Counted from the stretch's first letter, positions 1 through 64,000 are shown. The stretch: DNA of 64,000 nucleotides from an uncultured Acidobacteriota bacterium (GCA_963702425.1 CAVPCQ010000036.1:1-64000); one strand, 5' to 3'. Translations and numbers: made by a program. The notes: generated from the letters alone by a model not told the origin.

Positions 1-481
1 ACGCCCGCCTCACCGCCGACGTCGTCGAAGTCTTCCACAACGGCCGCCGGATCACGTCGGCACCGGCGGTTACGGGGCCGCGGCCAGAGCTCGACCTACC
101 CCGGCGCGTGCCCGCGTCCCATCGTGCCCACGCCGAGTGGACGCCCTCGCGGCTGATCCACTGGGCCGAGAAGAGCGGCCCGGCCACGGGGCGCGTGGTC
201 GAGCAGATCCTGCGCTCGAGGCCCCACCCCGAGCAGGGCTATCGGGCCTGCCTGGGCCTGATGCGTCTCGGCAAGAGCACGGCGACGGCCGTCTCGAGGC
301 GGCCTGTGCGCGGGCCGAGCGCCTCGCCGCCGTGAGCTTCAAGACCGTGCACAACATCCTGCAAGCCGGTCTCGACCGTGTCCCGATCGCGGACGAGTCG
401 CTGGCTCCGTCGCCCCCCCCGCAAGGCCATCCCAACATCCGTGGCGCGGACTACTACGCGTCCCAGGAGACCGAATGCTGA
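1..481 (+). pseudogene. istA: IS21 transposase IstA C-terminal part, frameshifted near 275
   Basis: WTPSRLIHWA...HPEQGYRACLGLMRL (ORF 108..335) continues in another frame as RLEAACARA...HPNIRGADYY (ORF 137..481). Both are typical IstA C-terminal motifs. Confidence 0.85.
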
Positions 482-1263
482 CCCAGCCCACGATCGACAA
501 GCTCCAGGCGATGAACCTGCACGGCATGGCCGAAGCCTTCGACCGGCAGCAGCACGACAGCAAGCACCTTGCGCTCGACTTCGAAGAGCGCTTCGGTCTG
601 CTGGTCGACCACGAGTGGACGCAGCGCGAACAGCGCAAGCTGACTCGGCGGCTGAAGCTGGCCCGGCTGCGCTACGACGCCGCACTCGAGGACGTCGAGG
701 TCAAACCCGGGCGCGGCCTGGATCGCCAGGTGCTGCTCGCGCTCGGCGCCTGCACCTGGATCACCGAGCGCCACAACCTGATCATCACCGGCCCGACCGG
801 CTCCGGGAAGTCCTACCTGGCCTGCGCCTTCGGCGAACGCGCCTGCCGCAAGGGCTTCACCGCCCAGTACGTCCGCGCCCCGCGCCTGATCCAGGCCCTG
901 GCCGTGGCCCGCGGCGACGGCTCGTCCGGCCGCCTGCTGGCCCGACTGGCCAAGCTCGACCTGCCGGCGATCGACGAACCCCGGCTGCTCTCGCCGCTCC
1001 AGGACGCCGAGCGCCGCGACCTGCTCGAGGTGATCGAGGACCGCGCCGAGCGTGGCTGGACACTCCTGGCCGGTCAGCTCCCGATCAAAGCCTGGCACGA
1101 GGTGATCGGCGAAGCGATGCTCGCAGACGCCATCCTGGATCGCCTGGTCCACCGCGCGCACAAGATCGATCTCAAAGGGCCCTCGCAACGCGAGCTCCGC
1201 AGTCCGATCCGTGGCGGAGACAAGCCCCGATGTGATCGTCGCGGCGCTCCGAACTCGCGCTGA
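475..1263 (+). CDS. istB: IS21 helper ATPase IstB (degenerate Walker B and C-terminus)
   Basis: Walker A GPTGSGKS, ADAILDRLVH motif, overlaps the istA stop. Confidence 0.9.
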   Translation: MLTQPTIDKLQAMNLHGMAEAFDRQQHDSKHLALDFEERFGLLVDHEWTQREQRKLTRRLKLARLRYDAALEDVEVKPGRGLDRQVLLALGACTWITERHNLIITGPTGSGKSYLACAFGERACRKGFTAQYVRAPRLIQALAVARGDGSSGRLLARLAKLDLPAIDEPRLLSPLQDAERRDLLEVIEDRAERGWTLLAGQLPIKAWHEVIGEAMLADAILDRLVHRAHKIDLKGPSQRELRSPIRGGDKPRCDRRGAPNSR

Positions 1264-1481
1264 CGCGCGATGGCCTACGGACTCTGGGGGGGTCCGTGGA
1301 AAACGCATGACGCCGCGTTTCCCACCGCCCCTTGGACGGCGCGAACCACCGCGCCGTCCACAGGCCCCACAGGCCCTACTGCCACCCCGGCCTTCGACCG
1401 ATCGGGATCCCGCGCTAGAATCTGCCGAGGCTTGACAGGAGGCGAAACCAGAACGAACCGACTGTCGCTTCGCTCCGACGC

Positions 1482-1549
1482 GTGATCACCATCGGCGGAA
1501 TCAGTGATCACGATCCCGGATCGGGTGATCACGATCGCCGGAACCGCCA
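1482..1549 (+). repeat. IS21 terminal repeats (IRR)
   Basis: GTGATCAC at 1482, 1504 and 1525 (21-22 bp period), with terminal CA. Confidence 0.8.
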
Positions 1550-2334
1550 ATGAAGGCCGCCGACGACGGCACCAGCCTTCCCCTGAAGCCCTCCTGGCCC
1601 TCGCCAGCCCGATCTACTACTCCGTCGAACCCCACGGAGCGCGACCGCTACGGCGACCGGATCGAGTTCTGCCTCCATGGGCTCCGGGTCGGCGGAGACG
1701 TCGCCGTCTGGGTGGTCTGCGACAACCCCGAGTTCGAGTCCGGCAGCCGGGTGGAGCGCTTCGTGCCCTGCGGGGCGCTCGGCGCGGCCATCCACCGGCT
1801 CTGGCACGACTACGACGGCGAGAGCATGGGGCTGGCCCCCCCGGTCGGCCGGCCGGACGCGGCGGCCCGGCTTCGGGACCGGCGGACGGAGGTCGCGGCG
1901 CTTCCGCCGCTACGACCAGCCCGACGGAAGGGAGTCGACCCACCCGCGCCCGGCGGAGGTCTTCTCCCGCATCTGCACCACGGCGCGCGACGCCCAGCCG
2001 CCCTGGTGGGGCTGGGACGGCGCGAACCTCTTCCTCTGCCGCGTCGGGATGCAGAACCGGGGCATGGCCAGCCCCGTGCCCCGCTTCGACAAGAGCCTCG
2101 TCGAACTGCTCTCCGCGGTCGGCATCCCGATCGACCGCCTCGACCCCCACCCCGAGGCGCGCGGCGACGAACTCCTCGCCGTCCTCCAGGCCTCCGCGGC
2201 CCTCCGGGAGCGGGACCTCACCCGCAGCGAGATCGAGCCGACGGCGAGCGTCGATCCGGCAGTCGAAGAACGAGATCGCGCGTTTCGAGCAGGAGATCGC
2301 GCGGCTCGAGGAGAAGCTGCGGGGGTTCGAGTAG
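1550..2334 (+). pseudogene. C-terminal remnant of a hypothetical gene, interrupted by the IS and multiply frameshifted
   Basis: Protein-like segments alternate between three frames (IEFCLHGLRVGG..., WWGWDGANLFLCR..., KNEIARFEQEIARLEEKLRGFE*). Confidence 0.5.
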
Positions 2335-2548
2335 GCGGTGCGTGGGCGCCGCACCGCGAACCCCGGCTTTGGCGCGAAGCGTCGCCTCCCTGAACGAGGT
2401 CGGATCCCGGAACGGGGATGATCCGCCCCGCCATTCCGGAAATCGGCGCCTCCAGCACCCATGCTGGCGAACGACCTCACCGCGGGCTTCATGAATCGTG
2501 CGAGACCATTCAAACCGCGCGCCAACCAGGCAGGCCCGCCACAACCGA

Positions 2549-2577
2549 TTGCATCGGTGTACATATGTGCATATATT
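2549..2577 (+). promoter_or_regulatory. sigma70-like promoter with palindromic operator, BrnTA module
   Basis: TTGCAT-N17-TATATT enclosing the imperfect palindrome TGTACATATGTGCA. Confidence 0.55.
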
Positions 2578-2578
2578 C

Positions 2579-2728
2579 TGTTTCGCCGTCCGAGTGGGAC
2601 CCGCGAAGGCGCTACCTAATCGCCGCAAGCACGGCGTGGCCTACACCTGGCGCGGGGAGCGGATCCGCCTCATCTCCGCCCGCCGCGCCACGCCGGCCGA
2701 GCGCCGGCAATACGAGGCCGGTCCATGA
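2579..2728 (+). pseudogene. brnT: BrnT-family toxin with internal deletion
   Basis: EWDP and NRRKHGV joined directly to YTWRGERIRLISARRAT...YE; the middle of the domain is missing. Confidence 0.75.
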
Positions 2729-3000
2729 AGCGCGAATACGACTTCTCGAAGGGCCGCCGCGGCGCAGTCCTCCCCGTGCCGACCGGCAAGACGCGGATCA
2801 CGATCCGCATCGACGACGACGTGCTGGAGTGGTTCCGAGCCCAGGTCGACGCCGCCGGCGGCGGCAGCTACCAGGCGCTGATGAACCAGGCGCTCCGCGA
2901 GTGGATCGCGTCCCGCGAGGAACCGCTGGAGGACCTGCTGCGCCGCGTGATCCGCGAGGAGCTGCCACGGCGTCGCAACGTGATCGGGCGGAAGCGGTAG
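2725..3000 (+). CDS. brnA: BrnA-family antitoxin
   Basis: MKREYDFSKG...KTRITIRIDDDVLEWFR...YQALMNQALR; ATGA overlap with brnT. Confidence 0.85.
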   Translation: MKREYDFSKGRRGAVLPVPTGKTRITIRIDDDVLEWFRAQVDAAGGGSYQALMNQALREWIASREEPLEDLLRRVIREELPRRRNVIGRKR

Positions 3001-3124
3001 CGGGGAGGCGAGGCCGCATCGCGGGCCGCGCGGGTTCTGCGCCGCGATGCACACCGTCCCGGAGATTGCACGGCGGGCGCTTCACCCCCGGTCAGCCTCT
3101 GCTCCACCCGTGAAAGGCCCGGGC

Positions 3125-3343
3125 CTCCACGGGTCGGCCGGCGAGTCTCGCCAAGCCAGGCGAGCATGAGGAGAGCGCCCTTCAGAAGAAGCGCCCTGCG
3201 TGACGAGAAATCGATAGCCGGTACAGCAACCGCTCGGTCGCGTAACGCGTGAGCACGAGGTTCGGGTCCACGCCGATTTCCTCGGCGTGCCGAACGAGGC
3301 GCACCTGGACCGAGTGCGCGAGCCCGGTGGGCGCCCGGCTGAT
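3125..3343 (-). pseudogene. abiEii: AbiEii nucleotidyltransferase toxin, N-terminal fragment only
   Basis: LAHSVQVRL...LTRYATERLLYRLS...LKGALLMLAW...RPT, then truncated. Confidence 0.75.
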
Positions 3344-3946
3344 CCCACCAGCGACTCCAGGTAGGGCCGCATCACGCGCTCCACGCGACAGGTGCGGGCG
3401 TGGCGTGTCAGCGCGGCCATCGTGAAACGGCGGTCGCGCCACGCCTCGCGCAGCGCCTCCAGCGCCACGGCGAGCCCGACCTTGTGCCGGTACTTGAACA
3501 GGTCGGCCAGCGTCTTGGCCACGCTGTAGACGCGCACGGGCTGACCCTCGATGCGGTGGGTCTCGATCCCCTCGGTCAGCGCTCCGCCGGAGAAGCGAAC
3601 CACGCGCAGGGGGGGCTGCCGGAGCAGCGGGGCACGCGCGCGCTCGGTCGATCGCCAGCCAGACCTGGAAGGGGACCTCGGTCCCGATCCCGTGGAAGCT
3701 GAGCGCGGACAGAAGGCAGACGACCCCGCGCGGCGCCGCCCGTGCCGCCAGGACCAGACCGTGGTGTTCCGTGACGGCGAGACCGGCCACCCGGTACAGA
3801 CCGCGTGCCACCCGCTCGAGCCGGCCCTGCCGGACGAGGCGGGTGAGCGCCTGGCTATGGATCCCGGCGCGCGTGACGTCCCCGGCGCGGATCAGGCCGC
3901 GCCGGCGCGCGAGTGCGAGAAGCCGGTCGCTGTCGGAGGCGCTCAT
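3340..3946 (-). pseudogene. abiEi: AbiEi antitoxin (type IV TA), frameshift in a G-run near 3610
   Basis: LTRLVRQGRLERVARGLY, CLLSALSFH, KTLADLFKYRHKVGL, RVMRPYLE motifs across two frames. Confidence 0.8.
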
Positions 3947-3953
3947 GTGTGCA

Positions 3954-3981
3954 AGTGTATGCATTTGTGCATATCTGTCAA
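3954..3981 (-). promoter_or_regulatory. sigma70-like promoter of abiE (probably leaderless)
   Basis: TTGACA-N16-TACACT, 7 nt upstream of the ATG at 3946, with TGCA repeats. Confidence 0.55.
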
Positions 3982-4135
3982 CCTTTTTCCCACAGACGCG
4001 ACTCCCGAGGCACCGCTCGGGCGCGGTCCATCGCCTGTGAGTGTCACATTCCGAGCCCGCCAAGGCGACTCAGAGCGTTGCCGGAGCGGGATCGTGCTCG
4101 CGGCCTTGGCTGTGCTTGGCTGTGCTTGGCGATCC

Positions 4136-4332
4136 GCGATGAGTCCCGCCCTCACGTCCACGTGCGGCAAGGCTCCGGCAGGGTCAAGATCTGGCCTGAT
4201 CCTGCCATCGAAGTTGTCTCACACTCCCGCATGGACGCACCGAGCCGCTCCAGGGCACTCCGGCTCGTGCGCCAGAACAAGGACCTCCCCCGTGCCGCGT
4301 GGGAAGCACATCGCCGCTCCGAAGATCGCTGA
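4136..4332 (+). pseudogene. DUF4160-family (HicA-like) toxin, 5' truncated
   Basis: DESRPHVHVR...KIWPDP...AAWEAH; no proper N-terminus. Confidence 0.65.
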
Positions 4333-4556
4333 GCTGACCGAGGACGGCTTCTGGCTCGTCCTCGACGAGCGCCGGATCTTCGTCGACTTCCGCGAGTTCC
4401 CGTGGTTCCGCGACCGCTCGCGCGAGGAGCTGCAGAACGTCGAACACCCGTTCCCCGACGAGCTCCGCTGGCCGGAGCTGGACGTCGACCTGACGGTCGA
4501 CTCACTGCTGCACCCGGAGCGGTACCCGCTGCGGTTCGGGGGGCTCTGGGCCCTCC
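4318..4556 (+). pseudogene. DUF2442-family antitoxin, no clear start or stop
   Basis: GFWLVLDERRIFVDFREFPWFR...LRWPELDVDLTVDSLLHPERYPL. Confidence 0.7.
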
Positions 4557-4871
4557 ATGGCGCCCCGAGCGAAGCACCCCCCTATCCATCCCGGCGAGGT
4601 CCTCTCCGCGGGCTTCCTCGTCCCGCTGAAGCTCTCGCAGTACCGCCTCGCCCGGAGCATCAGCGTGCCGCCCCGGCGCATCAACGAGATCGTCCACGGC
4701 GAGCGCGCGATCTCCGCGGACACGGCCCTTCGCTTCGCGCGGTTCTTCGGCACGTCCGACCGCTTCTGGCTGAATCTGCAGACGCGCTACGACCTCGAGG
4801 TCGAGCGCGACCGGCTCGGTCCGCGCCTGGACGACGAAGTCACGCCCCTGGCCGAGGTGCGGGCGAGGTGA
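4557..4871 (+). CDS. higA: HigA-family antitoxin (no cognate HigB adjacent)
   Basis: PIHPGEVL...SQYRLARSISVPPRRINEIVHGERAISADTALRFARFFGTS.RFWLNLQ.RYDL. Confidence 0.9.
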   Translation: MAPRAKHPPIHPGEVLSAGFLVPLKLSQYRLARSISVPPRRINEIVHGERAISADTALRFARFFGTSDRFWLNLQTRYDLEVERDRLGPRLDDEVTPLAEVRAR

Positions 4872-4876
4872 CGGGC
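4672..4876 (+). repeat. Direct repeat A copy 1 (higA 3' end)
   Basis: About 90% identical to 5506..5709 by eye. Confidence 0.9.
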
Positions 4877-4990
4877 CCTAAGCCGCCCGGATGCGCCCCC
4901 CGCTCGCCGAATCCCGCGCGCGGGACGATGTCGCGTCGAGTCCCCTCACCACCTCCCCCTCGCCCGCTACCGTGCTCGGCGGAGGTGCGC

Positions 4991-5227
4991 GTGCCCACCG
5001 TGCTCCGAGCTTCCGGTTACCGGGTGTTCTTCACCGCTCACGATCGCGGCGAGCCTCCGCATGTCCACGTCGTTCGCGCCGATGGTCACGCCAAGGTGTG
5101 GCTCGACCCCTTCGAGCTCGCCTGGGCTCGCGGCCTCCGATCCGATCAGGTGACGGAACTGCTCGAACTGGTCGATAATTGGCGAGCCCTGCTGCTGGAG
5201 GCTTGGCATGACTACTTCGCGCACTGA
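4991..5227 (+). CDS. DUF4160-family toxin
   Basis: GGAGG RBS, then VPTVLRASGYRVFF...EPPHVHV...AKVWL...LLEAWHDYF. Confidence 0.8.
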   Translation: MPTVLRASGYRVFFTAHDRGEPPHVHVVRADGHAKVWLDPFELAWARGLRSDQVTELLELVDNWRALLLEAWHDYFAH

Positions 5228-5503
5228 CCTGGCCCCCGTGGCCGTCAACGTGCTCTGCACCGAAGACACCCTCGAGATCACGCTGTCGGACGGCCGCCGG
5301 CTCTCCGTGCCGCTCTGGTGGTTCCCGCGGCTGCACCGCGCGACGCCGGATCAGCGCATCCGCTGGGAGTTGATCGGGGGCGGCGAGGGGATCCATGGCC
5401 CGACGTGGACGAGGATCTCGAGGTGGAGCACCTGTTCTCGTTCGCGCTTCGCCCGCTCCCGGCGAGTCAGGCCGATTGGAAGTCGCCGTTGGCGGGGTCG
5501 TAG
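5208..5503 (+). pseudogene. DUF2442-family antitoxin, frameshift near 5397
   Basis: LSDGRRLSVPLWWFPRL..AT..QR..WELIGGGEGIH continues in another frame as WPDVDEDL. Confidence 0.75.
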
Positions 5504-5505
5504 GG

Positions 5506-5709
5506 CCCGGCGCATCAACGAGATCGCCCACGGCGAGCAGGCCATTACCGCGGACACGGCCCTTCGCTTTGCGCGGTCTTCGGCACCTCCGACCGCTTCT
5601 GGCTGAACCTGCAGGCCCGCTGCGACCTCGAGGTCGAGCGCGACCGGCTCGGTCCGCGCCTGGACGACGAAGTCACTCCCCTGGCCGAGGTGCAGGCCGG
5701 GTGACGGGC
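5506..5709 (+). repeat. Direct repeat A copy 2 (higA 3' fragment, pseudogene)
   Basis: RRINEIAHGEQAITADTALRFAR... with a 1-bp deletion and no 5' part. Confidence 0.9.
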
Positions 5710-5890
5710 GCCGTCTACCGCCACGAGCGCCCTCGCACGTTTCCCGCGGACGGGACAGTTCCTCACGAAGCAGGTATCGCAGCGCCTGTTCGCTACGCAT
5801 CCTGACGGCACCGCTCGATGGCGGGGCAAGCCAGGCGGCACGCCCTGACATCGTCATGGACCGGGGTGCGCCAATGGCGTATATACTGCT

Positions 5891-6208
5891 TTGAGGTTCA
5901 TCGAGACCGTCGGCTTCAGCCGCCGACTGCTCGAGTTGCTGGACGACGACGGCTACCGCGCGATGCAGGCGGCACTCCTGGCGAACCCTGGTCGCGGGGC
6001 CGTCATCGCAGGCAGTGGCGGCTTGCGGAAGTTGCGTTGGGGACTCCCGGGACGCGGGAAGAGAGGCGCGCTCCGCGTCATCTACTGCTGGGACGCCCCG
6101 GCGGAGACGATTTTCATGCTGCTGCTCTACACGAAGCAGGACCAGGAGGCTCCAACCCGAGATGAGTTGCGGCTCTTGGCCCGCCTCATGAGTGGGGACG
6201 AAGCGTGA
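5891..6208 (+). CDS. RelE/HigB-2-like toxin
   Basis: FIET..F...NP..G.VI.GSGGLRKLRW...GKRGALRVIY...LLYTK; preceded by palindrome GCGCCAATGGCGT and TATACT. Confidence 0.85.
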   Translation: MRFIETVGFSRRLLELLDDDGYRAMQAALLANPGRGAVIAGSGGLRKLRWGLPGRGKRGALRVIYCWDAPAETIFMLLLYTKQDQEAPTRDELRLLARLMSGDEA

Positions 6209-6495
6209 AGAAGGAACTCTTCGCAGAACTGGTCGAGAGCGTCAAGGAGATGCGCGCCATCATGCGCGGCCAGCGCAAGCCCGCCCGCGTGACGGTGGTC
6301 GAGCCGGTCCACGTGCAGGCGATCCGCAAGCGGCTGGGCATGACGCAGCCGGAGTTCGCGCGGCTGATCGGCGTCAGCGTGGCCACGCTTCGCAACTGGG
6401 AGCAGGGGCGCCGCCAGCCACACGGCCCGGCCCGCGCCCTGCTCAAGGTCGTCGCGAAGAACCCCAAGGCCGTGCTGGACGCGCAGCGCGGCTGA
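6205..6495 (+). CDS. XRE/NadS-like HTH antitoxin
   Basis: LFAELVESVKE...IRKRLGMTQPEFARLIGVSVATLRNWEQGRRQP.GPARALL; GTGA overlap with the toxin. Confidence 0.85.
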   Translation: MKKELFAELVESVKEMRAIMRGQRKPARVTVVEPVHVQAIRKRLGMTQPEFARLIGVSVATLRNWEQGRRQPHGPARALLKVVAKNPKAVLDAQRG

Positions 6496-6603
6496 CGGCT
6501 GGGCCGAGGCGCTCGAGCACCCCGCCGGCCGCCCGGCCGCCCGGCCCGCCCCGCGCGGGACGCTCCGTCCCACGCGAGGCGATCCGGCCCGGCGTTCCGA
6601 GGG

Positions 6604-8859
6604 CTACGGCGTGGTCGCCGAAGCGACGTTGCTGGACTTCGAGTCGCCGCCCGCGTTGCGGGCCTTGACGCGGAAACGGTACGTGGTGCGCGACGCGGTC
6701 GTGCCGTCGCGGTAGGTGGTCGTGTTCGCGGCAGTCGTGGCGATCGGCGCGAAGTTGGTGCACCGCTTGCCCCTGCAGCGCTCGACGACGAACGCCGTCT
6801 CGTTGCTGGCGTTGTCCTTCCAGCGCAGGTCGACGTAGGTCTTGCGGCTCGCGCCGCTGCCGGTGGCACCGGCCTTCGCGGTGAGGCTGGAGGGGGCGGC
6901 GGGGGGTGACGGCGGCGGCGCGTCGCTCACCTCGAGCGAGGTCTTCGCCAGGTTGGAGTTGATCATCCCGTCCCAGGCGGCGTAGGTGAAGCTGTCGGCG
7001 CCCTTGTAGCCGGCGTCGGCGAAGTAGGTCGCCACGGTCCCCGACAGCCCGACCGTACCGTGCTGCGGCTGGGAGACGATCCGGTAGGTCAGCGCGTTGC
7101 CGTCCGCGTCGGTGGCGGTGAGGGTGATCGGGGTCGCGCTGTCCGGCTTGGCGTTCCAGTTCAGATCCGACGCGACGGGCGCACGGTTCGGATTCGAGTG
7201 CTCGCTGTCCGGGCCATTGTGGCAGGCGTAGCAGGAGATCTGGAACCCCTGCCAGAAGTTCTTCGTGCCGAACTCGGTCCTGAGCGTCCGCGGCCCCAGC
7301 GCGTAGCTGAGAACCGTCCCGCGCGAGTCGCGGCCGTGGCACGCCTGGCAGGCGGCCGAGCCGCCGTCCTCGGCGGCGTCGCCGTGCTCTTCGACCCAAT
7401 CCTGGCCGACCGGGTGCATCCCGTGCGGGCCGCCCGACGAGCCGCGCGGGGTATCCGCGTGGCACGTGCTGCAGTCGGAGATCGTCCCGGCGTGCCCCTG
7501 CAGCTGCTGGCTCTGGACGTTGTCGTTGGCCTCGAAGCTGGCGTACTCGGCGTGCGTCGCGCCGTGGCACGACTCGCAGGCCAGGCCGCCGTGACCGGAG
7601 GAGAAGCGGTAGAGCGAGTATCCCGCGCCCGGCGTGTTCGGGTTCGTGGCGAAGGTCGCGTCGACCGCCTGCCGCCGGCTGCCGTTGGCCTCCAGCGCGT
7701 TGCTGTACCGGATCTGGCCGTTGTTGCGGAGCGCGGTCCCGGTGTGGCAGTTCTGGCAGCTCGGCTGGTCGAGCCAGCCGTCGCGGGAGGCGCTCCCCAC
7801 CGCGCTCATCGAGCCGTGGCACCCCTGGCATTGCATCGCCATCGTGCCGTCGCCGGCGACCGCCTTGCCCATCGCGCCGCGCAGGCAGCGCGTCGTCGAG
7901 CCCGGGTGGCAGCGGTAGCAGGCCGAGCGGTTCGTGCTGTCGTCGAGCGCCATCTGGTTGGTGGGGTCGTTCACGCTGGCGTGCATCGAGTGCACCGCCT
8001 GCGTGAGGGGCGGGATCCCGGTCATGCCGGTGCCCGGCAGCGCGTTGCTGGCGTGGCACTTCGCGCAGAGGATCGGCGTGCCGCGGTCGTGCGCCGTGGC
8101 GTAGAGCCCGGCGGGGTCGTATCCGGCGTCGGCGAGCGCCTGCTGGAAGCGCGGGCTTCCGCCCTCGTAGTCGTCGTGGAGCAGCAGGACGTTGTAGCGG
8201 AAATCGAGCTGCGGGTCGGCGTGGTTGATCCAGCCGCCGCTCGGCCGCGCGTCGGGACCCGACCCGGAGGCGTGGCAGGCGCGGCAGTCCATCTCGTCGG
8301 AGACCGGCAGCACGATGTCGGTCTGCGCCAGGAACCTCCCCGACCGGTCGCGCGCGACGAGGCGCATCATCGGGTAGGTGTCCTTGGCCCCCTTGTCGTT
8401 GACCGGCGTGATCGGGATGCCGTCGGCGATCCACCAGCGCATGCCGGGGTCGTAGCTCATGTTCTGCGGGACGTTGCCCGGCCCGGGCATGCCGTACCCG
8501 GCCAGCCCCATGTCGGGGGCCGGCGTCGCGCCGAAGAGCGGCCCGACGAACTGCCAGAAGTTCGTCTTCCCGACCGAGCTGCTGTTGACCGACCCCTTGG
8601 GATCGGCCACCGCCTGGTAGGTGACGACGTACGACGCCCCGTTCGTGACGAAGTGGCCGTTGGCGTCGATGAGTTGCGCGTGGATGACGTTGTAGGGCGG
8701 AAGGATCGTGAAGACCTGGAAGTCGGCATCCATGCAGTGCATTCCGAGGTTGTTCCAGCCGACCAGCGTGTAGCCGGTGGCCGGGTCTGCCGCGTACGCC
8801 GCAGTCGTGGCGAGCACCAGCACGACCACTGCGAGGGCGAGGAGCGCGCACCGCTTCAT
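6604..8859 (-). CDS. Secreted multiheme cytochrome c (9 CxxCH) with C-terminal Ig/cadherin-like and FN3 domains
   Basis: Signal peptide MKRCALLALAVVV; CRACH, CAKCH, CYRCH, CQGCH, CQNCH, CESCH, CSTCH, CQACH, CYACH; DADG..LTY..P.HG..G.DSFTY repeat; FN3 LRWKDN..Y.FRVKA.N. Confidence 0.9.
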   Translation of the reverse strand: MKRCALLALAVVVLVLATTAAYAADPATGYTLVGWNNLGMHCMDADFQVFTILPPYNVIHAQLIDANGHFVTNGASYVVTYQAVADPKGSVNSSSVGKTNFWQFVGPLFGATPAPDMGLAGYGMPGPGNVPQNMSYDPGMRWWIADGIPITPVNDKGAKDTYPMMRLVARDRSGRFLAQTDIVLPVSDEMDCRACHASGSGPDARPSGGWINHADPQLDFRYNVLLLHDDYEGGSPRFQQALADAGYDPAGLYATAHDRGTPILCAKCHASNALPGTGMTGIPPLTQAVHSMHASVNDPTNQMALDDSTNRSACYRCHPGSTTRCLRGAMGKAVAGDGTMAMQCQGCHGSMSAVGSASRDGWLDQPSCQNCHTGTALRNNGQIRYSNALEANGSRRQAVDATFATNPNTPGAGYSLYRFSSGHGGLACESCHGATHAEYASFEANDNVQSQQLQGHAGTISDCSTCHADTPRGSSGGPHGMHPVGQDWVEEHGDAAEDGGSAACQACHGRDSRGTVLSYALGPRTLRTEFGTKNFWQGFQISCYACHNGPDSEHSNPNRAPVASDLNWNAKPDSATPITLTATDADGNALTYRIVSQPQHGTVGLSGTVATYFADAGYKGADSFTYAAWDGMINSNLAKTSLEVSDAPPPSPPAAPSSLTAKAGATGSGASRKTYVDLRWKDNASNETAFVVERCRGKRCTNFAPIATTAANTTTYRDGTTASRTTYRFRVKARNAGGDSKSSNVASATTP

Positions 8860-9057
8860 GATTCCCTCTCTCTCTCTTGGGAGGCGCTCCGGGGAGGAGC
8901 GCCTCCAGTTGCTCGCGGCAAGCCGGGTGGTGGCCGCGGTATCGAGAACGAAGCGGGCACGGGGCGGTGGGTGCCACGGGCTGCTTCGCGGGGATCGGGT
9001 GGAGCCCTTCAAAGCGGTGGCGCGCGTTACCTCTCATGATTCCTTGTTGTGTTGTTA

Positions 9058-9073
9058 TGCAAGGGAGCTGCCA
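9058..9073 (-). promoter_or_regulatory. sigma54 (-24/-12) promoter upstream of the multiheme cytochrome
   Basis: Minus strand TGGCAG-CTCCC-TTGCA within an AT-richer intergenic region. Confidence 0.65.
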
Positions 9074-9412
9074 CTCGAAGGAGAACCGTGGCGGACACTT
9101 CCGAACGATTCTTTTCCTGAAGTGGTCGAAAGTTGAAACAGTGACTAACCAGGCCGTGCAGACTGCAACACCTGCGGCACCCGGTAAGGGCGGGGGGTGC
9201 TCCTGCCGGGCTGCTTCTCTGGGCCTTGCGGTCCTTCGCAGCCGGGGGGGACCGATCACCGGTCTCCCGCGCCTTTCCGGGCCCGCAGGCGTGAAGACGG
9301 TCCGCTCCACGCGCGCGCCGCTCGCGCCACCCGGCGGTCCCACATCCCGGAGCGGGGATGGTCCTTGCCGGAGTCGACTGCGCCGCGGCGCTCCGCCGCT
9401 CATGCTCGGCGC

Positions 9413-9649
9413 ATGCCGACCGTTCTCCGCTGCGGTCCCTACCGCATGTACTTCTGGAGCAACGAGGGCCACGAACCTGCGCACGTCCACGTTGAGCGCG
9501 GCGAGGCGAGGGCCAAGTTCTGGCTGGGGCCACCGGGACTCGCCCAGAGCAGGGGATTCTCCGGTCCGGAACTCACGCGTATCATGCGGCTGATCGCCGG
9601 GAATGCGGCGGATCTCCAGCGAGCCTGGGATGAGCATTTCGGAGCCTGA
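9413..9649 (+). CDS. DUF4160-family toxin
   Basis: MPTVLRCGPYRMYFWSNEGHEPAHVHVERG...AKFWL...AWDEHFG. Confidence 0.85.
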   Translation: MPTVLRCGPYRMYFWSNEGHEPAHVHVERGEARAKFWLGPPGLAQSRGFSGPELTRIMRLIAGNAADLQRAWDEHFGA

Positions 9650-9926
9650 GCTGTCGCAGCGAGCCCGCACCGTCCGCGTTTCGGACGAGGCTCTGTCCGT
9701 CGAGCTGATCGACGGGCGTTGGATTTCCGTGCCGCTCGCCTGGTTCCCGCGCCTCGTTCACGGCTCCGCCGCGGAGCGGGCGAACTGGCGCCTCGCCGCG
9801 GACGGATGCGGGGTCCACTGGCCCGATCTCGACGAGGACATCAGCGTCGCGGGCCTGCTCGCCGGGCGACGCTCCGCCGAGACGGCGGAGTCGATCGCCC
9901 GGTGGCTCGAGACGCGGCGGAGCTAG
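9630..9926 (+). CDS. DUF2442-family antitoxin
   Basis: VEL.DGR.ISVPLAWFPRL...ER.NW...G.GVHWPDLDEDISVAGLL.G. Confidence 0.85.
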   Translation: MSISEPELSQRARTVRVSDEALSVELIDGRWISVPLAWFPRLVHGSAAERANWRLAADGCGVHWPDLDEDISVAGLLAGRRSAETAESIARWLETRRS

Positions 9927-9930
9927 GCGG

Positions 9931-10171
9931 TCAGCGCGGCCCCTCCGCCGGGCAGCGGTGGTTGTACGCCGCCGCCTGGTAGAACCAGGCCCCGGTCGGC
10001 GAGACGTCCCCCGTCGTGTCGATCCACTGCTTGTTGGGGGTCGCCTCGTCCATGTCGATCACGTCGCTGGCGACGAGAGGCCAGTCGTCCGGCGGGAGCG
10101 CAGGGCTGGACGACCGGTACACGTCGTAGCCGGTCACCTGGTCGGGCTGGTTGGGGTCCATGAAGTCGAGG
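9931..10171 (-). repeat. Direct repeat B copy 2: orphan 3' end of the FG-GAP surface protein gene
   Basis: About 12 mismatches in 241 bp versus 11060..11300; frame and stop codon preserved. Confidence 0.95.
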
Positions 10172-10282
10172 GGGAATCCCGCGGGCGCAACGCGTGGCCC
10201 GACTCGACCGCCCTCGTTCGGCCCCGTTTCCATACCGTGCAATCCGGGCTGCGCGGCGCAGCGCATCCGCCCACGCCTGGAG

Positions 10283-10311
10283 TTGTTCCTATGCCGGATC
10301 CGACATACACT
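10283..10311 (+). promoter_or_regulatory. Promoter/operator of the RelE-HTH module
   Basis: TTGTTC-N17-TACACT overlapping the near-perfect palindrome TATGCCGGATCCGACATA. Confidence 0.5.
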
Positions 10312-10653
10312 GCCCCTGATGATCTCGGCAACGAACGGCCACTCGTCTGGTTGGCCGGAGCGATCCGAACGCCCCCCTTCTCCCGGGCAGGCCGCCTGCT
10401 GGCCGGCTACCTGCTCCGGCGACTGCAGCGAGGAGACCGCTTGGCAATGCCCTTCTCGCGGCCGATGCCCGTGCTCGGCCGACGCTGCCACGAACTGCGG
10501 GTCAGGGACGGCGACCGGAACTGGCGGATCTGCTAACGGACGGACCCGGACGCGGTCGTGATCCTGGCGGTGTTCCCTGAGTCGTCGCGCGAGACCCCGC
10601 CGGACGTCATCGAGGCCTGCCACCGGCGCCTGCGGGAGTACGACGATGCGTGA
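10291..10653 (+). pseudogene. RelE/ParE (Gp49-like) toxin with in-frame TAA at 10534
   Basis: PLVWL...TPPFS...GYLLRRLQRG..L.MP.SRPMP..G.RCHELRV.D...WRIC*RTD.DAVVILAVF. Confidence 0.8.
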
Positions 10654-10960
10654 GCGGAAAGCGGCACGTCTCCGTGAACTCGGCTGGCGGGCGGGAAGCG
10701 CAGCGGACTTCCTCGGTCTGTCAGCGGAGGAAGCCGCCTATGTGGAAGTGAAGCTGAGCCTTGCAGAAGGCCTTCGTCGCCGGCGCGCCGAGCACGAGCT
10801 GACTCAGACCGCGCTGGCCGAGGCCGTCGGCTCCAGCCAGTCACGCGTCGCCAAGATGGAACGGGCCGATGCGACGGTCTCCCTGGACCTGCTGATCCGC
10901 GCCCTGCTGGCCCTCGGGGCGACGCGCCGGGAGCTGGCGCGGATGATCGAGGGGAAGTAG
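10646..10960 (+). CDS. XRE-family HTH antitoxin
   Basis: GW..GSAADFLGLS.EE...LTQ..LA...GSSQSRVAKME..D.TVSLDLLIRALL.LG. Confidence 0.85.
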   Translation: MRERKAARLRELGWRAGSAADFLGLSAEEAAYVEVKLSLAEGLRRRRAEHELTQTALAEAVGSSQSRVAKMERADATVSLDLLIRALLALGATRRELARMIEGK

Positions 10961-11059
10961 CGCCGACCGAGGGGGCCGCCTGTCCGGGTGTCACTGCGCG
11001 CGGCGCGCCCCGGCGACTCGCCCCGGACGCGCCGCGCCACCCCGTCGCGAGCCAGGCCC

Positions 11060-11300
11060 TCAGCGCGGCCCCTCCGCCGGGCAGCGGTGGTTGTACGCCG
11101 CCACCTGGTAGAACCAGGCCCCGGTCGGCGAGACATCCCCCGTCGTGTCGATCCACTGCTTGTTGGGGGTCGCCTCGTCCATGTCGATCACGTCGCTGGC
11201 GACGAGGGGCCAGTCGCCCGGCGGGAGCGCGGGGCTGGACGACCGATACACGTTGTAACCGGTCACCTGGCCCGGCTGGTTGGGATCCATGAAGTGGAGG
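11060..11300 (-). repeat. Direct repeat B copy 1 (3' end of the FG-GAP gene)
   Basis: Matches 9931..10171. Confidence 0.95.
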
Positions 11301-14300
11301 ATCGGGTAGGCGTTGCCGTCGGCGGTCAGCGTGACCGCGGAGATGTAGACCGTCTCGTCCGGCGCGACGCAGGGGACGCTGGGGACCATCCCGGCATCCC
11401 ACATCGTCGCGTCCTGCGCACCCGAGAGCGCGAACGCGGCGGTGTCCCCGGAGAGCGGGTCGGCGTCGCTGTCCTTGCCGTCGTCGGGCCCCTGGTCGCG
11501 GGGGGCGATCACGTAGCCCGGGGGCGGGATGAAGCGCAGCCGATAGAGTGGGCCGCCGCTCACGTTCTGGAAGCTGTACTGGCCGCTGGCGTTGGTGAAG
11601 GTCACGTCCAGGAAGGCGCCGCTGGCGCCGTCGAAGAGGTAGACCAGCGCCGAGACGACGCCGGGCTCGCCGGCGTCCTGCAGGCCGTCCCCGTCGAGGT
11701 CCTGCCAGACCCGGTTGCCGAGCGCCGCGCGGACGGCGGTCGTCGTCTCCTGGGCAGCGTTGTCCGAGGGGTCCGGGTCGATGAAGCCGGTCCGGAGCAG
11801 GGCCGCGTTGGTGAAGGTCCCGGGCGCGTTCGGGGTGACGACGATCTGCACGGTCGCGCTGCCGCCCTGCGGCAGGACGCCGAGGTTGCAGGTCACCACA
11901 CCCGCGGCCTGCGAGCAGTTGCCCTGGCTGGGTGTCGCCGAGACGAACGTGACGCCGCCGGGGAGCGTGTCGTCCACCGAAACGCTCGCCTGGGCGGGTC
12001 CGGCGTTCCCGATCGACAGGGTGTAGGTGATGCCGGCGGTGTCGAAGTTGATCACGTATGGGTCGGGGGTATCGACCATCGAGAGCGACAGCGACGCCGA
12101 GCGCGGCAGCGCCAGGTCCGCCTCCTGCGGGCCGTTCCACGAGCCGGAGATCCAGCGGCTGCGCGGTTGGAACGGCGTCGTCGCCGGGTCGTAGAGCAGG
12201 CGCATCCGCCAGTGGTAGGCCTGGCTCTCGACGAGGCCGCTCACCAGTTCGTCGAAGGAGGCCGGAGTAGCGCCAACCGGTTCCCAAGTCGAACTCCCGC
12301 CTAGTTCGAGCCCGTCGAAGAGCGTGCCGGCCGGCTCGACCTCCCACTGGAGGCGCACGCGGCCCGCTCCGAACGGCGTCCGGCCGAGCATCGCCAGCCG
12401 GAAGCCGGTCTTGCTGTCGGACCATCCGAGCGGGGCGATCGGCGCGCTGTCGTCGGCGCGGCGCTGCTGCGGGGTGAGCGAGGGGCCGGCGCTGCCGTTG
12501 CCGTAGTAGAGGAAGGCGCGGCCGGCGTCTCCTTGATAGTAGTTGTAGTAGGGCGACCCAACAATGAGATCAGCGTATCCGTCGGCATTGACGTCCCCGG
12601 CGCCTGCCACGGAGTAGCCGTACTGCGCGCTGCACTGTTCGGGGCGACCGACCCATGATGCGGATGTGGGCAGCCCGGAAGCGGATCCAAGGTAGACGAA
12701 TGCGGCCCCGTCGTCGCCGCAGTACTGGTCATACTGGTTGGCACCGATGATGACGTCGCCGTATCCGTCGCCATTCACGTCCCCAGCACTCGCAACGGAG
12801 GTTCCAAACCACGCGTAGCACTGCCCCGGCGAAGTGCTCCAGACGCTAGCGGTGCTGGTGCCGGTCGGGCCTCCCAGGTAGAGATCTGCCCGCCCCGAAT
12901 AGCTGCAGGTGTAGTGAGCATCGGGCGACCCGATGATAACGTCGCTGAAGCTATCCCCGTTGACATCTCCCGCCGATGCCACTGATTGACCGAAGTGCTG
13001 AGAGGATTGTGTGCCGTCTACGATCCAGTTAGCGCTGCTACTGAGCCCGGCTGCTGAGCCGAGGAAGACATACGCCCGTCCCTGATCGCTGGTGAAGTAG
13101 TCGAAGTAGGGAGCGCCGATGAGAACATCGCTGTACCCGTCCGCGTTGACATCGCCGGCCGAAGCAACGGACCATCCGAAGTACGAGTAGTCCTGATTGC
13201 TGTCCGCCCACCACGACGGAGTTGCGGACGGTCCCGCTGCGGAACCGTAATAGACGAACGCCCGGCCCTCGCGGTAGTGAGAATCGTAGTAGTGGCGGGC
13301 GCCGACGATGATGTCCGCGTACCCGTCGCCATTCACATCCCCCGCTGACGCGACGGAGTACCCGAAGAAGGCAGCGGGTTGATTCGGTTCCGCAGTCCAG
13401 GTGGGAACTGCGCTGAGACCCTCTGGCGAGCCAAGGAACACGAACGCTCGGCCTTCTTCGGACTCGTTATTGTCGCATTCATAGGCGCCGACGATCACAT
13501 CGCCATATCCATCGCCGTTGACGTCGCCTGCGCCCGCCACGGAGTAGCCGAAGTAGGCTGAGTTCTGGTTCCCTTCTGCGAACCACGCGGGAGACGTTGC
13601 CAACCCCATCTGCGACCCGAGGTACGCGTACACGATCCCCTCGTCGTAATTTCCATTGTCGAACAGGTGTACGCGGAGACGAGCACATCCCCATACCCGT
13701 CCCCATTCACATCCCCCGCCCCGGCAACGGACCACCCCAGCAGCATCGACCCCTGCGACCCATCCACCGTCCACCCCGCCGTCGTCGCCGGCCCGGCCGA
13801 CGACCCGAGGTACACGTACGCCCGTCCCTCATCCGTCTCCGGATCGTCGTAGCGCGGTGCCCCGACCACGAGGTCGGCGAACCCGTCGCCGTTCACATCT
13901 CCGGCGGTCGCGACCGCCGCCCCGTACTCCGCCGCGGCCTGGTTGCTCTCGGCCCGCCAGTCGGCGTTGACCGGCGTCCCGCTCGGCCGCGCCCCGCCGC
14001 GGTTCAGTCCCTGCGCCGACCCGAACCACGCGAACGCCGCCCCTTCGGCCGCCTCACCGTTCCCGAACGTCGAAGCGCCCACGACCACGTCAGCGTACCC
14101 GTCGCCGTTCACGTCCCCCGCCGTCGCCGCCGCGATCCCGAACGCCGCCGAGGCCTGGTCCGACTCGGCCCTCCAGTCGGCGTTGGCCGGCGTCCCCGAC
14201 GGCCGCGCGCCGCCCGCGTCGAGCCCGCTCGCTCCGCCGTGGAAGACGAAGATCGACCCCTCGTCGACGTGGTCGCGGTCGTAGAGGTCCGCACCGACGA

Positions 14301-15978
14301 TCACGTCGGCGTAGCCGTCGCCGTTGACGTCGCCGGCCGTCGACACGGCCGACCCGAACCCGGCCACCGACTGCTCGCCGCGCGCCGTCCAGTCGGCGCT
14401 CGCACCCGGCCCCGAGGCCGAGCCGTGGAAGACGAACACCTTCCCTTCCGCCACCTCCGTCTCGGTGTACTCGCTCGCGCCGACGATCACGTCGGCGTAG
14501 CCGTCCGCGTTGACGTCGCCCGCGGTCGCCACCGCGCCGCCGAACGCCGCCGAGTCCTGGTTCCCCTGCGCGGTCCAGGCCGGCGTCGCAGACAGTCCGC
14601 TCGCCGAGCCGAGGAACACCGACGCCGACCCCTCGTCGACCTCGCCGTCGCCGAAACGCGGCGCGCCGACGATCAGGTCGGAGTAACCGTCGCCGTTCGC
14701 GTCTCCGGCCGTCGCCACCGCCGCCCCGAACCACGCGCTCGACTGTGCCCCCAGCGCGGTCCAGTCGGCATTGACCGGCGTCCCCGAGGGTCGCGTCCCG
14801 GATCGGTCGAGCCCCGTCGCCGACCCGAGGAAGACGAACGCCGCCCCCTGATCGGTCTTTCCGGCGTCGAACTGCCGCGCGCCGACGACCAGGTCGGAGT
14901 AACCGTCACCGTTCACATCGCCGGCCGTCGCCACCGCGACGCCGAAGAGCGCCACCGCCTGGTCGGCCTCGGCCGTCCACGCCGCGCTCGCCGACAGCCC
15001 GCCGGCCGAGCCGTGGTGGACGAAGACCCGCCCCTCGTCGGTCTGCCCGCCGTCGAACCGGTGCGCGGCGACGGCCACGTCCGAGAACCCGTCCCCGTTG
15101 ACGTCGCCGGCGGTGGCGACCGCCCAGCCCAGGTTGGCCAGCACCTGGTTCCCCTCCGCGGTCCACGAGGGGCTGGTGAGCAGCGGATCGATCGTCAGCG
15201 GGTAGACCGCATCGCTGTCCTCCACCACGATCGCCAGCCCCGGACCGGAGTCCGCAGGATGCCCTTCCGCCCGCCCCTCCAGCCGCGCCGCGATCTCCCG
15301 CCCCGTCGCGTCCGTCACGCGCAGCCCGCCGTAGCGCAGCACCCGCACCCCGCCGCGTACGAAATCGACCACCGACCCGTCCGCCGCGAACGACGGCACC
15401 GTGTCGCCGCGCAGGGCCAGCGTCAGCACCAGCGAACCCTGCTCACCCGCGGCCGGCCGCGCCGCGATCGTGAACCCCTGCTCCAGCCCCTTCGGGTCGT
15501 TGACGTACCACTCGACGACCGCTCCGCGGCGGTACTCCACCCGGTTCCCGTCGACCACGAGCTGCGCCGGCGCGGCCGCAACAACGTCGGCCCCCGCGCG
15601 CCCCAGGCCGACGAGCGCGATCCCCCACTCCCACCCCGACTCGTCCTCGCTGCGCGGCACCACCCTCACCCCCGAGGCCGCGAAGGAGGAGCGGAAGCCG
15701 TTCGCACGGTTGGGCGCCTGGTAGGCAGCCTCCCCGCTCGTCTCCGACGATGTCCCTTCGTCCCGCGTGACCGCGTACTCCGACGCCGCGATCGAGCGCG
15801 AGACCTCGCTCCACCATTCCGGGCTGTCCGCCGCGGCCGGCGGCAGCGGCGAGACCTCAGGTGGGACGGGTTCCGCGGCCGTGGCCGCTGCCACCGCACC
15901 GCTCGCCGCACCGACCAGGACAAGAACCAACGCCAGGACGCCCCACAGACCCCGACCGCGAAGCAGAGAACCCCTCAT
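11060..15978 (-). CDS. Large secreted integrin-alpha-like protein: 14 FG-GAP repeats, DUF11-like and SdrD-B-like domains, C-terminal domain; apparent frameshift near 13670
   Basis: Signal peptide; 14 x FG..VA.AGDVNGDG..D..VGA across ORFs 13495..16152 and 11060..13774; ITYTL.I.NAGP...DPDPSDN; LGNRVW.D.DGDGLQDAGEPG. Confidence 0.85.
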
Positions 15979-16356
15979 GTCTTGACCCCCAGTGGACTTT
16001 GCGCGTGCGTCACCGAACCCAAGCTGCAATCGTCGCGCTGCGACCGGCGCAACCGGCCCGCTTCCGGGAGTGCGGTCCTCCATGACGAGTCCGCGTCGAC
16101 GCGGACGCACCCCACCGATCCGTCGCGCAGCGCAGCACGAGACTAGCGGCACAGCTCGGACATTACGGAACGACCGAGGCGTCTAATTCGATTCGTCCGG
16201 CGTCCGCCACCGTGTGCGCCGCGGTGACCGATGCGTACAACGCCTCCCCTGCGGGCGCCCGCTTTCGCTTGCAACAGTCCACCGATCGGCGTACTAACTC
16301 GTCGGGAACGTCCGGTCCCGATCCCGCAGCGCCCTCATGCGGTAGAAAGGAGAACC

Positions 16357-17971
16357 ATGCGGGATCGCGGTGTGCCGTCGATCGTGACCGCGGGGCGACC
16401 GGTTTCCGTCGCCTCGCTGATCCTGGCGCTGACCGTCCTTTGTGCGCCAGGCACGACCCACGCCGGCGTCATCCCCTCCTTCGAACCCGGGATCTCCCGC
16501 GACGACGAGCCGGTCGTGCTCACCGGCAGCAGCCTGGCCACCCTGCTCGGCACCCCGGTCGACCAGCTTGCGGTCTTCCGCTACGACCCGCCGACCGGGA
16601 CGTTCGTGCCGATCCCCTTCCAGGTCGACGAGCGGCTCGACGTCACATTCGATGTCGGGAGGCAGACCGAATTCATCGAGGAGGACATGTACGACGTGCT
16701 CCACCTCGACGACGGCCTGCTCGACGACCAGGACGAGGTCGCCTTCATGTTCAGCGACGGCGGCCCGCAGGCGCCGGCGGGCGCGACGTGGCCCACCGGG
16801 ACCGGCAATCTGCGCTACGAGACGACGGTCCGCGACGATCGCGACCCGGCGCACCCGGTGACCCGCTGGGCCTACCTCTTCGCCGGCTCCGCCCTGCAGC
16901 GCTCCCCGACCAGCTACGTCTCGTGGGGCGGCAGCGCCTCCAGCTCGATCGTCACGTCCGAGTTCTCGCTCGACTACACCGACCGCTGGCTGCTGACCGG
17001 GTACCGCGTCGCGTCGCCGTGCGGCAGCGGCGCCGACCTGATCGACCGGTTCAAGGTCCGCTCGCGGCCGTTCGGCCTCCCCAGCGTCGACGAGGAGGTC
17101 GTGAACCTCAACTCCCAGTACCTCGGCGGGCTGATCGGCCCGATCCGCGCGCTGCGCTACGTGCGGGGCGCCAAGAGCGGCACGAACACGATCCACTTCG
17201 ACCGCGTCTCGCGCGGGCGCTGGACCCGGATCGTCCACCTGCGGGTGCACCCGCTCCAGCAGTTCGACATCTACTTCGACTGGCTCCCGCGGCCGAACGC
17301 GCTGTTCTACCGCGAGGGGTTGGCCGGCCCGGTTCCGATCGACGGCGTGCCGGACGCCGGGGTGAACTCCAGCTTCGCGGCGTGGAACCTCGTGCGCGGC
17401 CCGGGCGGGGGGATGTTCGTCGCCTACGATTTCCCGCCGTCGCCGCTCTACGGGGAAAGGCGGCTCTACTACCGCGACGACGCGTCCTACAACGACGCAC
17501 CGGGGGGGGCCGGCACCTACCCCGACGACGACGACTCGGCCTACGGCACGCACGGCCTCTCCGTCCTGAACGTGCTGGACTCCAACTTCGACCCCGTGAC
17601 CTTCTCCTTCCGCGTCGAGCCGCTCTGCTCGAGCGAGGGGAGCGTCGACCTGGCGCTCAAGCACTTCGAGCTGGTGACGGATCCGCTCGAAATCGAGACC
17701 ACGCCGCAGAGCCCGGCGCTGGGGGCCGTGCGCGGGCTCGTCGTGCAGCGGGACGGGATCGACGTCGTCGTGAGTTGGCCCGCGGCCTCCGGCGCCGCGG
17801 CGTACCACCTGTACAGCACCCGCTCGCTCAGCCCTCCCTTCGGCTCGTGGACGCTCGAGGAAGATCTCACGGCAACCACCTAGTCGCGACGAAGGGGAAG
17901 CCGGGAGGACCGGCGCGAAGGCCTACTCGGTCGTTCCCGTGGCACCCGACGGCACCGAGGGGATCTGGTAG
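16357..17971 (+). CDS. Secreted hypothetical protein; a probable 1-nt insertion at ~17883 gives a premature stop
   Basis: AAGGAG RBS and signal-like N-terminus; removing one base extends it with YRDEGEAGRTGAKAYSVVPVAPDGTEGIW*. Confidence 0.7.
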
Positions 17972-17979
17972 CTACGGGG

Positions 17980-18816
17980 CTACGGGAAGGTGATCAGCCC
18001 CAGGTACCAGCGCACGACCGGCTCCCCGTATAGCGCGAAGAGTGCCGCCGCCGGCGCCAGGAAGCAGCCGAACGGCAGCTCGCGCGTCATCGTCCAGCGT
18101 CCCCCCAGCAGAAACGGCAGCGCGACCAGCGTCCCCACCAGCGAGCCGCCGAAGATCGTCACCACCACCCCCGGGATCCCCAGGTAGGCCCCGACGGCCG
18201 CCATCAGCTTGAGGTCGCCGCCGCCGAGCGCCTCGCGCCGGAAGAGCGTCTGCCAGAGCCAGCCGACCAGGAACAGCGCCCCGAACCCGGCCAGCGCCCC
18301 GGCCAGCGCGGTCGCGAGGCGCGGCCCCGCCGTCCCCGGCCCGAGCGCGATCCGCGCCAGGTCCAGCCGCCCGTTCCACGGCGCCGAGACCAGCCCCAGC
18401 ACCACCAGGGGCAGCGTGATCCGGTCGGGCAGCAGCTTGTGGTCCCAGTCGGTGAAGAAGAGCGCCAGCATCGCCGACAGGAACGGCAGCAGCACCAGCG
18501 TCTCGACGGTGATCCCGTAGCGCCACCCGGCGGCCAGCCAGAGCGCCGCGTTCCCGGCCTCGACCAGCGGATAGCGGGCCGCGATCGGCGCGCGGCAGGC
18601 CGCGCACTTCCCGCCCAGCGCGAGCCACGAGAGGACCGGGATGTTGTGGTACCAGGCGATCGGCGCGCCGCAGGCCGGGCAGGCCGAGCGCGGCCGCACG
18701 ACCGAGCGCCGCAACGGCACGCGGTAGATCACCACGTTGAGGAACGAGCCGACCAGCAGTCCGACGAGGCCGAGCAGCACGAACCCCTCGATCCGCAGCA
18801 CTTGGGCCGGGGTCAC
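17980..18816 (-). CDS. pilD: Prepilin peptidase
   Basis: GSFLNVVIYRVP, RSACPAC, NIPVLSWL, CAAC, RYPLVE, GGGDLKL, LPFG.FL. Confidence 0.95.
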   Translation of the reverse strand: MTPAQVLRIEGFVLLGLVGLLVGSFLNVVIYRVPLRRSVVRPRSACPACGAPIAWYHNIPVLSWLALGGKCAACRAPIAARYPLVEAGNAALWLAAGWRYGITVETLVLLPFLSAMLALFFTDWDHKLLPDRITLPLVVLGLVSAPWNGRLDLARIALGPGTAGPRLATALAGALAGFGALFLVGWLWQTLFRREALGGGDLKLMAAVGAYLGIPGVVVTIFGGSLVGTLVALPFLLGGRWTMTRELPFGCFLAPAAALFALYGEPVVRWYLGLITFP

Positions 18817-19661
18817 GGCTGCCTCTGGAAGCTCTGCCCCGGCGCCGGCAGCACGGTGCAGGTCGCCCGGTCGAGGTGGAACGGGGTTCCCGCCGCGTCG
18901 ACCGGCAGCTCCGCCAGGAGGCCGGCCTGGACCAGCGCGTCGAGCGCCGGTGGGCAGCCGCCGCGCTGCGCGCGCCAGGCCTCGACCGCCTGGCCGGCGC
19001 GCTGCAGCTCGAACTGCACGCGCGTCCTCTCGTACCACTGCGCGACGACCTTGCGCGTGCTCTCGTCGGTGGTCTGGTCGAGGATCGCGCGGTATTCGGC
19101 CAGCGCCGCTGCGACGTCCCCTTCCTTCTCCAGCATCCGGGCCGCCAGGCGCATCAACTGCGGCGGCGCTTGCGGCATCTTCGAAGCCCGCGCCCAGTAG
19201 TCGCGCGCGCAGCCGTAGTTCCTGATCCCATAGCACTCCCAGCCGGCCCAGTAGGCCAGCTCCCAGTTGTCCGGGTTCAGCGAAAGCCCCTTGTCGAACA
19301 GGCGGAGCGCACGCTGCGGGTCCCTGGCCTCCATCGACATGATCATCGAACCGACCAGGTAGGGCTCGACGTAGCGCGGGTCCAGCTCGGTGATCGCACC
19401 GTTGAAGACCTGCTCGAGGTAGTCGTAGCGCGTCGCGTCTTCGTAGTTGGAGTAGTACTGGATCGACCAGATGTAGAGCAGGTCGGCCAGCGTCTCCTCC
19501 TGCCCCAGCGCCAGGGCCCGCAGGAACGGCCCCTTCGGCAGGTAGAGCAGCGAGGGGGGGACGCGCTCCCCTCCGGCGGCCTCGAGCCGTGCGCGGGCGC
19601 CGAGCACGACGCCGGCCAGGACGACGCACAGCGCGACGATCGCGAGCGTGCGCCGGATCAC
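18813..19661 (-). CDS. TPR-like membrane-anchored protein (possibly PilG-like)
   Basis: N-terminal TM; [18 protein letters not shown] motifs; adjacent to the ABC genes and pilD. Confidence 0.65.
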
Positions 19662-20422
19662 ACCAGGTCCCGCCGCCGGAAGGCGAGGCAGGCGACGACC
19701 AGCAGCAGCGCGGCGTACCCCAGCTCGTAGACCGTGGCGGTCGCGACGCGGTCCCACGGAATTGGCACCCCGTGGACCGCCAGCGCCCGCACGTCGCCGT
19801 ACTCCAGGTCGGGCAGCGCGAAGTAGACCGCCCCGACCAGCGCGCGGAACGCCCCCGCCGGCAGCCGCTCCTGCAGGAGCGGCAGGGCCCAGGCGAGGTG
19901 CCCGACGAGATAGACGGCCGCGGTGAACAGCGCGGCGAAGATCGGCGTCGAGAAAGACGAGAAGAAGACCGCCGCGGCGGTGATGAACATCAGCTCGACC
20001 CAGAGCATGAAGACCGCAACCAGCAGCGAGGCCGTGAACTCCCCGCGCAGCGCGACCAGCCCCAGCAGCGCCGCGGCCATCACGGCGACCATGATCGTGA
20101 TCGCCGCCGCCAGGCCGAGGTACTTCCCCAGCAGGTACTCCCAGCGCGCGATCGGCGTCGAGAGGGTCACCTGCACCGTCCGCCGCTCCATCTCGCGGAA
20201 GATGATCCCGACCCCGACGAACAGCGCGATCAGCAGACCGAAGACGTTGATCGCCGACAGCCCGACGTCCTTGATGATCTTCCCCCCCTCGCCGACGGTC
20301 AGCAGCGAGAGGGTCCGCGACAGCGCGATCAGCGCCAGCGCGAAGATCAGCAGCAGGTAGAGGATCCGGTGGCGGATCGCCTCCGCCAGGGTGGCCTGCG
20401 CGACGGCCAGCAGGCGCCTCAT
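19658..20422 (-). CDS. ABC transporter permease (PilI-like)
   Basis: Multiple TMs; REMERRT...LSTPI.R.EYLLGKY.G. Confidence 0.85.
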
Positions 20423-21396
20423 GGGGCCCCCGCGGCGCGGCCGGGCACCGGCTCGTCGGCCAGCGTCCTCAGGAACAGGTCCTCCAGCGTCTCGCGCTGC
20501 GGCGTGAGCATCACCGGGTGGGCCCCGGCGGCGCGAACGGCGGCGAAGATCTCCTCGGCCTCGCGCGTCGCCGGGAAGCGCCAGAGCCGCTCGTCGCCCC
20601 GCTCGGAGACCAGCTCCGCCCCGGCCACCGCGCCGCCGCCGCGGGTCTCGGCCTCCCAGCCGCGCACGCGGCGCGAGGCGAACAGCTCGCTGACGGTTTC
20701 CAGCGCCCGCAGCTTCCCGTCCTTCAGGATGGCCACCCGGTCGCAGAGCATCTCGGCGTCGGTCAGCACGTGCGAGGAGAAGAGGACCGTCGTCCCTTGC
20801 TCCCGCAGCGCCAGGATCAGGTCGCGGAACTCGCGCCGGCCGACCGGGTCGAGCCCGCTCATCGGCTCGTCGAGGATCACGAAGCGCGGCCGCGCGACCA
20901 GTGCGCGCGCCATCCCCGCGCGCTGCACCATCCCCTTGGAGTACTTGCGCAGCTTGCGGTCGGCGGCCGCCGCCAGCCCGACCTGCTCGAGCAGCCCGCC
21001 CGCGCGGGCGCGCAGTTCGGCCGCCGGCAGGCCGTGAAGCCGCCCCGCGAACTCGACCAGCTCGAGGCCGGTCAGGTCGTCCGGGAAGTAGGGCGATTCG
21101 GGCAGGTAGCCGGTGCCGCGGCGCGCGGCGGGGTCGGCGGCGGAGAGGCCGCGGAGCGTCACCTCGCCGGCATCGGGGAAGATCAGGCCGAGAGCGAGCT
21201 TGATCGCGGTCGTCTTGCCGGCGCCGTTGGGGCCGAGCAGCCCGAGGATCTCGCCGGCGCGGACCTCCAGCGCGAAGCCGTCGAGGGACTTGAACGGCCG
21301 CTGCCAGAAGTGCGTCTTGTAGCTCTTGCTGACCCCCCGGTAGACGAGAGGGGCTGGACCGTCCATGGCATCGCTCCCCGGCAAGCCGCGCTCCAT
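20419..21396 (-). CDS. ABC transporter ATP-binding protein (PilH-like)
   Basis: [31 protein letters not shown]. Confidence 0.9.
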
Positions 21397-21426
21397 GAAA
21401 GACTTATGCCCCTCGAAGGGGGCGTG

Positions 21427-22644
21427 TCAAGCGGCGCTCCGCGCGGCCGGTCCCGCTGCCGGGAGGCCTGCTTCGCGGGCCAGCCGCAGGTACAGCGCCT
21501 CCTGCTGCCGGACCATCTCGGCGATGTCCCAGCGCGGCGCGTCGGCCGCCGCGGCCTCCCCCATCCGGCGCCGCCGTCCGGGGTCGGCCAGCAGCGCGGC
21601 GATCGCCGCCCCCAGCTGCGCGGGATCGCCCGGCGGACAGAGCAGGCCCGTCACGCCGTCCTGGACCGCCTCCGGCGTGCCGTCGACCGCGGTCGCCACG
21701 ATCGGCACGCCGGCCGCCATCGCCTCGGGGACGACCATCGGGAGCCCCTCGTGCAGCGACGACAGCACGAACAGGTCGAGGTCGCCGACGACCACTTCCG
21801 GGTCGCGCCGCCAGCCGAGCAGGTGGAAGCGATCGGCGATCCCGGCCTCGGCCGCCGCGCGCTCGACCTCGGGCCGCAGCACGCCGTCGCCGACCAGCAC
21901 GAAGTGCGCACCCGGGACGCGCCCCGCGGCGTGGGCCGCGGCGCGCACGTAGTCGAGCGGCGCCTTCTGCGGCTTGAGGCAGCCGACCATCCCGGCCAGC
22001 GGCGTCGCCTCCGTCAGCCCCAGCTCGGCCCGCAGCCGCCCGGTGCGCCGCGCGCCGGCGAAGCGCGCCGTGTGCACCCCCGGCCGGATGATCGCGAAGG
22101 CCTCGTACGGTGCGATCTCCTCGCGGGCGCCGGCGCGGGCGTTGGCCGCCGAGACCGCGACGAGCTGCGTCGTCAGCCGCGCCGCGGCGCGCTCGAGCCC
22201 GACGTAGAGCGCGTGCGCGCGGCGCGATTGCCAGGGGTGGAAGCCCCAGCCGTGCACGGTGTGGACGACGATCGGCACACCGGCCGCAACCGCCGCGAGA
22301 CGCCCCAGGATCCCGGCCTTGGACGAGTTGGTGTGGACGATGTCGGGCCGCTCGCGGCGGAACAGCCCGACCAGCTCGGCGAAGGCCAGCGCGTCGTCGG
22401 CCGGGCGGACCTCGCGCACGAGGTGCGGCACGGAGAAGAACCGGGCGCCTTCGATCCGGCGCGCGTCGTCGTCGAGCAGCCCGCCCGGTCCGGCCGCCAG
22501 GCGCGGCGCGAAGCGGCGGCGATCGAGCCGGGCGACGCTGTCGAGCGTCAGCTCCTGTGCCCCGCCCAGCTCGAGCATCGTGATCAGCTGCAGGACGCCG
22601 AGCGGGCGGTTGTCCGCGCGCGTCGGCTGCGCGACTTCGCTCAT
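21427..22644 (-). CDS. GT4-family glycosyltransferase
   Basis: LGGAQ, HTNSSKAG, HTVHG, LKPQK, SLHEGLPMVVPEAMAAG. Confidence 0.9.
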   Translation of the reverse strand: MSEVAQPTRADNRPLGVLQLITMLELGGAQELTLDSVARLDRRRFAPRLAAGPGGLLDDDARRIEGARFFSVPHLVREVRPADDALAFAELVGLFRRERPDIVHTNSSKAGILGRLAAVAAGVPIVVHTVHGWGFHPWQSRRAHALYVGLERAAARLTTQLVAVSAANARAGAREEIAPYEAFAIIRPGVHTARFAGARRTGRLRAELGLTEATPLAGMVGCLKPQKAPLDYVRAAAHAAGRVPGAHFVLVGDGVLRPEVERAAAEAGIADRFHLLGWRRDPEVVVGDLDLFVLSSLHEGLPMVVPEAMAAGVPIVATAVDGTPEAVQDGVTGLLCPPGDPAQLGAAIAALLADPGRRRRMGEAAAADAPRWDIAEMVRQQEALYLRLAREAGLPAAGPAARSAA

Positions 22645-23978
22645 CCGCGCCGCTCCGCCGCGATCGCCTCGGCGGCTTCCTGCCCGTCGAGCAGCGCGCG
22701 CTCCATGTAGCTGTAGGTCCAGGCCCCGAAGCGGCCGATCGAGCGGATCCCAACCTTGGCGAGGCGCCGCATCGCGGCCTCGACCGTCGGCGTGCAGCGG
22801 CGGTCGAACAGCACGTAGGCCGGGTCGAGCAGCGCCGCCTCGGCGTGCACGAGCCGGTCGGCCGGCCGCAGGATCCCGGCCCGCTCGAGCCCGGCACGCG
22901 CCTGCGCCACGAGCGACTCCGTCGGCGGCAGCGGCGTCCCCGGCCGGTGGTGGAACTCGACCGACAGCGACGAGCAGCCGGCCGGCGCCAGCGAGCGCGA
23001 GACGTTCGACGGGAAGCCGACGCGGTAGAACGGGACGTCCAGGTCGGGGAAGTAGATCCAGTGCGCACCGTCCGCGATCGCCTCGCGCTCGACCCCCAGC
23101 TCGAGGTCGACGACCGCGCTCCAGCGCAGCGTCCCCGCCATCTCGGCCAGCGTCATCCCGAGGCCCGGGCAGCCGTCGACGCCGCGGACCCGCTGCAGCA
23201 GGTACGGCAGCGGCAGCGTCGAGACGACCTGCTCGAACGGGATCACCTCCCCGCCCTGCAGCACGACGCGCCGCTCCCGGGCGTCGAGTGAGACGACCGC
23301 GGCGCCGCAGCGCAGGTCGTCCGCGACGCGTTCGGCCAGCGCCTCGGCGAGGATCCCGATCCCGCCCTCTTTCGGGTAGCGGAAGCTCGGGTTGTAGCCC
23401 ATCCCGGCGTTCCTGATCCCCAGCGCGCCGTTGACGACCTGCGCCAGATCGGGCCGCGGCACGGCCCACGAGACCCACTCCGAGGTCAGCTCGTCCGGCG
23501 CGCAGCCGAAGAGCTTGGTGTTGTACGGGATCATGAAGCCTTCGGCGATCCCGGCGCCGAAGACGCGCCGCGCCCACTCGCCGAACGGCAGCTCCTCGGG
23601 CCGCTCGGGGAGCGGCGTCTTCGCGGCCTCGACGAAGTCGACGAGCATCGTCGCGACCGCCTCGGGCGGCAGGCCGTGGAGGTTCGCCTGGTAGGGGAAG
23701 TCGAGCATCGCCCCCCGGGAGTGGATGAAGGCGCGACGCTCGACCTGCATCATCCGCTCCCCGACCAGCTCGTCGACGAAGGCGATCGTCGCGGGGTCGC
23801 GCAGGTGCAGGTAGTGGCCGGTGAAGTCGAACGTGAAGCCGCCGGCGCGGCGCGAGCGCGAGAGGCCGCCCGGGACGGCTTCCTTCTCGAGGACCAGGCG
23901 CGGTACCTCCGGCAGCAGGCGCCGCAGGTGGTGCGCCGTCGCCAGCCCCGCGAGGCCGCCGCCCAGGACCAGGATCAT
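22641..23978 (-). CDS. FAD-dependent oxidoreductase (protoporphyrinogen oxidase/UDP-galactopyranose mutase-like)
   Basis: GGGLAGL, GGLSRS...GFTFDFTGH, FRYPKEGG, GRFGAWTY. Confidence 0.8.
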   Translation of the reverse strand: MILVLGGGLAGLATAHHLRRLLPEVPRLVLEKEAVPGGLSRSRRAGGFTFDFTGHYLHLRDPATIAFVDELVGERMMQVERRAFIHSRGAMLDFPYQANLHGLPPEAVATMLVDFVEAAKTPLPERPEELPFGEWARRVFGAGIAEGFMIPYNTKLFGCAPDELTSEWVSWAVPRPDLAQVVNGALGIRNAGMGYNPSFRYPKEGGIGILAEALAERVADDLRCGAAVVSLDARERRVVLQGGEVIPFEQVVSTLPLPYLLQRVRGVDGCPGLGMTLAEMAGTLRWSAVVDLELGVEREAIADGAHWIYFPDLDVPFYRVGFPSNVSRSLAPAGCSSLSVEFHHRPGTPLPPTESLVAQARAGLERAGILRPADRLVHAEAALLDPAYVLFDRRCTPTVEAAMRRLAKVGIRSIGRFGAWTYSYMERALLDGQEAAEAIAAERRG

Positions 23979-24036
23979 CGAGGCTCCGCGCCCGTGCCGG
24001 TGCTCGGATCAGTGTCCGGGTGCGTGAGCATCGCGC

Positions 24037-25065
24037 TCATAGTGCCATGTCGATCGACTTCAGCCAGAGCGCCAGCCCGAGCGCCGCGACCAGCAGCGCC
24101 CCGAGGATCCCGAGCGCCCAGGCCGGCGGGACCATCGTCAGCGCCAGACCCGCCCCACCGAGCAGGACGCTGGCCGCGACGTTGGCGCGCACCGTCGCCG
24201 GCACCGACAGCCGCCAGCGCCGCAGCCGCAGCGCGACATGGTCGGGGCTGCCGAGCATCACCGGCATTCCGCGCCGCCAGCGGATCCAGATCACGAACAG
24301 CATGTCGAACAGCGGCACCCCGAGGATCAGCAGCGGGGCCAGCACGCCGAGCGGGTCGATCCGGGTGTAGGAGTTGGCGATCGCCAGCGCGCCGAGCAGG
24401 AAGCCGGTGAAGAGGCTGCCGGTGTCGCCGAGGTAGATCTTCGCGGGGTGCACGTTGTAGCGCCGGAAGCCGATCAGCGCCCCGGCGAGCGCCGCGCCCA
24501 GGAAGGCGGTCGTCAGCCGCCCGTCGGCGAAGGCGATCACCCCGAAGAAGGCCGCCGCCACCGCGCCGACCCCCGACGACAGCCCGTCCATGATGTCGAT
24601 CAGGTTGAAGGCGTTGGTCGCGGCGACGATCCAGAGCACGCTCAGCGGGATCGCGACCCAGGCCGGCAGGTAGGTCAACTGGATGTAGACGCCGGCCTTG
24701 ACCAGCACCAGCGCGGCCAGCACCTGGCCCCCCAGCTTGGAGCCCGGGTCGAGCCGCACCAGGTCGTCGATCAGCCCCAGCACCAGCATGATCGAGCTGC
24801 CGAGCAGGATCGCCAGCCCCGCGTGATCGAACTGGTAGGTCAGGCCGAGCGCGAACAGGACCCCCAGCGCCACCGCCAGCCCGCCGAGGTAGGCCACCGG
24901 CTCGCGCTGCGTCTTGAGTCGGCCGTCCGGCGCGTCGACGATCCCCAGCCGCAGCGCCGCGGCGCGCAGCCGCGGCGTGGCGAAGAGCGCCGTGAAGAAG
25001 GCAACGGCGAAGGCCAGCACCATCTGCACGTCGTCGCGCAGGAGATCGGGCGGCAACGGGCTCAC
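24037..25065 (-). CDS. MraY/WecA-family undecaprenyl-phosphate sugar-phosphate transferase
   Basis: YLGGLAV, GLIDD, NAFNLIDIMDGL, IYLGDTGSL. Confidence 0.9.
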   Translation of the reverse strand: MSPLPPDLLRDDVQMVLAFAVAFFTALFATPRLRAAALRLGIVDAPDGRLKTQREPVAYLGGLAVALGVLFALGLTYQFDHAGLAILLGSSIMLVLGLIDDLVRLDPGSKLGGQVLAALVLVKAGVYIQLTYLPAWVAIPLSVLWIVAATNAFNLIDIMDGLSSGVGAVAAAFFGVIAFADGRLTTAFLGAALAGALIGFRRYNVHPAKIYLGDTGSLFTGFLLGALAIANSYTRIDPLGVLAPLLILGVPLFDMLFVIWIRWRRGMPVMLGSPDHVALRLRRWRLSVPATVRANVAASVLLGGAGLALTMVPPAWALGILGALLVAALGLALWLKSIDMAL

Positions 25066-26066
25066 GGCATCGCCTCCCGCGGCAGCGGCCAGATGCCGCG
25101 GCGCGGCACGGCGCGGCGCCAGGGGCCGAAGTGCCCGCGGCGCGAGGCGTCGGCGCGGCGCTTGGCCAGCGCGCGGCGAAAGGCGTCGCGGTGGCCCGCC
25201 ACCAGCCGCAGCGCGGCCGGTCTCTTCGCCAGCAGCGCCGACCAGAGCGCCAGGTCGCGCCCGAGGATGAACGGCGCATCGACGAGCAGCGCGCCGAGCC
25301 GATCGTGGCGCAGCATCGCCAGGTAGCGGTTCTTGACGATGTGCGCCGTCAGCCAGGCCGGCCGCGCGACGGCCCGGCCGAGCGCCCCGGCCGCGGCCCC
25401 GCCGCTGCGCAGGTGGACCGCGGTCGCACCGGGAACGTAGACCGCCGACCAGCCGGCCCGCCAGGCGCGCCAGCCGACCTCGAGGTCCTCGTGGAAGGCG
25501 AAGTAGTCGGGGTCGAAGAAGTCGTCGCCGTCGCTGACGTCGTCGATCATCGCGCGGCGGTAGAGCGCGGCCGCGCCGCAGGCCGAGAGGACCGGGCCCG
25601 CGCACTCGGCCGACGCCGCGAGCGGCGCGCCGTAGCCGCGGTCGATCACCTTGCGGCTGCGCGCCAGGAACTGCCCGGCGCTGTCGACCGTCGTCCCGTC
25701 GGCGCGCATCAGCCGCCCGGCGACGATCCCGACCCGCGCGTCGTCGAAGGCCGGCAGGGCGCGCACGAGGAAGTCCCTGGCCAGCCGCGCGTCGGGGTTG
25801 AGCAGCAGCAGGAACTCGCCCCGCGCCAGCGCCAGCGCGCGGTTGTAGCCGCCGGCGTACCCCTCGTTGCGCTCGAAGCGGACCACCCGCACCCGCCCCG
25901 GGAAGCGCAGCGCGACCTCGTCCGCGGTCCCGTCCTCCGAGGCGTTGTCGGCGACCAGCACCTCGGGCGTCGCGCCTTCCTGGGCCAGCGCCGAGGCGAC
26001 GGCCTCGCCGACCAGGGAACGTGAGTTCCACGTGAGGATGACGACGCTGACCTTCGGAGCTTCCAT
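25062..26066 (-). CDS. GT2-family glycosyltransferase
   Basis: VSVVILTWN, DNASEDGT, LNPD, GAAALYRR, FHEDLE. Confidence 0.9.
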   Translation of the reverse strand: MEAPKVSVVILTWNSRSLVGEAVASALAQEGATPEVLVADNASEDGTADEVALRFPGRVRVVRFERNEGYAGGYNRALALARGEFLLLLNPDARLARDFLVRALPAFDDARVGIVAGRLMRADGTTVDSAGQFLARSRKVIDRGYGAPLAASAECAGPVLSACGAAALYRRAMIDDVSDGDDFFDPDYFAFHEDLEVGWRAWRAGWSAVYVPGATAVHLRSGGAAAGALGRAVARPAWLTAHIVKNRYLAMLRHDRLGALLVDAPFILGRDLALWSALLAKRPAALRLVAGHRDAFRRALAKRRADASRRGHFGPWRRAVPRRGIWPLPREAMP

Positions 26067-26103
26067 CGCTCGTGGGAACGCTAGGCGCGCGGCAGGCGGG
26101 GGG

Positions 26104-29100
26104 TCAAGGGGCCGCCGCCAGCACCTGCCGCTCGCTCTCGCCCAGGGTCAGCAGCTGGCGCGACCAGGCGCTGTCGGGCCGGGCCCCTTCGAGCGCCGCG
26201 ATCCGGCGGCGCGTTTCGTCGAGCGCGGCCCGCGCGCCGGCGGGGTCGCCCAGCTCGCCGAGCACGCGGGCCAGGTCGACACGCGCCCCGAGGTAGTTCG
26301 GCTCGTCGGCCAGCGCGCGCTCCAGCTCGACGCGGGCGGCGGCGGTGTCGCCGGTGGCGGCGAGCAGCCGCGCGAGGGCCCGGCGGCCCTGCACGTCGCT
26401 GGGGCGGCGAGCCAGAACTTCTCGCCAGGTGCCGAGCGCGGCGCGGCAGGTGTCCTCGGTCGGCAGCGGGCCGAGGCACGCCGCCTGCAGCACGCGCGCC
26501 GCCTCGGCGCGCGGCACCGCGTTGCGCGGCGCGTCGAGCTCGGCCCGGGTGGTGTGGTCGAAGGCGCGGGCGAGGCGCTCGGCCGGCGGGCCGGCGGCAG
26601 CGCGGGCGGCGGCGATCTCGTAGGCCGCGCGCGGGGGATCGAGCGCGGCGGCCAACTCCGGCGCACCGGCGCGCCGGGCGCGGTCGGCGGCCCACGGCCA
26701 GGCCTCGCCGGCGAGCAGCGCGACCAGCGCGGCGACGGAGAGCGCGGCGCGCAGCGCCGTCGAGGGGGTGCGGCGCGCGTCGGGCGGCTGCGCGCGGCCG
26801 GCCAGCGCGCCGAGGAACAGCGCGGCCGTCAGGCCGACCGCGGGGCGCGCACCGAGGAGATCGTCGACCAGCGCGTGGGCGGCCAGCGCCGCCAGGCCCG
26901 CCGCGAGGCCGAGCAGCCAGGGGCGCCCGGCGTCGCCGCGCAGCGCGGAGCGCGCGCGTCCGAGCGTCGGCAGCAGCGCGACCAGGGCGAGCGCCGCGCC
27001 GGCGACGCCGAGCGCGAGCAGCAGCCCGAGCAGGTCCGAGTGCGGCCCGGAGAAAGCGCGTCCGTAGCGCGCGATCGGTCCGGGATCGGGGAAGGCGTAG
27101 GACGGCGCGAGCGGCGCGAAGCCGCCGGGGCCGAAGCCCGCCAGCGGTCGGTCAGGCAGCGCACCGAGTGCGGCCGGCCAGATCGAGAAGCGCGTCCAGG
27201 CGAACGGGGCGCCGCGGGAGAAGCGCCACAGGACCGCCACCGTGCCGACGACGACCCCGCCGCCAGCCAGCGCCAGCGCGGCGCGGCGCGCGGCGCGGTG
27301 CTCGGAGAAGAGGGCCAGCACGGCACCGCCCGCGACCAGCGCGATCAGCGAGGCACGCGCCCCGGCCACCAGCCCAACCGCGGCCAAGATCGCCCCGGCG
27401 GCGAAGCGCCTCCCCGCCAGCCGCTCGCCCGCCCCGCGCCCCGGCAACGCGGAGCCCGACAGTGCGAGCCCGACGGCGACGAGCCAGCTCCCGAGGTGAC
27501 CGGCGTGAAAGAAGTCGGCCACCGGGCGCCCGTCCGCCGAGAGTCCGAAGGGGGGCGGCCAGGCGGCCACGTTGAGCCCGGCCGCCAGCGCCGCGCGCTG
27601 CAGCAGCGCCAGCGCCGCGGCGATCGCGGCCGCGACCGCGGTCAGCGTGACGAGCGCGCGCGGCCAAGCCTCCCGCACGGACGCCAGGCGCCACGACAGC
27701 GCCAGTGCGGCGAGCGCCCAGAGCAGGGCGAGGAGACCGTCCCGCGACGCGGCGCGCTCGGGCGAGAGGGCGGCCGAGAGGGCGGCCCAGAGCGCGAGCG
27801 GGGCCCACCAGAGCAGCCCGGACGGCCATTCCCGGGGGTCCTGCGACGGATCGCTCCCCGGCGCTGCGGGGCGCGGCCAGAGCGCGACCAGGAGCGCCGC
27901 AGCGAGCAGCGCAGCCCGACCGAGCAGCGGCCCGGGGAGCGCCGTCCCCTCGCCCCACGGCGCGAGCAGCACCAGCGCGGCCAGCGCGAGCGCCTCCGCC
28001 GGGGCCGCGCCCTGCGCCGCGCCGGCGGCGAGTCCGATCGGCCCGCCGGGTGGCGCGACCGGCGCAAGCCGGCGCGCCGTGACCAGCGCGGCCGCGGCCA
28101 GCCAGGCGCACAACAGCAGCGTCTCCCATGCGGTCGAGCGCGGCGCGCGCGGCGCGGCTTTCTCGCCGCCGTAGGCCACCGGCGTCGAGAGCATTCCCGC
28201 GCGACGGAACGACTCCTCGAGCGACGCGATCTTCGCGGCGAGTGCGCGGTCCGCCGGGTGGCGAGCCTGGGCCAGCCGCAAGAAGCGCCACGCGTCGCCG
28301 CCGCGCCCGTCGAGCAGCGCGGCCTCGCCGAGCAGCCGCCAGCCCGTCGGCGAGGCCGGGTCGCGCCGCGCCACCCGCGCCGCCAGTGCGGTCGCCCCAC
28401 CGCGCAGCGCCGGATCGCCGGGAGCGGCGGCGAGGGCCAGCGCCGCGGCGCGCGCGGAAACGGTGGTCGAGAACGGGGCCCAGCGCGCCGCGGCGAGCGC
28501 CTCGCGGGCCGCCTCCCGGGCGGCCGGCGCGCCCGCCGCCGCGGGGCTGCCCGCGGCGTACCACCTCTCCTCGGCTCGCTCGAGGCCGCGGCGCGCCAGC
28601 GCGTCGCCACCCAGCACGACGCCGGCAGCGAGCAGCGCGAACGCGGCGACGACGTTCCCGACGCGCGCCCGAGGCGGATCTGCTCCGCCGCCCTCGTCCT
28701 CGCGCGCGAAGGCCAGCCCCGCGAGCGTCATCGCCGCGACCGCCACGCCGGGCAGGTAGGCCGTGAAGTCGACCAGGTTGTGGGCCGCAAAGGCCGCCGT
28801 CCCGGCCAGCGCCCAGCGCTGGTCGGCCGGCAGGCCGGCGCGCGCGCGGCGCACGATCAGCCACGCCGCGGCAGCCAACAGGACGAGTGCCGGAAGCCCC
28901 CCCTCGCCCGCGAGCTGCAGCCAGGAGTCGTGCGCGTAGAGCGTCTCGATGTCCTGCGGCCGTCGCACCGCCGGGTAGAGCGACGCGAAGCTGCCGAGCC
29001 CGGTCCCCGCGACCGGCTGGTGCAACGCGGTCAGGACGCCGCCGCGCCAGTTGCCGGCGCGCATCGCCAGCGGGTGCTCGGGCCGCGAGAGGTCGAAGAC

Positions 29101-29883
29101 CGGCCCGGGACGCAGTGCGACCAGCGCCGCCCCGAGAGCAAGGACGAGAACGAGCGCAGCCCACGCCGCGCGGCGCCGCGCAAGCGTGCGCCACGGAAAC
29201 GCGACCAGCGCGCCCGCGGCGAGCCCCACGAGCCCGCCCAGCGAGCCGGTCGCCACGAGCGCGGCGCCGGCGAGCGCGAGGCCGGGCGCGATCCAGCGCC
29301 ACGACACGCCGCGCGCGGCCAGCGCGAGCAGCGCTGCGAGCGCGAGCACCAGCGCCCCGGCCAGCGCGGCCGGGACGAGGTGCGTCGCGAAGGGACGGTT
29401 CTCGGCGAGCCGCGCGACCACCAGCGCCGGCAGACCCTGCTCGCGCGCGGCGGCTTCTTCGAGCGCGAGCAGGCCAGCCCGCTGCGCGACCGCGAACGCC
29501 CCGAGGCCGGCCCCGACGGCGCCCAGCGCGCCGAGCGGCAGGGTCGCACTGGACCGCCCGACGAGCAGCCCGAGCGCCAGCGCGCCGGCCGGCAGCGCGA
29601 GGCGGGCCGCGACCTCGAGCGTACGCCCGGGCGCCACCGAGACCGCGAGGTTGAAGGCGACGAAGGCCAGTGCGAGCAGCGGCGCTCCGGGAGCCAGCCG
29701 GCGCGGCAGGACCAGCAGCCCGGCCGCGAGCAGGAGCGCGACCAGCGGCCCGGTCCCCGGCTGGACCTCGGGTGGCCAAGCCAGCGCGAGCGCGACCGCC
29801 ACCGCGAGCGCGGCGCCGGCCCAGGCGGCACTCGCCGCGGCGCCGGGCCGGGAGCCTCCTGCTCGCGCCGCGTCGTCCATCAC
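26104..29883 (-). CDS. Tandem double O-antigen ligase (Wzy_C)/TPR membrane protein; putative pilin O-oligosaccharyltransferase
   Basis: Two copies of R...W.......P..G.G.G.F...[AP]H...L motifs, each followed by a TPR-like segment. Confidence 0.75.
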   Translation of the reverse strand: MMDDAARAGGSRPGAAASAAWAGAALAVAVALALAWPPEVQPGTGPLVALLLAAGLLVLPRRLAPGAPLLALAFVAFNLAVSVAPGRTLEVAARLALPAGALALGLLVGRSSATLPLGALGAVGAGLGAFAVAQRAGLLALEEAAAREQGLPALVVARLAENRPFATHLVPAALAGALVLALAALLALAARGVSWRWIAPGLALAGAALVATGSLGGLVGLAAGALVAFPWRTLARRRAAWAALVLVLALGAALVALRPGPVFDLSRPEHPLAMRAGNWRGGVLTALHQPVAGTGLGSFASLYPAVRRPQDIETLYAHDSWLQLAGEGGLPALVLLAAAAWLIVRRARAGLPADQRWALAGTAAFAAHNLVDFTAYLPGVAVAAMTLAGLAFAREDEGGGADPPRARVGNVVAAFALLAAGVVLGGDALARRGLERAEERWYAAGSPAAAGAPAAREAAREALAAARWAPFSTTVSARAAALALAAAPGDPALRGGATALAARVARRDPASPTGWRLLGEAALLDGRGGDAWRFLRLAQARHPADRALAAKIASLEESFRRAGMLSTPVAYGGEKAAPRAPRSTAWETLLLCAWLAAAALVTARRLAPVAPPGGPIGLAAGAAQGAAPAEALALAALVLLAPWGEGTALPGPLLGRAALLAAALLVALWPRPAAPGSDPSQDPREWPSGLLWWAPLALWAALSAALSPERAASRDGLLALLWALAALALSWRLASVREAWPRALVTLTAVAAAIAAALALLQRAALAAGLNVAAWPPPFGLSADGRPVADFFHAGHLGSWLVAVGLALSGSALPGRGAGERLAGRRFAAGAILAAVGLVAGARASLIALVAGGAVLALFSEHRAARRAALALAGGGVVVGTVAVLWRFSRGAPFAWTRFSIWPAALGALPDRPLAGFGPGGFAPLAPSYAFPDPGPIARYGRAFSGPHSDLLGLLLALGVAGAALALVALLPTLGRARSALRGDAGRPWLLGLAAGLAALAAHALVDDLLGARPAVGLTAALFLGALAGRAQPPDARRTPSTALRAALSVAALVALLAGEAWPWAADRARRAGAPELAAALDPPRAAYEIAAARAAAGPPAERLARAFDHTTRAELDAPRNAVPRAEAARVLQAACLGPLPTEDTCRAALGTWREVLARRPSDVQGRRALARLLAATGDTAAARVELERALADEPNYLGARVDLARVLGELGDPAGARAALDETRRRIAALEGARPDSAWSRQLLTLGESERQVLAAAP

Positions 29884-29910
29884 GTCGATTCTCCCCGAGA
29901 CCGGGCCCCG

Positions 29911-29940
29911 AAAAAAGCGAAAGGCGGCCCACCGGCCGCC
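29911..29940 (-). terminator. Intrinsic terminator after the pilins
   Basis: Minus strand GGCGGCC-GGTG-GGCCGCC followed by TTTCGCTTTTTT. Confidence 0.65.
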
Positions 29941-29977
29941 CCTGCGAATCGAGTTGGGCCGCCTGCCGGGCCGCCCG

Positions 29978-30463
29978 TCAGCTCTCCGGGCTGGCCGTGA
30001 AGAGGCCGTCCACCATCAGGATGTCGCACTCGAACTGGCTCCGGGTGGCATTCGAGATGTCGGCCGGCCCGTCGACCCCGTCGCGGCCGAAGCTCTCGAC
30101 GGTGTAGTGCGACTGATCCGTGTTGTAGACCAGGTTGTTCATCCAGGCGTCCTGCACCGACAGGTCCTTGAAGACGTTCGGGCGCAGGGCGTTGCGCAGC
30201 ACGTTCCCCTGGATCCCGTCGGTCGGCAGGTACCCGAAGTCGGCGCCGTAGGCCATGATCGCGCCCGCCACCGACCGGATGTTGGTCATCGTGCGGCGCT
30301 GCCTTGACTTGTCGAGGGCGGATTGGAGGTTGACGACAGCGATCGAGGCCAGGATGCCGATGATCGCGACGACGACCAGGAGTTCCACCAGCGTGAAACC
30401 TCGATCCCTGGGGATGGGCTGACCGTCGGGTTGGCCAGACCTCTTGCTGTGCGGCCGCGTCAT
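29978..30463 (-). CDS. Type IV pilin-like protein (second pilin)
   Basis: RG|FTLVELLVVVAIIGILASIA class III signal. Confidence 0.85.
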   Translation of the reverse strand: MTRPHSKRSGQPDGQPIPRDRGFTLVELLVVVAIIGILASIAVVNLQSALDKSRQRRTMTNIRSVAGAIMAYGADFGYLPTDGIQGNVLRNALRPNVFKDLSVQDAWMNNLVYNTDQSHYTVESFGRDGVDGPADISNATRSQFECDILMVDGLFTASPES

Positions 30464-30556
30464 CGTCGGGCTCCTTCGCATGTGCGCGGTACGCCGGGCC
30501 TGTCGCGGGGCGAAGCGGGGCGCGGGCCGTGCCCGCGCCCCACGTCGCGAATCAGG

Positions 30557-31012
30557 CTAGCGCTGCTGACCTTCCGGCCACTGGACGAACACGCCGTTGC
30601 TGAAGAAGATGTCGGCGTCGAACGTCTGCGTCGGGCCGCCGGTTCCGACGAGGCCATCGTCGACGTTGCCCTTGGCGTAGGACTGGATCGTGTACTCGGA
30701 GCCGTCGGCGCATTCGAACTGCATCACGCCGCTCCAACCGTCCTTGGTCGGGGTCTTCTTGATGTAGGTCGGCTCGATCTCCATCGCTCCCACCGCACCG
30801 TCCACGACGCCGGTGTAGACCGGGTAGAAGTTGAAATCGACGGAGTAGCTCTCGACCGCCGTGCCCACCGACCGCATGTCGGCCATCGTCCGCTTCTGCT
30901 TGCCGCGGTCGATCGCGTTGAGCAGGTTCGGGATTGCGATGGCGGCGATGATGCCGATGATGGCGACCACGATGAGAAGCTCGATCAGGGTGAAGCCACG
31001 GTCCTTCTTCAT
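30557..31012 (-). CDS. pilA: Major type IVa pilin
   Basis: MKKDRG|FTLIELLIVVAIIGIIAAIAIPN; GGAGG RBS; directly downstream of pilR with a sigma54 promoter. Confidence 0.85.
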   Translation of the reverse strand: MKKDRGFTLIELLIVVAIIGIIAAIAIPNLLNAIDRGKQKRTMADMRSVGTAVESYSVDFNFYPVYTGVVDGAVGAMEIEPTYIKKTPTKDGWSGVMQFECADGSEYTIQSYAKGNVDDGLVGTGGPTQTFDADIFFSNGVFVQWPEGQQR

Positions 31013-31046
31013 GCTCGTCACCTCCCTTGGGTTCCGACCTCTCGTT

Positions 31047-31062
31047 TGCAACCCTGGTGCCA
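31047..31062 (-). promoter_or_regulatory. sigma54 promoter of pilA
   Basis: Minus strand TGGCAC-CAGGG-TTGCA, a consensus match. Confidence 0.85.
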
Positions 31063-31222
31063 GCTCGTCCCGTTCCCCCGCGGGGGTTGCAACTTCACGC
31101 TGCCCAATATGTTGCCCGGATCGGGCAGATGCCAGTCGGGGCTCGGAGGCTCGCGCCTGACATCGGGCGGCCGTCGGGCTGACGCGGAGTGTCAGTCCGG
31201 CGGGGGGGGCCGAGCGGACCAA

Positions 31223-32677
31223 TCAGCCCCGCCCGGTGCGGCTTCCCACGGGGTCCCGGGCCTCGTCCCAGAGCCGCTCGGGGGCCTCCCCGGAGGGATC
31301 TTCGGCGATCCCGGACTCGCGCCCGGTCAGGCCGAATTTCTTGGCGAAGTACCGGAAGGAGCGAAACGTCATGCCGAGCCGTTCGGCGGCCCGGGTCTGG
31401 ACCCCCCCCGCCTGGTCGAGCGCGGCGGCCATGTAGCGGCACCGTTCCTCGTCCAGGTACTGCTCGAGATCCACAGCGGCCGGGAGGCGCGGCCGGTCCC
31501 TCGGACCCGCCGGCGCCGCCCCGGTCACCTCGGGCGGCAGGCTGTCGTGCTGGAGGAGGTCGCCCGTGGAGAGGGCCACCGCCCGCTCGATCACGTTCTC
31601 CAGCTCGCGGATGTTCCCCGGCCAGCGGTAGCGCGACAGCGCCTCGACGAAGGCCGGCTCGGCCCCCGCCAGCGTGCGCCCCATCCGTTGCCCGTGCTTG
31701 GCGGCGAAGACCTGCACGAACTCCGCGACGTCCTCGATCCGCGTCCGGAGCGGCGGCATGGCGACCTGGATCACGTTGATCCGGTAGTAGAGGTCCTCGC
31801 GGAAGTCGCCGCACTGCACCAGCATCTCGAGGTCGCGGTGCGTCGCGCAGATCACGCGGACGTCGACCGGGATCTCCTCGTTGCCGCCGACACGACGGAT
31901 CGTCCGTTCCTGCAGCACACGCAACAGCTTGGCCTGCATCGCGGCCGGCATGTCCCCGATCTCGTCGAGGAAGAGCGTCCCCCCTTCGGCCGCCTCGAGC
32001 AGCCCCGGCCGCGCGCGGTCGGCGCCGGTGAACGCCCCCTTGACGTGCCCGAACAGCTCCGACTCGAGCAGCTCCGCCGGGATTGCCGCGCAGTTGATGC
32101 CGACGAACGGCCGGGCGGCGCGCGGCGATGCGCCGTGGATCGTGCGGGCGACGACCTCTTTCCCGGTCCCCGATTCGCCGGTGATGAGGACCGTGCTCTC
32201 GGTCCCGGCGACGCGCGACACCAGCTCGCGTACGCGCTGGATGCTCGGGGAGCGGCCGAGGATCTCGATGTTGACGGCCAGCCGCTCCTTCAGGCGCCGG
32301 TTCTCGTCGGACAGCCGCCGCGCCGAAAGCGCGTTCCGGACGTGCAGCCGCATCTCCTCGACGTTGAACGGCTTCTCCAGGTAGTTGACCGCGCCGTGGC
32401 GCATCGCCTCGATCGCGGTCTCCTTGGAGCCGAAGGCGGTGATGACGATCGCGGGGGTCTCGGGGCTGACGCTCGACGAGCGGCGCAGCAGCTCGACGCC
32501 GTCCATCTCGGGCATCGAGAGATCGGTGATCAGGAGGTCGACGGCCTCGCGCGACAGCACGCCGAGCCCCTCCTCGCCCGACGCCGCGACCCGCACCAGA
32601 TGACCGTCCGCGCGCAGCACCGCGCGCAGCATCTCGCGGATGCCGGGCTCGTCATCGACGACCAGGACCAGCGCCAC
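31223..32677 (-). CDS. pilR: sigma54-dependent response regulator
   Basis: Receiver domain, GESGTGKE, GAFTGA, C-terminal HTH; lies between pilS and pilA. Confidence 0.85.
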   Translation of the reverse strand: MALVLVVDDEPGIREMLRAVLRADGHLVRVAASGEEGLGVLSREAVDLLITDLSMPEMDGVELLRRSSSVSPETPAIVITAFGSKETAIEAMRHGAVNYLEKPFNVEEMRLHVRNALSARRLSDENRRLKERLAVNIEILGRSPSIQRVRELVSRVAGTESTVLITGESGTGKEVVARTIHGASPRAARPFVGINCAAIPAELLESELFGHVKGAFTGADRARPGLLEAAEGGTLFLDEIGDMPAAMQAKLLRVLQERTIRRVGGNEEIPVDVRVICATHRDLEMLVQCGDFREDLYYRINVIQVAMPPLRTRIEDVAEFVQVFAAKHGQRMGRTLAGAEPAFVEALSRYRWPGNIRELENVIERAVALSTGDLLQHDSLPPEVTGAAPAGPRDRPRLPAAVDLEQYLDEERCRYMAAALDQAGGVQTRAAERLGMTFRSFRYFAKKFGLTGRESGIAEDPSGEAPERLWDEARDPVGSRTGRG

Positions 32678-32678
32678 G

Positions 32679-34367
32679 TCAGCTCCCCGCGCCGGCCGGG
32701 AGCGGCTCTCGGACGGCGACCGGCCGGGCCCCTTCGCCCCGCGCCGCCCGCTCGGCGGCCGGCGGCTCCGCCGCCGGGAGGATCAGTCGAATCTCGGTTC
32801 CGCGGCCGGGGCGCGAGGTGATGCGGACGCGTCCGCCGTGCTCCTCGGCGATCCGGTAGACGATCGCCGCGCCGAGCCCCGAGCCCTCGCGGAAGGTCCC
32901 CTCGAACGGCTGGAAGTAGCGCCGCAGCGCGTCCGAGTCCATCCCGTGCCCCTCGTCCGCGAACGACAGGACGACGCGGTCCCCGCCCTCGCCCGAGACC
33001 CGGACCGCCAGCGACCCGCCGTCCGGCATCGCCTTGATCGCGTTCCCGGCAAGGTTCCAGAAGACCTGCCGCATCCGGTCGCGGTCGGCCAGCGCCCAGG
33101 TCTCGCCCGGGCCGCGCGTCACCTCGACCCGGTGGCGCGGGCTCATGTCGGGGCTCTTGCGGAACAGCCGCGCCATCTCCTCCATCAGGCCGACCAGCTC
33201 GAGCGGCGCGGCCTGGAACGGCCCGGGACGCGCGTACTGCAGGAAGTCGCGGATGATCCGGTTGAGGCGCTCGCTCTCCTGGATCGCGACCTCGACCAGC
33301 GGGCGCTGTTCCTCGCCCACCGGGCCGTTCCCGATCACCTGCACGCAGCCGCTGATCGCCGCCAGAGGGTTGCGCAGCTCGTGCGCCATCCCGGCCGCCA
33401 TCTCGCCCAGCGCCGCCATCCGCTCGCGGATCCGCACCTCCTGTTCGAGCGCCAAGAGCCCGGTGAGGTCCTGGAACACGATCAGCCAGCCGACCGCCTC
33501 GCCGGTGTGGCCCTTGAGTTGCGAGACGGTGTAGCCCAGGTACAGTTCCTCCCCGTCGGCCGGCCGCCGCCAGGCCCGTTCGAGGCGCACCCGCTCGCCG
33601 GCGCGCAGCTGCTCGCCGGCCTCGGCCAGGAAGCGGGGGGCGAGGCCCAACACCGCCGCCGCCGGGCGCCCCGCAACATCGGACAGCGCCATCCGCGTGA
33701 TCGCACCGCCCGCCGGATTGAGGAAGGTGACGCGCCCCTCCCGGTCGGTGGTCATCAGGCCGGAGCTGATCGATTCGACGATGTCGGCCTGCAGCGCGCG
33801 CAACGCCGCGACGGCGTTGCGCTGCTGCGCCAGCTCGGTGTCGGCCCGCCGCAGCCGGTCGGCGAGGGCGCCGCCGAGCAGCCCGAGCACGAGGAACCCG
33901 ACCAGGTGCGAGGTGCCGGCGTAGAGCAGCCGGCCGACGGCCAGCTCGCCCGCGACGTCCGACAGCGCCGCCCGAGCGATCAGCGCGCCGAAGATCGCGC
34001 CCGCGCTGAGCGCGGCCGCCAGCCCGCCGCCGGTGCCGAGCAGGGCCGCCGCGAGGACCACCGGGACCGCGAACAGGAAGGTCAGCGGCGAGAGCGCACC
34101 GCCCGTCACGAGCACGAACAGCGTGACGAGGGCCATGTCCCCCGCGACCTCGAGGATCGCCAGTGTGCGCGACTCGCCGAAGCGCCGGTCGAGCAGCGCG
34201 TAGAGCAGGATCGAGCCGAACGCGGCCGCCGCCAGCACGTAGAGCTGGCGCAGCGGTCGGCCCGGCAGAAAGACCAGCTCGATCGCGAAGGTCGCGACCA
34301 GGAGCGTCGCGACCGCGACGGCGCGCGCGGCGTTGAGCCGCTGCAGGTTGCGCCGGAACGACCTCAC
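32679..34367 (-). CDS. pilS: Sensor histidine kinase
   Basis: TM region, PAS, AHELRNPL, GSGLG. Confidence 0.85.
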   Translation of the reverse strand: MRSFRRNLQRLNAARAVAVATLLVATFAIELVFLPGRPLRQLYVLAAAAFGSILLYALLDRRFGESRTLAILEVAGDMALVTLFVLVTGGALSPLTFLFAVPVVLAAALLGTGGGLAAALSAGAIFGALIARAALSDVAGELAVGRLLYAGTSHLVGFLVLGLLGGALADRLRRADTELAQQRNAVAALRALQADIVESISSGLMTTDREGRVTFLNPAGGAITRMALSDVAGRPAAAVLGLAPRFLAEAGEQLRAGERVRLERAWRRPADGEELYLGYTVSQLKGHTGEAVGWLIVFQDLTGLLALEQEVRIRERMAALGEMAAGMAHELRNPLAAISGCVQVIGNGPVGEEQRPLVEVAIQESERLNRIIRDFLQYARPGPFQAAPLELVGLMEEMARLFRKSPDMSPRHRVEVTRGPGETWALADRDRMRQVFWNLAGNAIKAMPDGGSLAVRVSGEGGDRVVLSFADEGHGMDSDALRRYFQPFEGTFREGSGLGAAIVYRIAEEHGGRVRITSRPGRGTEIRLILPAAEPPAAERAARGEGARPVAVREPLPAGAGS

Positions 34368-34392
34368 GGCCCGCGCGCGCCCACGCCCCGCG

Positions 34393-35595
34393 TCAGCCGA
34401 TCTTGCTGATCAGCGAGAACATCGGCATGTACATCGAGATCACGATGCCGCCGATGACGACGCCGAGGAAGCTGATCATGAGCGGCTCGAGCAGCGCCAG
34501 CAGGTTGGCCGTCGCCTCGTCCACTTCGTCTTCGTAGAAGTCCGCAATCTTCGACAGCATGGTGTCCAGCGCTCCCGTGTGCTCGCCGACCCCGATCATC
34601 TGCACCACCATCGAGGGGAAGACTCCCGTCTGCTGCAGCGGCTCGCTGATCGTCTTGCCCTGCTCGACGCTCCGGCGCACGGCCATGATCGCGTCCTCGA
34701 CGATCGCGTTGCCCGCGGTCCGGGCCGTGATGTCGAGGCCGTCGAGGATCGGCACGCCCGAGGTGGTCAGCGTGGCCAGCGTGCGGCAGAACCGGGCCAC
34801 GGCGATCTTGCGGATCAGCATCCCGATGACCGGCGCCTTGAGCAGCGCCTTGTCGATCACGTGCCGGCCCTGGTCGGTCTTGTAGTAGGTCTTGATCCCC
34901 ATCCCCATGCCGACGAAGCCAGCCCCCATCAGCCACCACCAGCGGCGCAGGAAGTTCGACAGCGCGATCGTGATCCGCGTCGGCGTCGGCAGGGTCGCGC
35001 CCAGGCCGGTGAACAGGTCGGCGAAGACCGGGATGACCCAGGTCAGGATGACCCACACCACGAGGATCGCGATCCCGATCACCGACACCGGGTAGACCAG
35101 CGCGCCGCGGATCGCAGCCTTGAGCTTGACGATCTTCTCGATGTAGACCGAGAGACGCTGGAGGATGGTGTCGAGGATACCGCCGGCCTCGCCCGCGGCC
35201 ACCATGTTGCAGTAGAGGTCGTCGAAGACCTTCGGGTGCTTCCGCATCGCCTCAGCCAGCGTCTGCCCGGACTCGACGTCGGAGCGGATCTCCGTCAGCG
35301 TCGCCTGGAAGACCTTGTTGGACTGCTGGCTGGCCAGGATCTCGAGGCACTGCACGAGCGGCAGACCGGCGTCGATCATCACCGAGAACTGCCGGGTGAA
35401 GATCGCGATCTCCTTGCGGCTCACCCCGCCGCGCAGCTTCGGAATCGCGAAGCCCGCCCCTTTCTTGGCGACGGTCGGCGCCTGGTAGCCCTGCTTGCGC
35501 AGCGCGAGGAGGGCCGCGTCCGGGCTTGCGGCGTCGAGCACCCCTTCTTTCGCCTCGCCCGAGCGGCTCTTGGCCTTCCACGCGTAGGTCGTCAT
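34393..35595 (-). CDS. pilC: T4P inner-membrane platform protein
   Basis: FTRQFSVMIDAGLPL, AGEAGGILD, GEHTGALD. Confidence 0.95.
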   Translation of the reverse strand: MTTYAWKAKSRSGEAKEGVLDAASPDAALLALRKQGYQAPTVAKKGAGFAIPKLRGGVSRKEIAIFTRQFSVMIDAGLPLVQCLEILASQQSNKVFQATLTEIRSDVESGQTLAEAMRKHPKVFDDLYCNMVAAGEAGGILDTILQRLSVYIEKIVKLKAAIRGALVYPVSVIGIAILVVWVILTWVIPVFADLFTGLGATLPTPTRITIALSNFLRRWWWLMGAGFVGMGMGIKTYYKTDQGRHVIDKALLKAPVIGMLIRKIAVARFCRTLATLTTSGVPILDGLDITARTAGNAIVEDAIMAVRRSVEQGKTISEPLQQTGVFPSMVVQMIGVGEHTGALDTMLSKIADFYEDEVDEATANLLALLEPLMISFLGVVIGGIVISMYMPMFSLISKIG

Positions 35596-35697
35596 GGGTC
35601 CAGCCCTCCGGGCCGGCGCGAAGGCCGGCCCCTACACGCCGGCACGGAGGCCGGCTCCTGCGGGCCGGCGTCGGGGCCGGCCCCTCTTCCGATTCCC

Positions 35698-36819
35698 CTA
35701 CCGCGGGCGGCGCTCTTCCGGCGCCGCCGTCGCGCCGCCGCCGAGTGTGCCAACGCCGCGATTGATCATCTCCTGGAGCTCTTCCGCGTTGTGCGACACC
35801 GCGAGCGCGGTCTGCAGCGTGATCTGGCGGCGGAAGTACTGCGTCGCCAGGGACTGGTTGAAGGTCTGCATTCCGTGCTTGGCCTGCCCGGTCTGCATCA
35901 TCGAGTAGATCTGGTGGACTTTGTCCTCGCGGATCAGGTTCCGGATCGCCGAGTTGGGGACGAGGATCTCCATCGCCATCACGCGACCGTGGCCGCTGGC
36001 CCGCGGCAGCAGCGACTGGCAGAGGATTCCCTCCAGCGTCAGCGAGAGCTGTGCCCGCACCTGCGACTGCTGGTTGGGGGGGAAGACATCGACGATGCGG
36101 TTGATCGTCTGGGATGCCGAGTTGGTGTGCAGAGTGGCGAACGTCAGGTGGCCGGTCTCGGCGACGCGCAGCGCGCACTCGATCGTCTCGAGGTCTCGCA
36201 TTTCACCGATCAGCACGATGTCGGGATCCTGCCGCAGCACCGAGCGCAGGGCGGCCGGGAAGGTCTTGGTGTCCGAGCCCAGCTCGCGCTGGTTGACCAG
36301 GCAGCGCTTGTGCGTATGCAGGTACTCGATCGGGTCCTCGATCGTCACGATGTGGGAGTGCCGCTCGCGGTTGATCTTGTCGAGCATCGCGGCCAGCGTG
36401 GTGCTCTTGCCGGAACCGGTCGGTCCGGTCACCAGGACCAGGCCGCGTGGCCGGTCGGAGAGCGTGGAGACGACCTCCGGCAGGCCCAGCTCCTGGAAGC
36501 TGCGGACCTCCCAGGGGATCGTCCGAAAGGCCGCTGCCACCGCGCCGCGCTGGTTGAATACGTTGGCGCGGAAACGCGCCATGCCCTTGATGCCGAACGA
36601 GAAGTCCAGCTCGAGGTTTTCTTCGAAGCGGTGCTTCTGCTGGTCGGTCAGCACGGAGTAGACCAGCGCCTTCGTCTCGGCCGCCGAGAGCGGCGGGAGC
36701 TGCAGCGGAACCAGCTCGCCGTCGATCCGGATCTGCGGCGGGGAGCTGGTCGTGACGTGCAGGTCGGACGCCCCCTGGTCGACCATCGTCTTCAGGAGCT
36801 GCTGCAGCGTTACGGACAC
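35698..36819 (-). CDS. pilT: T4P retraction ATPase
   Basis: GPTGSGKSTT, LRQDPD, AETGHL, AIRNLIRE. Confidence 0.95.
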   Translation of the reverse strand: MSVTLQQLLKTMVDQGASDLHVTTSSPPQIRIDGELVPLQLPPLSAAETKALVYSVLTDQQKHRFEENLELDFSFGIKGMARFRANVFNQRGAVAAAFRTIPWEVRSFQELGLPEVVSTLSDRPRGLVLVTGPTGSGKSTTLAAMLDKINRERHSHIVTIEDPIEYLHTHKRCLVNQRELGSDTKTFPAALRSVLRQDPDIVLIGEMRDLETIECALRVAETGHLTFATLHTNSASQTINRIVDVFPPNQQSQVRAQLSLTLEGILCQSLLPRASGHGRVMAMEILVPNSAIRNLIREDKVHQIYSMMQTGQAKHGMQTFNQSLATQYFRRQITLQTALAVSHNAEELQEMINRGVGTLGGGATAAPEERRPR

Positions 36820-36841
36820 GGTGTCTCTCCGTCGGCGTTCA

Positions 36842-38578
36842 TCAGAACACCGTCTCGCGCACCACCTCGTCGATCGTGGTGACGCCCTCCCTGATCTTGT
36901 GCAAGCCCGAGCGGCGCAGCGTGATCATGCCTTCCTCGATCGCGCGCCGTTTGAGCTCGAGCGCCGAGCAGCCGGTGAGAATCATCTCGCGGATGTCTTC
37001 CGACACCTCGAGAATCTCGAACAAGCCGACGCGTCCCTTGTAGCCGGTGTTGTTGCAGGTGCCGCAGCCGCGGCCCTTCATCACCGTCGCCGTCTCCGCC
37101 TCCTCGGGCGTGAAACCGATGTCGATCAGCGCCTGGACCGGAACCTCGATCGGCTGCTTGCAGTCGCGGCAGGCCCGGCGCACCAGGCGCTGGGCGGCGA
37201 TCAGGTTGACCGAGGTCGCGACGAGGAAGGGCTCGATACCCATGTTCACGAGCCGGTTGATCGTGGACGGGGCGTCGTTGGTGTGCAGGGTCGAGAGCAC
37301 GAGGTGGCCGGTGAGGGCCGCCTTGACCGCGATCTCGGCGGTTTCGAAGTCCCGGATTTCACCGATCAGGATGATGTTGGGGTCCTGCCGGAGGAAGGCG
37401 CGCAGCGCCTCAGCGAAGGTCAGGCCGATCGACTCCTTGGTCTGGACCTGGTTGATCCCGTGCAGGTTGAACTCGACCGGGTCCTCGGCCGTCATGATGT
37501 TCGTGTCGGTCGTGTTGACCCGTGCGATCGACGAGTAGAGGGTGTTCGTCTTGCCCGAGCCGGTGGGACCGGTGACGAGCACCATGCCCCACGGCTTGAG
37601 GATCGCCCGTTCGAACCGCTCGAACGACTCCTGCTCGAATCCGAGCTTGGTCAGGTCGAGCGCGAGGTTTTCCTTGTCCAACAGTCGCAGCACGACCTTC
37701 TCGCCGTGCAGCGTCGGGACCGTCGACACGCGGTAGTCCATTTCGCGCGAGCGGCCGTCGATCTTCATCTTGATCTTGATGCGTCCGTCCTGCGGCAGCC
37801 GGCGCTCGGCGATGTCGAGCTTGGCCAGGATCTTGATCCGGCTGATGATCGCGTCGCGCATCTTGTTCGGCGGACGGAGGTACTCGTTGAGCATGCCGTC
37901 GATCCGGAGACGGATGCGGAAGTCCTTCTCGTAGGGCTCCATGTGAATGTCCGACGCGCCGCGGCTGATCGAGTCGACGAGGATCCGGTTCACGATCCGG
38001 ACGACCGGGGCGTCGGCCGAGAGCGCCTCGAGGTTCGAGGCATCGATCTCGTCCTCTTCGGCCAGCAGCTCGAGATCCTGCTCCTCGCTGCTGACCGGCC
38101 CCGTCAGGCCGGACGCCTGCTCCACGGTTCCGAAGATGTCGATGCGCCGTTCTTCGTACGACCCCTCGATCGCCTCCTTGATCGCGAATTCGCTCGCCAG
38201 GACCGGCTCGACCTCGCAGCCGGTGCGGAAGCGGATGTCGTCGAGCGCGACCACGTTGGTCGGGTCGGCCATCGCCAGCGTCAGGTGATTGCCGGTGCGG
38301 TGGACCGGGAAGACGTGGTAGCGCGTGGCGATCGACTCGTTGACCAGCTCGAGCAGCTCGCGGTCGACGTGCGGGTAGAGGCTGCGCAGGTCGATCGCCG
38401 GCATGCCGTACTGCTCGGACAGGATCTGGACGAGATCCTCCTCGCTCACCGTGCCGAGCTTCACGAGGTGGAAGCCGAGGCGGCCGCCCTCCGCCTTCTG
38501 GCGGTCGAGTGCCTCCTTCAGCGCATCCCGGGAGACCAGTCCCTCCTCCAGGAGCAGGTCTCCCAAGCGGTCGCCCAT
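36842..38578 (-). CDS. pilB: T4P extension ATPase
   Basis: RLGDLL N-terminus (MshEN-like), ASDIH, RLPQDG, GSGKTNTLY, CxxC pairs. Confidence 0.95.
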   Translation of the reverse strand: MGDRLGDLLLEEGLVSRDALKEALDRQKAEGGRLGFHLVKLGTVSEEDLVQILSEQYGMPAIDLRSLYPHVDRELLELVNESIATRYHVFPVHRTGNHLTLAMADPTNVVALDDIRFRTGCEVEPVLASEFAIKEAIEGSYEERRIDIFGTVEQASGLTGPVSSEEQDLELLAEEDEIDASNLEALSADAPVVRIVNRILVDSISRGASDIHMEPYEKDFRIRLRIDGMLNEYLRPPNKMRDAIISRIKILAKLDIAERRLPQDGRIKIKMKIDGRSREMDYRVSTVPTLHGEKVVLRLLDKENLALDLTKLGFEQESFERFERAILKPWGMVLVTGPTGSGKTNTLYSSIARVNTTDTNIMTAEDPVEFNLHGINQVQTKESIGLTFAEALRAFLRQDPNIILIGEIRDFETAEIAVKAALTGHLVLSTLHTNDAPSTINRLVNMGIEPFLVATSVNLIAAQRLVRRACRDCKQPIEVPVQALIDIGFTPEEAETATVMKGRGCGTCNNTGYKGRVGLFEILEVSEDIREMILTGCSALELKRRAIEEGMITLRRSGLHKIREGVTTIDEVVRETVF

Positions 38579-38857
38579 GCGCGTCCTCTCTGGCCCGCGG
38601 GTGCGGGCCGCCGCCGTTGTGGTCGCCCCTCCGGCGGACCTCCGCGGACAAAGTTGGGTTTCGGAGGAAGGACGGGCAAGGTCCGGTTTCGGACGGCCCT
38701 CCCCGGGCGGGAACCGACCCTGGGGACAGCCACGGAAAGCAGGTAAGTCGGCCGCGTCGGGAACCCGGCCCGGGGGGGTCTCCCGGCGCGCTCTTCGGCT
38801 GACGGCGGCTGTCCCCGTTTCGCCCGAGACCTGCCCGGCCGACGGTTCCGGTCCCCG

Positions 38858-40222
38858 TCAGCCGGCGGCCAGACGCTCCCGGCGGCGCTCGAGGAGCTGA
38901 TCCATGAACTTGGTCGACAGCTCGCCCCGCGCGAACTGGGGGTCGTCGAGGATCTCCCGGAGCAACGGCAGGTTGGTCTGGATCCCCTCGATGACGAAGA
39001 AGTCGATCGCCCGCCGGAGGCGTCCGGCGGCCTCCGCGCGGGTATTCCCGCGGGCGATCAGCTTGCCGATCATCGAGTCGTAGTACGGCAGGACCTTGTA
39101 GCCGGCGTAGGCCGCGGTATCGAGCCGGATCCCCGGCCCCCCGGGGGCGTGGAACGAGGTGATCAGTCCCGGTGAGGGGACGAAGGTGAACGGGTTCTCG
39201 GCCGTGATCCGGGCCTCGATGCTCCAGCCGTGGATCCGCAGGTCCTCCTGGCGGAACGGGAGCGGCTCGCCGGCGGCGATCCGGATCTGCTCCTTGACCA
39301 GGTCGATGCCGGTGATGTTCTCGGTCACCGGGTGCTCGACCTGGATCCGGGTGTTCATCTCCATGAAGTAGAACGACCCGTCCTCGTCGAGCAGGAACTC
39401 GATCGTCCCGGCATTCTGGTAGTTGACGGCCCGCGCCGCCTTGAGCGCCGCCGCCCCCATCCGCTCCCGCAGCTCGGGGGTGAGAGCGGGCGAGGGAGCC
39501 TCCTCGATGACCTTCTGGTGGCGGCGCTGGATCGAGCACTCGCGCTCGAACAGGTGGACCAGGTTCCCGTGCACGTCCCCCAGGACCTGGAACTCGATGT
39601 GGCGCGGCCGCACGAGGTACTTCTCGACGTAGACGTCCGGAACCCCGAACGCGGCGGCCGCCTCGGTCCGGGCGGTCTCCACCGCGGACGCCAGGTCGGC
39701 CGGATCGTGGACCACGCGCATCCCGCGCCCGCCGCCGCCGGCGGCGGCCTTGACGATCACGGGGAAGCCGACCCGGCGGGCCAGCGCCTCGGCCTCCTCG
39801 ACGCTCTCGATCGTCCCCTCGCTGCCCGGCAGGACCGCGACCCCGGCCTCGATCATCGTGCGCCGCGCCTCGGCCTTGTCGCCCATCCGCCGGATCGTCT
39901 CCGGCCGCGGCCCGATGAAGGTGATCCCGCACTCGCCGCAGATCTCGGCGAAGTAGGCGTTCTCGGACAGGAAGCCGTAGCCGGGATGGATCGCTTCGGC
40001 ACCGCTGATCTCGGCCGCGGCGATGATTGCGGTCACGTTGAGGTAGGAGTCCGAGCTCTTCGCCGGCCCGATGCAGACCTCTTCGTCGGCGAAGCGCACG
40101 TGCAGCGAGTCGCGGTCGACATCGCTGTGCACGGCGACAGCCTTGATCCCGAGCTCGCGGCAGGCCCAGATCACGCGCAGGGCGATCTCACCGCGGTTGG
40201 CGATCAGGATCTTGCGGAACAT
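38858..40222 (-). CDS. accC: Acetyl-CoA carboxylase biotin carboxylase
   Basis: [42 protein letters not shown]. Confidence 0.97.
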
Positions 40223-40255
40223 CCGGTTCTCCTCGCCGGCGGGTCCGCGCCGCGC

Positions 40256-40723
<468 letters not shown>

Positions 40724-40815
40724 GGCAGCCTACCCTTCGTGGGCCTCGAAGCACCCGGGCCCCGCGCGCCGCGCCGCGCGCGATGCGGGCCGGATGCTAC
40801 CACGTGAGGGGAGGT

Positions 40816-41238
40816 TCAGCGGGAGAGGCGCTCGGACAGGCGCCCGGCCGTGACCCGGGCTGCGAATCGCGCGCGTCCCAGCCACCCCGACGGCCCCACC
40901 CGCAGCACCACGAAGAGCTGCATCCGCGGGACGCGCCGCACGACGAGCAGTCCGCGCTCGCCGACGACGTGCCACTCGGCAACGCCGCCGAGCCGCGCAG
41001 TGGACGCGATCCGCCCGAGCACCGGCGTGGCGGACTGAGTCTCGACCCCGATCTCCTCGGCCCGCAGGGCCTCGGCGGGCGGTCCGGCTCGAGCGACGAG
41101 AACGCCGTCGGCGTCGACCACGAGCGCCTCGAGGACGTCCGGACAGAGGCGGGCTGCGTCGGCCAGAAGACCGCGCAGCCCGTCGTCCGGTTCGGAGGGC
41201 GGGACCGGGGTCCCGCCCGGATGGGTCCCTACTTGCAC
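40816..41238 (-). CDS. Roadblock/LC7 (MglB-like) protein
   Basis: ALVVDADG.LV and LGRARF motifs; start codon uncertain. Confidence 0.65.
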   Translation of the reverse strand: MQVGTHPGGTPVPPSEPDDGLRGLLADAARLCPDVLEALVVDADGVLVARAGPPAEALRAEEIGVETQSATPVLGRIASTARLGGVAEWHVVGERGLLVVRRVPRMQLFVVLRVGPSGWLGRARFAARVTAGRLSERLSR

Positions 41239-41777
41239 TCGGTCGCGGTCAGGAGCCGCGTGCTGCCGACGGCCGTCGCGGGTTGCCCGCTCGCCGACTC
41301 GCCGTAGAACTTGAGGATCACCGTTCCCTGGTCACCCGGGCCGAAGAAGGCCGGGATGTCGTTGGGATCGACAGTCGTCACGCCGATCGCACCGGTCCCG
41401 TTGGCGGGGATCGCGACCTGCACACCGAACCGTCGCGGCGGCGGCGGGAAGCCGTAGTCCATCTTGTAGCTGACCTCGCACTCGGTGAGCACGACGTCGT
41501 TCCAGGGCGAGTCCGGGCTGGATCCCCGGACGATCGACTGGAAGTTCACGACCTGCGTCGTCCCGACGTAGGCCGTCCCGTCGAGCGTGCCGTCACCGTT
41601 GGTGTCCACCTCGGTGCCGTCCCAGTCGACGCAGGCCTCGCTCGGATTGAACGCACTGACGGAGAGCTGAGAGTTGGCGACGTCCGGATCGTCGGTCGAG
41701 CTGTTGCACCCGAAGGCGAACAGCGCCACCGCGACCAGGAGCAGCGGCCAGCCGGCCAGTTTGTGATGCCGCAACAT
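41229..41777 (-). CDS. Hypothetical lipoprotein downstream of pilQ
   Basis: Lipobox LFAFG-C; DTNGDG motif. Confidence 0.7.
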   Translation of the reverse strand: MLRHHKLAGWPLLLVAVALFAFGCNSSTDDPDVANSQLSVSAFNPSEACVDWDGTEVDTNGDGTLDGTAYVGTTQVVNFQSIVRGSSPDSPWNDVVLTECEVSYKMDYGFPPPPRRFGVQVAIPANGTGAIGVTTVDPNDIPAFFGPGDQGTVILKFYGESASGQPATAVGSTRLLTATECK

Positions 41778-41796
41778 GCTCGTTGTCCTCCGCATC

Positions 41797-44061
41797 TCAA
41801 TAGGCCTTGATGATCTTCCCGGTGACGAAGATCAGCAGTTCACGGTTCTTGCTCGTGATACCCCGCGACTTGAACAGCCAGCCGAGCGCGGGGAGTTTGC
41901 GCAGCCAGGGAACGCCGATCTCGTCGTTGCCTTCGTTGACGGAGAAGATGCCGCCGATCACCGCCGTACCGCCGTCCTTGATCAGGATCTTGGTCGAGGC
42001 CCGCTGGGTGTTGATCGACGGGACACCCTGCACCTGGACGACGAAGTCGGGTGAGTTGTTCTCGACGTCGAGGTCGAGAGCGATCGTCCCCTCCGCGGTG
42101 ATCTGGGGGGTGACGCGCAGCAGCAGCGATGCCGCCACGAACTGGACGTCGACTTCCGTCGCGGTCGTGGTGACGATCGGGTAACGCAAGCCCTGTTCGA
42201 TCTCGGCGGTCTCGTTGTTCAGCGTCGCCACCTTCGGCGCCGACAGTCGGCGCGCGTAGCCCTCGCTCTCCAGCGCGTCGATCGTGATGTCGAGCGTGAA
42301 GGAGTCGAGGACGTTGCCGAACGAGAAGCCGAGGGAACTCGCCTTCGGGTTGCGCGGGAGGTTCAGGTCCCACTTCACGTTGGCGCGGTTCGGGAAATCG
42401 AGGCCGGTCTGCGTCCCGTAGGCCGGGTCGGCGTCGGCGGTGAAGCCCCAGTTGATCCCCAGCGTCTGCTGGAAGTCGCGCGAGACCTCGACGATGCGGG
42501 CCTCGATCATGACCTGCGGGGTTTCCGCGTCGAGTGCCTCCATCAGGCCTTCGATCGACGCCAGGCGGGACGGCACGTCGCGGATCACGAGCGTATTGGT
42601 CCGCTCGTCGACGACGACGCGCCCCTTGCTGCTGATGACCGCGTCCCGGACGACCTTCTCGATATCTTTCGCCCGGGCGTAGGACAACGTGCGGGTGATC
42701 GTGACCGGCGGCGCCTCGAGTTCCTGGTTCTCCCACAGCTGGCGCTTCTGCTGCGCCTCCTGCGCGAGCTTCGTGACCGGAGCGACGCGGACCACATTCC
42801 CCTCCATCTGCATGGAGAGGCCGTTGTTCTTGAGGATGATGTCGAGCGCCTGATCCCAGGGGACCTGGTCGACGACGATCGTCACGGTGCCGGAAACGCC
42901 CGGATCGAGCACGAAGTTCAGGCCCGACATCTCGTGGAAGACGCCGAAGACCTGCTTCACGTCGGCGTCCACCAGCTCGAGACTGATCGGCTGCCCGGTG
43001 TACTCCTTCCGGAGCTCACCGATTGCGTTGATCGCGCTGCTCGGCAGCGGAACCGCGCCCGAGGTCGTGATCTCCGCGGGGGCGGTGCTGCCCGCGTTGA
43101 CCACGGAGGCCATCGGATTCGGAGGCGGAGGCGTCGGCGTCGGCTGCGCGCCGAGCGCCGCCTGGACCTCGCTCGCGTTCCAGGCCGGAGGTGGCGGGCT
43201 TTCGACCCACGCCGGGGCGGGAGCCGCGATCGGGGCCGGAGCCACGGCCGGGCTCGGAGCTTCGACGGGAACCGGCGCAGCGTTCACGACCGGCATCGCC
43301 TCGGCGACGGGCTGCGGCACCGGGCGGATCTCGGCGACGGGCTGCGGCGCCGGACGCGACTCGACGACGGGGACCGCGGCCGGATCGCTGATCGCCCTCG
43401 GCGCCTTCTCGATCGCCGGCACGGGTGCGCCGGCGGCCTTCGTCGCTGAGGTCGGGACCGGATCGGGACGCGCCACCGCCCAGGACGGGAGGCTCTCCGG
43501 CGTCTCGGCGACCGCCGGCCGGGCCGCGGCTGCGGTCTCGACGGCGGCCGGCGCGACCGGCTCGGCAACGCGCGCCACGGCGGTCTCGGGACCGATGTGG
43601 ACGCGCAGCGTGTCGCCCTCCTGGATCACGTTCCAATGGAGCGGCGCGCTCATGTCGAGCACCACGCGCGTCATCGCCTCGGGCGTGTCGCGGTACTGCC
43701 CGACCCGGACGCGGATCAGGCCCTCCCGGTCGACCTCGACCCTCGGCTTCGCCGACGCCGCGTACACGCCGGGCAGGTCGAGGACCAGCCGGTCGGGTCC
43801 GGTGAGGGCGAAGACCTGGTAGCCCAGGCCTCCGTCGCCGCGCAGGACGACGTCGTAGACGGCGCCCCCCGGATCGGCGACGCTGACGTCGACCAACCGG
43901 TTCGCGGGATTCAGGCCATCCGGCGGCTGCGCCGCGGCAAGCAGCGGCGGGCGTTCGTCGCCGGGAACGGCGTTGGCCAGCACGACCAGGCCGCAGGCGG
44001 CGGCCGCGCAGGCAAACGCGATGAGCCGCGTCATGCGGCTCGGGAGGTCATCCCTCCTCAT
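41797..44061 (-). CDS. pilQ: T4P secretin with AMIN domain and Pro/Ala linker
   Basis: RLVLDLPG, YTGQPISL, VPWDQALD, QVMIEARIVE, GVPWL..LP..GWLFK, ELLIFVT. Confidence 0.95.
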   Translation of the reverse strand: MRRDDLPSRMTRLIAFACAAAACGLVVLANAVPGDERPPLLAAAQPPDGLNPANRLVDVSVADPGGAVYDVVLRGDGGLGYQVFALTGPDRLVLDLPGVYAASAKPRVEVDREGLIRVRVGQYRDTPEAMTRVVLDMSAPLHWNVIQEGDTLRVHIGPETAVARVAEPVAPAAVETAAAARPAVAETPESLPSWAVARPDPVPTSATKAAGAPVPAIEKAPRAISDPAAVPVVESRPAPQPVAEIRPVPQPVAEAMPVVNAAPVPVEAPSPAVAPAPIAAPAPAWVESPPPPAWNASEVQAALGAQPTPTPPPPNPMASVVNAGSTAPAEITTSGAVPLPSSAINAIGELRKEYTGQPISLELVDADVKQVFGVFHEMSGLNFVLDPGVSGTVTIVVDQVPWDQALDIILKNNGLSMQMEGNVVRVAPVTKLAQEAQQKRQLWENQELEAPPVTITRTLSYARAKDIEKVVRDAVISSKGRVVVDERTNTLVIRDVPSRLASIEGLMEALDAETPQVMIEARIVEVSRDFQQTLGINWGFTADADPAYGTQTGLDFPNRANVKWDLNLPRNPKASSLGFSFGNVLDSFTLDITIDALESEGYARRLSAPKVATLNNETAEIEQGLRYPIVTTTATEVDVQFVAASLLLRVTPQITAEGTIALDLDVENNSPDFVVQVQGVPSINTQRASTKILIKDGGTAVIGGIFSVNEGNDEIGVPWLRKLPALGWLFKSRGITSKNRELLIFVTGKIIKAY

Positions 44062-44624
44062 GCACCCTCCTCCTCCTCGTCGGACTCGGACCTGTGCTCC
44101 TCCCCCGTCGGGTTGAGGCGCTTCATTACGTCGCGATACGGCTTGATTCGACGCGGGTCGTCCACCTGCTGGCGGAACATGACCATTCCACGATTCGCAT
44201 CGATGTCGATCACCTTGCCGTCATACACGATGTCGCCGACGCGCAGCGTGTAGCCCCGGTTGTCGGAGCCCTGGAACAGGGCGACCGGCACTCCGCGGGA
44301 ATCGACCGCGAGACCCTTCAGCGCGATCTCGTTGACGAGCATCCCGGCGATCCCCTTGGGGCGCTTGCCGGTCGACTCGACGTCCTTCTTCACGAGCGGT
44401 TCGAATGGATCGCGGCGGCCGCCCGGATCGTAGGAGAACTGCCGGCCAGTGATGACGGCCTCGCTCTCCACCTGGATCTGCTCGACCACCTGCTCGTTGG
44501 GCGAAAGTGGCGCGGCGGGGGCCTGCTTGGCCTCCTCCTGCGCGAACGCGAGCACGGCGGCGGCGATCAGGACGATCGCCAGCGCCAGGACGCGCCGGAC
44601 CGAACCTCTGCTCTGCCCGGTCAC
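44058..44624 (-). CDS. pilP: PilP-like protein
   Basis: YDP.GRRDPFEPL; lies between pilO and pilQ. Confidence 0.75.
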   Translation of the reverse strand: MTGQSRGSVRRVLALAIVLIAAAVLAFAQEEAKQAPAAPLSPNEQVVEQIQVESEAVITGRQFSYDPGGRRDPFEPLVKKDVESTGKRPKGIAGMLVNEIALKGLAVDSRGVPVALFQGSDNRGYTLRVGDIVYDGKVIDIDANRGMVMFRQQVDDPRRIKPYRDVMKRLNPTGEEHRSESDEEEEGA

Positions 44625-45220
44625 GCGTCACCTCCCTTCTTCTTCTCTTTCCCTTCTGTCTCGTCGCGGAAGACGTAGGTCTTGGCGACGAAGCTCGAGA
44701 TGATCGTCGCGCGCACCTTGCGATCGTTGTTGGGCGTGATCTTCACGTTTTCGACGTTGATGATGCGCGCGTACTTGCTGACCCGGTCGAAGAACATCCC
44801 CAGCTGGTGGTAGTTGCCGTGGACCTCCATCCGGATCGGCTGCTCACGCAGGAACTCCTGCTCCTGCGCGGACCCCGGCCCGAACACCCGCAGTTCGAGG
44901 TTCGTCTGGTCGGCGAGGGCCTTGATCCACTTGAGGAGGTCGCCCAGCTCGGGTTGCGTCGGGAGGATCTGGCGCAGGTCGGCCAGCTTGCGCTCGAGCG
45001 ACGCGATGTCGCGCGCGAGCTCTTCCTGCTTGGCCAGCGCCTGCTTCCCTTTCGCGATCTCGGCGTCTTTCTTGTCCAGCGACTCCTTCAACCGCACGAT
45101 CTCGGCTTTCTGCGCGGAGAGGTTCGCCGGCGCCCACTTGTACTGGCTGAACACGATGAGGCCCGCGCCGGCAGCCGCCAGCCCGAGTTGACCCCACCAC
45201 GGCAGGCTCTTGAAGGTCAT
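44621..45220 (-). CDS. pilO: T4P alignment protein
   Basis: TM, coiled coil, LP...E...LL, GNYHQLGMFFD....RIIN. Confidence 0.9.
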   Translation of the reverse strand: MTFKSLPWWGQLGLAAAGAGLIVFSQYKWAPANLSAQKAEIVRLKESLDKKDAEIAKGKQALAKQEELARDIASLERKLADLRQILPTQPELGDLLKWIKALADQTNLELRVFGPGSAQEQEFLREQPIRMEVHGNYHQLGMFFDRVSKYARIINVENVKITPNNDRKVRATIISSFVAKTYVFRDETEGKEKKKGGDA

Positions 45221-45222
45221 GG

Positions 45223-45846
45223 TCAGCTCCTCGGCGCCGCAGGTGGCGGGGGGGGCGCCGCTTCGCCGGTCGGCGCGGCGACCGGCCGGGGGCCGTCGTC
45301 GGGCGGGGGGGTGAAGCGGCACGAGAGTGCGAAGCTGACTCCCTGGGGCGCCCTCTGCGTGTTGCCGAGCGTGACGTCACTGAAGAACGGGGAGTCCTTC
45401 AGGTTGTTGTAGAAGTTGGACACGGCGTTGTAGTTGGTCGCCCGCCCCTTCAGGGACACGCCGGCGTCCTTCTCCTCCATCGACTCGAGCCAGAGGTAGT
45501 CCGGGACCTGGCGCGAGATCTGATCGAGGAGGTGGACCGGCACGCGCTGCTGGCGCTTGAGGTTCGAGATCAGCTCAACCTTCTTCTCCAGCGACTTCTT
45601 CTTGACCTGGAACTCGTCGACCTGCTTGAGGACCTTCTTCAGGTTCTCGATCTGCTTGTCCGCGTCGGCGATGCGGGTCGTCAGCTCGCCGATCTGGCTC
45701 TTGTTGTCGACGTAGCGCCAGCCGATCCAGCCCAGCGACGCCAGGACGAGGGCCGCCGCGACCAGCCCGGTGCTTCCGCCCAGGTTGACCTTCGGCAGCT
45801 TCGACGGTTCCTTCTGCTTTCTCTCCAGCAGATTGACGCGAATCAT
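45223..45846 (-). CDS. pilN: T4P alignment protein
   Basis: MIRVNLL, TM, VPDYLWL, SPFF. Confidence 0.9.
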   Translation of the reverse strand: MIRVNLLERKQKEPSKLPKVNLGGSTGLVAAALVLASLGWIGWRYVDNKSQIGELTTRIADADKQIENLKKVLKQVDEFQVKKKSLEKKVELISNLKRQQRVPVHLLDQISRQVPDYLWLESMEEKDAGVSLKGRATNYNAVSNFYNNLKDSPFFSDVTLGNTQRAPQGVSFALSCRFTPPPDDGPRPVAAPTGEAAPPPPPAAPRS

Positions 45847-46907
45847 CGGTCACCCGCCTTCCTGAGCGCGAGGCCGACGGCGACCGCCGTCTCGGGCCCC
45901 GTCTCCGCGAACTGGCCCTCGAGACGGCTCGGCAGCTTCACCTTGCGGAACGGGTCGAGCATGTCGACCCGCACGCCGAACTGCTTTCCAAGCGCGTCCT
46001 GCAGGCCCGGGAGGCGAGCGCCGCCGCCGGTCAGGAGGATCGCCTGCAGCGGCGTCTCCGTCCCGGCGAAGGCCTTCACGAAGTCCACCGTGCGGTGGAT
46101 CTCGTGGCATAGGTCGTCGTTCACCGACGCGAGGATCGTCGCGACCTGCTCCATCGACACGCCCTCGATCGTCTCCATCCGCTTGGCCGCATCGGCCTGC
46201 TCGCGGGACAGATTGAGTTCGCGCTGGAGCGTCGCCGTGTACTGGTTGCCGCCGATCTGGATGTCACGCCAGAAGACCGACACGCCGTTCTGCAGGATGG
46301 CGATGCTGGTCACCGACGCGCCGATGTCGATCAGCGCGGCGTGCGCGGGCATCTCGGCACCGTAGTTCGCCTCGAGGCAGTTCAGCGCTGCGAACGTGCC
46401 GACGTCGACGACCACCGGATCGAGGCCCGCCTGGCTGATGACCGACGTGTAGTCGTCGATCTTCTCCTTGCGGGCCGCGACGAGGATGACGTCCATGTTC
46501 CCCTCGCCGGCCAGTGAGGAGCCCTCGAGCACGTGGTAGTCGAGCGACACCTCCTGGATGTTGAAGGGGATGTACTGCTCGGCTTCCCACCGGATCTGCT
46601 CGGCAAGCTCCTGCTCACCCATCGCCGGGAGGTTGATGCGGCGGATGATCACGGAGTGTCCGGACAGCCCCGTCGCGACGCGCTTGTTCTTGATGCGCCG
46701 CTGGCTCCAGATCCGCTGGAGGGTGTCCACCACGAGGCCGGCGTCCATGATGGCGCCGTCGACGATCGCCTCGGGTGGAAGCGGCTCGTGGGCCATGGAC
46801 TGGACTTCCCAGCCCCGGCCGCGGCCCAGCTCCTTGAGCTCTACGACCTTGATGGAGCTGTCGCCGATGTCGAGCCCCACGAGGTCCTTGGAACGGCCGA
46901 ATTGCAT
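45843..46907 (-). CDS. pilM: T4P cytoplasmic actin-like protein
   Basis: VGLDIG..SIK, EAEQYIPF, IDIGAS, LTGGGA, AVGLALR. Confidence 0.95.
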   Translation of the reverse strand: MQFGRSKDLVGLDIGDSSIKVVELKELGRGRGWEVQSMAHEPLPPEAIVDGAIMDAGLVVDTLQRIWSQRRIKNKRVATGLSGHSVIIRRINLPAMGEQELAEQIRWEAEQYIPFNIQEVSLDYHVLEGSSLAGEGNMDVILVAARKEKIDDYTSVISQAGLDPVVVDVGTFAALNCLEANYGAEMPAHAALIDIGASVTSIAILQNGVSVFWRDIQIGGNQYTATLQRELNLSREQADAAKRMETIEGVSMEQVATILASVNDDLCHEIHRTVDFVKAFAGTETPLQAILLTGGGARLPGLQDALGKQFGVRVDMLDPFRKVKLPSRLEGQFAETGPETAVAVGLALRKAGDR

Positions 46908-47228
46908 TTCGGGCCTCCGCCTAGGCCGGACGGTCGGCCTCCCTCCGAACGGGGCGAAACTAACCGAGGTTTAGGCGCCAGGTCAAGGAGTAATGCGGAC
47001 AGTTTCGGACCCTTTTCGCCGGTTCCGAACCCCGCGAGCCGCTCCTTGCGCCTGGCCCTTCCTCCGTTCACCCCGTGGGAGGCAGCCTGCCGCCGCCACC
47101 GCACGGTTGTGGACCGACCTCGCTTCCCGGCGGCGATGCTGCCCCCTGTCCGCCGGAAGCCGAGCCGGCCCCCTCGCCGCGAATATAGGTCCCGAGATCG
47201 ACCGGGCAAGCTTCCGGACGAGCGCGAG

Positions 47229-47257
47229 TTGACCGGCCGGGATGCGCCATCTAAGAT
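47229..47257 (+). promoter_or_regulatory. sigma70-like promoter of rpmB
   Basis: TTGACC-N17-TAAGAT. Confidence 0.6.
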
Positions 47258-47302
47258 CACCCGGTTTGCGGCGGCCCGTTCCGGCCGCGGAGGTGTCCCG
47301 TC

Positions 47303-47500
47303 ATGGCCCGCATGTGTGACGTTTGCGGCAAGAAGCCGGTGTCCGGCAACACGATCAGCCACGCCCACAACGTGACCAAGCGGCGCTTCATGCCGAATCT
47401 TCAGAATGTCCGGGTGGTCACCGAGAACGGAACCCCGAAGCGAGCCACGGTCTGCACCCGCTGCCTGCGCTCCGGCAAGGTCGCCAAGCGCGTCTCCTGA
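47303..47500 (+). CDS. rpmB: 50S ribosomal protein L28 (Zn-ribbon form)
   Basis: CDVCGK..GN.ISHAHN.TKRRF.PNLQ...VCTRCLRSG. Confidence 0.97.
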
Positions 47501-47658
47501 TCCGCCGGTAGGCCACGCGCTGTCCGGTCCGGCCCCGCCCCGCCCCGCCCCCCTCCAGCCCCGGGAAGCCCCGCATCGGCGCCGAGCGGCCCCGCAGGGA
47601 ACCGCTCCGCCGGGGCCCCGCCCGACCACCCCCGGCTCGGGTCCCCCTCCGGCCCTGG

Positions 47659-47697
47659 AAAAGCGAAACGCGGGCCCGGGGCGCGCCCGGGCCCGCG
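47659..47697 (-). terminator. Intrinsic terminator after exbD
   Basis: 12-bp GC stem CGCGGGCCCGGG followed by TTTCGCTTTT on the minus strand. Confidence 0.7.
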
Positions 47698-47715
47698 TCG
47701 CAAGAGGAGGTCGGT

Positions 47716-48225
47716 CTACTCGGTGCCGCCGCCGGCCGTGTGGGCGATCCCCGAGTCCTTCACCAGCGCGACCTTCAGGTCCTCGCCGGCGCCGTTCTTG
47801 GCGATGTCGAGGATCCGCATCACGGCCTCGTAGTTGAGCTTCTCCTCGGCCGCGAGGAAAACCACCTTGTCGGCCTTCTTCCGGTTGCGGAAGACCTCGT
47901 CCATCTTGCGGGCGAGCTCCTCGATCCGGACGACGTCCTTGTTGATGCGCACCGTACAGCCCGGGGGCAAGCCCGGCTGCATGAGCGGGGTGGCGATCTT
48001 GCACTCTTCCTCGGTGACCGAGAGGATGACCTGCATGGCGAGTATCTCCGGGGTCGGCGGGACGATGTTCTTCTCCTCGCGGGGGACCTCGAGGTCGTAG
48101 CCGCGCTGGGCCAGGGGCGTCACGACCATGAAGATGATCAGCAGCACCAGTACCACGTCGACGAGCGGCGTGATGTTGATGTCCGACTTGACGCCCTTCT
48201 TGCTGCCACCGACATCCATTCCCAT
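47716..48225 (-). CDS. exbD: ExbD/TolR family protein
   Basis: DINITPLVDVVLVLLIIFMV. Confidence 0.9.
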   Translation of the reverse strand: MGMDVGGSKKGVKSDINITPLVDVVLVLLIIFMVVTPLAQRGYDLEVPREEKNIVPPTPEILAMQVILSVTEEECKIATPLMQPGLPPGCTVRINKDVVRIEELARKMDEVFRNRKKADKVVFLAAEEKLNYEAVMRILDIAKNGAGEDLKVALVKDSGIAHTAGGGTE

Positions 48226-48252
48226 CGGATCACCCCAGTCCCGGGCCGCAGC

Positions 48253-48711
48253 CTAGGACGACTTCTTCTCGGTGATCAGGCCCACGTTGCGGAAACCCGC
48301 GTTCCTGATCTTGAACACCACGTCCTTCACGTCGCCGAAAGTGAGTCGAGCGTCGGCCTTGACCACCACGGTCCCCGCCGGGTTGCGCTCGTAAGCTTCC
48401 TTGATCTTCGGATCGAAGTCTCGAAGGAGCATCCTCTCCTTCTCGATGTAGATCGGGTTGTTCTTCGTCACGGAACTGTCGTAGGCGATCACCACCATGA
48501 TCTGGGACTTCTCGTCGGGCTTCTTGTCCGGGTTGTCGGTGATCGGGAGTTTCACCGACTGGCCCTTCTGGAGCATCGGCGTGACGACCATGAAGATGAT
48601 GAGCAGGACCAGCACCACGTCGACGAGCGGCGTGATGTTGATGTCCGACTTGACGGCACCCGCCTTCAGCGGCGCGCCGGGGCCGGCACCGCTGCTAACC
48701 TGCATGCCCAT
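48253..48711 (-). CDS. exbD: ExbD/TolR family protein
   Basis: DINITPLVDVVLVLLIIFMV, KAD. Confidence 0.9.
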   Translation of the reverse strand: MGMQVSSGAGPGAPLKAGAVKSDINITPLVDVVLVLLIIFMVVTPMLQKGQSVKLPITDNPDKKPDEKSQIMVVIAYDSSVTKNNPIYIEKERMLLRDFDPKIKEAYERNPAGTVVVKADARLTFGDVKDVVFKIRNAGFRNVGLITEKKSS

Positions 48712-49363
48712 GGCGCTTCACGATGAAGTCGATCAGCTCGGACGAGGCGTTGGTCATCTCGACCTGGAACCGCTCGAGCCGCTCGGTGAAGTAGTTGAAG
48801 AGCACGACCGCGAGGATCGCCACGCCGATCCCGACGCCGGTGGTGATCAGCGCCTCGGCGATACCAGCGGACACCGCGGCGAGACCGCCCGAGCCGGCGG
48901 TGGCGATACCATGGAACGCGTTGATGATGCCGAACACCGTCCCGAACAGGCCGATGAAGGGGGACGTCGTGGCGATCGTTCCCAGGCCGCCCAGGCCCTT
49001 GCGCAGCTCGGCCGAGGTCACGGCCATCGCCATGTCGAGGGCGCGGCGGGTCGAATCGAGCATCACGAGCTCGCCCTGGTCCTTGGTCGACTGGTACTCC
49101 AGGAGTCCGGACGACACCACCTTGGCGATGTGCGCCTTGTTGAACTTCTTGGACGAGTCGATCGCCTCCTGGATCTTCCCCTGCTTGAGGTAGTTGACCA
49201 GGTGGGGCAGGTACTCGGTCGACTGCTTCCGCGACGCGTTGTAAGCGAGGAACTTCTCGACCGCGACCTTGAGGGTCCAGATGGAGCACAGCACGAGGAT
49301 GACGATCACCCCCTTTGCGATGTATCCGGACGACTGCCACATGCTGATGAGATCGAAAGTCAT
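48695..49363 (-). CDS. exbB: MotA/TolQ/ExbB proton channel
   Basis: SPFIGLFGTVFGI, GIAEALITT..G..VAI. Confidence 0.9.
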   Translation of the reverse strand: MTFDLISMWQSSGYIAKGVIVILVLCSIWTLKVAVEKFLAYNASRKQSTEYLPHLVNYLKQGKIQEAIDSSKKFNKAHIAKVVSSGLLEYQSTKDQGELVMLDSTRRALDMAMAVTSAELRKGLGGLGTIATTSPFIGLFGTVFGIINAFHGIATAGSGGLAAVSAGIAEALITTGVGIGVAILAVVLFNYFTERLERFQVEMTNASSELIDFIVKRHGHAG

Positions 49364-49424
49364 GACGGGCTCTCCTCTTGCAGATGCTCTCGCTCGTGCT
49401 CTCTGAACCGCTCTTGCCCAGCGG

Positions 49425-50171
49425 TCAGTCCAGGGTGAAGTTCACGACCACCGTGAAATAGACCGCGACGGGCTTCCCTTCGAGCGTCGCGGGCTTGTAC
49501 TTCCAGCGCTTTACAGCAGAGATCGCCGAATCATCGAGCAGCGGGTGCGACTTCAGCACCTTCACGTCGACGACGTCGCCGCGCTCGTTGATGACGGCCT
49601 GCAGGATGACCTTGCCCGTGACCCGGGCCCGCCGGGCCATTTCGGGGTACTCGGGGTCGATCTTGGTGACCAGCACGGGAGCCTGGACGTTGCCGACGAC
49701 CAGCATCGGCTCGTTCTCGGTCCCGCCCTCGCCACCGAGCACGCCCCCGGCCACGCCGCCGAGCACGCCGCCGGGCACGCCGCCGGGCACGCCGCCCTCG
49801 ACACCGCCCTCGACGCCGCCTTCGACGCCGAACTCGTCACCGCCGCCCGAGTTCTCCTCGATCTTGATGTCCTTGGGAACCTCCTGCGGCTGGACCAGTT
49901 CGTTCGGCTGGGTCGGCGTGATGTCGACGGTCTTCGGCGCGGAGGACGCCTTGGGAGGAGGCGGCGGAGGAGGAGGAGGAGGAGGAGGCGCGGACATGCC
50001 GACGAAGGTCAGCATCATGTCGGGATCCTGCACCGCCTCGACCACGAGGAACGAGGCCAGGATCACGCCGCCGATCAGGACCGCGTGGACGAGCAGCGCG
50101 AGCGGGAAGCTCCACCACTTCCCCTTGTCCATGCCGCCTTTGCGACTGTCGAGCATGTTGTTATCGAACAT
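49425..50171 (-). CDS. tonB: TonB-family energy transducer
   Basis: TM with His, poly-Pro, GGVxG repeats, PEYP..AR...G.V C-domain. Confidence 0.9.
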   Translation of the reverse strand: MFDNNMLDSRKGGMDKGKWWSFPLALLVHAVLIGGVILASFLVVEAVQDPDMMLTFVGMSAPPPPPPPPPPPPKASSAPKTVDITPTQPNELVQPQEVPKDIKIEENSGGGDEFGVEGGVEGGVEGGVPGGVPGGVLGGVAGGVLGGEGGTENEPMLVVGNVQAPVLVTKIDPEYPEMARRARVTGKVILQAVINERGDVVDVKVLKSHPLLDDSAISAVKRWKYKPATLEGKPVAVYFTVVVNFTLD

Positions 50172-50195
50172 ATCGGTCCCTCGGCCGCGCCCGCG

Positions 50196-51053
50196 TCAGG
50201 CGCCGGCGCCCGCCTTGCTCTTCTCGGCTTCGATCTGCTTCTTACGCGCGGCCGCGGCCCGATCCTTGAAGCCGTTGGCAATCGTCATTTCCGCCTGCGC
50301 TTCCTCCAGGCGGTTCTGGCGCCCCAGGACGGCGGCTTTCTCGCGGTGGAGCAGGTTGGCGTAGACCAGCGCGTCGAAGTAGTCCGGATCGATCGCGATC
50401 GCCTTGTCGAACGCCGCGAGACCTTCCGGAATCAGGGTCGCCTCGCGCTCGCTGTCGGAAACCATCTCCTTCCCCTTGTACGAGCGCTCCCAGGCCACGA
50501 CGCCCACGGTGTACCAGGCTTCCTTGTTCTTGGGGTCGAGCGCCGCGCGCTTCGTGAAGTACTTCCAGGCGCTGGGGAAGTCACCCTTCTTCGCGTACAG
50601 ATTGGCCAGCTGGAGAACCGTTTCCGTGTTGTTGGGGTCCTTGGCCAGCTCCTTCTCCATGAACGCGATCGCCTTGTCGCTCATCTCGGCCGACGCAAGC
50701 AGCGAGAGGTAGTACTTCACCACCCGGTCCTGGGTCTCCGCGTCCGGCGCCTTGAGCGTCATCAGCTTCTCGAGGTACTCGATCGACTGGGTCGCATACT
50801 CCTTGTCCTTCGGGTGCGTCGAACCGGGGTGGTACATCGCGAGGTTGGACATCGCGACCTGGTAGGTCGCGGTGTAGTTGCCCGGATCCATGACGAGGAT
50901 TTCCTTGTACTTCTTGATCGCCTCGTCGTACTTCTGGGCCTTATAGAGCTCGTGACCCTTCTTCATCGTCATGCGCTCGCGCAGGCCCTGGCATCCAGGC
51001 GCGAAAACGAGCAGCACCCCGAGAACGAGAACGGCCACCAGACTGCGCCTCAT
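50196..51053 (-). CDS. TPR lipoprotein
   Basis: Lipobox-like FAPG-C and several TPR motifs. Confidence 0.8.
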   Translation of the reverse strand: MRRSLVAVLVLGVLLVFAPGCQGLRERMTMKKGHELYKAQKYDEAIKKYKEILVMDPGNYTATYQVAMSNLAMYHPGSTHPKDKEYATQSIEYLEKLMTLKAPDAETQDRVVKYYLSLLASAEMSDKAIAFMEKELAKDPNNTETVLQLANLYAKKGDFPSAWKYFTKRAALDPKNKEAWYTVGVVAWERSYKGKEMVSDSEREATLIPEGLAAFDKAIAIDPDYFDALVYANLLHREKAAVLGRQNRLEEAQAEMTIANGFKDRAAAARKKQIEAEKSKAGAGA

Positions 51054-51549
51054 GCGTCACCTCCTGCGCCGCGCCAAGGCGGCCGGCAGGCCCACGTGTC
51101 GGGCGAAGGCGGGGACTCGCCGCTCGATCGTCTCCCGGTCGGCGGATCGCGCCGCGGCCCGGGAGTCCACTCGATGGCCGGCGAGCCTGGCTTCGCGATG
51201 TCCCTCGTTCGTTCCATGGCCGGAAGCAGCGTGCCTCCCGAACCGGCTGCGAGCCCAGCGAACCCCGGCAATCCCGCTGCTGGCGCCCCGCATGCGCCGA
51301 GCAATCGAAGCCGGCGCCGGAGGGGTTCGGCGACCGCGGGTCGGGAGGCCGTGCAACCCGCTGCGCGGCGGCCCAGCGGCGCGAGAGGATACCACTGAAC
51401 CTCAGCATCCCGCTGGTTCGAATCGCCCAGGCGACCGTTCATCGACCGACTGCGCCTCGCCGGCGGGTCCGGCCGCCGCCGCGGATTCGTTCGGTTTCGT
51501 GTGCCCTTCAACGAACAGAGAGGAGTCTTTCGGGGCGTTGAGTGAATAA

Positions 51550-51578
51550 ATTGTGAGTCACTTCGTATCGATCCGCAA
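51550..51578 (-). promoter_or_regulatory. Candidate sigma70 promoter for the TPR-tonB operon
   Basis: TTGCGG-N17-CACAAT in a local AT-rich patch. Confidence 0.4.
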
Positions 51579-51697
51579 GCGCTTCGGGGCTCGAATCAGG
51601 CTCTCGGGGGGAGCCGGGTTGCGGCACTCGACCCGGGTCAATCGTTCTGCCGGCCGCGGTCGGACCGGGAGATCACGGCCTCGGTCTCGAGCCCGCG

Positions 51698-52039
51698 TCA
51701 GGCCGTGAAAGACGCCACGGCCTCGTCGACGGAGTCGAAGATCTTGAAAACGAGGAACAGCTTGGTCAGGGTGAAGAGATCGTTGATGCGCGGGTTCAGC
51801 GCGGCCAGCTTGATCTCGCCCCCCTTCTCCGACACCGACTTGTGGCAGCCCACGACCTCGCCGAGCCCGGCGCTGTCCATGAAGTTCACGCCCGCCATGT
51901 CGATGACGATCTGCCGCTTCCCCTCGTCGAGCTGCGAGCGGACGGCATCGCGCAGCGCCACGTCCCCCTGGTTGATCCGGATGTCGCCATGGGGGGTGAT
52001 GATCGTCGTGTTGCCCTTTTGGGAGTAGTCGATCCTCAT
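51698..52039 (-). CDS. STAS domain anti-sigma factor antagonist
   Basis: V.FMDSAGLG motif. Confidence 0.9.
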   Translation of the reverse strand: MRIDYSQKGNTTIITPHGDIRINQGDVALRDAVRSQLDEGKRQIVIDMAGVNFMDSAGLGEVVGCHKSVSEKGGEIKLAALNPRINDLFTLTKLFLVFKIFDSVDEAVASFTA

Positions 52040-52207
52040 GCTCTCGGCCTCCGAAGTGACGGTCGGAGATCATAGCCCGAAACGGGCCCGGCGGCGCCCG
52101 ACAGGCCCGGCCGTCGCGGGGAGCCCCCCGCGGGCCCCGGGCCGCGCCCGGGCGCAGCCTTGAAACCCGGCGGCGACCGGATGATCATCGGCGGAAAGGA
52201 GGGTTCC

Positions 52208-52786
52208 GTGCGCTTTCGCCTGGTTGCCGGCTTCCTGCTGCTGCTCGGCGCGCTCGCCGCGGCCGCCTGCTCGTCCCCCCCGCCGCCGACCACCGCCGAG
52301 CGTACGGTCAACGACGAGGGGCTCGGGATCCGGTACACGATCCCCGAGCAGTGGTCGCCGTTCCTGGACGAGGTCCGTTCGCCGGGCGGCACGGTCTGGG
52401 AGCTCAAGACCAAGTCGCTGGAGGACGCGGAGAAGACCTTCCTCGCCGCGCTCCCGCGGAGCATCCTGCCGCAGCTCGTCGGCTGGACCGAGTTCTTCTA
52501 CAAGCGCAACGGCGAGCCCGCGCTGACCGACCTCGTGATCGGCGGCCACCCCGCACTCGAGGCGGTCTTCCCGGTTCTGGTCCGCCCCGGCGACCCACCG
52601 ACCGCCGTCGCCTACTGGGCGGTCCGGCACGGCGACACGCTTTACGCTTTCCGGGCCGGCTTCCCACCGGGCCGCGAGGCCCTCGATCTCCCGGCCCTGC
52701 GGCAGATGATGCTGGGGCTGACCTTCCTCCACCCCGAGCCGCCGCCCGCCGCCGCCGAGAGTGCGCCGGGCCAGCTCGTCCAGTAG
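52208..52786 (+). CDS. Hypothetical lipoprotein
   Basis: GGAGG RBS, lipobox LAAAA-C. Confidence 0.65.
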   Translation: MRFRLVAGFLLLLGALAAAACSSPPPPTTAERTVNDEGLGIRYTIPEQWSPFLDEVRSPGGTVWELKTKSLEDAEKTFLAALPRSILPQLVGWTEFFYKRNGEPALTDLVIGGHPALEAVFPVLVRPGDPPTAVAYWAVRHGDTLYAFRAGFPPGREALDLPALRQMMLGLTFLHPEPPPAAAESAPGQLVQ

Positions 52787-52795
52787 CCGAGGGGG

Positions 52796-53179
52796 CTAGT
52801 CGAGGACCGCGATCGCGTCGATCTCGATCCGCGCGTCGCGCGGCAGGCGCGCCGCTTGCACCGTCGAACGCGCCGGCCGGTGCGCGCCGAAGACCTCCTC
52901 GTAGGCGCCGTTCATCGCCGCAAAGTCGGCCATGTCGGCCAGGTAGACGGTGGTCTTCACGACCTGCGAGAGGCCCGAGCCCGCCGCCTCGAGAACCGCG
53001 GCGAGATTGGCCAGGACGCGACGGGTCTGAACCGCCACGTCGCCAGCCACGAACTGGCCCGTTCCCGGGTCGAGCGGGAGCTGTCCCGAGCAGAAGACGA
53101 ACCCCCCGGCGACGAGCGCCTGGACGTAGGGACCGATGGCCTGCGGGGCCTTGTTCGTCGCGATCGGATTCATCGTCAT
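52796..53179 (-). CDS. ridA: RidA/YjgF enamine deaminase
   Basis: AP.AIGPY.QA, SGQLPLDP, PARS.V, LP...IEI. Confidence 0.93.
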   Translation of the reverse strand: MTMNPIATNKAPQAIGPYVQALVAGGFVFCSGQLPLDPGTGQFVAGDVAVQTRRVLANLAAVLEAAGSGLSQVVKTTVYLADMADFAAMNGAYEEVFGAHRPARSTVQAARLPRDARIEIDAIAVLD

Positions 53180-53213
53180 GCCGAGTCTCCCTCGTTCGCT
53201 TCATCGCTCCGGA

Positions 53214-55391
53214 TCAACCGTGGATCTGCCCTGCCGCGTGCTGCGGCGAGACGCGCTCGACCTGGTAAACCCCCTCCGTGCGCCGGATGCGGTCGAGCAG
53301 CTTCTCGACCTGGGCGCGGTGCGCCACCTCGGCCACGATCGAGATCACTCCGCGTCCGGCGTCGTCGACGCCGGCGTCGGCATGGCCGATGTTGATCCGC
53401 TCCTTCTCCAGGATCTCGGCGACGCGGGCCAGCATCCCGGGCTGGTTTCGAGTCAGGACCCGGAGACCGACGTTGAATCGCGAGGCATCCTCTCCCGCGG
53501 CCCAGGCGACCTCGATCCGCCGGTCGCTCTCCACCAGCAGCCCTTCGAGGTTTCCGCAGTCCTCCCGGTGGACCGACACACCGCGCCCGCGCGTGATGTA
53601 CCCGACGATCGTGTCGCCCGGGATCGGGCAGCAGCAGCGGGCGAGGGTCACGAGGGTGTCGCCCATCCCGTGGACGAGCACCTTGTCCGGGCCGGACCGG
53701 GTCAGGGCCCGGGAGACGCGCCGGAGGAGCGAGGGGGGCTCGTCGGGCTTCAAGGCGGCAACGGGCGAGACCAGCGCCAGGAACTGCTGGGGCGTGATCT
53801 TGCCGTGACCGAGCGCGGCGTACAGGTCCTCGAGCGACCGGTACTTCAACTCGCTCAGCGCGGCCGCCTGCTTCTCCTCCGCGAGACCCTTGAGCGAGAC
53901 GTTGTAGCGGCGCGCCTCCTTCTCCAGCAGCGAGCGGCCCAGCTCGATCGAGCGCTCGCGCTCGGACGCCTTGAGGAAGGCGCGGATCTTGCTGCGCGCG
54001 CGGGTGGTGCGCGCAATCGCCAGCCAGTCACGGCTCGGCTTGTGGCCGGCCTGGGTGACGATCTCGACGATGTCCCCCGACTTCAGCTCGGTCTTGAGGG
54101 GCACGAGGCGGCCGTTGACGCGCCCGCCGACGCAGGTGTGACCGACCTCGGTGTGGATCTCGTAGGCGAAATCGACCGGCGTCGCCCCCTTCGGCAGCGA
54201 GACGACCCGGCCCTTGGGCGTGAAGACGTAGACCTCGCCGGGAAACAGGTCGACCTTGACGTACTTGACGAACTCCCGCGAGTCGGCGATGTCCTTCTGC
54301 CAGTCCATCACCTGGCGCAGCCACTGGACGCCGGCGACCTCCTTTTCGGTCAGCATGCCGCGCTCCTTGTAGCGCCAGTGCGCGGCGATCCCCTCCTCGG
54401 CGAGGCGGTGCATCTCGAGCGTACGGATCTGGACCTCGAACGGGTATCCCTTGTCCGACATCACGGTGGTATGCAGGGACTGGTAGAGGTTCGGCTTCGG
54501 CATCGCGATGAAGTCCTTGATCCGCCCCGGCACCGGCGGCCAGAGCGAGTGCACGATGCCGAGCGCGCCGTAGCAGTCCTTGACCGAGCTCGTGATGACC
54601 CGCAGCGCGACGACGTCGTAGACCTGCTCGACGTCGATCATCTGGACCTGCATCTTGTGGTAGATCGAGAAGACGCTCTTCAGCCGGCCACGGATCTCGG
54701 CCTTGATCCCGTGCTCCTCGAGGGCCGCGGACAGCTTCTCCCGGACTTCGGCGACCAGCACGTCGGAGACCTGCCGCTTCGCTTCGAGCTGCGCGATCAG
54801 CTGGGCGTACGCCTCCGGGTCCGAGAACTTGACCGACAGGTCCTGCAGCTCGGACTGGATCCGGCCGAGACCCAGCCGGTTGGCCAGCGGGACGTAGATC
54901 TCGAGCGTCTCGGCGGAGATCTGCTTCTGCTTCTCCGGCGGCATGAACCCGAGCGTGCGCATGTTGTGCAGCCGGTCGGCGAGCTTGACCAGGATGACCC
55001 GGATGTCGCCGACCATCGCCAGGATCATCTTCCGGATGTTCTCGGCCTGGCGCTCCGCCTCGGAGGCCATGTCGAGGCGCGACAGCTTCGTCACGCCGTC
55101 GACGAGCTGGGCGACCTCCTTGCCGAAGTTCTCCTGGATGTCCGCCTCGGTCGCGTGGGAGTCCTCGACGACGTCGTGGAGCAGGCCGGCCGCCACGGTC
55201 GGCACGTCCAGCTCGAGGTCGGCCAGGATGTGGGCCACCTCCAGCGGGTGGATCAGGTAGGGCTCTCCGTTGCGCCGCAGCTGCCCGCGGTGCGCCATCG
55301 CGCTGTAGATGTAGGCGCGGCGCAGGAGTTCCAGGTCCGCGTCGGGGCGGTTGCGCTCGACTCGTTCCTGGATGTCCTCGAACCGGATCAA
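53214..55391 (-). CDS. rel: Bifunctional (p)ppGpp synthetase/hydrolase (RelA/SpoT)
   Basis: GEPY..HP, LLHDVVED, KLADRLHNMRTL, YQSLHT, TGS and ACT domains. Confidence 0.95.
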   Translation of the reverse strand: MIRFEDIQERVERNRPDADLELLRRAYIYSAMAHRGQLRRNGEPYLIHPLEVAHILADLELDVPTVAAGLLHDVVEDSHATEADIQENFGKEVAQLVDGVTKLSRLDMASEAERQAENIRKMILAMVGDIRVILVKLADRLHNMRTLGFMPPEKQKQISAETLEIYVPLANRLGLGRIQSELQDLSVKFSDPEAYAQLIAQLEAKRQVSDVLVAEVREKLSAALEEHGIKAEIRGRLKSVFSIYHKMQVQMIDVEQVYDVVALRVITSSVKDCYGALGIVHSLWPPVPGRIKDFIAMPKPNLYQSLHTTVMSDKGYPFEVQIRTLEMHRLAEEGIAAHWRYKERGMLTEKEVAGVQWLRQVMDWQKDIADSREFVKYVKVDLFPGEVYVFTPKGRVVSLPKGATPVDFAYEIHTEVGHTCVGGRVNGRLVPLKTELKSGDIVEIVTQAGHKPSRDWLAIARTTRARSKIRAFLKASERERSIELGRSLLEKEARRYNVSLKGLAEEKQAAALSELKYRSLEDLYAALGHGKITPQQFLALVSPVAALKPDEPPSLLRRVSRALTRSGPDKVLVHGMGDTLVTLARCCCPIPGDTIVGYITRGRGVSVHREDCGNLEGLLVESDRRIEVAWAAGEDASRFNVGLRVLTRNQPGMLARVAEILEKERINIGHADAGVDDAGRGVISIVAEVAHRAQVEKLLDRIRRTEGVYQVERVSPQHAAGQIHG

Positions 55392-55495
55392 CGGCGGGCC
55401 TCCCGGCCCGGAGGATTATAGGGACCGCGGCCCGAAACGCGCCGGGCCGCCCCGCGCGGCGGCCCGGACGGCGCAAGCGGGGACGGGCGCCGGCC

Positions 55496-56707
55496 TCAGG
55501 CCCGCGCGCGCCCGGTCGGTTTGGCCGCCTTGGCGGCGCGGGCGGCCTTGGCGTCGGCCGGCTGGCGCGAGGCGCGCCACTTCGTCCACCAGACCACGAA
55601 CGGGCAGGCGACGTAGAGCGACGACAGCGTGCCGATGATGATCCCCCACAGCAGTACGAACGAGAAGCCGTGGAGCACGATCCCGCCGAAGAAGAACAGC
55701 GAGGCGGCGGTGACGATCGTGCAGATCCCGGTGATCAGGGTCCGGGGCAGGACCTCGTTCAGCGCCTCGTTGACGGTCGAGGCGAAGCCGGCGGTCCCGC
55801 GGTTCCGGATCAGCTCCCGGATCCGGTCGAAGACGACGATCTTGTCGTTGACCGAGTAGCCGATCAGGGTCAGGAAGGCCGCCACGACCGGGAGGGTGAA
55901 CTCCTCCTTGAAGAGCGCGAACAGCCCCAGCGTCACGATCACGTCGAAGCCCAGCGCCACCATCGCGCCCAGGCCCCACTTGAGGCCCGAGAAGCGGATC
56001 CAGAGGTAGAGCATCATCAGGACGAGCGCGCCGACGCTGGCGATCAGCGCCCGGTTGCGCATCTCCTGGCTGATCGAGGCCTCGATCACCTCCTGGCCAC
56101 GCAGTCCGAACGGCCCGACGAACGCGTGCTGGGCCATCCAGCCCTTCGCCGCCTCCGGAACCGCGGGCAGCGCGCGGACCTGGTCGAGCCCGGTCAGCAC
56201 GCCGCCGCTCTCGCGCCGCAGGGCGAGGATCGCGTCGGCCGCGGCCTCGGCTTCGGCCCGGGCCAGCCCCGCGTCGGCCGCCATCCGGTCGGCGATGGTG
56301 ACCTGGTCGGCCGTGTTGAGGTTGATCTGCCCGGCGTCGATCTTCTGCTTCACGTCGGCCGGCCGCAGGGCCTCGACGACCTGGGTCGCGAGGTCCCCTT
56401 CCTTCGACTGCGAGCCATCCTTCGGCAGTCCGACCCGGATCGCCAGCTCGCGGCCCCCGGTGTCGCCGAAGGTCGTGACCGTCACGCCCGGCAGGTTGGC
56501 CGCGTCGAGCGTCTGGCGGATCGTCGCGATGTCCGGCGCGTCGATGTAGCGCAGGGCCACCTCGGCGCCGCCGGTAAACTCGACACCGCGCTGGATGCCG
56601 AACATCGCCATCATGGCGAGGGCGAAGACCAGGCCCCCGCCGATGAACGCGGCGATGAAGGCCCGCTGGCCCATGAAGTCGTACTTGCGCGGGAACTTGA
56701 TCTGCAT
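55496..56707 (-). CDS. secF: Protein translocase SecF with HhH-like insertion
   Basis: GVEFTGG, GYSVND.IVVFDRIRE, RTLIT, GTLSS. Confidence 0.93.
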   Translation of the reverse strand: MQIKFPRKYDFMGQRAFIAAFIGGGLVFALAMMAMFGIQRGVEFTGGAEVALRYIDAPDIATIRQTLDAANLPGVTVTTFGDTGGRELAIRVGLPKDGSQSKEGDLATQVVEALRPADVKQKIDAGQINLNTADQVTIADRMAADAGLARAEAEAAADAILALRRESGGVLTGLDQVRALPAVPEAAKGWMAQHAFVGPFGLRGQEVIEASISQEMRNRALIASVGALVLMMLYLWIRFSGLKWGLGAMVALGFDVIVTLGLFALFKEEFTLPVVAAFLTLIGYSVNDKIVVFDRIRELIRNRGTAGFASTVNEALNEVLPRTLITGICTIVTAASLFFFGGIVLHGFSFVLLWGIIIGTLSSLYVACPFVVWWTKWRASRQPADAKAARAAKAAKPTGRARA

Positions 56708-56722
56708 GGTTGGCTCCGCCCG

Positions 56723-58338
56723 TCAGATCGACAGCGTCTTGATCGGGCGCTGGAGGATCATCTCGAAAAGGGTCTTGCTCGCGAAGACCGCGGTGAACAT
56801 GTTGGCCAAGAGGCCGATGATCAGCGTCACGGCGAACCCCTTGACCGGCCCGGTGCCGTAGCCGATCAGGAACAGCGCCGCGATGATCGTCGTCACGTTG
56901 GAGTCGAAGATCGCGGAGAAGGCCTTGTTGAAGCCGGCCTCGACCGCCCCCTTGACGGTCTTGCCGGCGGCCAGCTCCTCCCGGATGCGCTCGAAGATCA
57001 GCACGTTGGCGTCGACCGCCATGCCGACCGTCAGCGCCAGGCCGGCGATGCCGGGGAGCGTCAGCGTCGCCCCCATCTGGGCCATCGACGCGAACAGAAT
57101 GAGCATGTTCAGCGCCAGCGCGAGGATCGCGTTGATCCCGGCGGCCTTGTAGTAGACCAGCATGAAGAGGCAGGTGAAGGCGGCACCGAACGCCGCGGCC
57201 CGCAGGCCGTCGCGGATCGAGTCGCGTCCGAGCGAGGGGCCGACGGTCCGCTCCTCCAGGGTCAGGATGCGGGCCGGCAGCGCGCCGGCGCGCAGGACCA
57301 GCGAGAGTTCGTCGGCCTCGGCCGGCGTGAAGTTCCCCTCGATCTGGCCGTTCGTGCGGATCTCGCCCCGGATCGCCGGCGCCGACTTGATCTTCCCGTC
57401 CAGCACGATCGGCATCTGCTTGCCGATGTGCGAGCGGGTGAAGTTCCCGAAGCGGTCGGCGGCCCCGACGCGCAGGCTGAAGGAGACGACGGTGTTGTTC
57501 CACTCGCCCTGCGAGGCCTGCGCGTTCTGCAGGTCGGTCCCGGAGATCACGGCCGACTTCTCGACCGCCATGTAGCCGGAGATCTGCGCCGGCGGCGGCG
57601 GCTGGCTGGGATCGAGGATCTTGCGCTCCGCCTCCATCGGCAGGATCTCGACGCCCGGTGGGACGTTGCCGCCGAGCTGGGCGGCGACGTCCTCGCTTGC
57701 GTCGCCGCGACGAAGGGCCCCGCGCCGTCCGGCGTGTAGAACGCGGAGCGCAGCTCGAGCTGGGCCTGGGCCTGGATCACGCGCTTCACGCGCGAGGGGT
57801 CCTCGACGCCCGGCATCTGGACCAGCAGCCGGTTGGCATTCTCGCCGCCGAGCCGCGTCACCGAGGCCTCGGCGACGCCGAGCGCGTCGACGCGGTTCTG
57901 GACGGTCGTCAGCGCCTGCCGGACCGCCCGGTCGCGCAGCAGCTGCTCCTCGGCGCGCGGCATCTGGACGCGGATCTCCGCGCCCGATGTGCCGACCGTC
58001 CAGTCGCCCGACTCTTCGGTCACGATCCGCTCGGCTTCGCCGAGCCGTGCCGCGGGGACTCCCGTGACCACGACCGAACCGGTCGTGTCGCCGGTGATCG
58101 CGCGCGCCTCGGTGTACCCTTCCTTGCGCAGGCGTTCGCCGATCCGCGTCGCCTCGATATCGGCCTCCGCCTTGATCGCGTCGTCGGTCTGGACCTGCAT
58201 CACGAGGTAGGACCCCCCGCGCAAGTCGAGGCCCAGCTTGACGTTGGCGAAGGTGTGCTCGGTCCGCGGCCAGACCTGCCAGATCGCCCACAGCGTGACG
58301 GCCGCGATCAGCGCGAGCTTCCAGTGGAGCGGCTTCAC
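56723..58338 (-). CDS. secD: Protein translocase SecD (apparent 1-nt frameshift near 57695)
   Basis: KLGLDLRGG...NRVDALGV.E in one frame; GALP, VGPSLG, LPGIAG, GMAVDANVLIFERIREE in another. Confidence 0.92.
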
Positions 58339-58685
58339 AGGCTCTCCTCGTCCGACTTCCCGGCGATGTGGGAGCGGAGCACGGTCACCTCGACCGTCGG
58401 CGCGATGCGGACCTTCAGCTTGGTGTCGTCCGCCTTGATCACCTTCCCGACCAGTCCGCCGGAGGTCACGACCGTCTCGCCCGGCTGGATCTGCTTCAGC
58501 ATCTCCTCGTGCGCCTTCTGCCGCTGGCGCGCCGGCCGGATCAGCAGGAAGTAGAAGATGACGAAGACGAGGAGGATCGGGGCGAACTGGATCAGGTAGG
58601 CCGTGGCACCCGGCGCGGCCGGCTGCTGCGCGAGCAGCGCGAGCGGCGCACCGGTGCCGGTGACGAGCTGTTGGAACTGGGTCAT
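58335..58685 (-). CDS. yajC: Preprotein translocase subunit YajC
   Basis: IFYFLLIRP...VVTSGGL.G.V. Confidence 0.95.
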   Translation of the reverse strand: MTQFQQLVTGTGAPLALLAQQPAAPGATAYLIQFAPILLVFVIFYFLLIRPARQRQKAHEEMLKQIQPGETVVTSGGLVGKVIKADDTKLKVRIAPTVEVTVLRSHIAGKSDEESL

Positions 58686-58854
58686 GGTTGAGAAGACCTC
58701 GCCGGACCGGGGGCGATGGCGGCACCCCGGGTCGAAGGGGCGGCCGGACGGAAAACCGCCGGGACCGCGAAAAACGTCGCATTCTGGGGGGATACGGGCG
58801 ACCGGTCAAGCTGGGGCTTGGCCGGAGCACCGTCCGAAGAGGAGCTGAGGCCCC

Positions 58855-59511
58855 GTGACCGAGACGCTGACGAGCCCCCTCCTGGCCCGGCGCGCGGGCG
58901 TTCCGCACGGCTTTTCCCAGGCCCCGGGAGCGATTCCGGCGTGGCGGCCGAAGCAGGTCCACGGCGCGGAGATCGCGGAGCCGGAGCGGGCTGGCGCGCC
59001 GGCCGTGACGGCGGATGCAGCGCTCTCCCGGACCGGCGGGCCGACCGTAGGGGTCGTGACGGCCGACTGCGTCCCGCTCCTGCTGGCCGTCGAGGGAGGG
59101 GCAGCGGTCGCGGCGGTGCACGCTGGCTGGCGGGGGGTAGCGGCCGGCGTGATCGAGGCCGCGATCGAACGACTGCGAACCGCGGCGCCGGGACGCGTGC
59201 TGGTCGCCGCGGTCGGGCCGGCCGCGGGTGGCTGCTGCTACGAGGTTGGGCCGGAGGTGATCGCGGCGCTGGCCGCCGCCCCACCGCGAATCGCGCCCGG
59301 ACCGCGCGGACGCCCCCTGCTCGACCTGCGCGGCGTGGTCGCCGACCGGCTCCAGGCGGCCGGCCTTGCGGCGGATGCGATCGAGCAGGTCGGACCGTGC
59401 ACGATCTGCAGCGCGGGGTGGCCCTCGTATCGCCGCGAGGGCGAGGGCGCCGGACGAGCGCTGGCTTTCGTGGCCCCGGCGGCATCCCCGACGGCGTCGC
59501 CGGCGCCGTAG
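58855..59511 (+). CDS. pgeF: PgeF/YfiH laccase-domain protein
   Basis: QVHG, ADA, TADCVP, HAGWRG, CCYEVG, CT...SYRR. Confidence 0.9.
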   Translation: MTETLTSPLLARRAGVPHGFSQAPGAIPAWRPKQVHGAEIAEPERAGAPAVTADAALSRTGGPTVGVVTADCVPLLLAVEGGAAVAAVHAGWRGVAAGVIEAAIERLRTAAPGRVLVAAVGPAAGGCCYEVGPEVIAALAAAPPRIAPGPRGRPLLDLRGVVADRLQAAGLAADAIEQVGPCTICSAGWPSYRREGEGAGRALAFVAPAASPTASPAP

Positions 59512-59567
59512 TTCGGCTCTTCCTTCGGGCCGCGCGCCGCCCCGCGCCAGCGAAAGCGGGGCGCCGC

Positions 59568-59596
59568 TTGCCCGGGCCCCGCCCCGTCGCCATAAT
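59568..59596 (+). promoter_or_regulatory. sigma70 promoter of tRNA-Ser
   Basis: TTGCCC-N17-CATAAT. Confidence 0.6.
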
Positions 59597-59622
59597 CACG
59601 CGGCTTTTTCCCGTCCCGCCGC

Positions 59623-59716
<94 letters not shown>

Positions 59717-59724
59717 GTCCCGTC

Positions 59725-60105
59725 CTACTTCAGCTTTACCGACACACCCTTCACGGACAGCTCCTTGACCGCGAGCGTGAAGGCGTTCTTCTTCTCCCGC
59801 GCCTCGATCTTGACCTCGTCGTCGCCGCGGGTGTCGACCCGGTAGGCGTCGCCGAGCGCGACCTTGAAGGCCTTCGCGATCGCCTCGGAGATCGCCGCTT
59901 CGCGGTCGCGGTCGGCCACCGGGATCTGGATCTCTTTCACTTCGCCGGTCGCGGGGGTGAAGCCGAAGTTGATGTAGCCGTTGCTGTCGGCACGGCCGTC
60001 GATCTCGATGCGCGCACGGGTCACCGGCGATTCGGCCAGCGCCGCACCGAAGACCAGGGCCGCCACGATGCCGATGAGCGCGAGGCCTGCGATCCGCGTC
60101 TTCAT
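59725..60105 (-). CDS. Small secreted hypothetical protein
   Basis: GGAG RBS, signal peptide, typical codon usage. Confidence 0.7.
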   Translation of the reverse strand: MKTRIAGLALIGIVAALVFGAALAESPVTRARIEIDGRADSNGYINFGFTPATGEVKEIQIPVADRDREAAISEAIAKAFKVALGDAYRVDTRGDDEVKIEAREKKNAFTLAVKELSVKGVSVKLK

Positions 60106-60200
60106 GAGTGTTCTCCCGTCGCCGCGGAAGCGCGGCTTGTTGCCCATCGTAGCGCGGATCGCGCGCCCGCCGCCCGCCGCGCCCGGCGAGTTCCCCTACA

Positions 60201-61208
60201 ATGACGCCCGTGAAACGACGGGTCCTCATTCTCCACACCGGCGGGACGCTCGGGATGCGCCCGCGCGCCGTGGACCAGGCCCTGGCCCCCGACGAGTTCG
60301 GGTCGGTCATCCTGGAGAGCGTCCCGGAACTGACCGAGATCGCGGCGATCGACGCGCAGGTCCTCTGCAACCTCGATTCCTGCGACGTGACTCCCGCCCA
60401 CTGGGAGTCGTTCGCACGCGAGATCGCCGGCGCGATCGATCGCTGGGACGGGATCGTCGTGACGCACGGGACGGACGCGATGGCCTACACCGCCTCGGCG
60501 CTGTCGTTCCTGCTGCGGAACCTCGGCAAGCCGGTGATCCTGACCGGCGCGCAGCGGCCCTTGGCCGACCCGCGCTCGGACGGCCGCGCCAACCTGGTCG
60601 GCGCAGTCGACCTGGCCACGCGCCCGATCCCGGAGGTCGGGATCTACTTCGACGGCCACCTGCTGCGCGGCAACCGGACGACCAAGCGCAGCTCGTTCGC
60701 CTTCGCCGCCTACCGCTCGCCGAATTTCCCGCCGCTGGCCGAGATCGGGACCGACGTGAGGATGCTCTCCGAGCCGCTCCGGCCGCGGGGGACGCTGGCG
60801 ATCGAGGGGCGCTTCGACGCCCGCGTCGCCGCCGTCCGGCTGCTTCCGGGCCAGCCGGCCGAGCCGCTGCGCGCGCTGGCCGGGAGCGGCGTCGGGGCGG
60901 TGCTGCTGCAGGCCTTCGGCGTCGGCAACCTCCCGGTCGTCGACCGCGGCGTGGCGCGAGCGATCGCGGAGCTGGTCGAGGCCGGGATCGTCGTGGCGAT
61001 CGGCTCGCAGTCGCTGCACGGCCGGGTCGACCTCTCGCACTACGCCGGCGGGCGGCTGGCGCGCGAGGTCGGGGCGGTCGGCACGGGCGACATGACGACC
61101 GAGGCCGCCGCGGTGAAGCTGATGTACCTGCTCGGCACCTTCGGCAGCGCGCAGGAGGTGCGCGAGCGGCTGTGCACGCCGATCGCCGGCGAGGTCACGC
61201 CGGGTTGA
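60201..61208 (+). CDS. ansA: L-asparaginase, type I
   Basis: HTGGTLGM, THGTD, PVILTGAQ, GDMT.EAA..KL. Confidence 0.9.
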   Translation: MTPVKRRVLILHTGGTLGMRPRAVDQALAPDEFGSVILESVPELTEIAAIDAQVLCNLDSCDVTPAHWESFAREIAGAIDRWDGIVVTHGTDAMAYTASALSFLLRNLGKPVILTGAQRPLADPRSDGRANLVGAVDLATRPIPEVGIYFDGHLLRGNRTTKRSSFAFAAYRSPNFPPLAEIGTDVRMLSEPLRPRGTLAIEGRFDARVAAVRLLPGQPAEPLRALAGSGVGAVLLQAFGVGNLPVVDRGVARAIAELVEAGIVVAIGSQSLHGRVDLSHYAGGRLAREVGAVGTGDMTTEAAAVKLMYLLGTFGSAQEVRERLCTPIAGEVTPG

Positions 61209-61224
61209 TCGCGAGGGGGAAGCC

Positions 61225-62049
61225 ATGAGCCATCTCGACGCCCACGCCGACCGGATCGCCGGGCTGATCTCAGGGGCCGGGGACGAGCTGCCGCTGTTCG
61301 TGACCGGCGCGGGGGTGAGCGTCGCCAGCGGGATCCCGACCTTCCGCGGGGCCGACCCGGACGCGATCTGGCGCAAGGACGACATCGAGCTGGCCACCTT
61401 CCGCGCGCTCAAGGCCGAGCCGCAGCGCTTTTGGGACTGGTACGCGCGGCGCTTCCTGTCGCTGCGCGGCAAGCAGCCCAACGGCGCCCACCAGGCGCTC
61501 GCCGGAATCGACCGCGCGCTGGCCCGGCAGGGTCGCGATTTCCTGCTGGTCACCCAGAACATCGACACGCTGCACGAGCAGGCCGGGGCCCAGCGGATCG
61601 TGAAGGTGCACGGCACCTCCGACCGCGTCCGCTGCGCGCGCTACGGCTGCGAGCACGGCGCGCCCACGGGATCGCTGCCGCTGCCCGACGAGGATCTCGA
61701 GCGCTTCGCGAAGGAGCTCGCCGAGTCCCGCCTGCCGACCTGCCCCGCCTGCGGCGGCGTGCTGCGGCCGCACGTGCTGCTGTTCGACGAGTTCTACACC
61801 GAGCACCTCGACTACGGCTTCGACCGCGTCGAGGCGGCTGCGGCGCGCGCCGCGTTCATCGTCTTCATCGGGACCTCGCTCTCGGTCGGCGTGACTGCGG
61901 TGCTCGAGGCCGCCGCGCGGCGGCGCGGCGTCCCGGCGCTGCTGATCGATCCCGCGCCCGCGCCGCCCGGTTCGGGGACGACGCTGTCGCACGTCGCCGC
62001 GCGCTCGGAGGAGCTGCTCCCGAGGGTGCTCGAGAGGATCGCGGGATGA
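61225..62049 (+). CDS. cobB: Sir2-family NAD-dependent deacylase
   Basis: TGAG.S..SGIPTFRG, TQNID.LH..AG, VHG, Zn-binding Cys, IGTS. Confidence 0.9.
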   Translation: MSHLDAHADRIAGLISGAGDELPLFVTGAGVSVASGIPTFRGADPDAIWRKDDIELATFRALKAEPQRFWDWYARRFLSLRGKQPNGAHQALAGIDRALARQGRDFLLVTQNIDTLHEQAGAQRIVKVHGTSDRVRCARYGCEHGAPTGSLPLPDEDLERFAKELAESRLPTCPACGGVLRPHVLLFDEFYTEHLDYGFDRVEAAAARAAFIVFIGTSLSVGVTAVLEAAARRRGVPALLIDPAPAPPGSGTTLSHVAARSEELLPRVLERIAG

Positions 62050-62080
62050 GAGGGCCGTGGGTCGCGCTGAAGGCCCCGGC

Positions 62081-62209
62081 AGAAACCGGCCCCGTTCCCG
62101 GGGGGGCCGGAAGCGGGGCCGGGGGGGGAAGTGGCACCGGGGGGGGCCGGTGCCTGGTGGGAGGAGCGTGCGACAGGTCCGATAAGAAATCGGTCAAATC
62201 GTTCACGCT
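62081..62209 (-). ncRNA. Candidate small RNA
   Basis: Own promoter (TTGACG-N17-TATCAT), three hairpins, CUCCUCCC tract, terminator-like stem plus UUUCU; no credible ORF. Confidence 0.4.
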
Positions 62210-62215
62210 GGGGGC

Positions 62216-62244
62216 ATGATACGGCGACCCCGCGAGCCCGTCAA
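62216..62244 (-). promoter_or_regulatory. sigma70 promoter divergent from the CarH-like gene
   Basis: TTGACG-N17-TATCAT on the minus strand. Confidence 0.6.
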
Positions 62245-62369
62245 GACGTCCTTGTGCGACTTCATCTCGCTGGACGGACGGGGGACTCTCGCCGGATAAT
62301 CTACCCGGTGAGGACCCTGAGCCCATCTGAACAATCGGTCACATCGTCCAGAATGAGCTCGGAGAGGCG

Positions 62370-63254
62370 ATGAGCTCGGTCTCCCGGCTCACGACCAGGG
62401 AACTCGCCGAGGCGATCGGCGTCAGCGAGTCGTCGATCAAGCGCTGGGCCGACGACGGAGCGATTCTCGCGTCGCGCACGGCCGGCGGTCACCGGCGGAT
62501 CGCGCTCCCCGAGGCGGTGCGGTTCGTCCGGGAGGCGCGCCTTCCGCTGGTCCGCCCCGAGGTGCTGGGGCTCCCCGATCTCGCCGCCCTCTCCGGCCGG
62601 CCGCCGAGCGAGGACGAAGCCACTCGGTTCTTCGACTGCCTGCGCGACGGCCGGGCCGCCGAGACGCGAGGCCTGCTGCAGGCCCTCTACCTCCGCGGCA
62701 CGGGGGTCCCCGCGATCGTCGACATCGTCGTGGCCGAGGCGATGCACCGGATCGGCGAGCTGTGGCGCGACGCGCCTGACGGGATCTGGCTCGAGCACCG
62801 CGCCACGGAGCTCTGCGCCCAGGCGCTCGGCCTGCTGCGCGGGCTGCTCCCCGCGCCGTCCGGCCCGCCCGCGGTCGGCGGCGGCGCACCCGGGGACCCC
62901 TACCTGCTGGCCCCGCTCGCGGCGGCGGTCGCGCTGGCGGCGGAGGGGTTCGAGGCCGCGAACCTCGGACCCGACCTGCCGCTCTCCAGCCTCGAGCGCG
63001 CGGTGCGGGAAATGCGCCCGGCGCTGGCTTACGTGTCGGTCTCCGCGCCCCGCGACGTCGCGGCCTTCGGCGAGGAGGTGGCATCGCTCGCGCGCGCCGT
63101 GGCGCCGCTGGGGACCTCGGTCGTCGTCGGGGGCCGCGCGCTGGAGTCGAGCGCGCTCCCCGCCGAGCCGAACCTGCACGCCGGGCGTACCATCGGCGAA
63201 CTCGTCGCCTTCGCGCGCGGCCTGCGCGTGGCGGAGGGCGGCGCGCGCGGGTGA
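62370..63254 (+). CDS. Xis/MerR-type HTH fused to a B12-binding-like domain (CarH/LitR-like regulator)
   Basis: LTTRELAEAIGVSESSIKRW.D.G...RTAGGHRR; W-x9-EH; LGPDLP. Confidence 0.8.
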   Translation: MSSVSRLTTRELAEAIGVSESSIKRWADDGAILASRTAGGHRRIALPEAVRFVREARLPLVRPEVLGLPDLAALSGRPPSEDEATRFFDCLRDGRAAETRGLLQALYLRGTGVPAIVDIVVAEAMHRIGELWRDAPDGIWLEHRATELCAQALGLLRGLLPAPSGPPAVGGGAPGDPYLLAPLAAAVALAAEGFEAANLGPDLPLSSLERAVREMRPALAYVSVSAPRDVAAFGEEVASLARAVAPLGTSVVVGGRALESSALPAEPNLHAGRTIGELVAFARGLRVAEGGARG

Positions 63255-63257
63255 GCG

Positions 63258-64000
63258 GTGCGGGAAGTCACGCTGGGCATCACGGGGATGCACTGCGCGG
63301 CCTGCCAGGGGCGCGTGGAGCGAGCGCTCGCGGCGCTGCCGGGTGTCGTCGAAGCCCACGTCAACCTGATGACCGGCCAAGCCGCGGTGAGCTTCGATCC
63401 CGCGGCCGTCGCCCCGCCGCAACTGGCCGCCGCGGTCCGCGAAATCGGTTACGAGGCCGCGCTCCCCGACCCGCGCGTGACGGCGATCGAGGAGCAGGCG
63501 CGCCAGGACGCGGCCCGCGCCGCGGAGTACCGTGCCCTCTCCGCGCGCGCCCTCTTCGCGGCCGGGGCCAGCGTGCTGGCGATGCTGCTCTCGATGCCGC
63601 TGATGGCGGCGCTCGCCGGCGACCACCACGCCGAGGCCTCGGACCCGCTGATGCGGGCCGCGATGCGCTGGCTCGACCCGGCGGTGCGGGCGGCCTTCCC
63701 GGGTGCCTACCGGCTGCCGGCGGGCGTGCTCGGAGCGCTGCTCATCGCGCTGACGCTGGCGACGATGACCTGGGCCGGCGGCCGCTTCTACGCGCGCGCC
63801 TGGGCCGGGCTGAAGCATCGCTCGGCCGACATGAGCACGCTGATCGCCGTCGGCACCGGCGCGGCCTTCGTGTTCTCGGTTGCAGCGACGCTGGCGCCGG
63901 GTTTCTTCCTCGATCACGGTGTCGCGCCGGAGGTCTACTTCGAGGCGGTGACGATGATCATCGCCCTGATCCTGCTCGGGAACGCGCTCGAGGCCCGCGC
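63258..64000 (+). CDS. copA: Heavy-metal (Cu) P1B-type ATPase, partial
   Basis: HMA motif GMHCAAC, ADMSTLIA.GT, YFEA; runs off the window end. Confidence 0.85.
   Translation, partial: MREVTLGITGMHCAACQGRVERALAALPGVVEAHVNLMTGQAAVSFDPAAVAPPQLAAAVREIGYEAALPDPRVTAIEEQARQDAARAAEYRALSARALFAAGASVLAMLLSMPLMAALAGDHHAEASDPLMRAAMRWLDPAVRAAFPGAYRLPAGVLGALLIALTLATMTWAGGRFYARAWAGLKHRSADMSTLIAVGTGAAFVFSVAATLAPGFFLDHGVAPEVYFEAVTMIIALILLGNALEAR

Follow-up and report, generated by a model that had tools for sequence, protein, structure and literature searches.

Insertion with long target duplication was reportedly described for restriction-modification (R-M) units by Nobusato et al. in 2000 (Gene 259:99). Target-insert-target layouts also result from Campbell-type single-crossover integration, which generates hybrid target copies, involves RecA only and can be reversed, releasing a circle and leaving the site empty; such insertion-duplication, in which circular DNA carries a piece of the chromosome, is a laboratory or plasmid phenomenon. 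Integrative elements duplicate gene 3' ends, and chromosomal integrons comprise arrays of small, co-oriented toxin-antitoxin (TA) modules with gene-edge boundaries and module-wise gain and loss. Furuta, Abe and Kobayashi (2010, NAR, PMC2853133) describe R-M units lying between variable direct repeats whose lengths run from 46 to about 423 bp, and the corresponding empty site of a relative has one copy to which both repeats align; no mobility genes are present, some repeats overlap gene 3' ends, a double-strand break made by the restriction enzyme is invoked, and later amplification and release via the repeats are proposed. In that paper, the class is delimited as inserts of <20 kb with a complete addiction-type unit, direct repeats of >30 bp that are not high-copy, an empty site, no mobility gene and R-M cargo. 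The word "toxin" has 0 occurrences in it, and literature searches turned up no report of insertion with long target duplication of classical TA operons.

Here, we compare with these systems two TA regions within a 64,000-nucleotide stretch of DNA (the window) from an uncultured Acidobacteriota bacterium. The source genome (G000) is a 5.1-Mb assembly binned in 42 contigs, 91% complete with 5.85% contamination, and the window lies on contig C36. The comparison set comprised 41 genomes, the congeners G001 to G004, and contigs of the metagenome runs X1 to X4 (Logan contigs, other samples). Gene calls were made with Pfam profiles on 30 open reading frames (ORFs) in the region 1-16.2 kb. At both sites, A denotes the repeat copy in the functional target gene and A' the second copy, beyond the cassette.

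Two repeat-flanked cassettes in a region of decaying TA genes

At site 2, the direct repeats were 252 bp long, 94.0% identical (237/252) and ungapped, and exactly two copies were present in the 5.1-Mb assembly. The copy of the FG-GAP gene end that had been described as bracketing a TA pair is thus real, comprising 241 nt of the gene plus 11 nt past its stop. The target is a tight junction of convergent genes (DUF2442 #2, a 4-nt spacer and FG-GAP), and the 7 nt of DUF2442 #2 within the repeat include its stop codon. The first nucleotides of the repeat unit are G-AGC-TAG from DUF2442 #2 and then the spacer, so what was duplicated is this very junction. Cassette 2 consists of a predicted toxin gene directly upstream of an HTH antitoxin gene, with an 8-nt overlap. 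The toxin gene contains one in-frame TAA (10534-10536) inside the profile match and is likely a pseudogene. The FG-GAP gene runs on upstream in another frame (13498-16152).

At site 1, the copy of the higA end beyond the DUF4160/DUF2442 pair was likewise confirmed: the repeats span 205 bp, are 91.7% identical with a single indel (a 1-nt deletion in the downstream copy), and end 5 nt beyond the higA stop. The two genes of cassette 1, which at the level of annotation we take to be a TA pair, are adjacent and overlapping, and both scored above their Pfam cut-offs. The higA product was 92% identical in amino acids to its G001 ortholog; no cognate higB was found upstream of higA. The whole block is present twice in the assembly, on C36 and as a near-identical copy at the end of C26, and the site-1 repeat copies in the 5.1-Mb assembly were the two on C36 plus this duplicate. 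In C36, DUF2442 #1 has lost one C at about 5395; the C26 copy and the X3 and X4 contigs carry an intact version. Similarly, the stop codon of DUF2442 #0 is gone in G000, where the junction sequences read TGG instead of the TGA of G001. The toxin of the next array module scored below cut-off with both RelE (22.1 bits) and Gp49 (17.3 bits), and its antitoxin matched HTH_3 (E=5.7e-10).

Table 1. Features of the two sites and their surroundings (positions counted from the first nucleotide of the window).
Feature	Positions	Strand	Evidence or content
IstB helper ATPase, IS21-family	475..1263	+	Pfam IstB_IS21 E=2.6e-60; context only
AbiEi-type antitoxin/regulator gene	3185..4063	-	Pfam AbiEi_4 E=3.2e-14; left edge of TA island
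DUF4160 #0, N-terminally truncated, profile positions 12-65 only	4102..4329	+	Pfam DUF4160, 25.8 bits
DUF2442 #0	4280..4558	+	Pfam DUF2442 E=4.6e-13
higA-type HTH antitoxin, site-1 target gene	4557..4871	+	Pfam HTH_3 E=2.4e-8
Repeat A, site 1	4672..4876		Final 200 nt of higA + 5 nt beyond stop
Insert 1, 629 bp	4877..5505		Spacer + DUF4160/DUF2442 pair
DUF4160 #1, complete	4991..5227	+	Pfam DUF4160 E=4.1e-14, 53.0 bits
DUF2442 #1, frameshifted	5208..5503	+	Pfam, 43.6 bits
Repeat A', site 1	5506..5709		Decaying higA 3'-end copy; 1-nt deletion, 10 unique substitutions
RelE/Gp49-like toxin (5891-6208) + MqsA/HTH-type antitoxin (6205-6495), next array module	5891..6495	+	Pfam
DUF4160 #2 (9410-9649) + DUF2442 #2 (9603-9926), left flank of site 2	9410..9926	+	Pfam E=2.7e-16, 4e-19
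Repeat A', site 2	9920..10171		7 nt DUF2442 #2 end + 4-nt spacer + copy of final 241 nt of FG-GAP gene (minus strand)
Insert 2, 877 bp	10172..11048		TA operon + its upstream region; absent from G004
Gp49/HigB-like toxin gene	10291..10653	+	Pfam Gp49 22.6 bits (cut-off 23.9), stop read as X
HTH (Xre-type) antitoxin gene	10646..10960	+	Pfam HTH_3 E=7.8e-11
Repeat A, site 2	11049..11300		Functional FG-GAP 3' end + 11 nt past stop
FG-GAP/SdrD_B/DUF11 surface-protein gene, site-2 target	11060..13774	-	Pfam FG-GAP E=2.3e-47

Site 1 has the same geometry as site 2, but within a multi-allelic, decaying TA array. The cassettes are decaying, with a nonsense codon in one toxin gene and frameshifts and truncations elsewhere, and the region is a TA graveyard, not an active system. 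That several of its small genes are broken had gone unmentioned in the preliminary description, as had two further DUF4160/DUF2442 pairs (4102-4558 and 9410-9926).

Across the whole assembly, the next-best matches to the repeats of either site were 67 to 72% identical; neither fragment is nearer to another genomic paralog, whereas nearer paralogs, together with a lack of empty alleles and other examples, had been named beforehand as counting against the proposal. Chance cannot explain the two repeat pairs. Unique long repeats bracketed 2 of the 16 toxin loci found, which represented four families and the second RelE-like gene of the window. The GC content of the inserts (0.69 to 0.71) was the same as that of the genome. 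As had been stated for integrases, no recombinase gene adjoins the cassettes: apart from the IS21 IstB gene, scanning of 30 ORFs in the region 1-16.2 kb revealed no integrase or transposase, in the inserts or beside them. IstB lies 3.4 kb from site 1, in an IS21 element that is cut off by the start of the contig and extends to about 1549; the stretch 1-1549 shares 95% identity with copies on C40, C17 and C23. No inverted repeats of at least 80 nt were found in the window. A search of the G000 genome (91% complete) for a Ku end-joining gene found none, a point against the joining proposed below.

An empty allele and uneven divergence of the repeat copies

The preliminary description had set the existence of empty alleles as a test, and the outcome differed between the sites. 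At site 2, the congener G004, a sister species that is syntenic with and ∼94% identical to G000 at the FG-GAP site, carried one copy of the 252 bp, with the left flank as in A', the right flank as in A and both continuous. The sequence of cassette 2 was absent throughout the 96%-complete G004 assembly. No close FG-GAP ortholog was present in G001 to G003, leaving no outgroup with the locus, and recombination between the repeats could have removed the cassette from G004, instead of G000 having gained it. A 10171->11301 joint, looked for as a sign of an excised cassette or of both alleles within a population, was not among the joints listed for the X1 to X4 contigs. At site 1, an empty allele, in which the sequence from 5710 on would adjoin the end of higA, was not found in G001 to G004 or in runs X1 to X4, and the array occurred in at least five alleles (4543->5238, 4543->5721, 4543->5397, 4867->5150 and 5505->5724). 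Because of this array and the missing empty allele, it is not secured that the arrangement arose "twice independently," as had been claimed. The cassette-2 family in G001 does not support the earlier reading either: the homolog, at another locus, had no flanking repeat, and its flanks were unrelated to those in G000.

Compared with the empty allele, 9 of the 11 A'-specific changes at site 2 fell within the 94 bp adjoining the cassette (9/94 versus 2/158 elsewhere; Fisher p=0.003, or 0.02 corrected by permutation over split points), a modest statistic that was partly chosen after the data had been seen. The left flank of A' was continuous with G004, and A' was divergent on the right, beside the cassette; in the right part of A, 8/9 informative sites were G004-like. 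A 68-bp block (10010-10077) was identical between the copies. The cassette-proximal part of A differed from A' at only 5 of ∼90 positions and was not clearly foreign. A'-unique changes at codon positions 3, 2 and 1 were distributed 5:3:2, a ratio by which decay cannot be told apart from a functional allele of foreign origin. From this patchy identity, we infer at least one exchange by RecA recombination; since the clustered A' changes are what crossover or conversion within the repeat would leave, a single crossover or a pop-out is plausible. At site 1, the copies were identical to each other over 4790-4843, a stretch in which G001 had 9 changes of its own. Donor alleles with the A' variants were found neither in the 41 genomes nor in metagenome and genome collections, where relatives reached at most 62% amino acid identity.

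Origin of the repeat-flanked arrangement

With modest confidence, we favor the explanation that site 2 represents a TA cassette inserted with long target duplication through two illegitimate joints, followed by RecA-mediated aftermath and then decay, the direction having probably been insertion, not deletion. Two chromosome copies (sister or incoming homologous DNA) would have been broken about 250 bp apart and then connected by two illegitimate joints, with a TA-bearing fragment captured between them and no element-encoded recombinase taking part. The left copy would have stayed with DUF2442 #2 as a dead gene fragment, and the right copy would have kept FG-GAP whole. Thereafter, the long repeats would have offered substrates for ordinary RecA recombination, by which the cassette might pop out, restoring the empty allele as in G004, one repeat copy might be converted from the other, or "cassette plus repeat" might be carried into empty alleles of other strains.

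A rather unlikely, though possible, alternative is close to the single-crossover reading of the preliminary description: a small circle, or a linear piece with repeat ends, that carried a gene end and a TA pair from another strain would have entered the resident gene end by RecA crossover, yielding two hybrid copies, with excision as the reverse. The mosaic copies speak for this part of the earlier reading, as A' is resident-like on the left and divergent beside the cassette, A is G004-like on the right, the clustering persisted after correction, and the 68-bp identical block lies where a crossover is expected. Insert GC equal to genome GC is as expected for a donor that is a close relative, and in a VapBC case identity to G004 stepped from 92.5% to 98.8% precisely where the upstream repeat has its boundary. 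However, the cassette-proximal part of A should then be donor-like, yet it hardly differs from A', and the searches returned no donor allele. Moreover, the local DUF2442 end is part of the repeat, so that making the unit would still require an earlier illegitimate event. What is not supported is the foreign "gene end plus TA" circle as the source: the site-2 unit takes in the local junction where the two convergent genes meet, and its origin therefore lies in a duplication of that very target, for which two illegitimate joints are required.

It is unlikely that no insertion took place and that the short copies are remnants of full paralogs (a second higA, a second FG-GAP) or of a tandem "gene end plus cassette" duplication with deletions. 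Such a history would suit the site-1 array, with its recurrent gene-edge breakpoints and its several alleles, and microhomology deletions are evident there: in G002, higA and the end of DUF2442 #1 meet at CGGCGAG, and in G004, DUF2442 #1 is flanked by an 8-bp repeat, ATCCGCCG. In G001, higA adjoins the DUF pair and the downstream copy A' is absent. Nevertheless, site 2 of G004 is the exact one-copy form with continuous flanks, which a multistep history does not predict; the DUF pairs left and right of higA share no DNA similarity, whereas the higA ends are 92% identical, and neither repeat has a further close paralog in the genome. Site-specific integration by an integron- or integrase-like recombinase acting in trans, with the gene 3' end as attachment site, appears very unlikely. 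Although all small genes of the site-1 array are co-oriented, cassette boundaries recur at gene edges and integrative elements do duplicate the 3' ends of genes, the ORF scan revealed no integrase, the window lacks the inverted repeats sought, the repeats of the two sites have no sequence in common, and 205 to 252 bp at 6 to 8% divergence are unlike att cores; since the cassette flanks differ between G000 and G001, there is no att-like site. An assembly artifact of the metagenome-assembled genome is the reading to which we give least credence. The contamination and fragmentation of the bin and the site-1 block occurring twice, on C36 and at the end of C26, would be in line with it, but copies that diverge by 6 to 8% are not confusable in assembly, which argues against collapse. 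Furthermore, synteny with G004 and G001 backs the order of C36, the site-1 structure was assembled twice, and contigs of two other runs span the boundary between the cassette and FG-GAP (X3, 10419-11105; X4, 10337-11188). An X1 contig (10149-10310, 1 mismatch) leads from A'-specific bases into the cassette, though with just 23 nt left of the joint, below the 31-nt rule.

More speculatively, and with considerable doubt, long target duplications might make TA cassettes RecA-dependent mobile units, in which "cassette plus one repeat" leaves as circular or linear DNA and invades the empty alleles of relatives via the repeat as homology arm, each passage reshuffling the final ∼80 codons of the target. 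If true, this would provide a general recombinase-free spread of chromosomal TA loci, and the C termini of surface proteins would be diversified by cassette passage.

Relation to described insertion systems

The same-direction array of TA modules with gene-edge boundaries resembles integron cassettes but differs in that no attC-like sites and, among the ORFs scanned, no integron integrase were found, and module flanks are not conserved. As in integrase islands at tRNA or protein gene att sites, a 3'-end direct repeat brackets the insert and the target gene is intact; here, in contrast, there is no integrase, the repeats are far longer and diverged, the sites share no core, and the inserts measure 0.6 to 0.9 kb. 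The target-insert-target layout is that of Campbell-type integration, except that no natural circle, donor or junction came to light here and that the homology arm holds a local gene junction, implying an earlier local duplication.

The recombinase-free route put forward in the preliminary description belongs to a category already described, namely insertion with long target duplication of R-M units. The match to this class follows from TA pairs lying between a gene end and its 205- to 252-base copy, with one site empty in the sister species. Both inserts are shorter than 20 kb (877 bp with a toxin and an antitoxin gene, the toxin gene with a stop; 629 bp with DUF4160 and DUF2442), the flanking repeats exceed 30 bp and are not high-copy, no mobility gene is present in or beside the inserts, and a relative has the empty site for site 2, with none for site 1. 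Unlike in the described cases, the repeat copies are 6 to 8% diverged and mosaic, and since the cargo is a TA operon, not an R-M unit, a restriction-enzyme break is not available here. Because the cargo consists of type II TA-like operons, we regard the arrangement as an extension of the class, not as a member by the cargo criterion.

Repeat-bracketed cassettes in a toxin-antitoxin island

Pfam searches on 30 ORFs, combined with reading of the sequence, identified the region as a toxin-antitoxin (TA) island. The preliminary description had placed two of its TA cassettes between direct repeats of the ends of neighbouring genes, and this arrangement was confirmed by a repeat search and by BLAST against the whole assembly. 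In positions 1-14000 of the window, the direct-repeat search detected a repeat of 252 nt at the end of the FG-GAP gene (site 2; copy A' at 9920-10171 versus copy A at 11049-11300, 94% identity). At the end of higA (site 1), the repeat was detected as two pieces (4672-4743 versus 5506-5577, 90%; 4744-4876 versus 5577-5709, 93%), which together form a single repeat of 205 bp whose downstream copy lacks 1 nt. Only six direct-repeat families of at least 80 nt were present in the 64-kb window, the other four being internal repeats of the FG-GAP gene and two unrelated pairs. When all four copies were compared by BLAST with their own genome (G000; 5.1 Mb, 42 contigs, a metagenome bin with 5.85% contamination), no others were found except in one block on contig C26, and the next best matches, on C9 and C10, reached 67-72%.

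That block, window positions 3971-6080 including both copies of site 1, was present again at the end of C26 with 99.8% identity. The C26 copy (C26:1-2232, locus L057) differed from the window by 2 substitutions and one C that restored the frame of DUF2442 #1, and it adjoined a ∼120-bp sequence resembling the end of an IS21-family element, not AbiEi. Either this segment was duplicated very recently beside an IS end, or the bin includes a strain variant.

Features of the TA island, and joints of site 1 found in metagenome contigs
Feature	Position	Strand	Basis or source
IS21 IstB	475-1263		Pfam
AbiEi	3185-4063	minus	Pfam
DUF4160 #0 (truncated) and DUF2442 #0	4102-4558		Pfam
higA, without higB	4557-4871		Pfam
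DUF4160/DUF2442 #1	4991-5503		Pfam
higA fragment	5506-5709		sequence
RelE/Gp49-like toxin with HTH antitoxin	5891-6495		Pfam
Multihaem/Big_9 gene	6607-9012	minus	Pfam
DUF4160/DUF2442 #2 (third pair)	9410-9926		Pfam
FG-GAP fragment	9931-10171	minus	sequence
Gp49-like toxin (toxin 2)	10291-10653		Pfam
HTH antitoxin (antitoxin 2)	10646-10960		Pfam
FG-GAP gene	from 11060	minus	Pfam
Joint	4543 to 5238		runs X3, X4
Joint	4543 to 5721		run X3
Joint	4543 to 5397		run X4
Joint	4867 to 5150		run X4
Joint, 148 other letters between	5505 to 5724		run X4

The cassettes in the window are mostly dead. DUF4160 #0 lacked its N-terminus, DUF2442 #0 had lost its stop codon (TGG in G000 versus TGA in the congener G001), the higA fragment carried a 1-nt deletion, and toxin 2 contained an in-frame TAA. 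DUF2442 #1 was frameshifted by the loss of one C at ∼5395, which was kept in the C26 copy and in contigs of two other runs. The genome's three distinct DUF4160 loci all lay inside the island. Between the IS21 end and AbiEi, ∼1.6 kb (1550-3180) contained long ORFs in both orientations, none of which matched Pfam, and no AbiEii toxin partner of AbiEi was found there. The FG-GAP gene (11060-16152, minus strand) was split into two overlapping reading frames (11063-13829 and 13498-16183). Its repeat period changed from 186 to 188 nt near 13485-13673, and the gene is therefore either frameshifted or misassembled. The ortholog in the congener G004 was in several frames and in more pieces than that of G000, possibly by assembly error.

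Alleles and mosaic copies at the FG-GAP end

Empty alleles were sought in 41 genomes (the own genome and 40 relatives), a collection containing four congeners only. One of these, G004 (5 contigs, 96% complete), was syntenic with the window at ∼94% identity. Window positions 9497-10171 aligned with 9707-10381 of its locus L021, and 11051-12724 with 10132-11803. Since these segments overlap on L021, a single 250-bp stretch of G004 matches both copies, and 10172-11048 had no match anywhere in G004. In the base-by-base alignment, this single copy continued on the left into the stop codon of DUF2442 #2, like A', and on the right into the FG-GAP body, like A. The search suggested by the preliminary description was hence successful at site 2, where G004 carries one copy with both flanks continuous and no cassette; at site 1, neither congeners nor metagenome contigs provided an empty allele. 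No outgroup with the site 2 locus was available, matches to the FG-GAP end in G001-G003 being at most 70%.

The repeated unit starts at 9920 and 11049 with the end of DUF2442 #2 (G-AGC-TAG), followed by a 4-nt spacer and the last 241 nt of the FG-GAP gene; in the right-hand copy, A, the stop codon TAG of DUF2442 #2 appears as CAG. What was duplicated is thus the junction at which these two convergent genes meet locally, which leaves 877 bp for the insert itself.

Over this unit, A and A' were identical at 237/252 positions, A' and G004 at 233/252, and A and G004 at 239/252. Eleven changes were private to A' (including one site at which all three differ). Nine of them fell within the 94 bp bordering the cassette (10078-10171), against two within the remaining 158 bp (Fisher p=0.0028). 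In a permutation over all split points, 2% of shuffles equalled this clustering, a modest statistic. Within 10078-10171, A matched G004 at 8 of the 9 informative sites, and throughout 10010-10077 A and A' were the same. This pattern fits a crossover or conversion within the repeat. Both cassette gain in G000 and cassette loss in G004 fit it, because the two reactions mirror each other. As judged from the alignment, the A'-unique changes fell on codon positions 3:2:1 as 5:3:2 and the G004-specific changes as 3:2:2, which does not distinguish between decay and a foreign allele. A donor search yielded no close alleles of antitoxin 2 (six metagenome loci, at most 62% amino acid identity; two genome loci, at most 54%). 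No skip from 10171 to 11301 occurred among the joints listed for contigs of X1-X4, other metagenome runs each holding at most 43% of the sampled words.

Alleles at the higA end and search for further cases

The higA end was less clear. In G004 and G002, DUF2442 #0 was joined straight to DUF2442 #1 by an overlapping stop/start (GTGATGG), with neither higA nor DUF4160 #1 between them. In G001, higA was followed after 49 bp by the final 72 nt of DUF4160 #1 and then by DUF2442 #1, with no higA fragment thereafter. In G002, the microhomology CGGCGAG marked the joint between the first 150 nt of higA and the end of DUF2442 #1; G002 further carried the first DUF pair on the opposite side of AbiEi. In place of A', G001 and G002 had segments of 1.17-1.2 kb without a Pfam match. 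Further joints came from other metagenomes of sediment and freshwater, whose contigs were aligned at ≥90% (table). The locus thus has at least five alleles, with breakpoints recurring at gene edges; a simple empty site, in which 5710 onward would come right after the higA stop, was absent among the congener alleles and metagenome joints listed. Breaks at 4543, 4876, 5238, 5505 and 5721, all gene edges, recurred across genomes and metagenome contigs, and GGGCCC was present at each end of insert 1 (4873-4878 and 5503-5508); a hotspot of illegitimate joining might be marked in this way.

Three-way comparison with the single higA of G001 showed that 4790-4843 was the same in both G000 copies, with 9 changes of G001's own there; its unbroken run at 4808-4855 contained 11. 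The downstream copy had 10 private substitutions and one deletion, versus 6 private differences in higA. Because its geometry equals that of site 2, site 1 likely arose by the same kind of event; it could also have formed through deletions among modules that are paralogous.

Across G000, 76 same-strand repeat pairs (≥80 bp, ≥80% identical, within 6 kb) were found. Eighteen comparable pairs were annotated (210 ORFs) and mostly consisted of paralogous or tandem genes (Peptidase_S8, TSP_3, FG-GAP, RHS), IS copies or an in-gene duplication. Distinct toxin loci numbered 16 (3 DUF4160, 1 Gp49, 10 PIN, 1 ParE and the RelE-like gene of the window), and unique long repeats bracketed two of them, those of sites 1 and 2. 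Self-comparison of 37 other loci gave no further case in relatives. A homolog of cassette 2 in G001 (antitoxin 86% identical in amino acids, toxin internally deleted) had a HicB gene on one side and a convergent GH39-like gene on the other; it lacked a flanking repeat, and its flanks were not conserved.

Two candidates were rejected as target duplications: a VapBC on C30 lay between repeats of a multi-copy family (at least 7 copies), and a PIN gene on C19 between members of a dispersed family (at least 25 copies). In this VapBC locus (C30:59228-62922, L035), the PIN gene was frameshifted, and the 258-bp direct repeats, starting just past a lipoate-ligase-like gene, corresponded to the 5' portion of an element of 1.46 kb that is also present on C25, C29 and C37. 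Compared with G004 (L044), identity rose abruptly from 92.5% to 98.8%, and this step coincided exactly with the border of the upstream repeat, which suggests a recent exchange of VapBC plus element between the two lineages. A ∼254-bp dispersed family (C19:3-256 and at least 25 other places on C17, C23, C32, C34 and C18; 75-90% identity), which could be an IS end, a MITE or the 5' part of a gene, underlies a number of the closely spaced direct-repeat pairs in the genome. A ∼75-bp REP-like palindromic element (L035:425-510) matched on both strands at hundreds of sites in G000-G004.

Possible origins and comparison with restriction-modification insertions

We lean, by a little over even chances, towards local duplication by two illegitimate joints with capture of a TA fragment, followed by homologous exchange between the repeats. 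Two chromosome copies would be broken ∼250 bp apart; the two joints between them would duplicate the target locally and capture the fragment, and the long repeats would later undergo homologous exchange. The absence of a detected Ku gene in G000 (91% complete) carries little weight, as does the presence of ComEC, found likewise in 10 of 14 control genomes. The preliminary description had instead proposed that small circles integrate or excise by single crossover. This route would account well for the spread or excision of an existing unit, and the mosaic copies fit it. As the event that made this allele we regard it as rather unlikely, and it could not have created the unit in the first place, since the unit's arm carries the junction of the local genes.

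Remnants of paralogs, or of duplication followed by deletion, would be an improbable source of the repeats, and a recombinase acting in trans a very improbable one; that the arrangement is an assembly artefact is barely credible. Under the favoured reading, local duplication with capture, the duplications would then serve homologous recombination (excision, conversion or transfer), as suggested by the mosaic nature of the repeats.

The movement of chromosomal TA operons without an attached mobile element is poorly understood. The window provides one clean case, with filled and empty alleles and a 252-bp duplication, and one probable case; these insertions do not reveal a new molecular machine. 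For inserted restriction-modification (R-M) units, Furuta, Abe & Kobayashi 2010 (PMC2853133) describe long target duplications of variable length, from 46 to ∼423 bp in their Tables 2 and 3; a related genome has the empty site, and mobile genes are absent. The passages of that article on insertion offer no established mechanism but suggest that the restriction enzyme breaks the DNA, and that the units follow a "virus-like life cycle" in which they insert, amplify via the repeats and are released; the word "toxin" is absent from it. Where the review of Mruk & Kobayashi (PMC3874152) treats long-target-duplication insertion, it is stated for R-M systems, not TA, and where Van Melderen & Saavedra De Bast 2009 (PMC2654758) cite Nobusato, it is solely for R-M decay. 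Our full-text literature search found no report of classical TA operons inserted with long target duplication, which does not prove absence. Site 2 shares all structural features of the R-M insertions and differs in its cargo, here a TA operon; we therefore class it with insertion with long target duplication. Together, the clean and the probable case suggest that TA operons use the same route as R-M genes, which in turn points to a host-driven route independent of the DNA cut made by the restriction enzyme.
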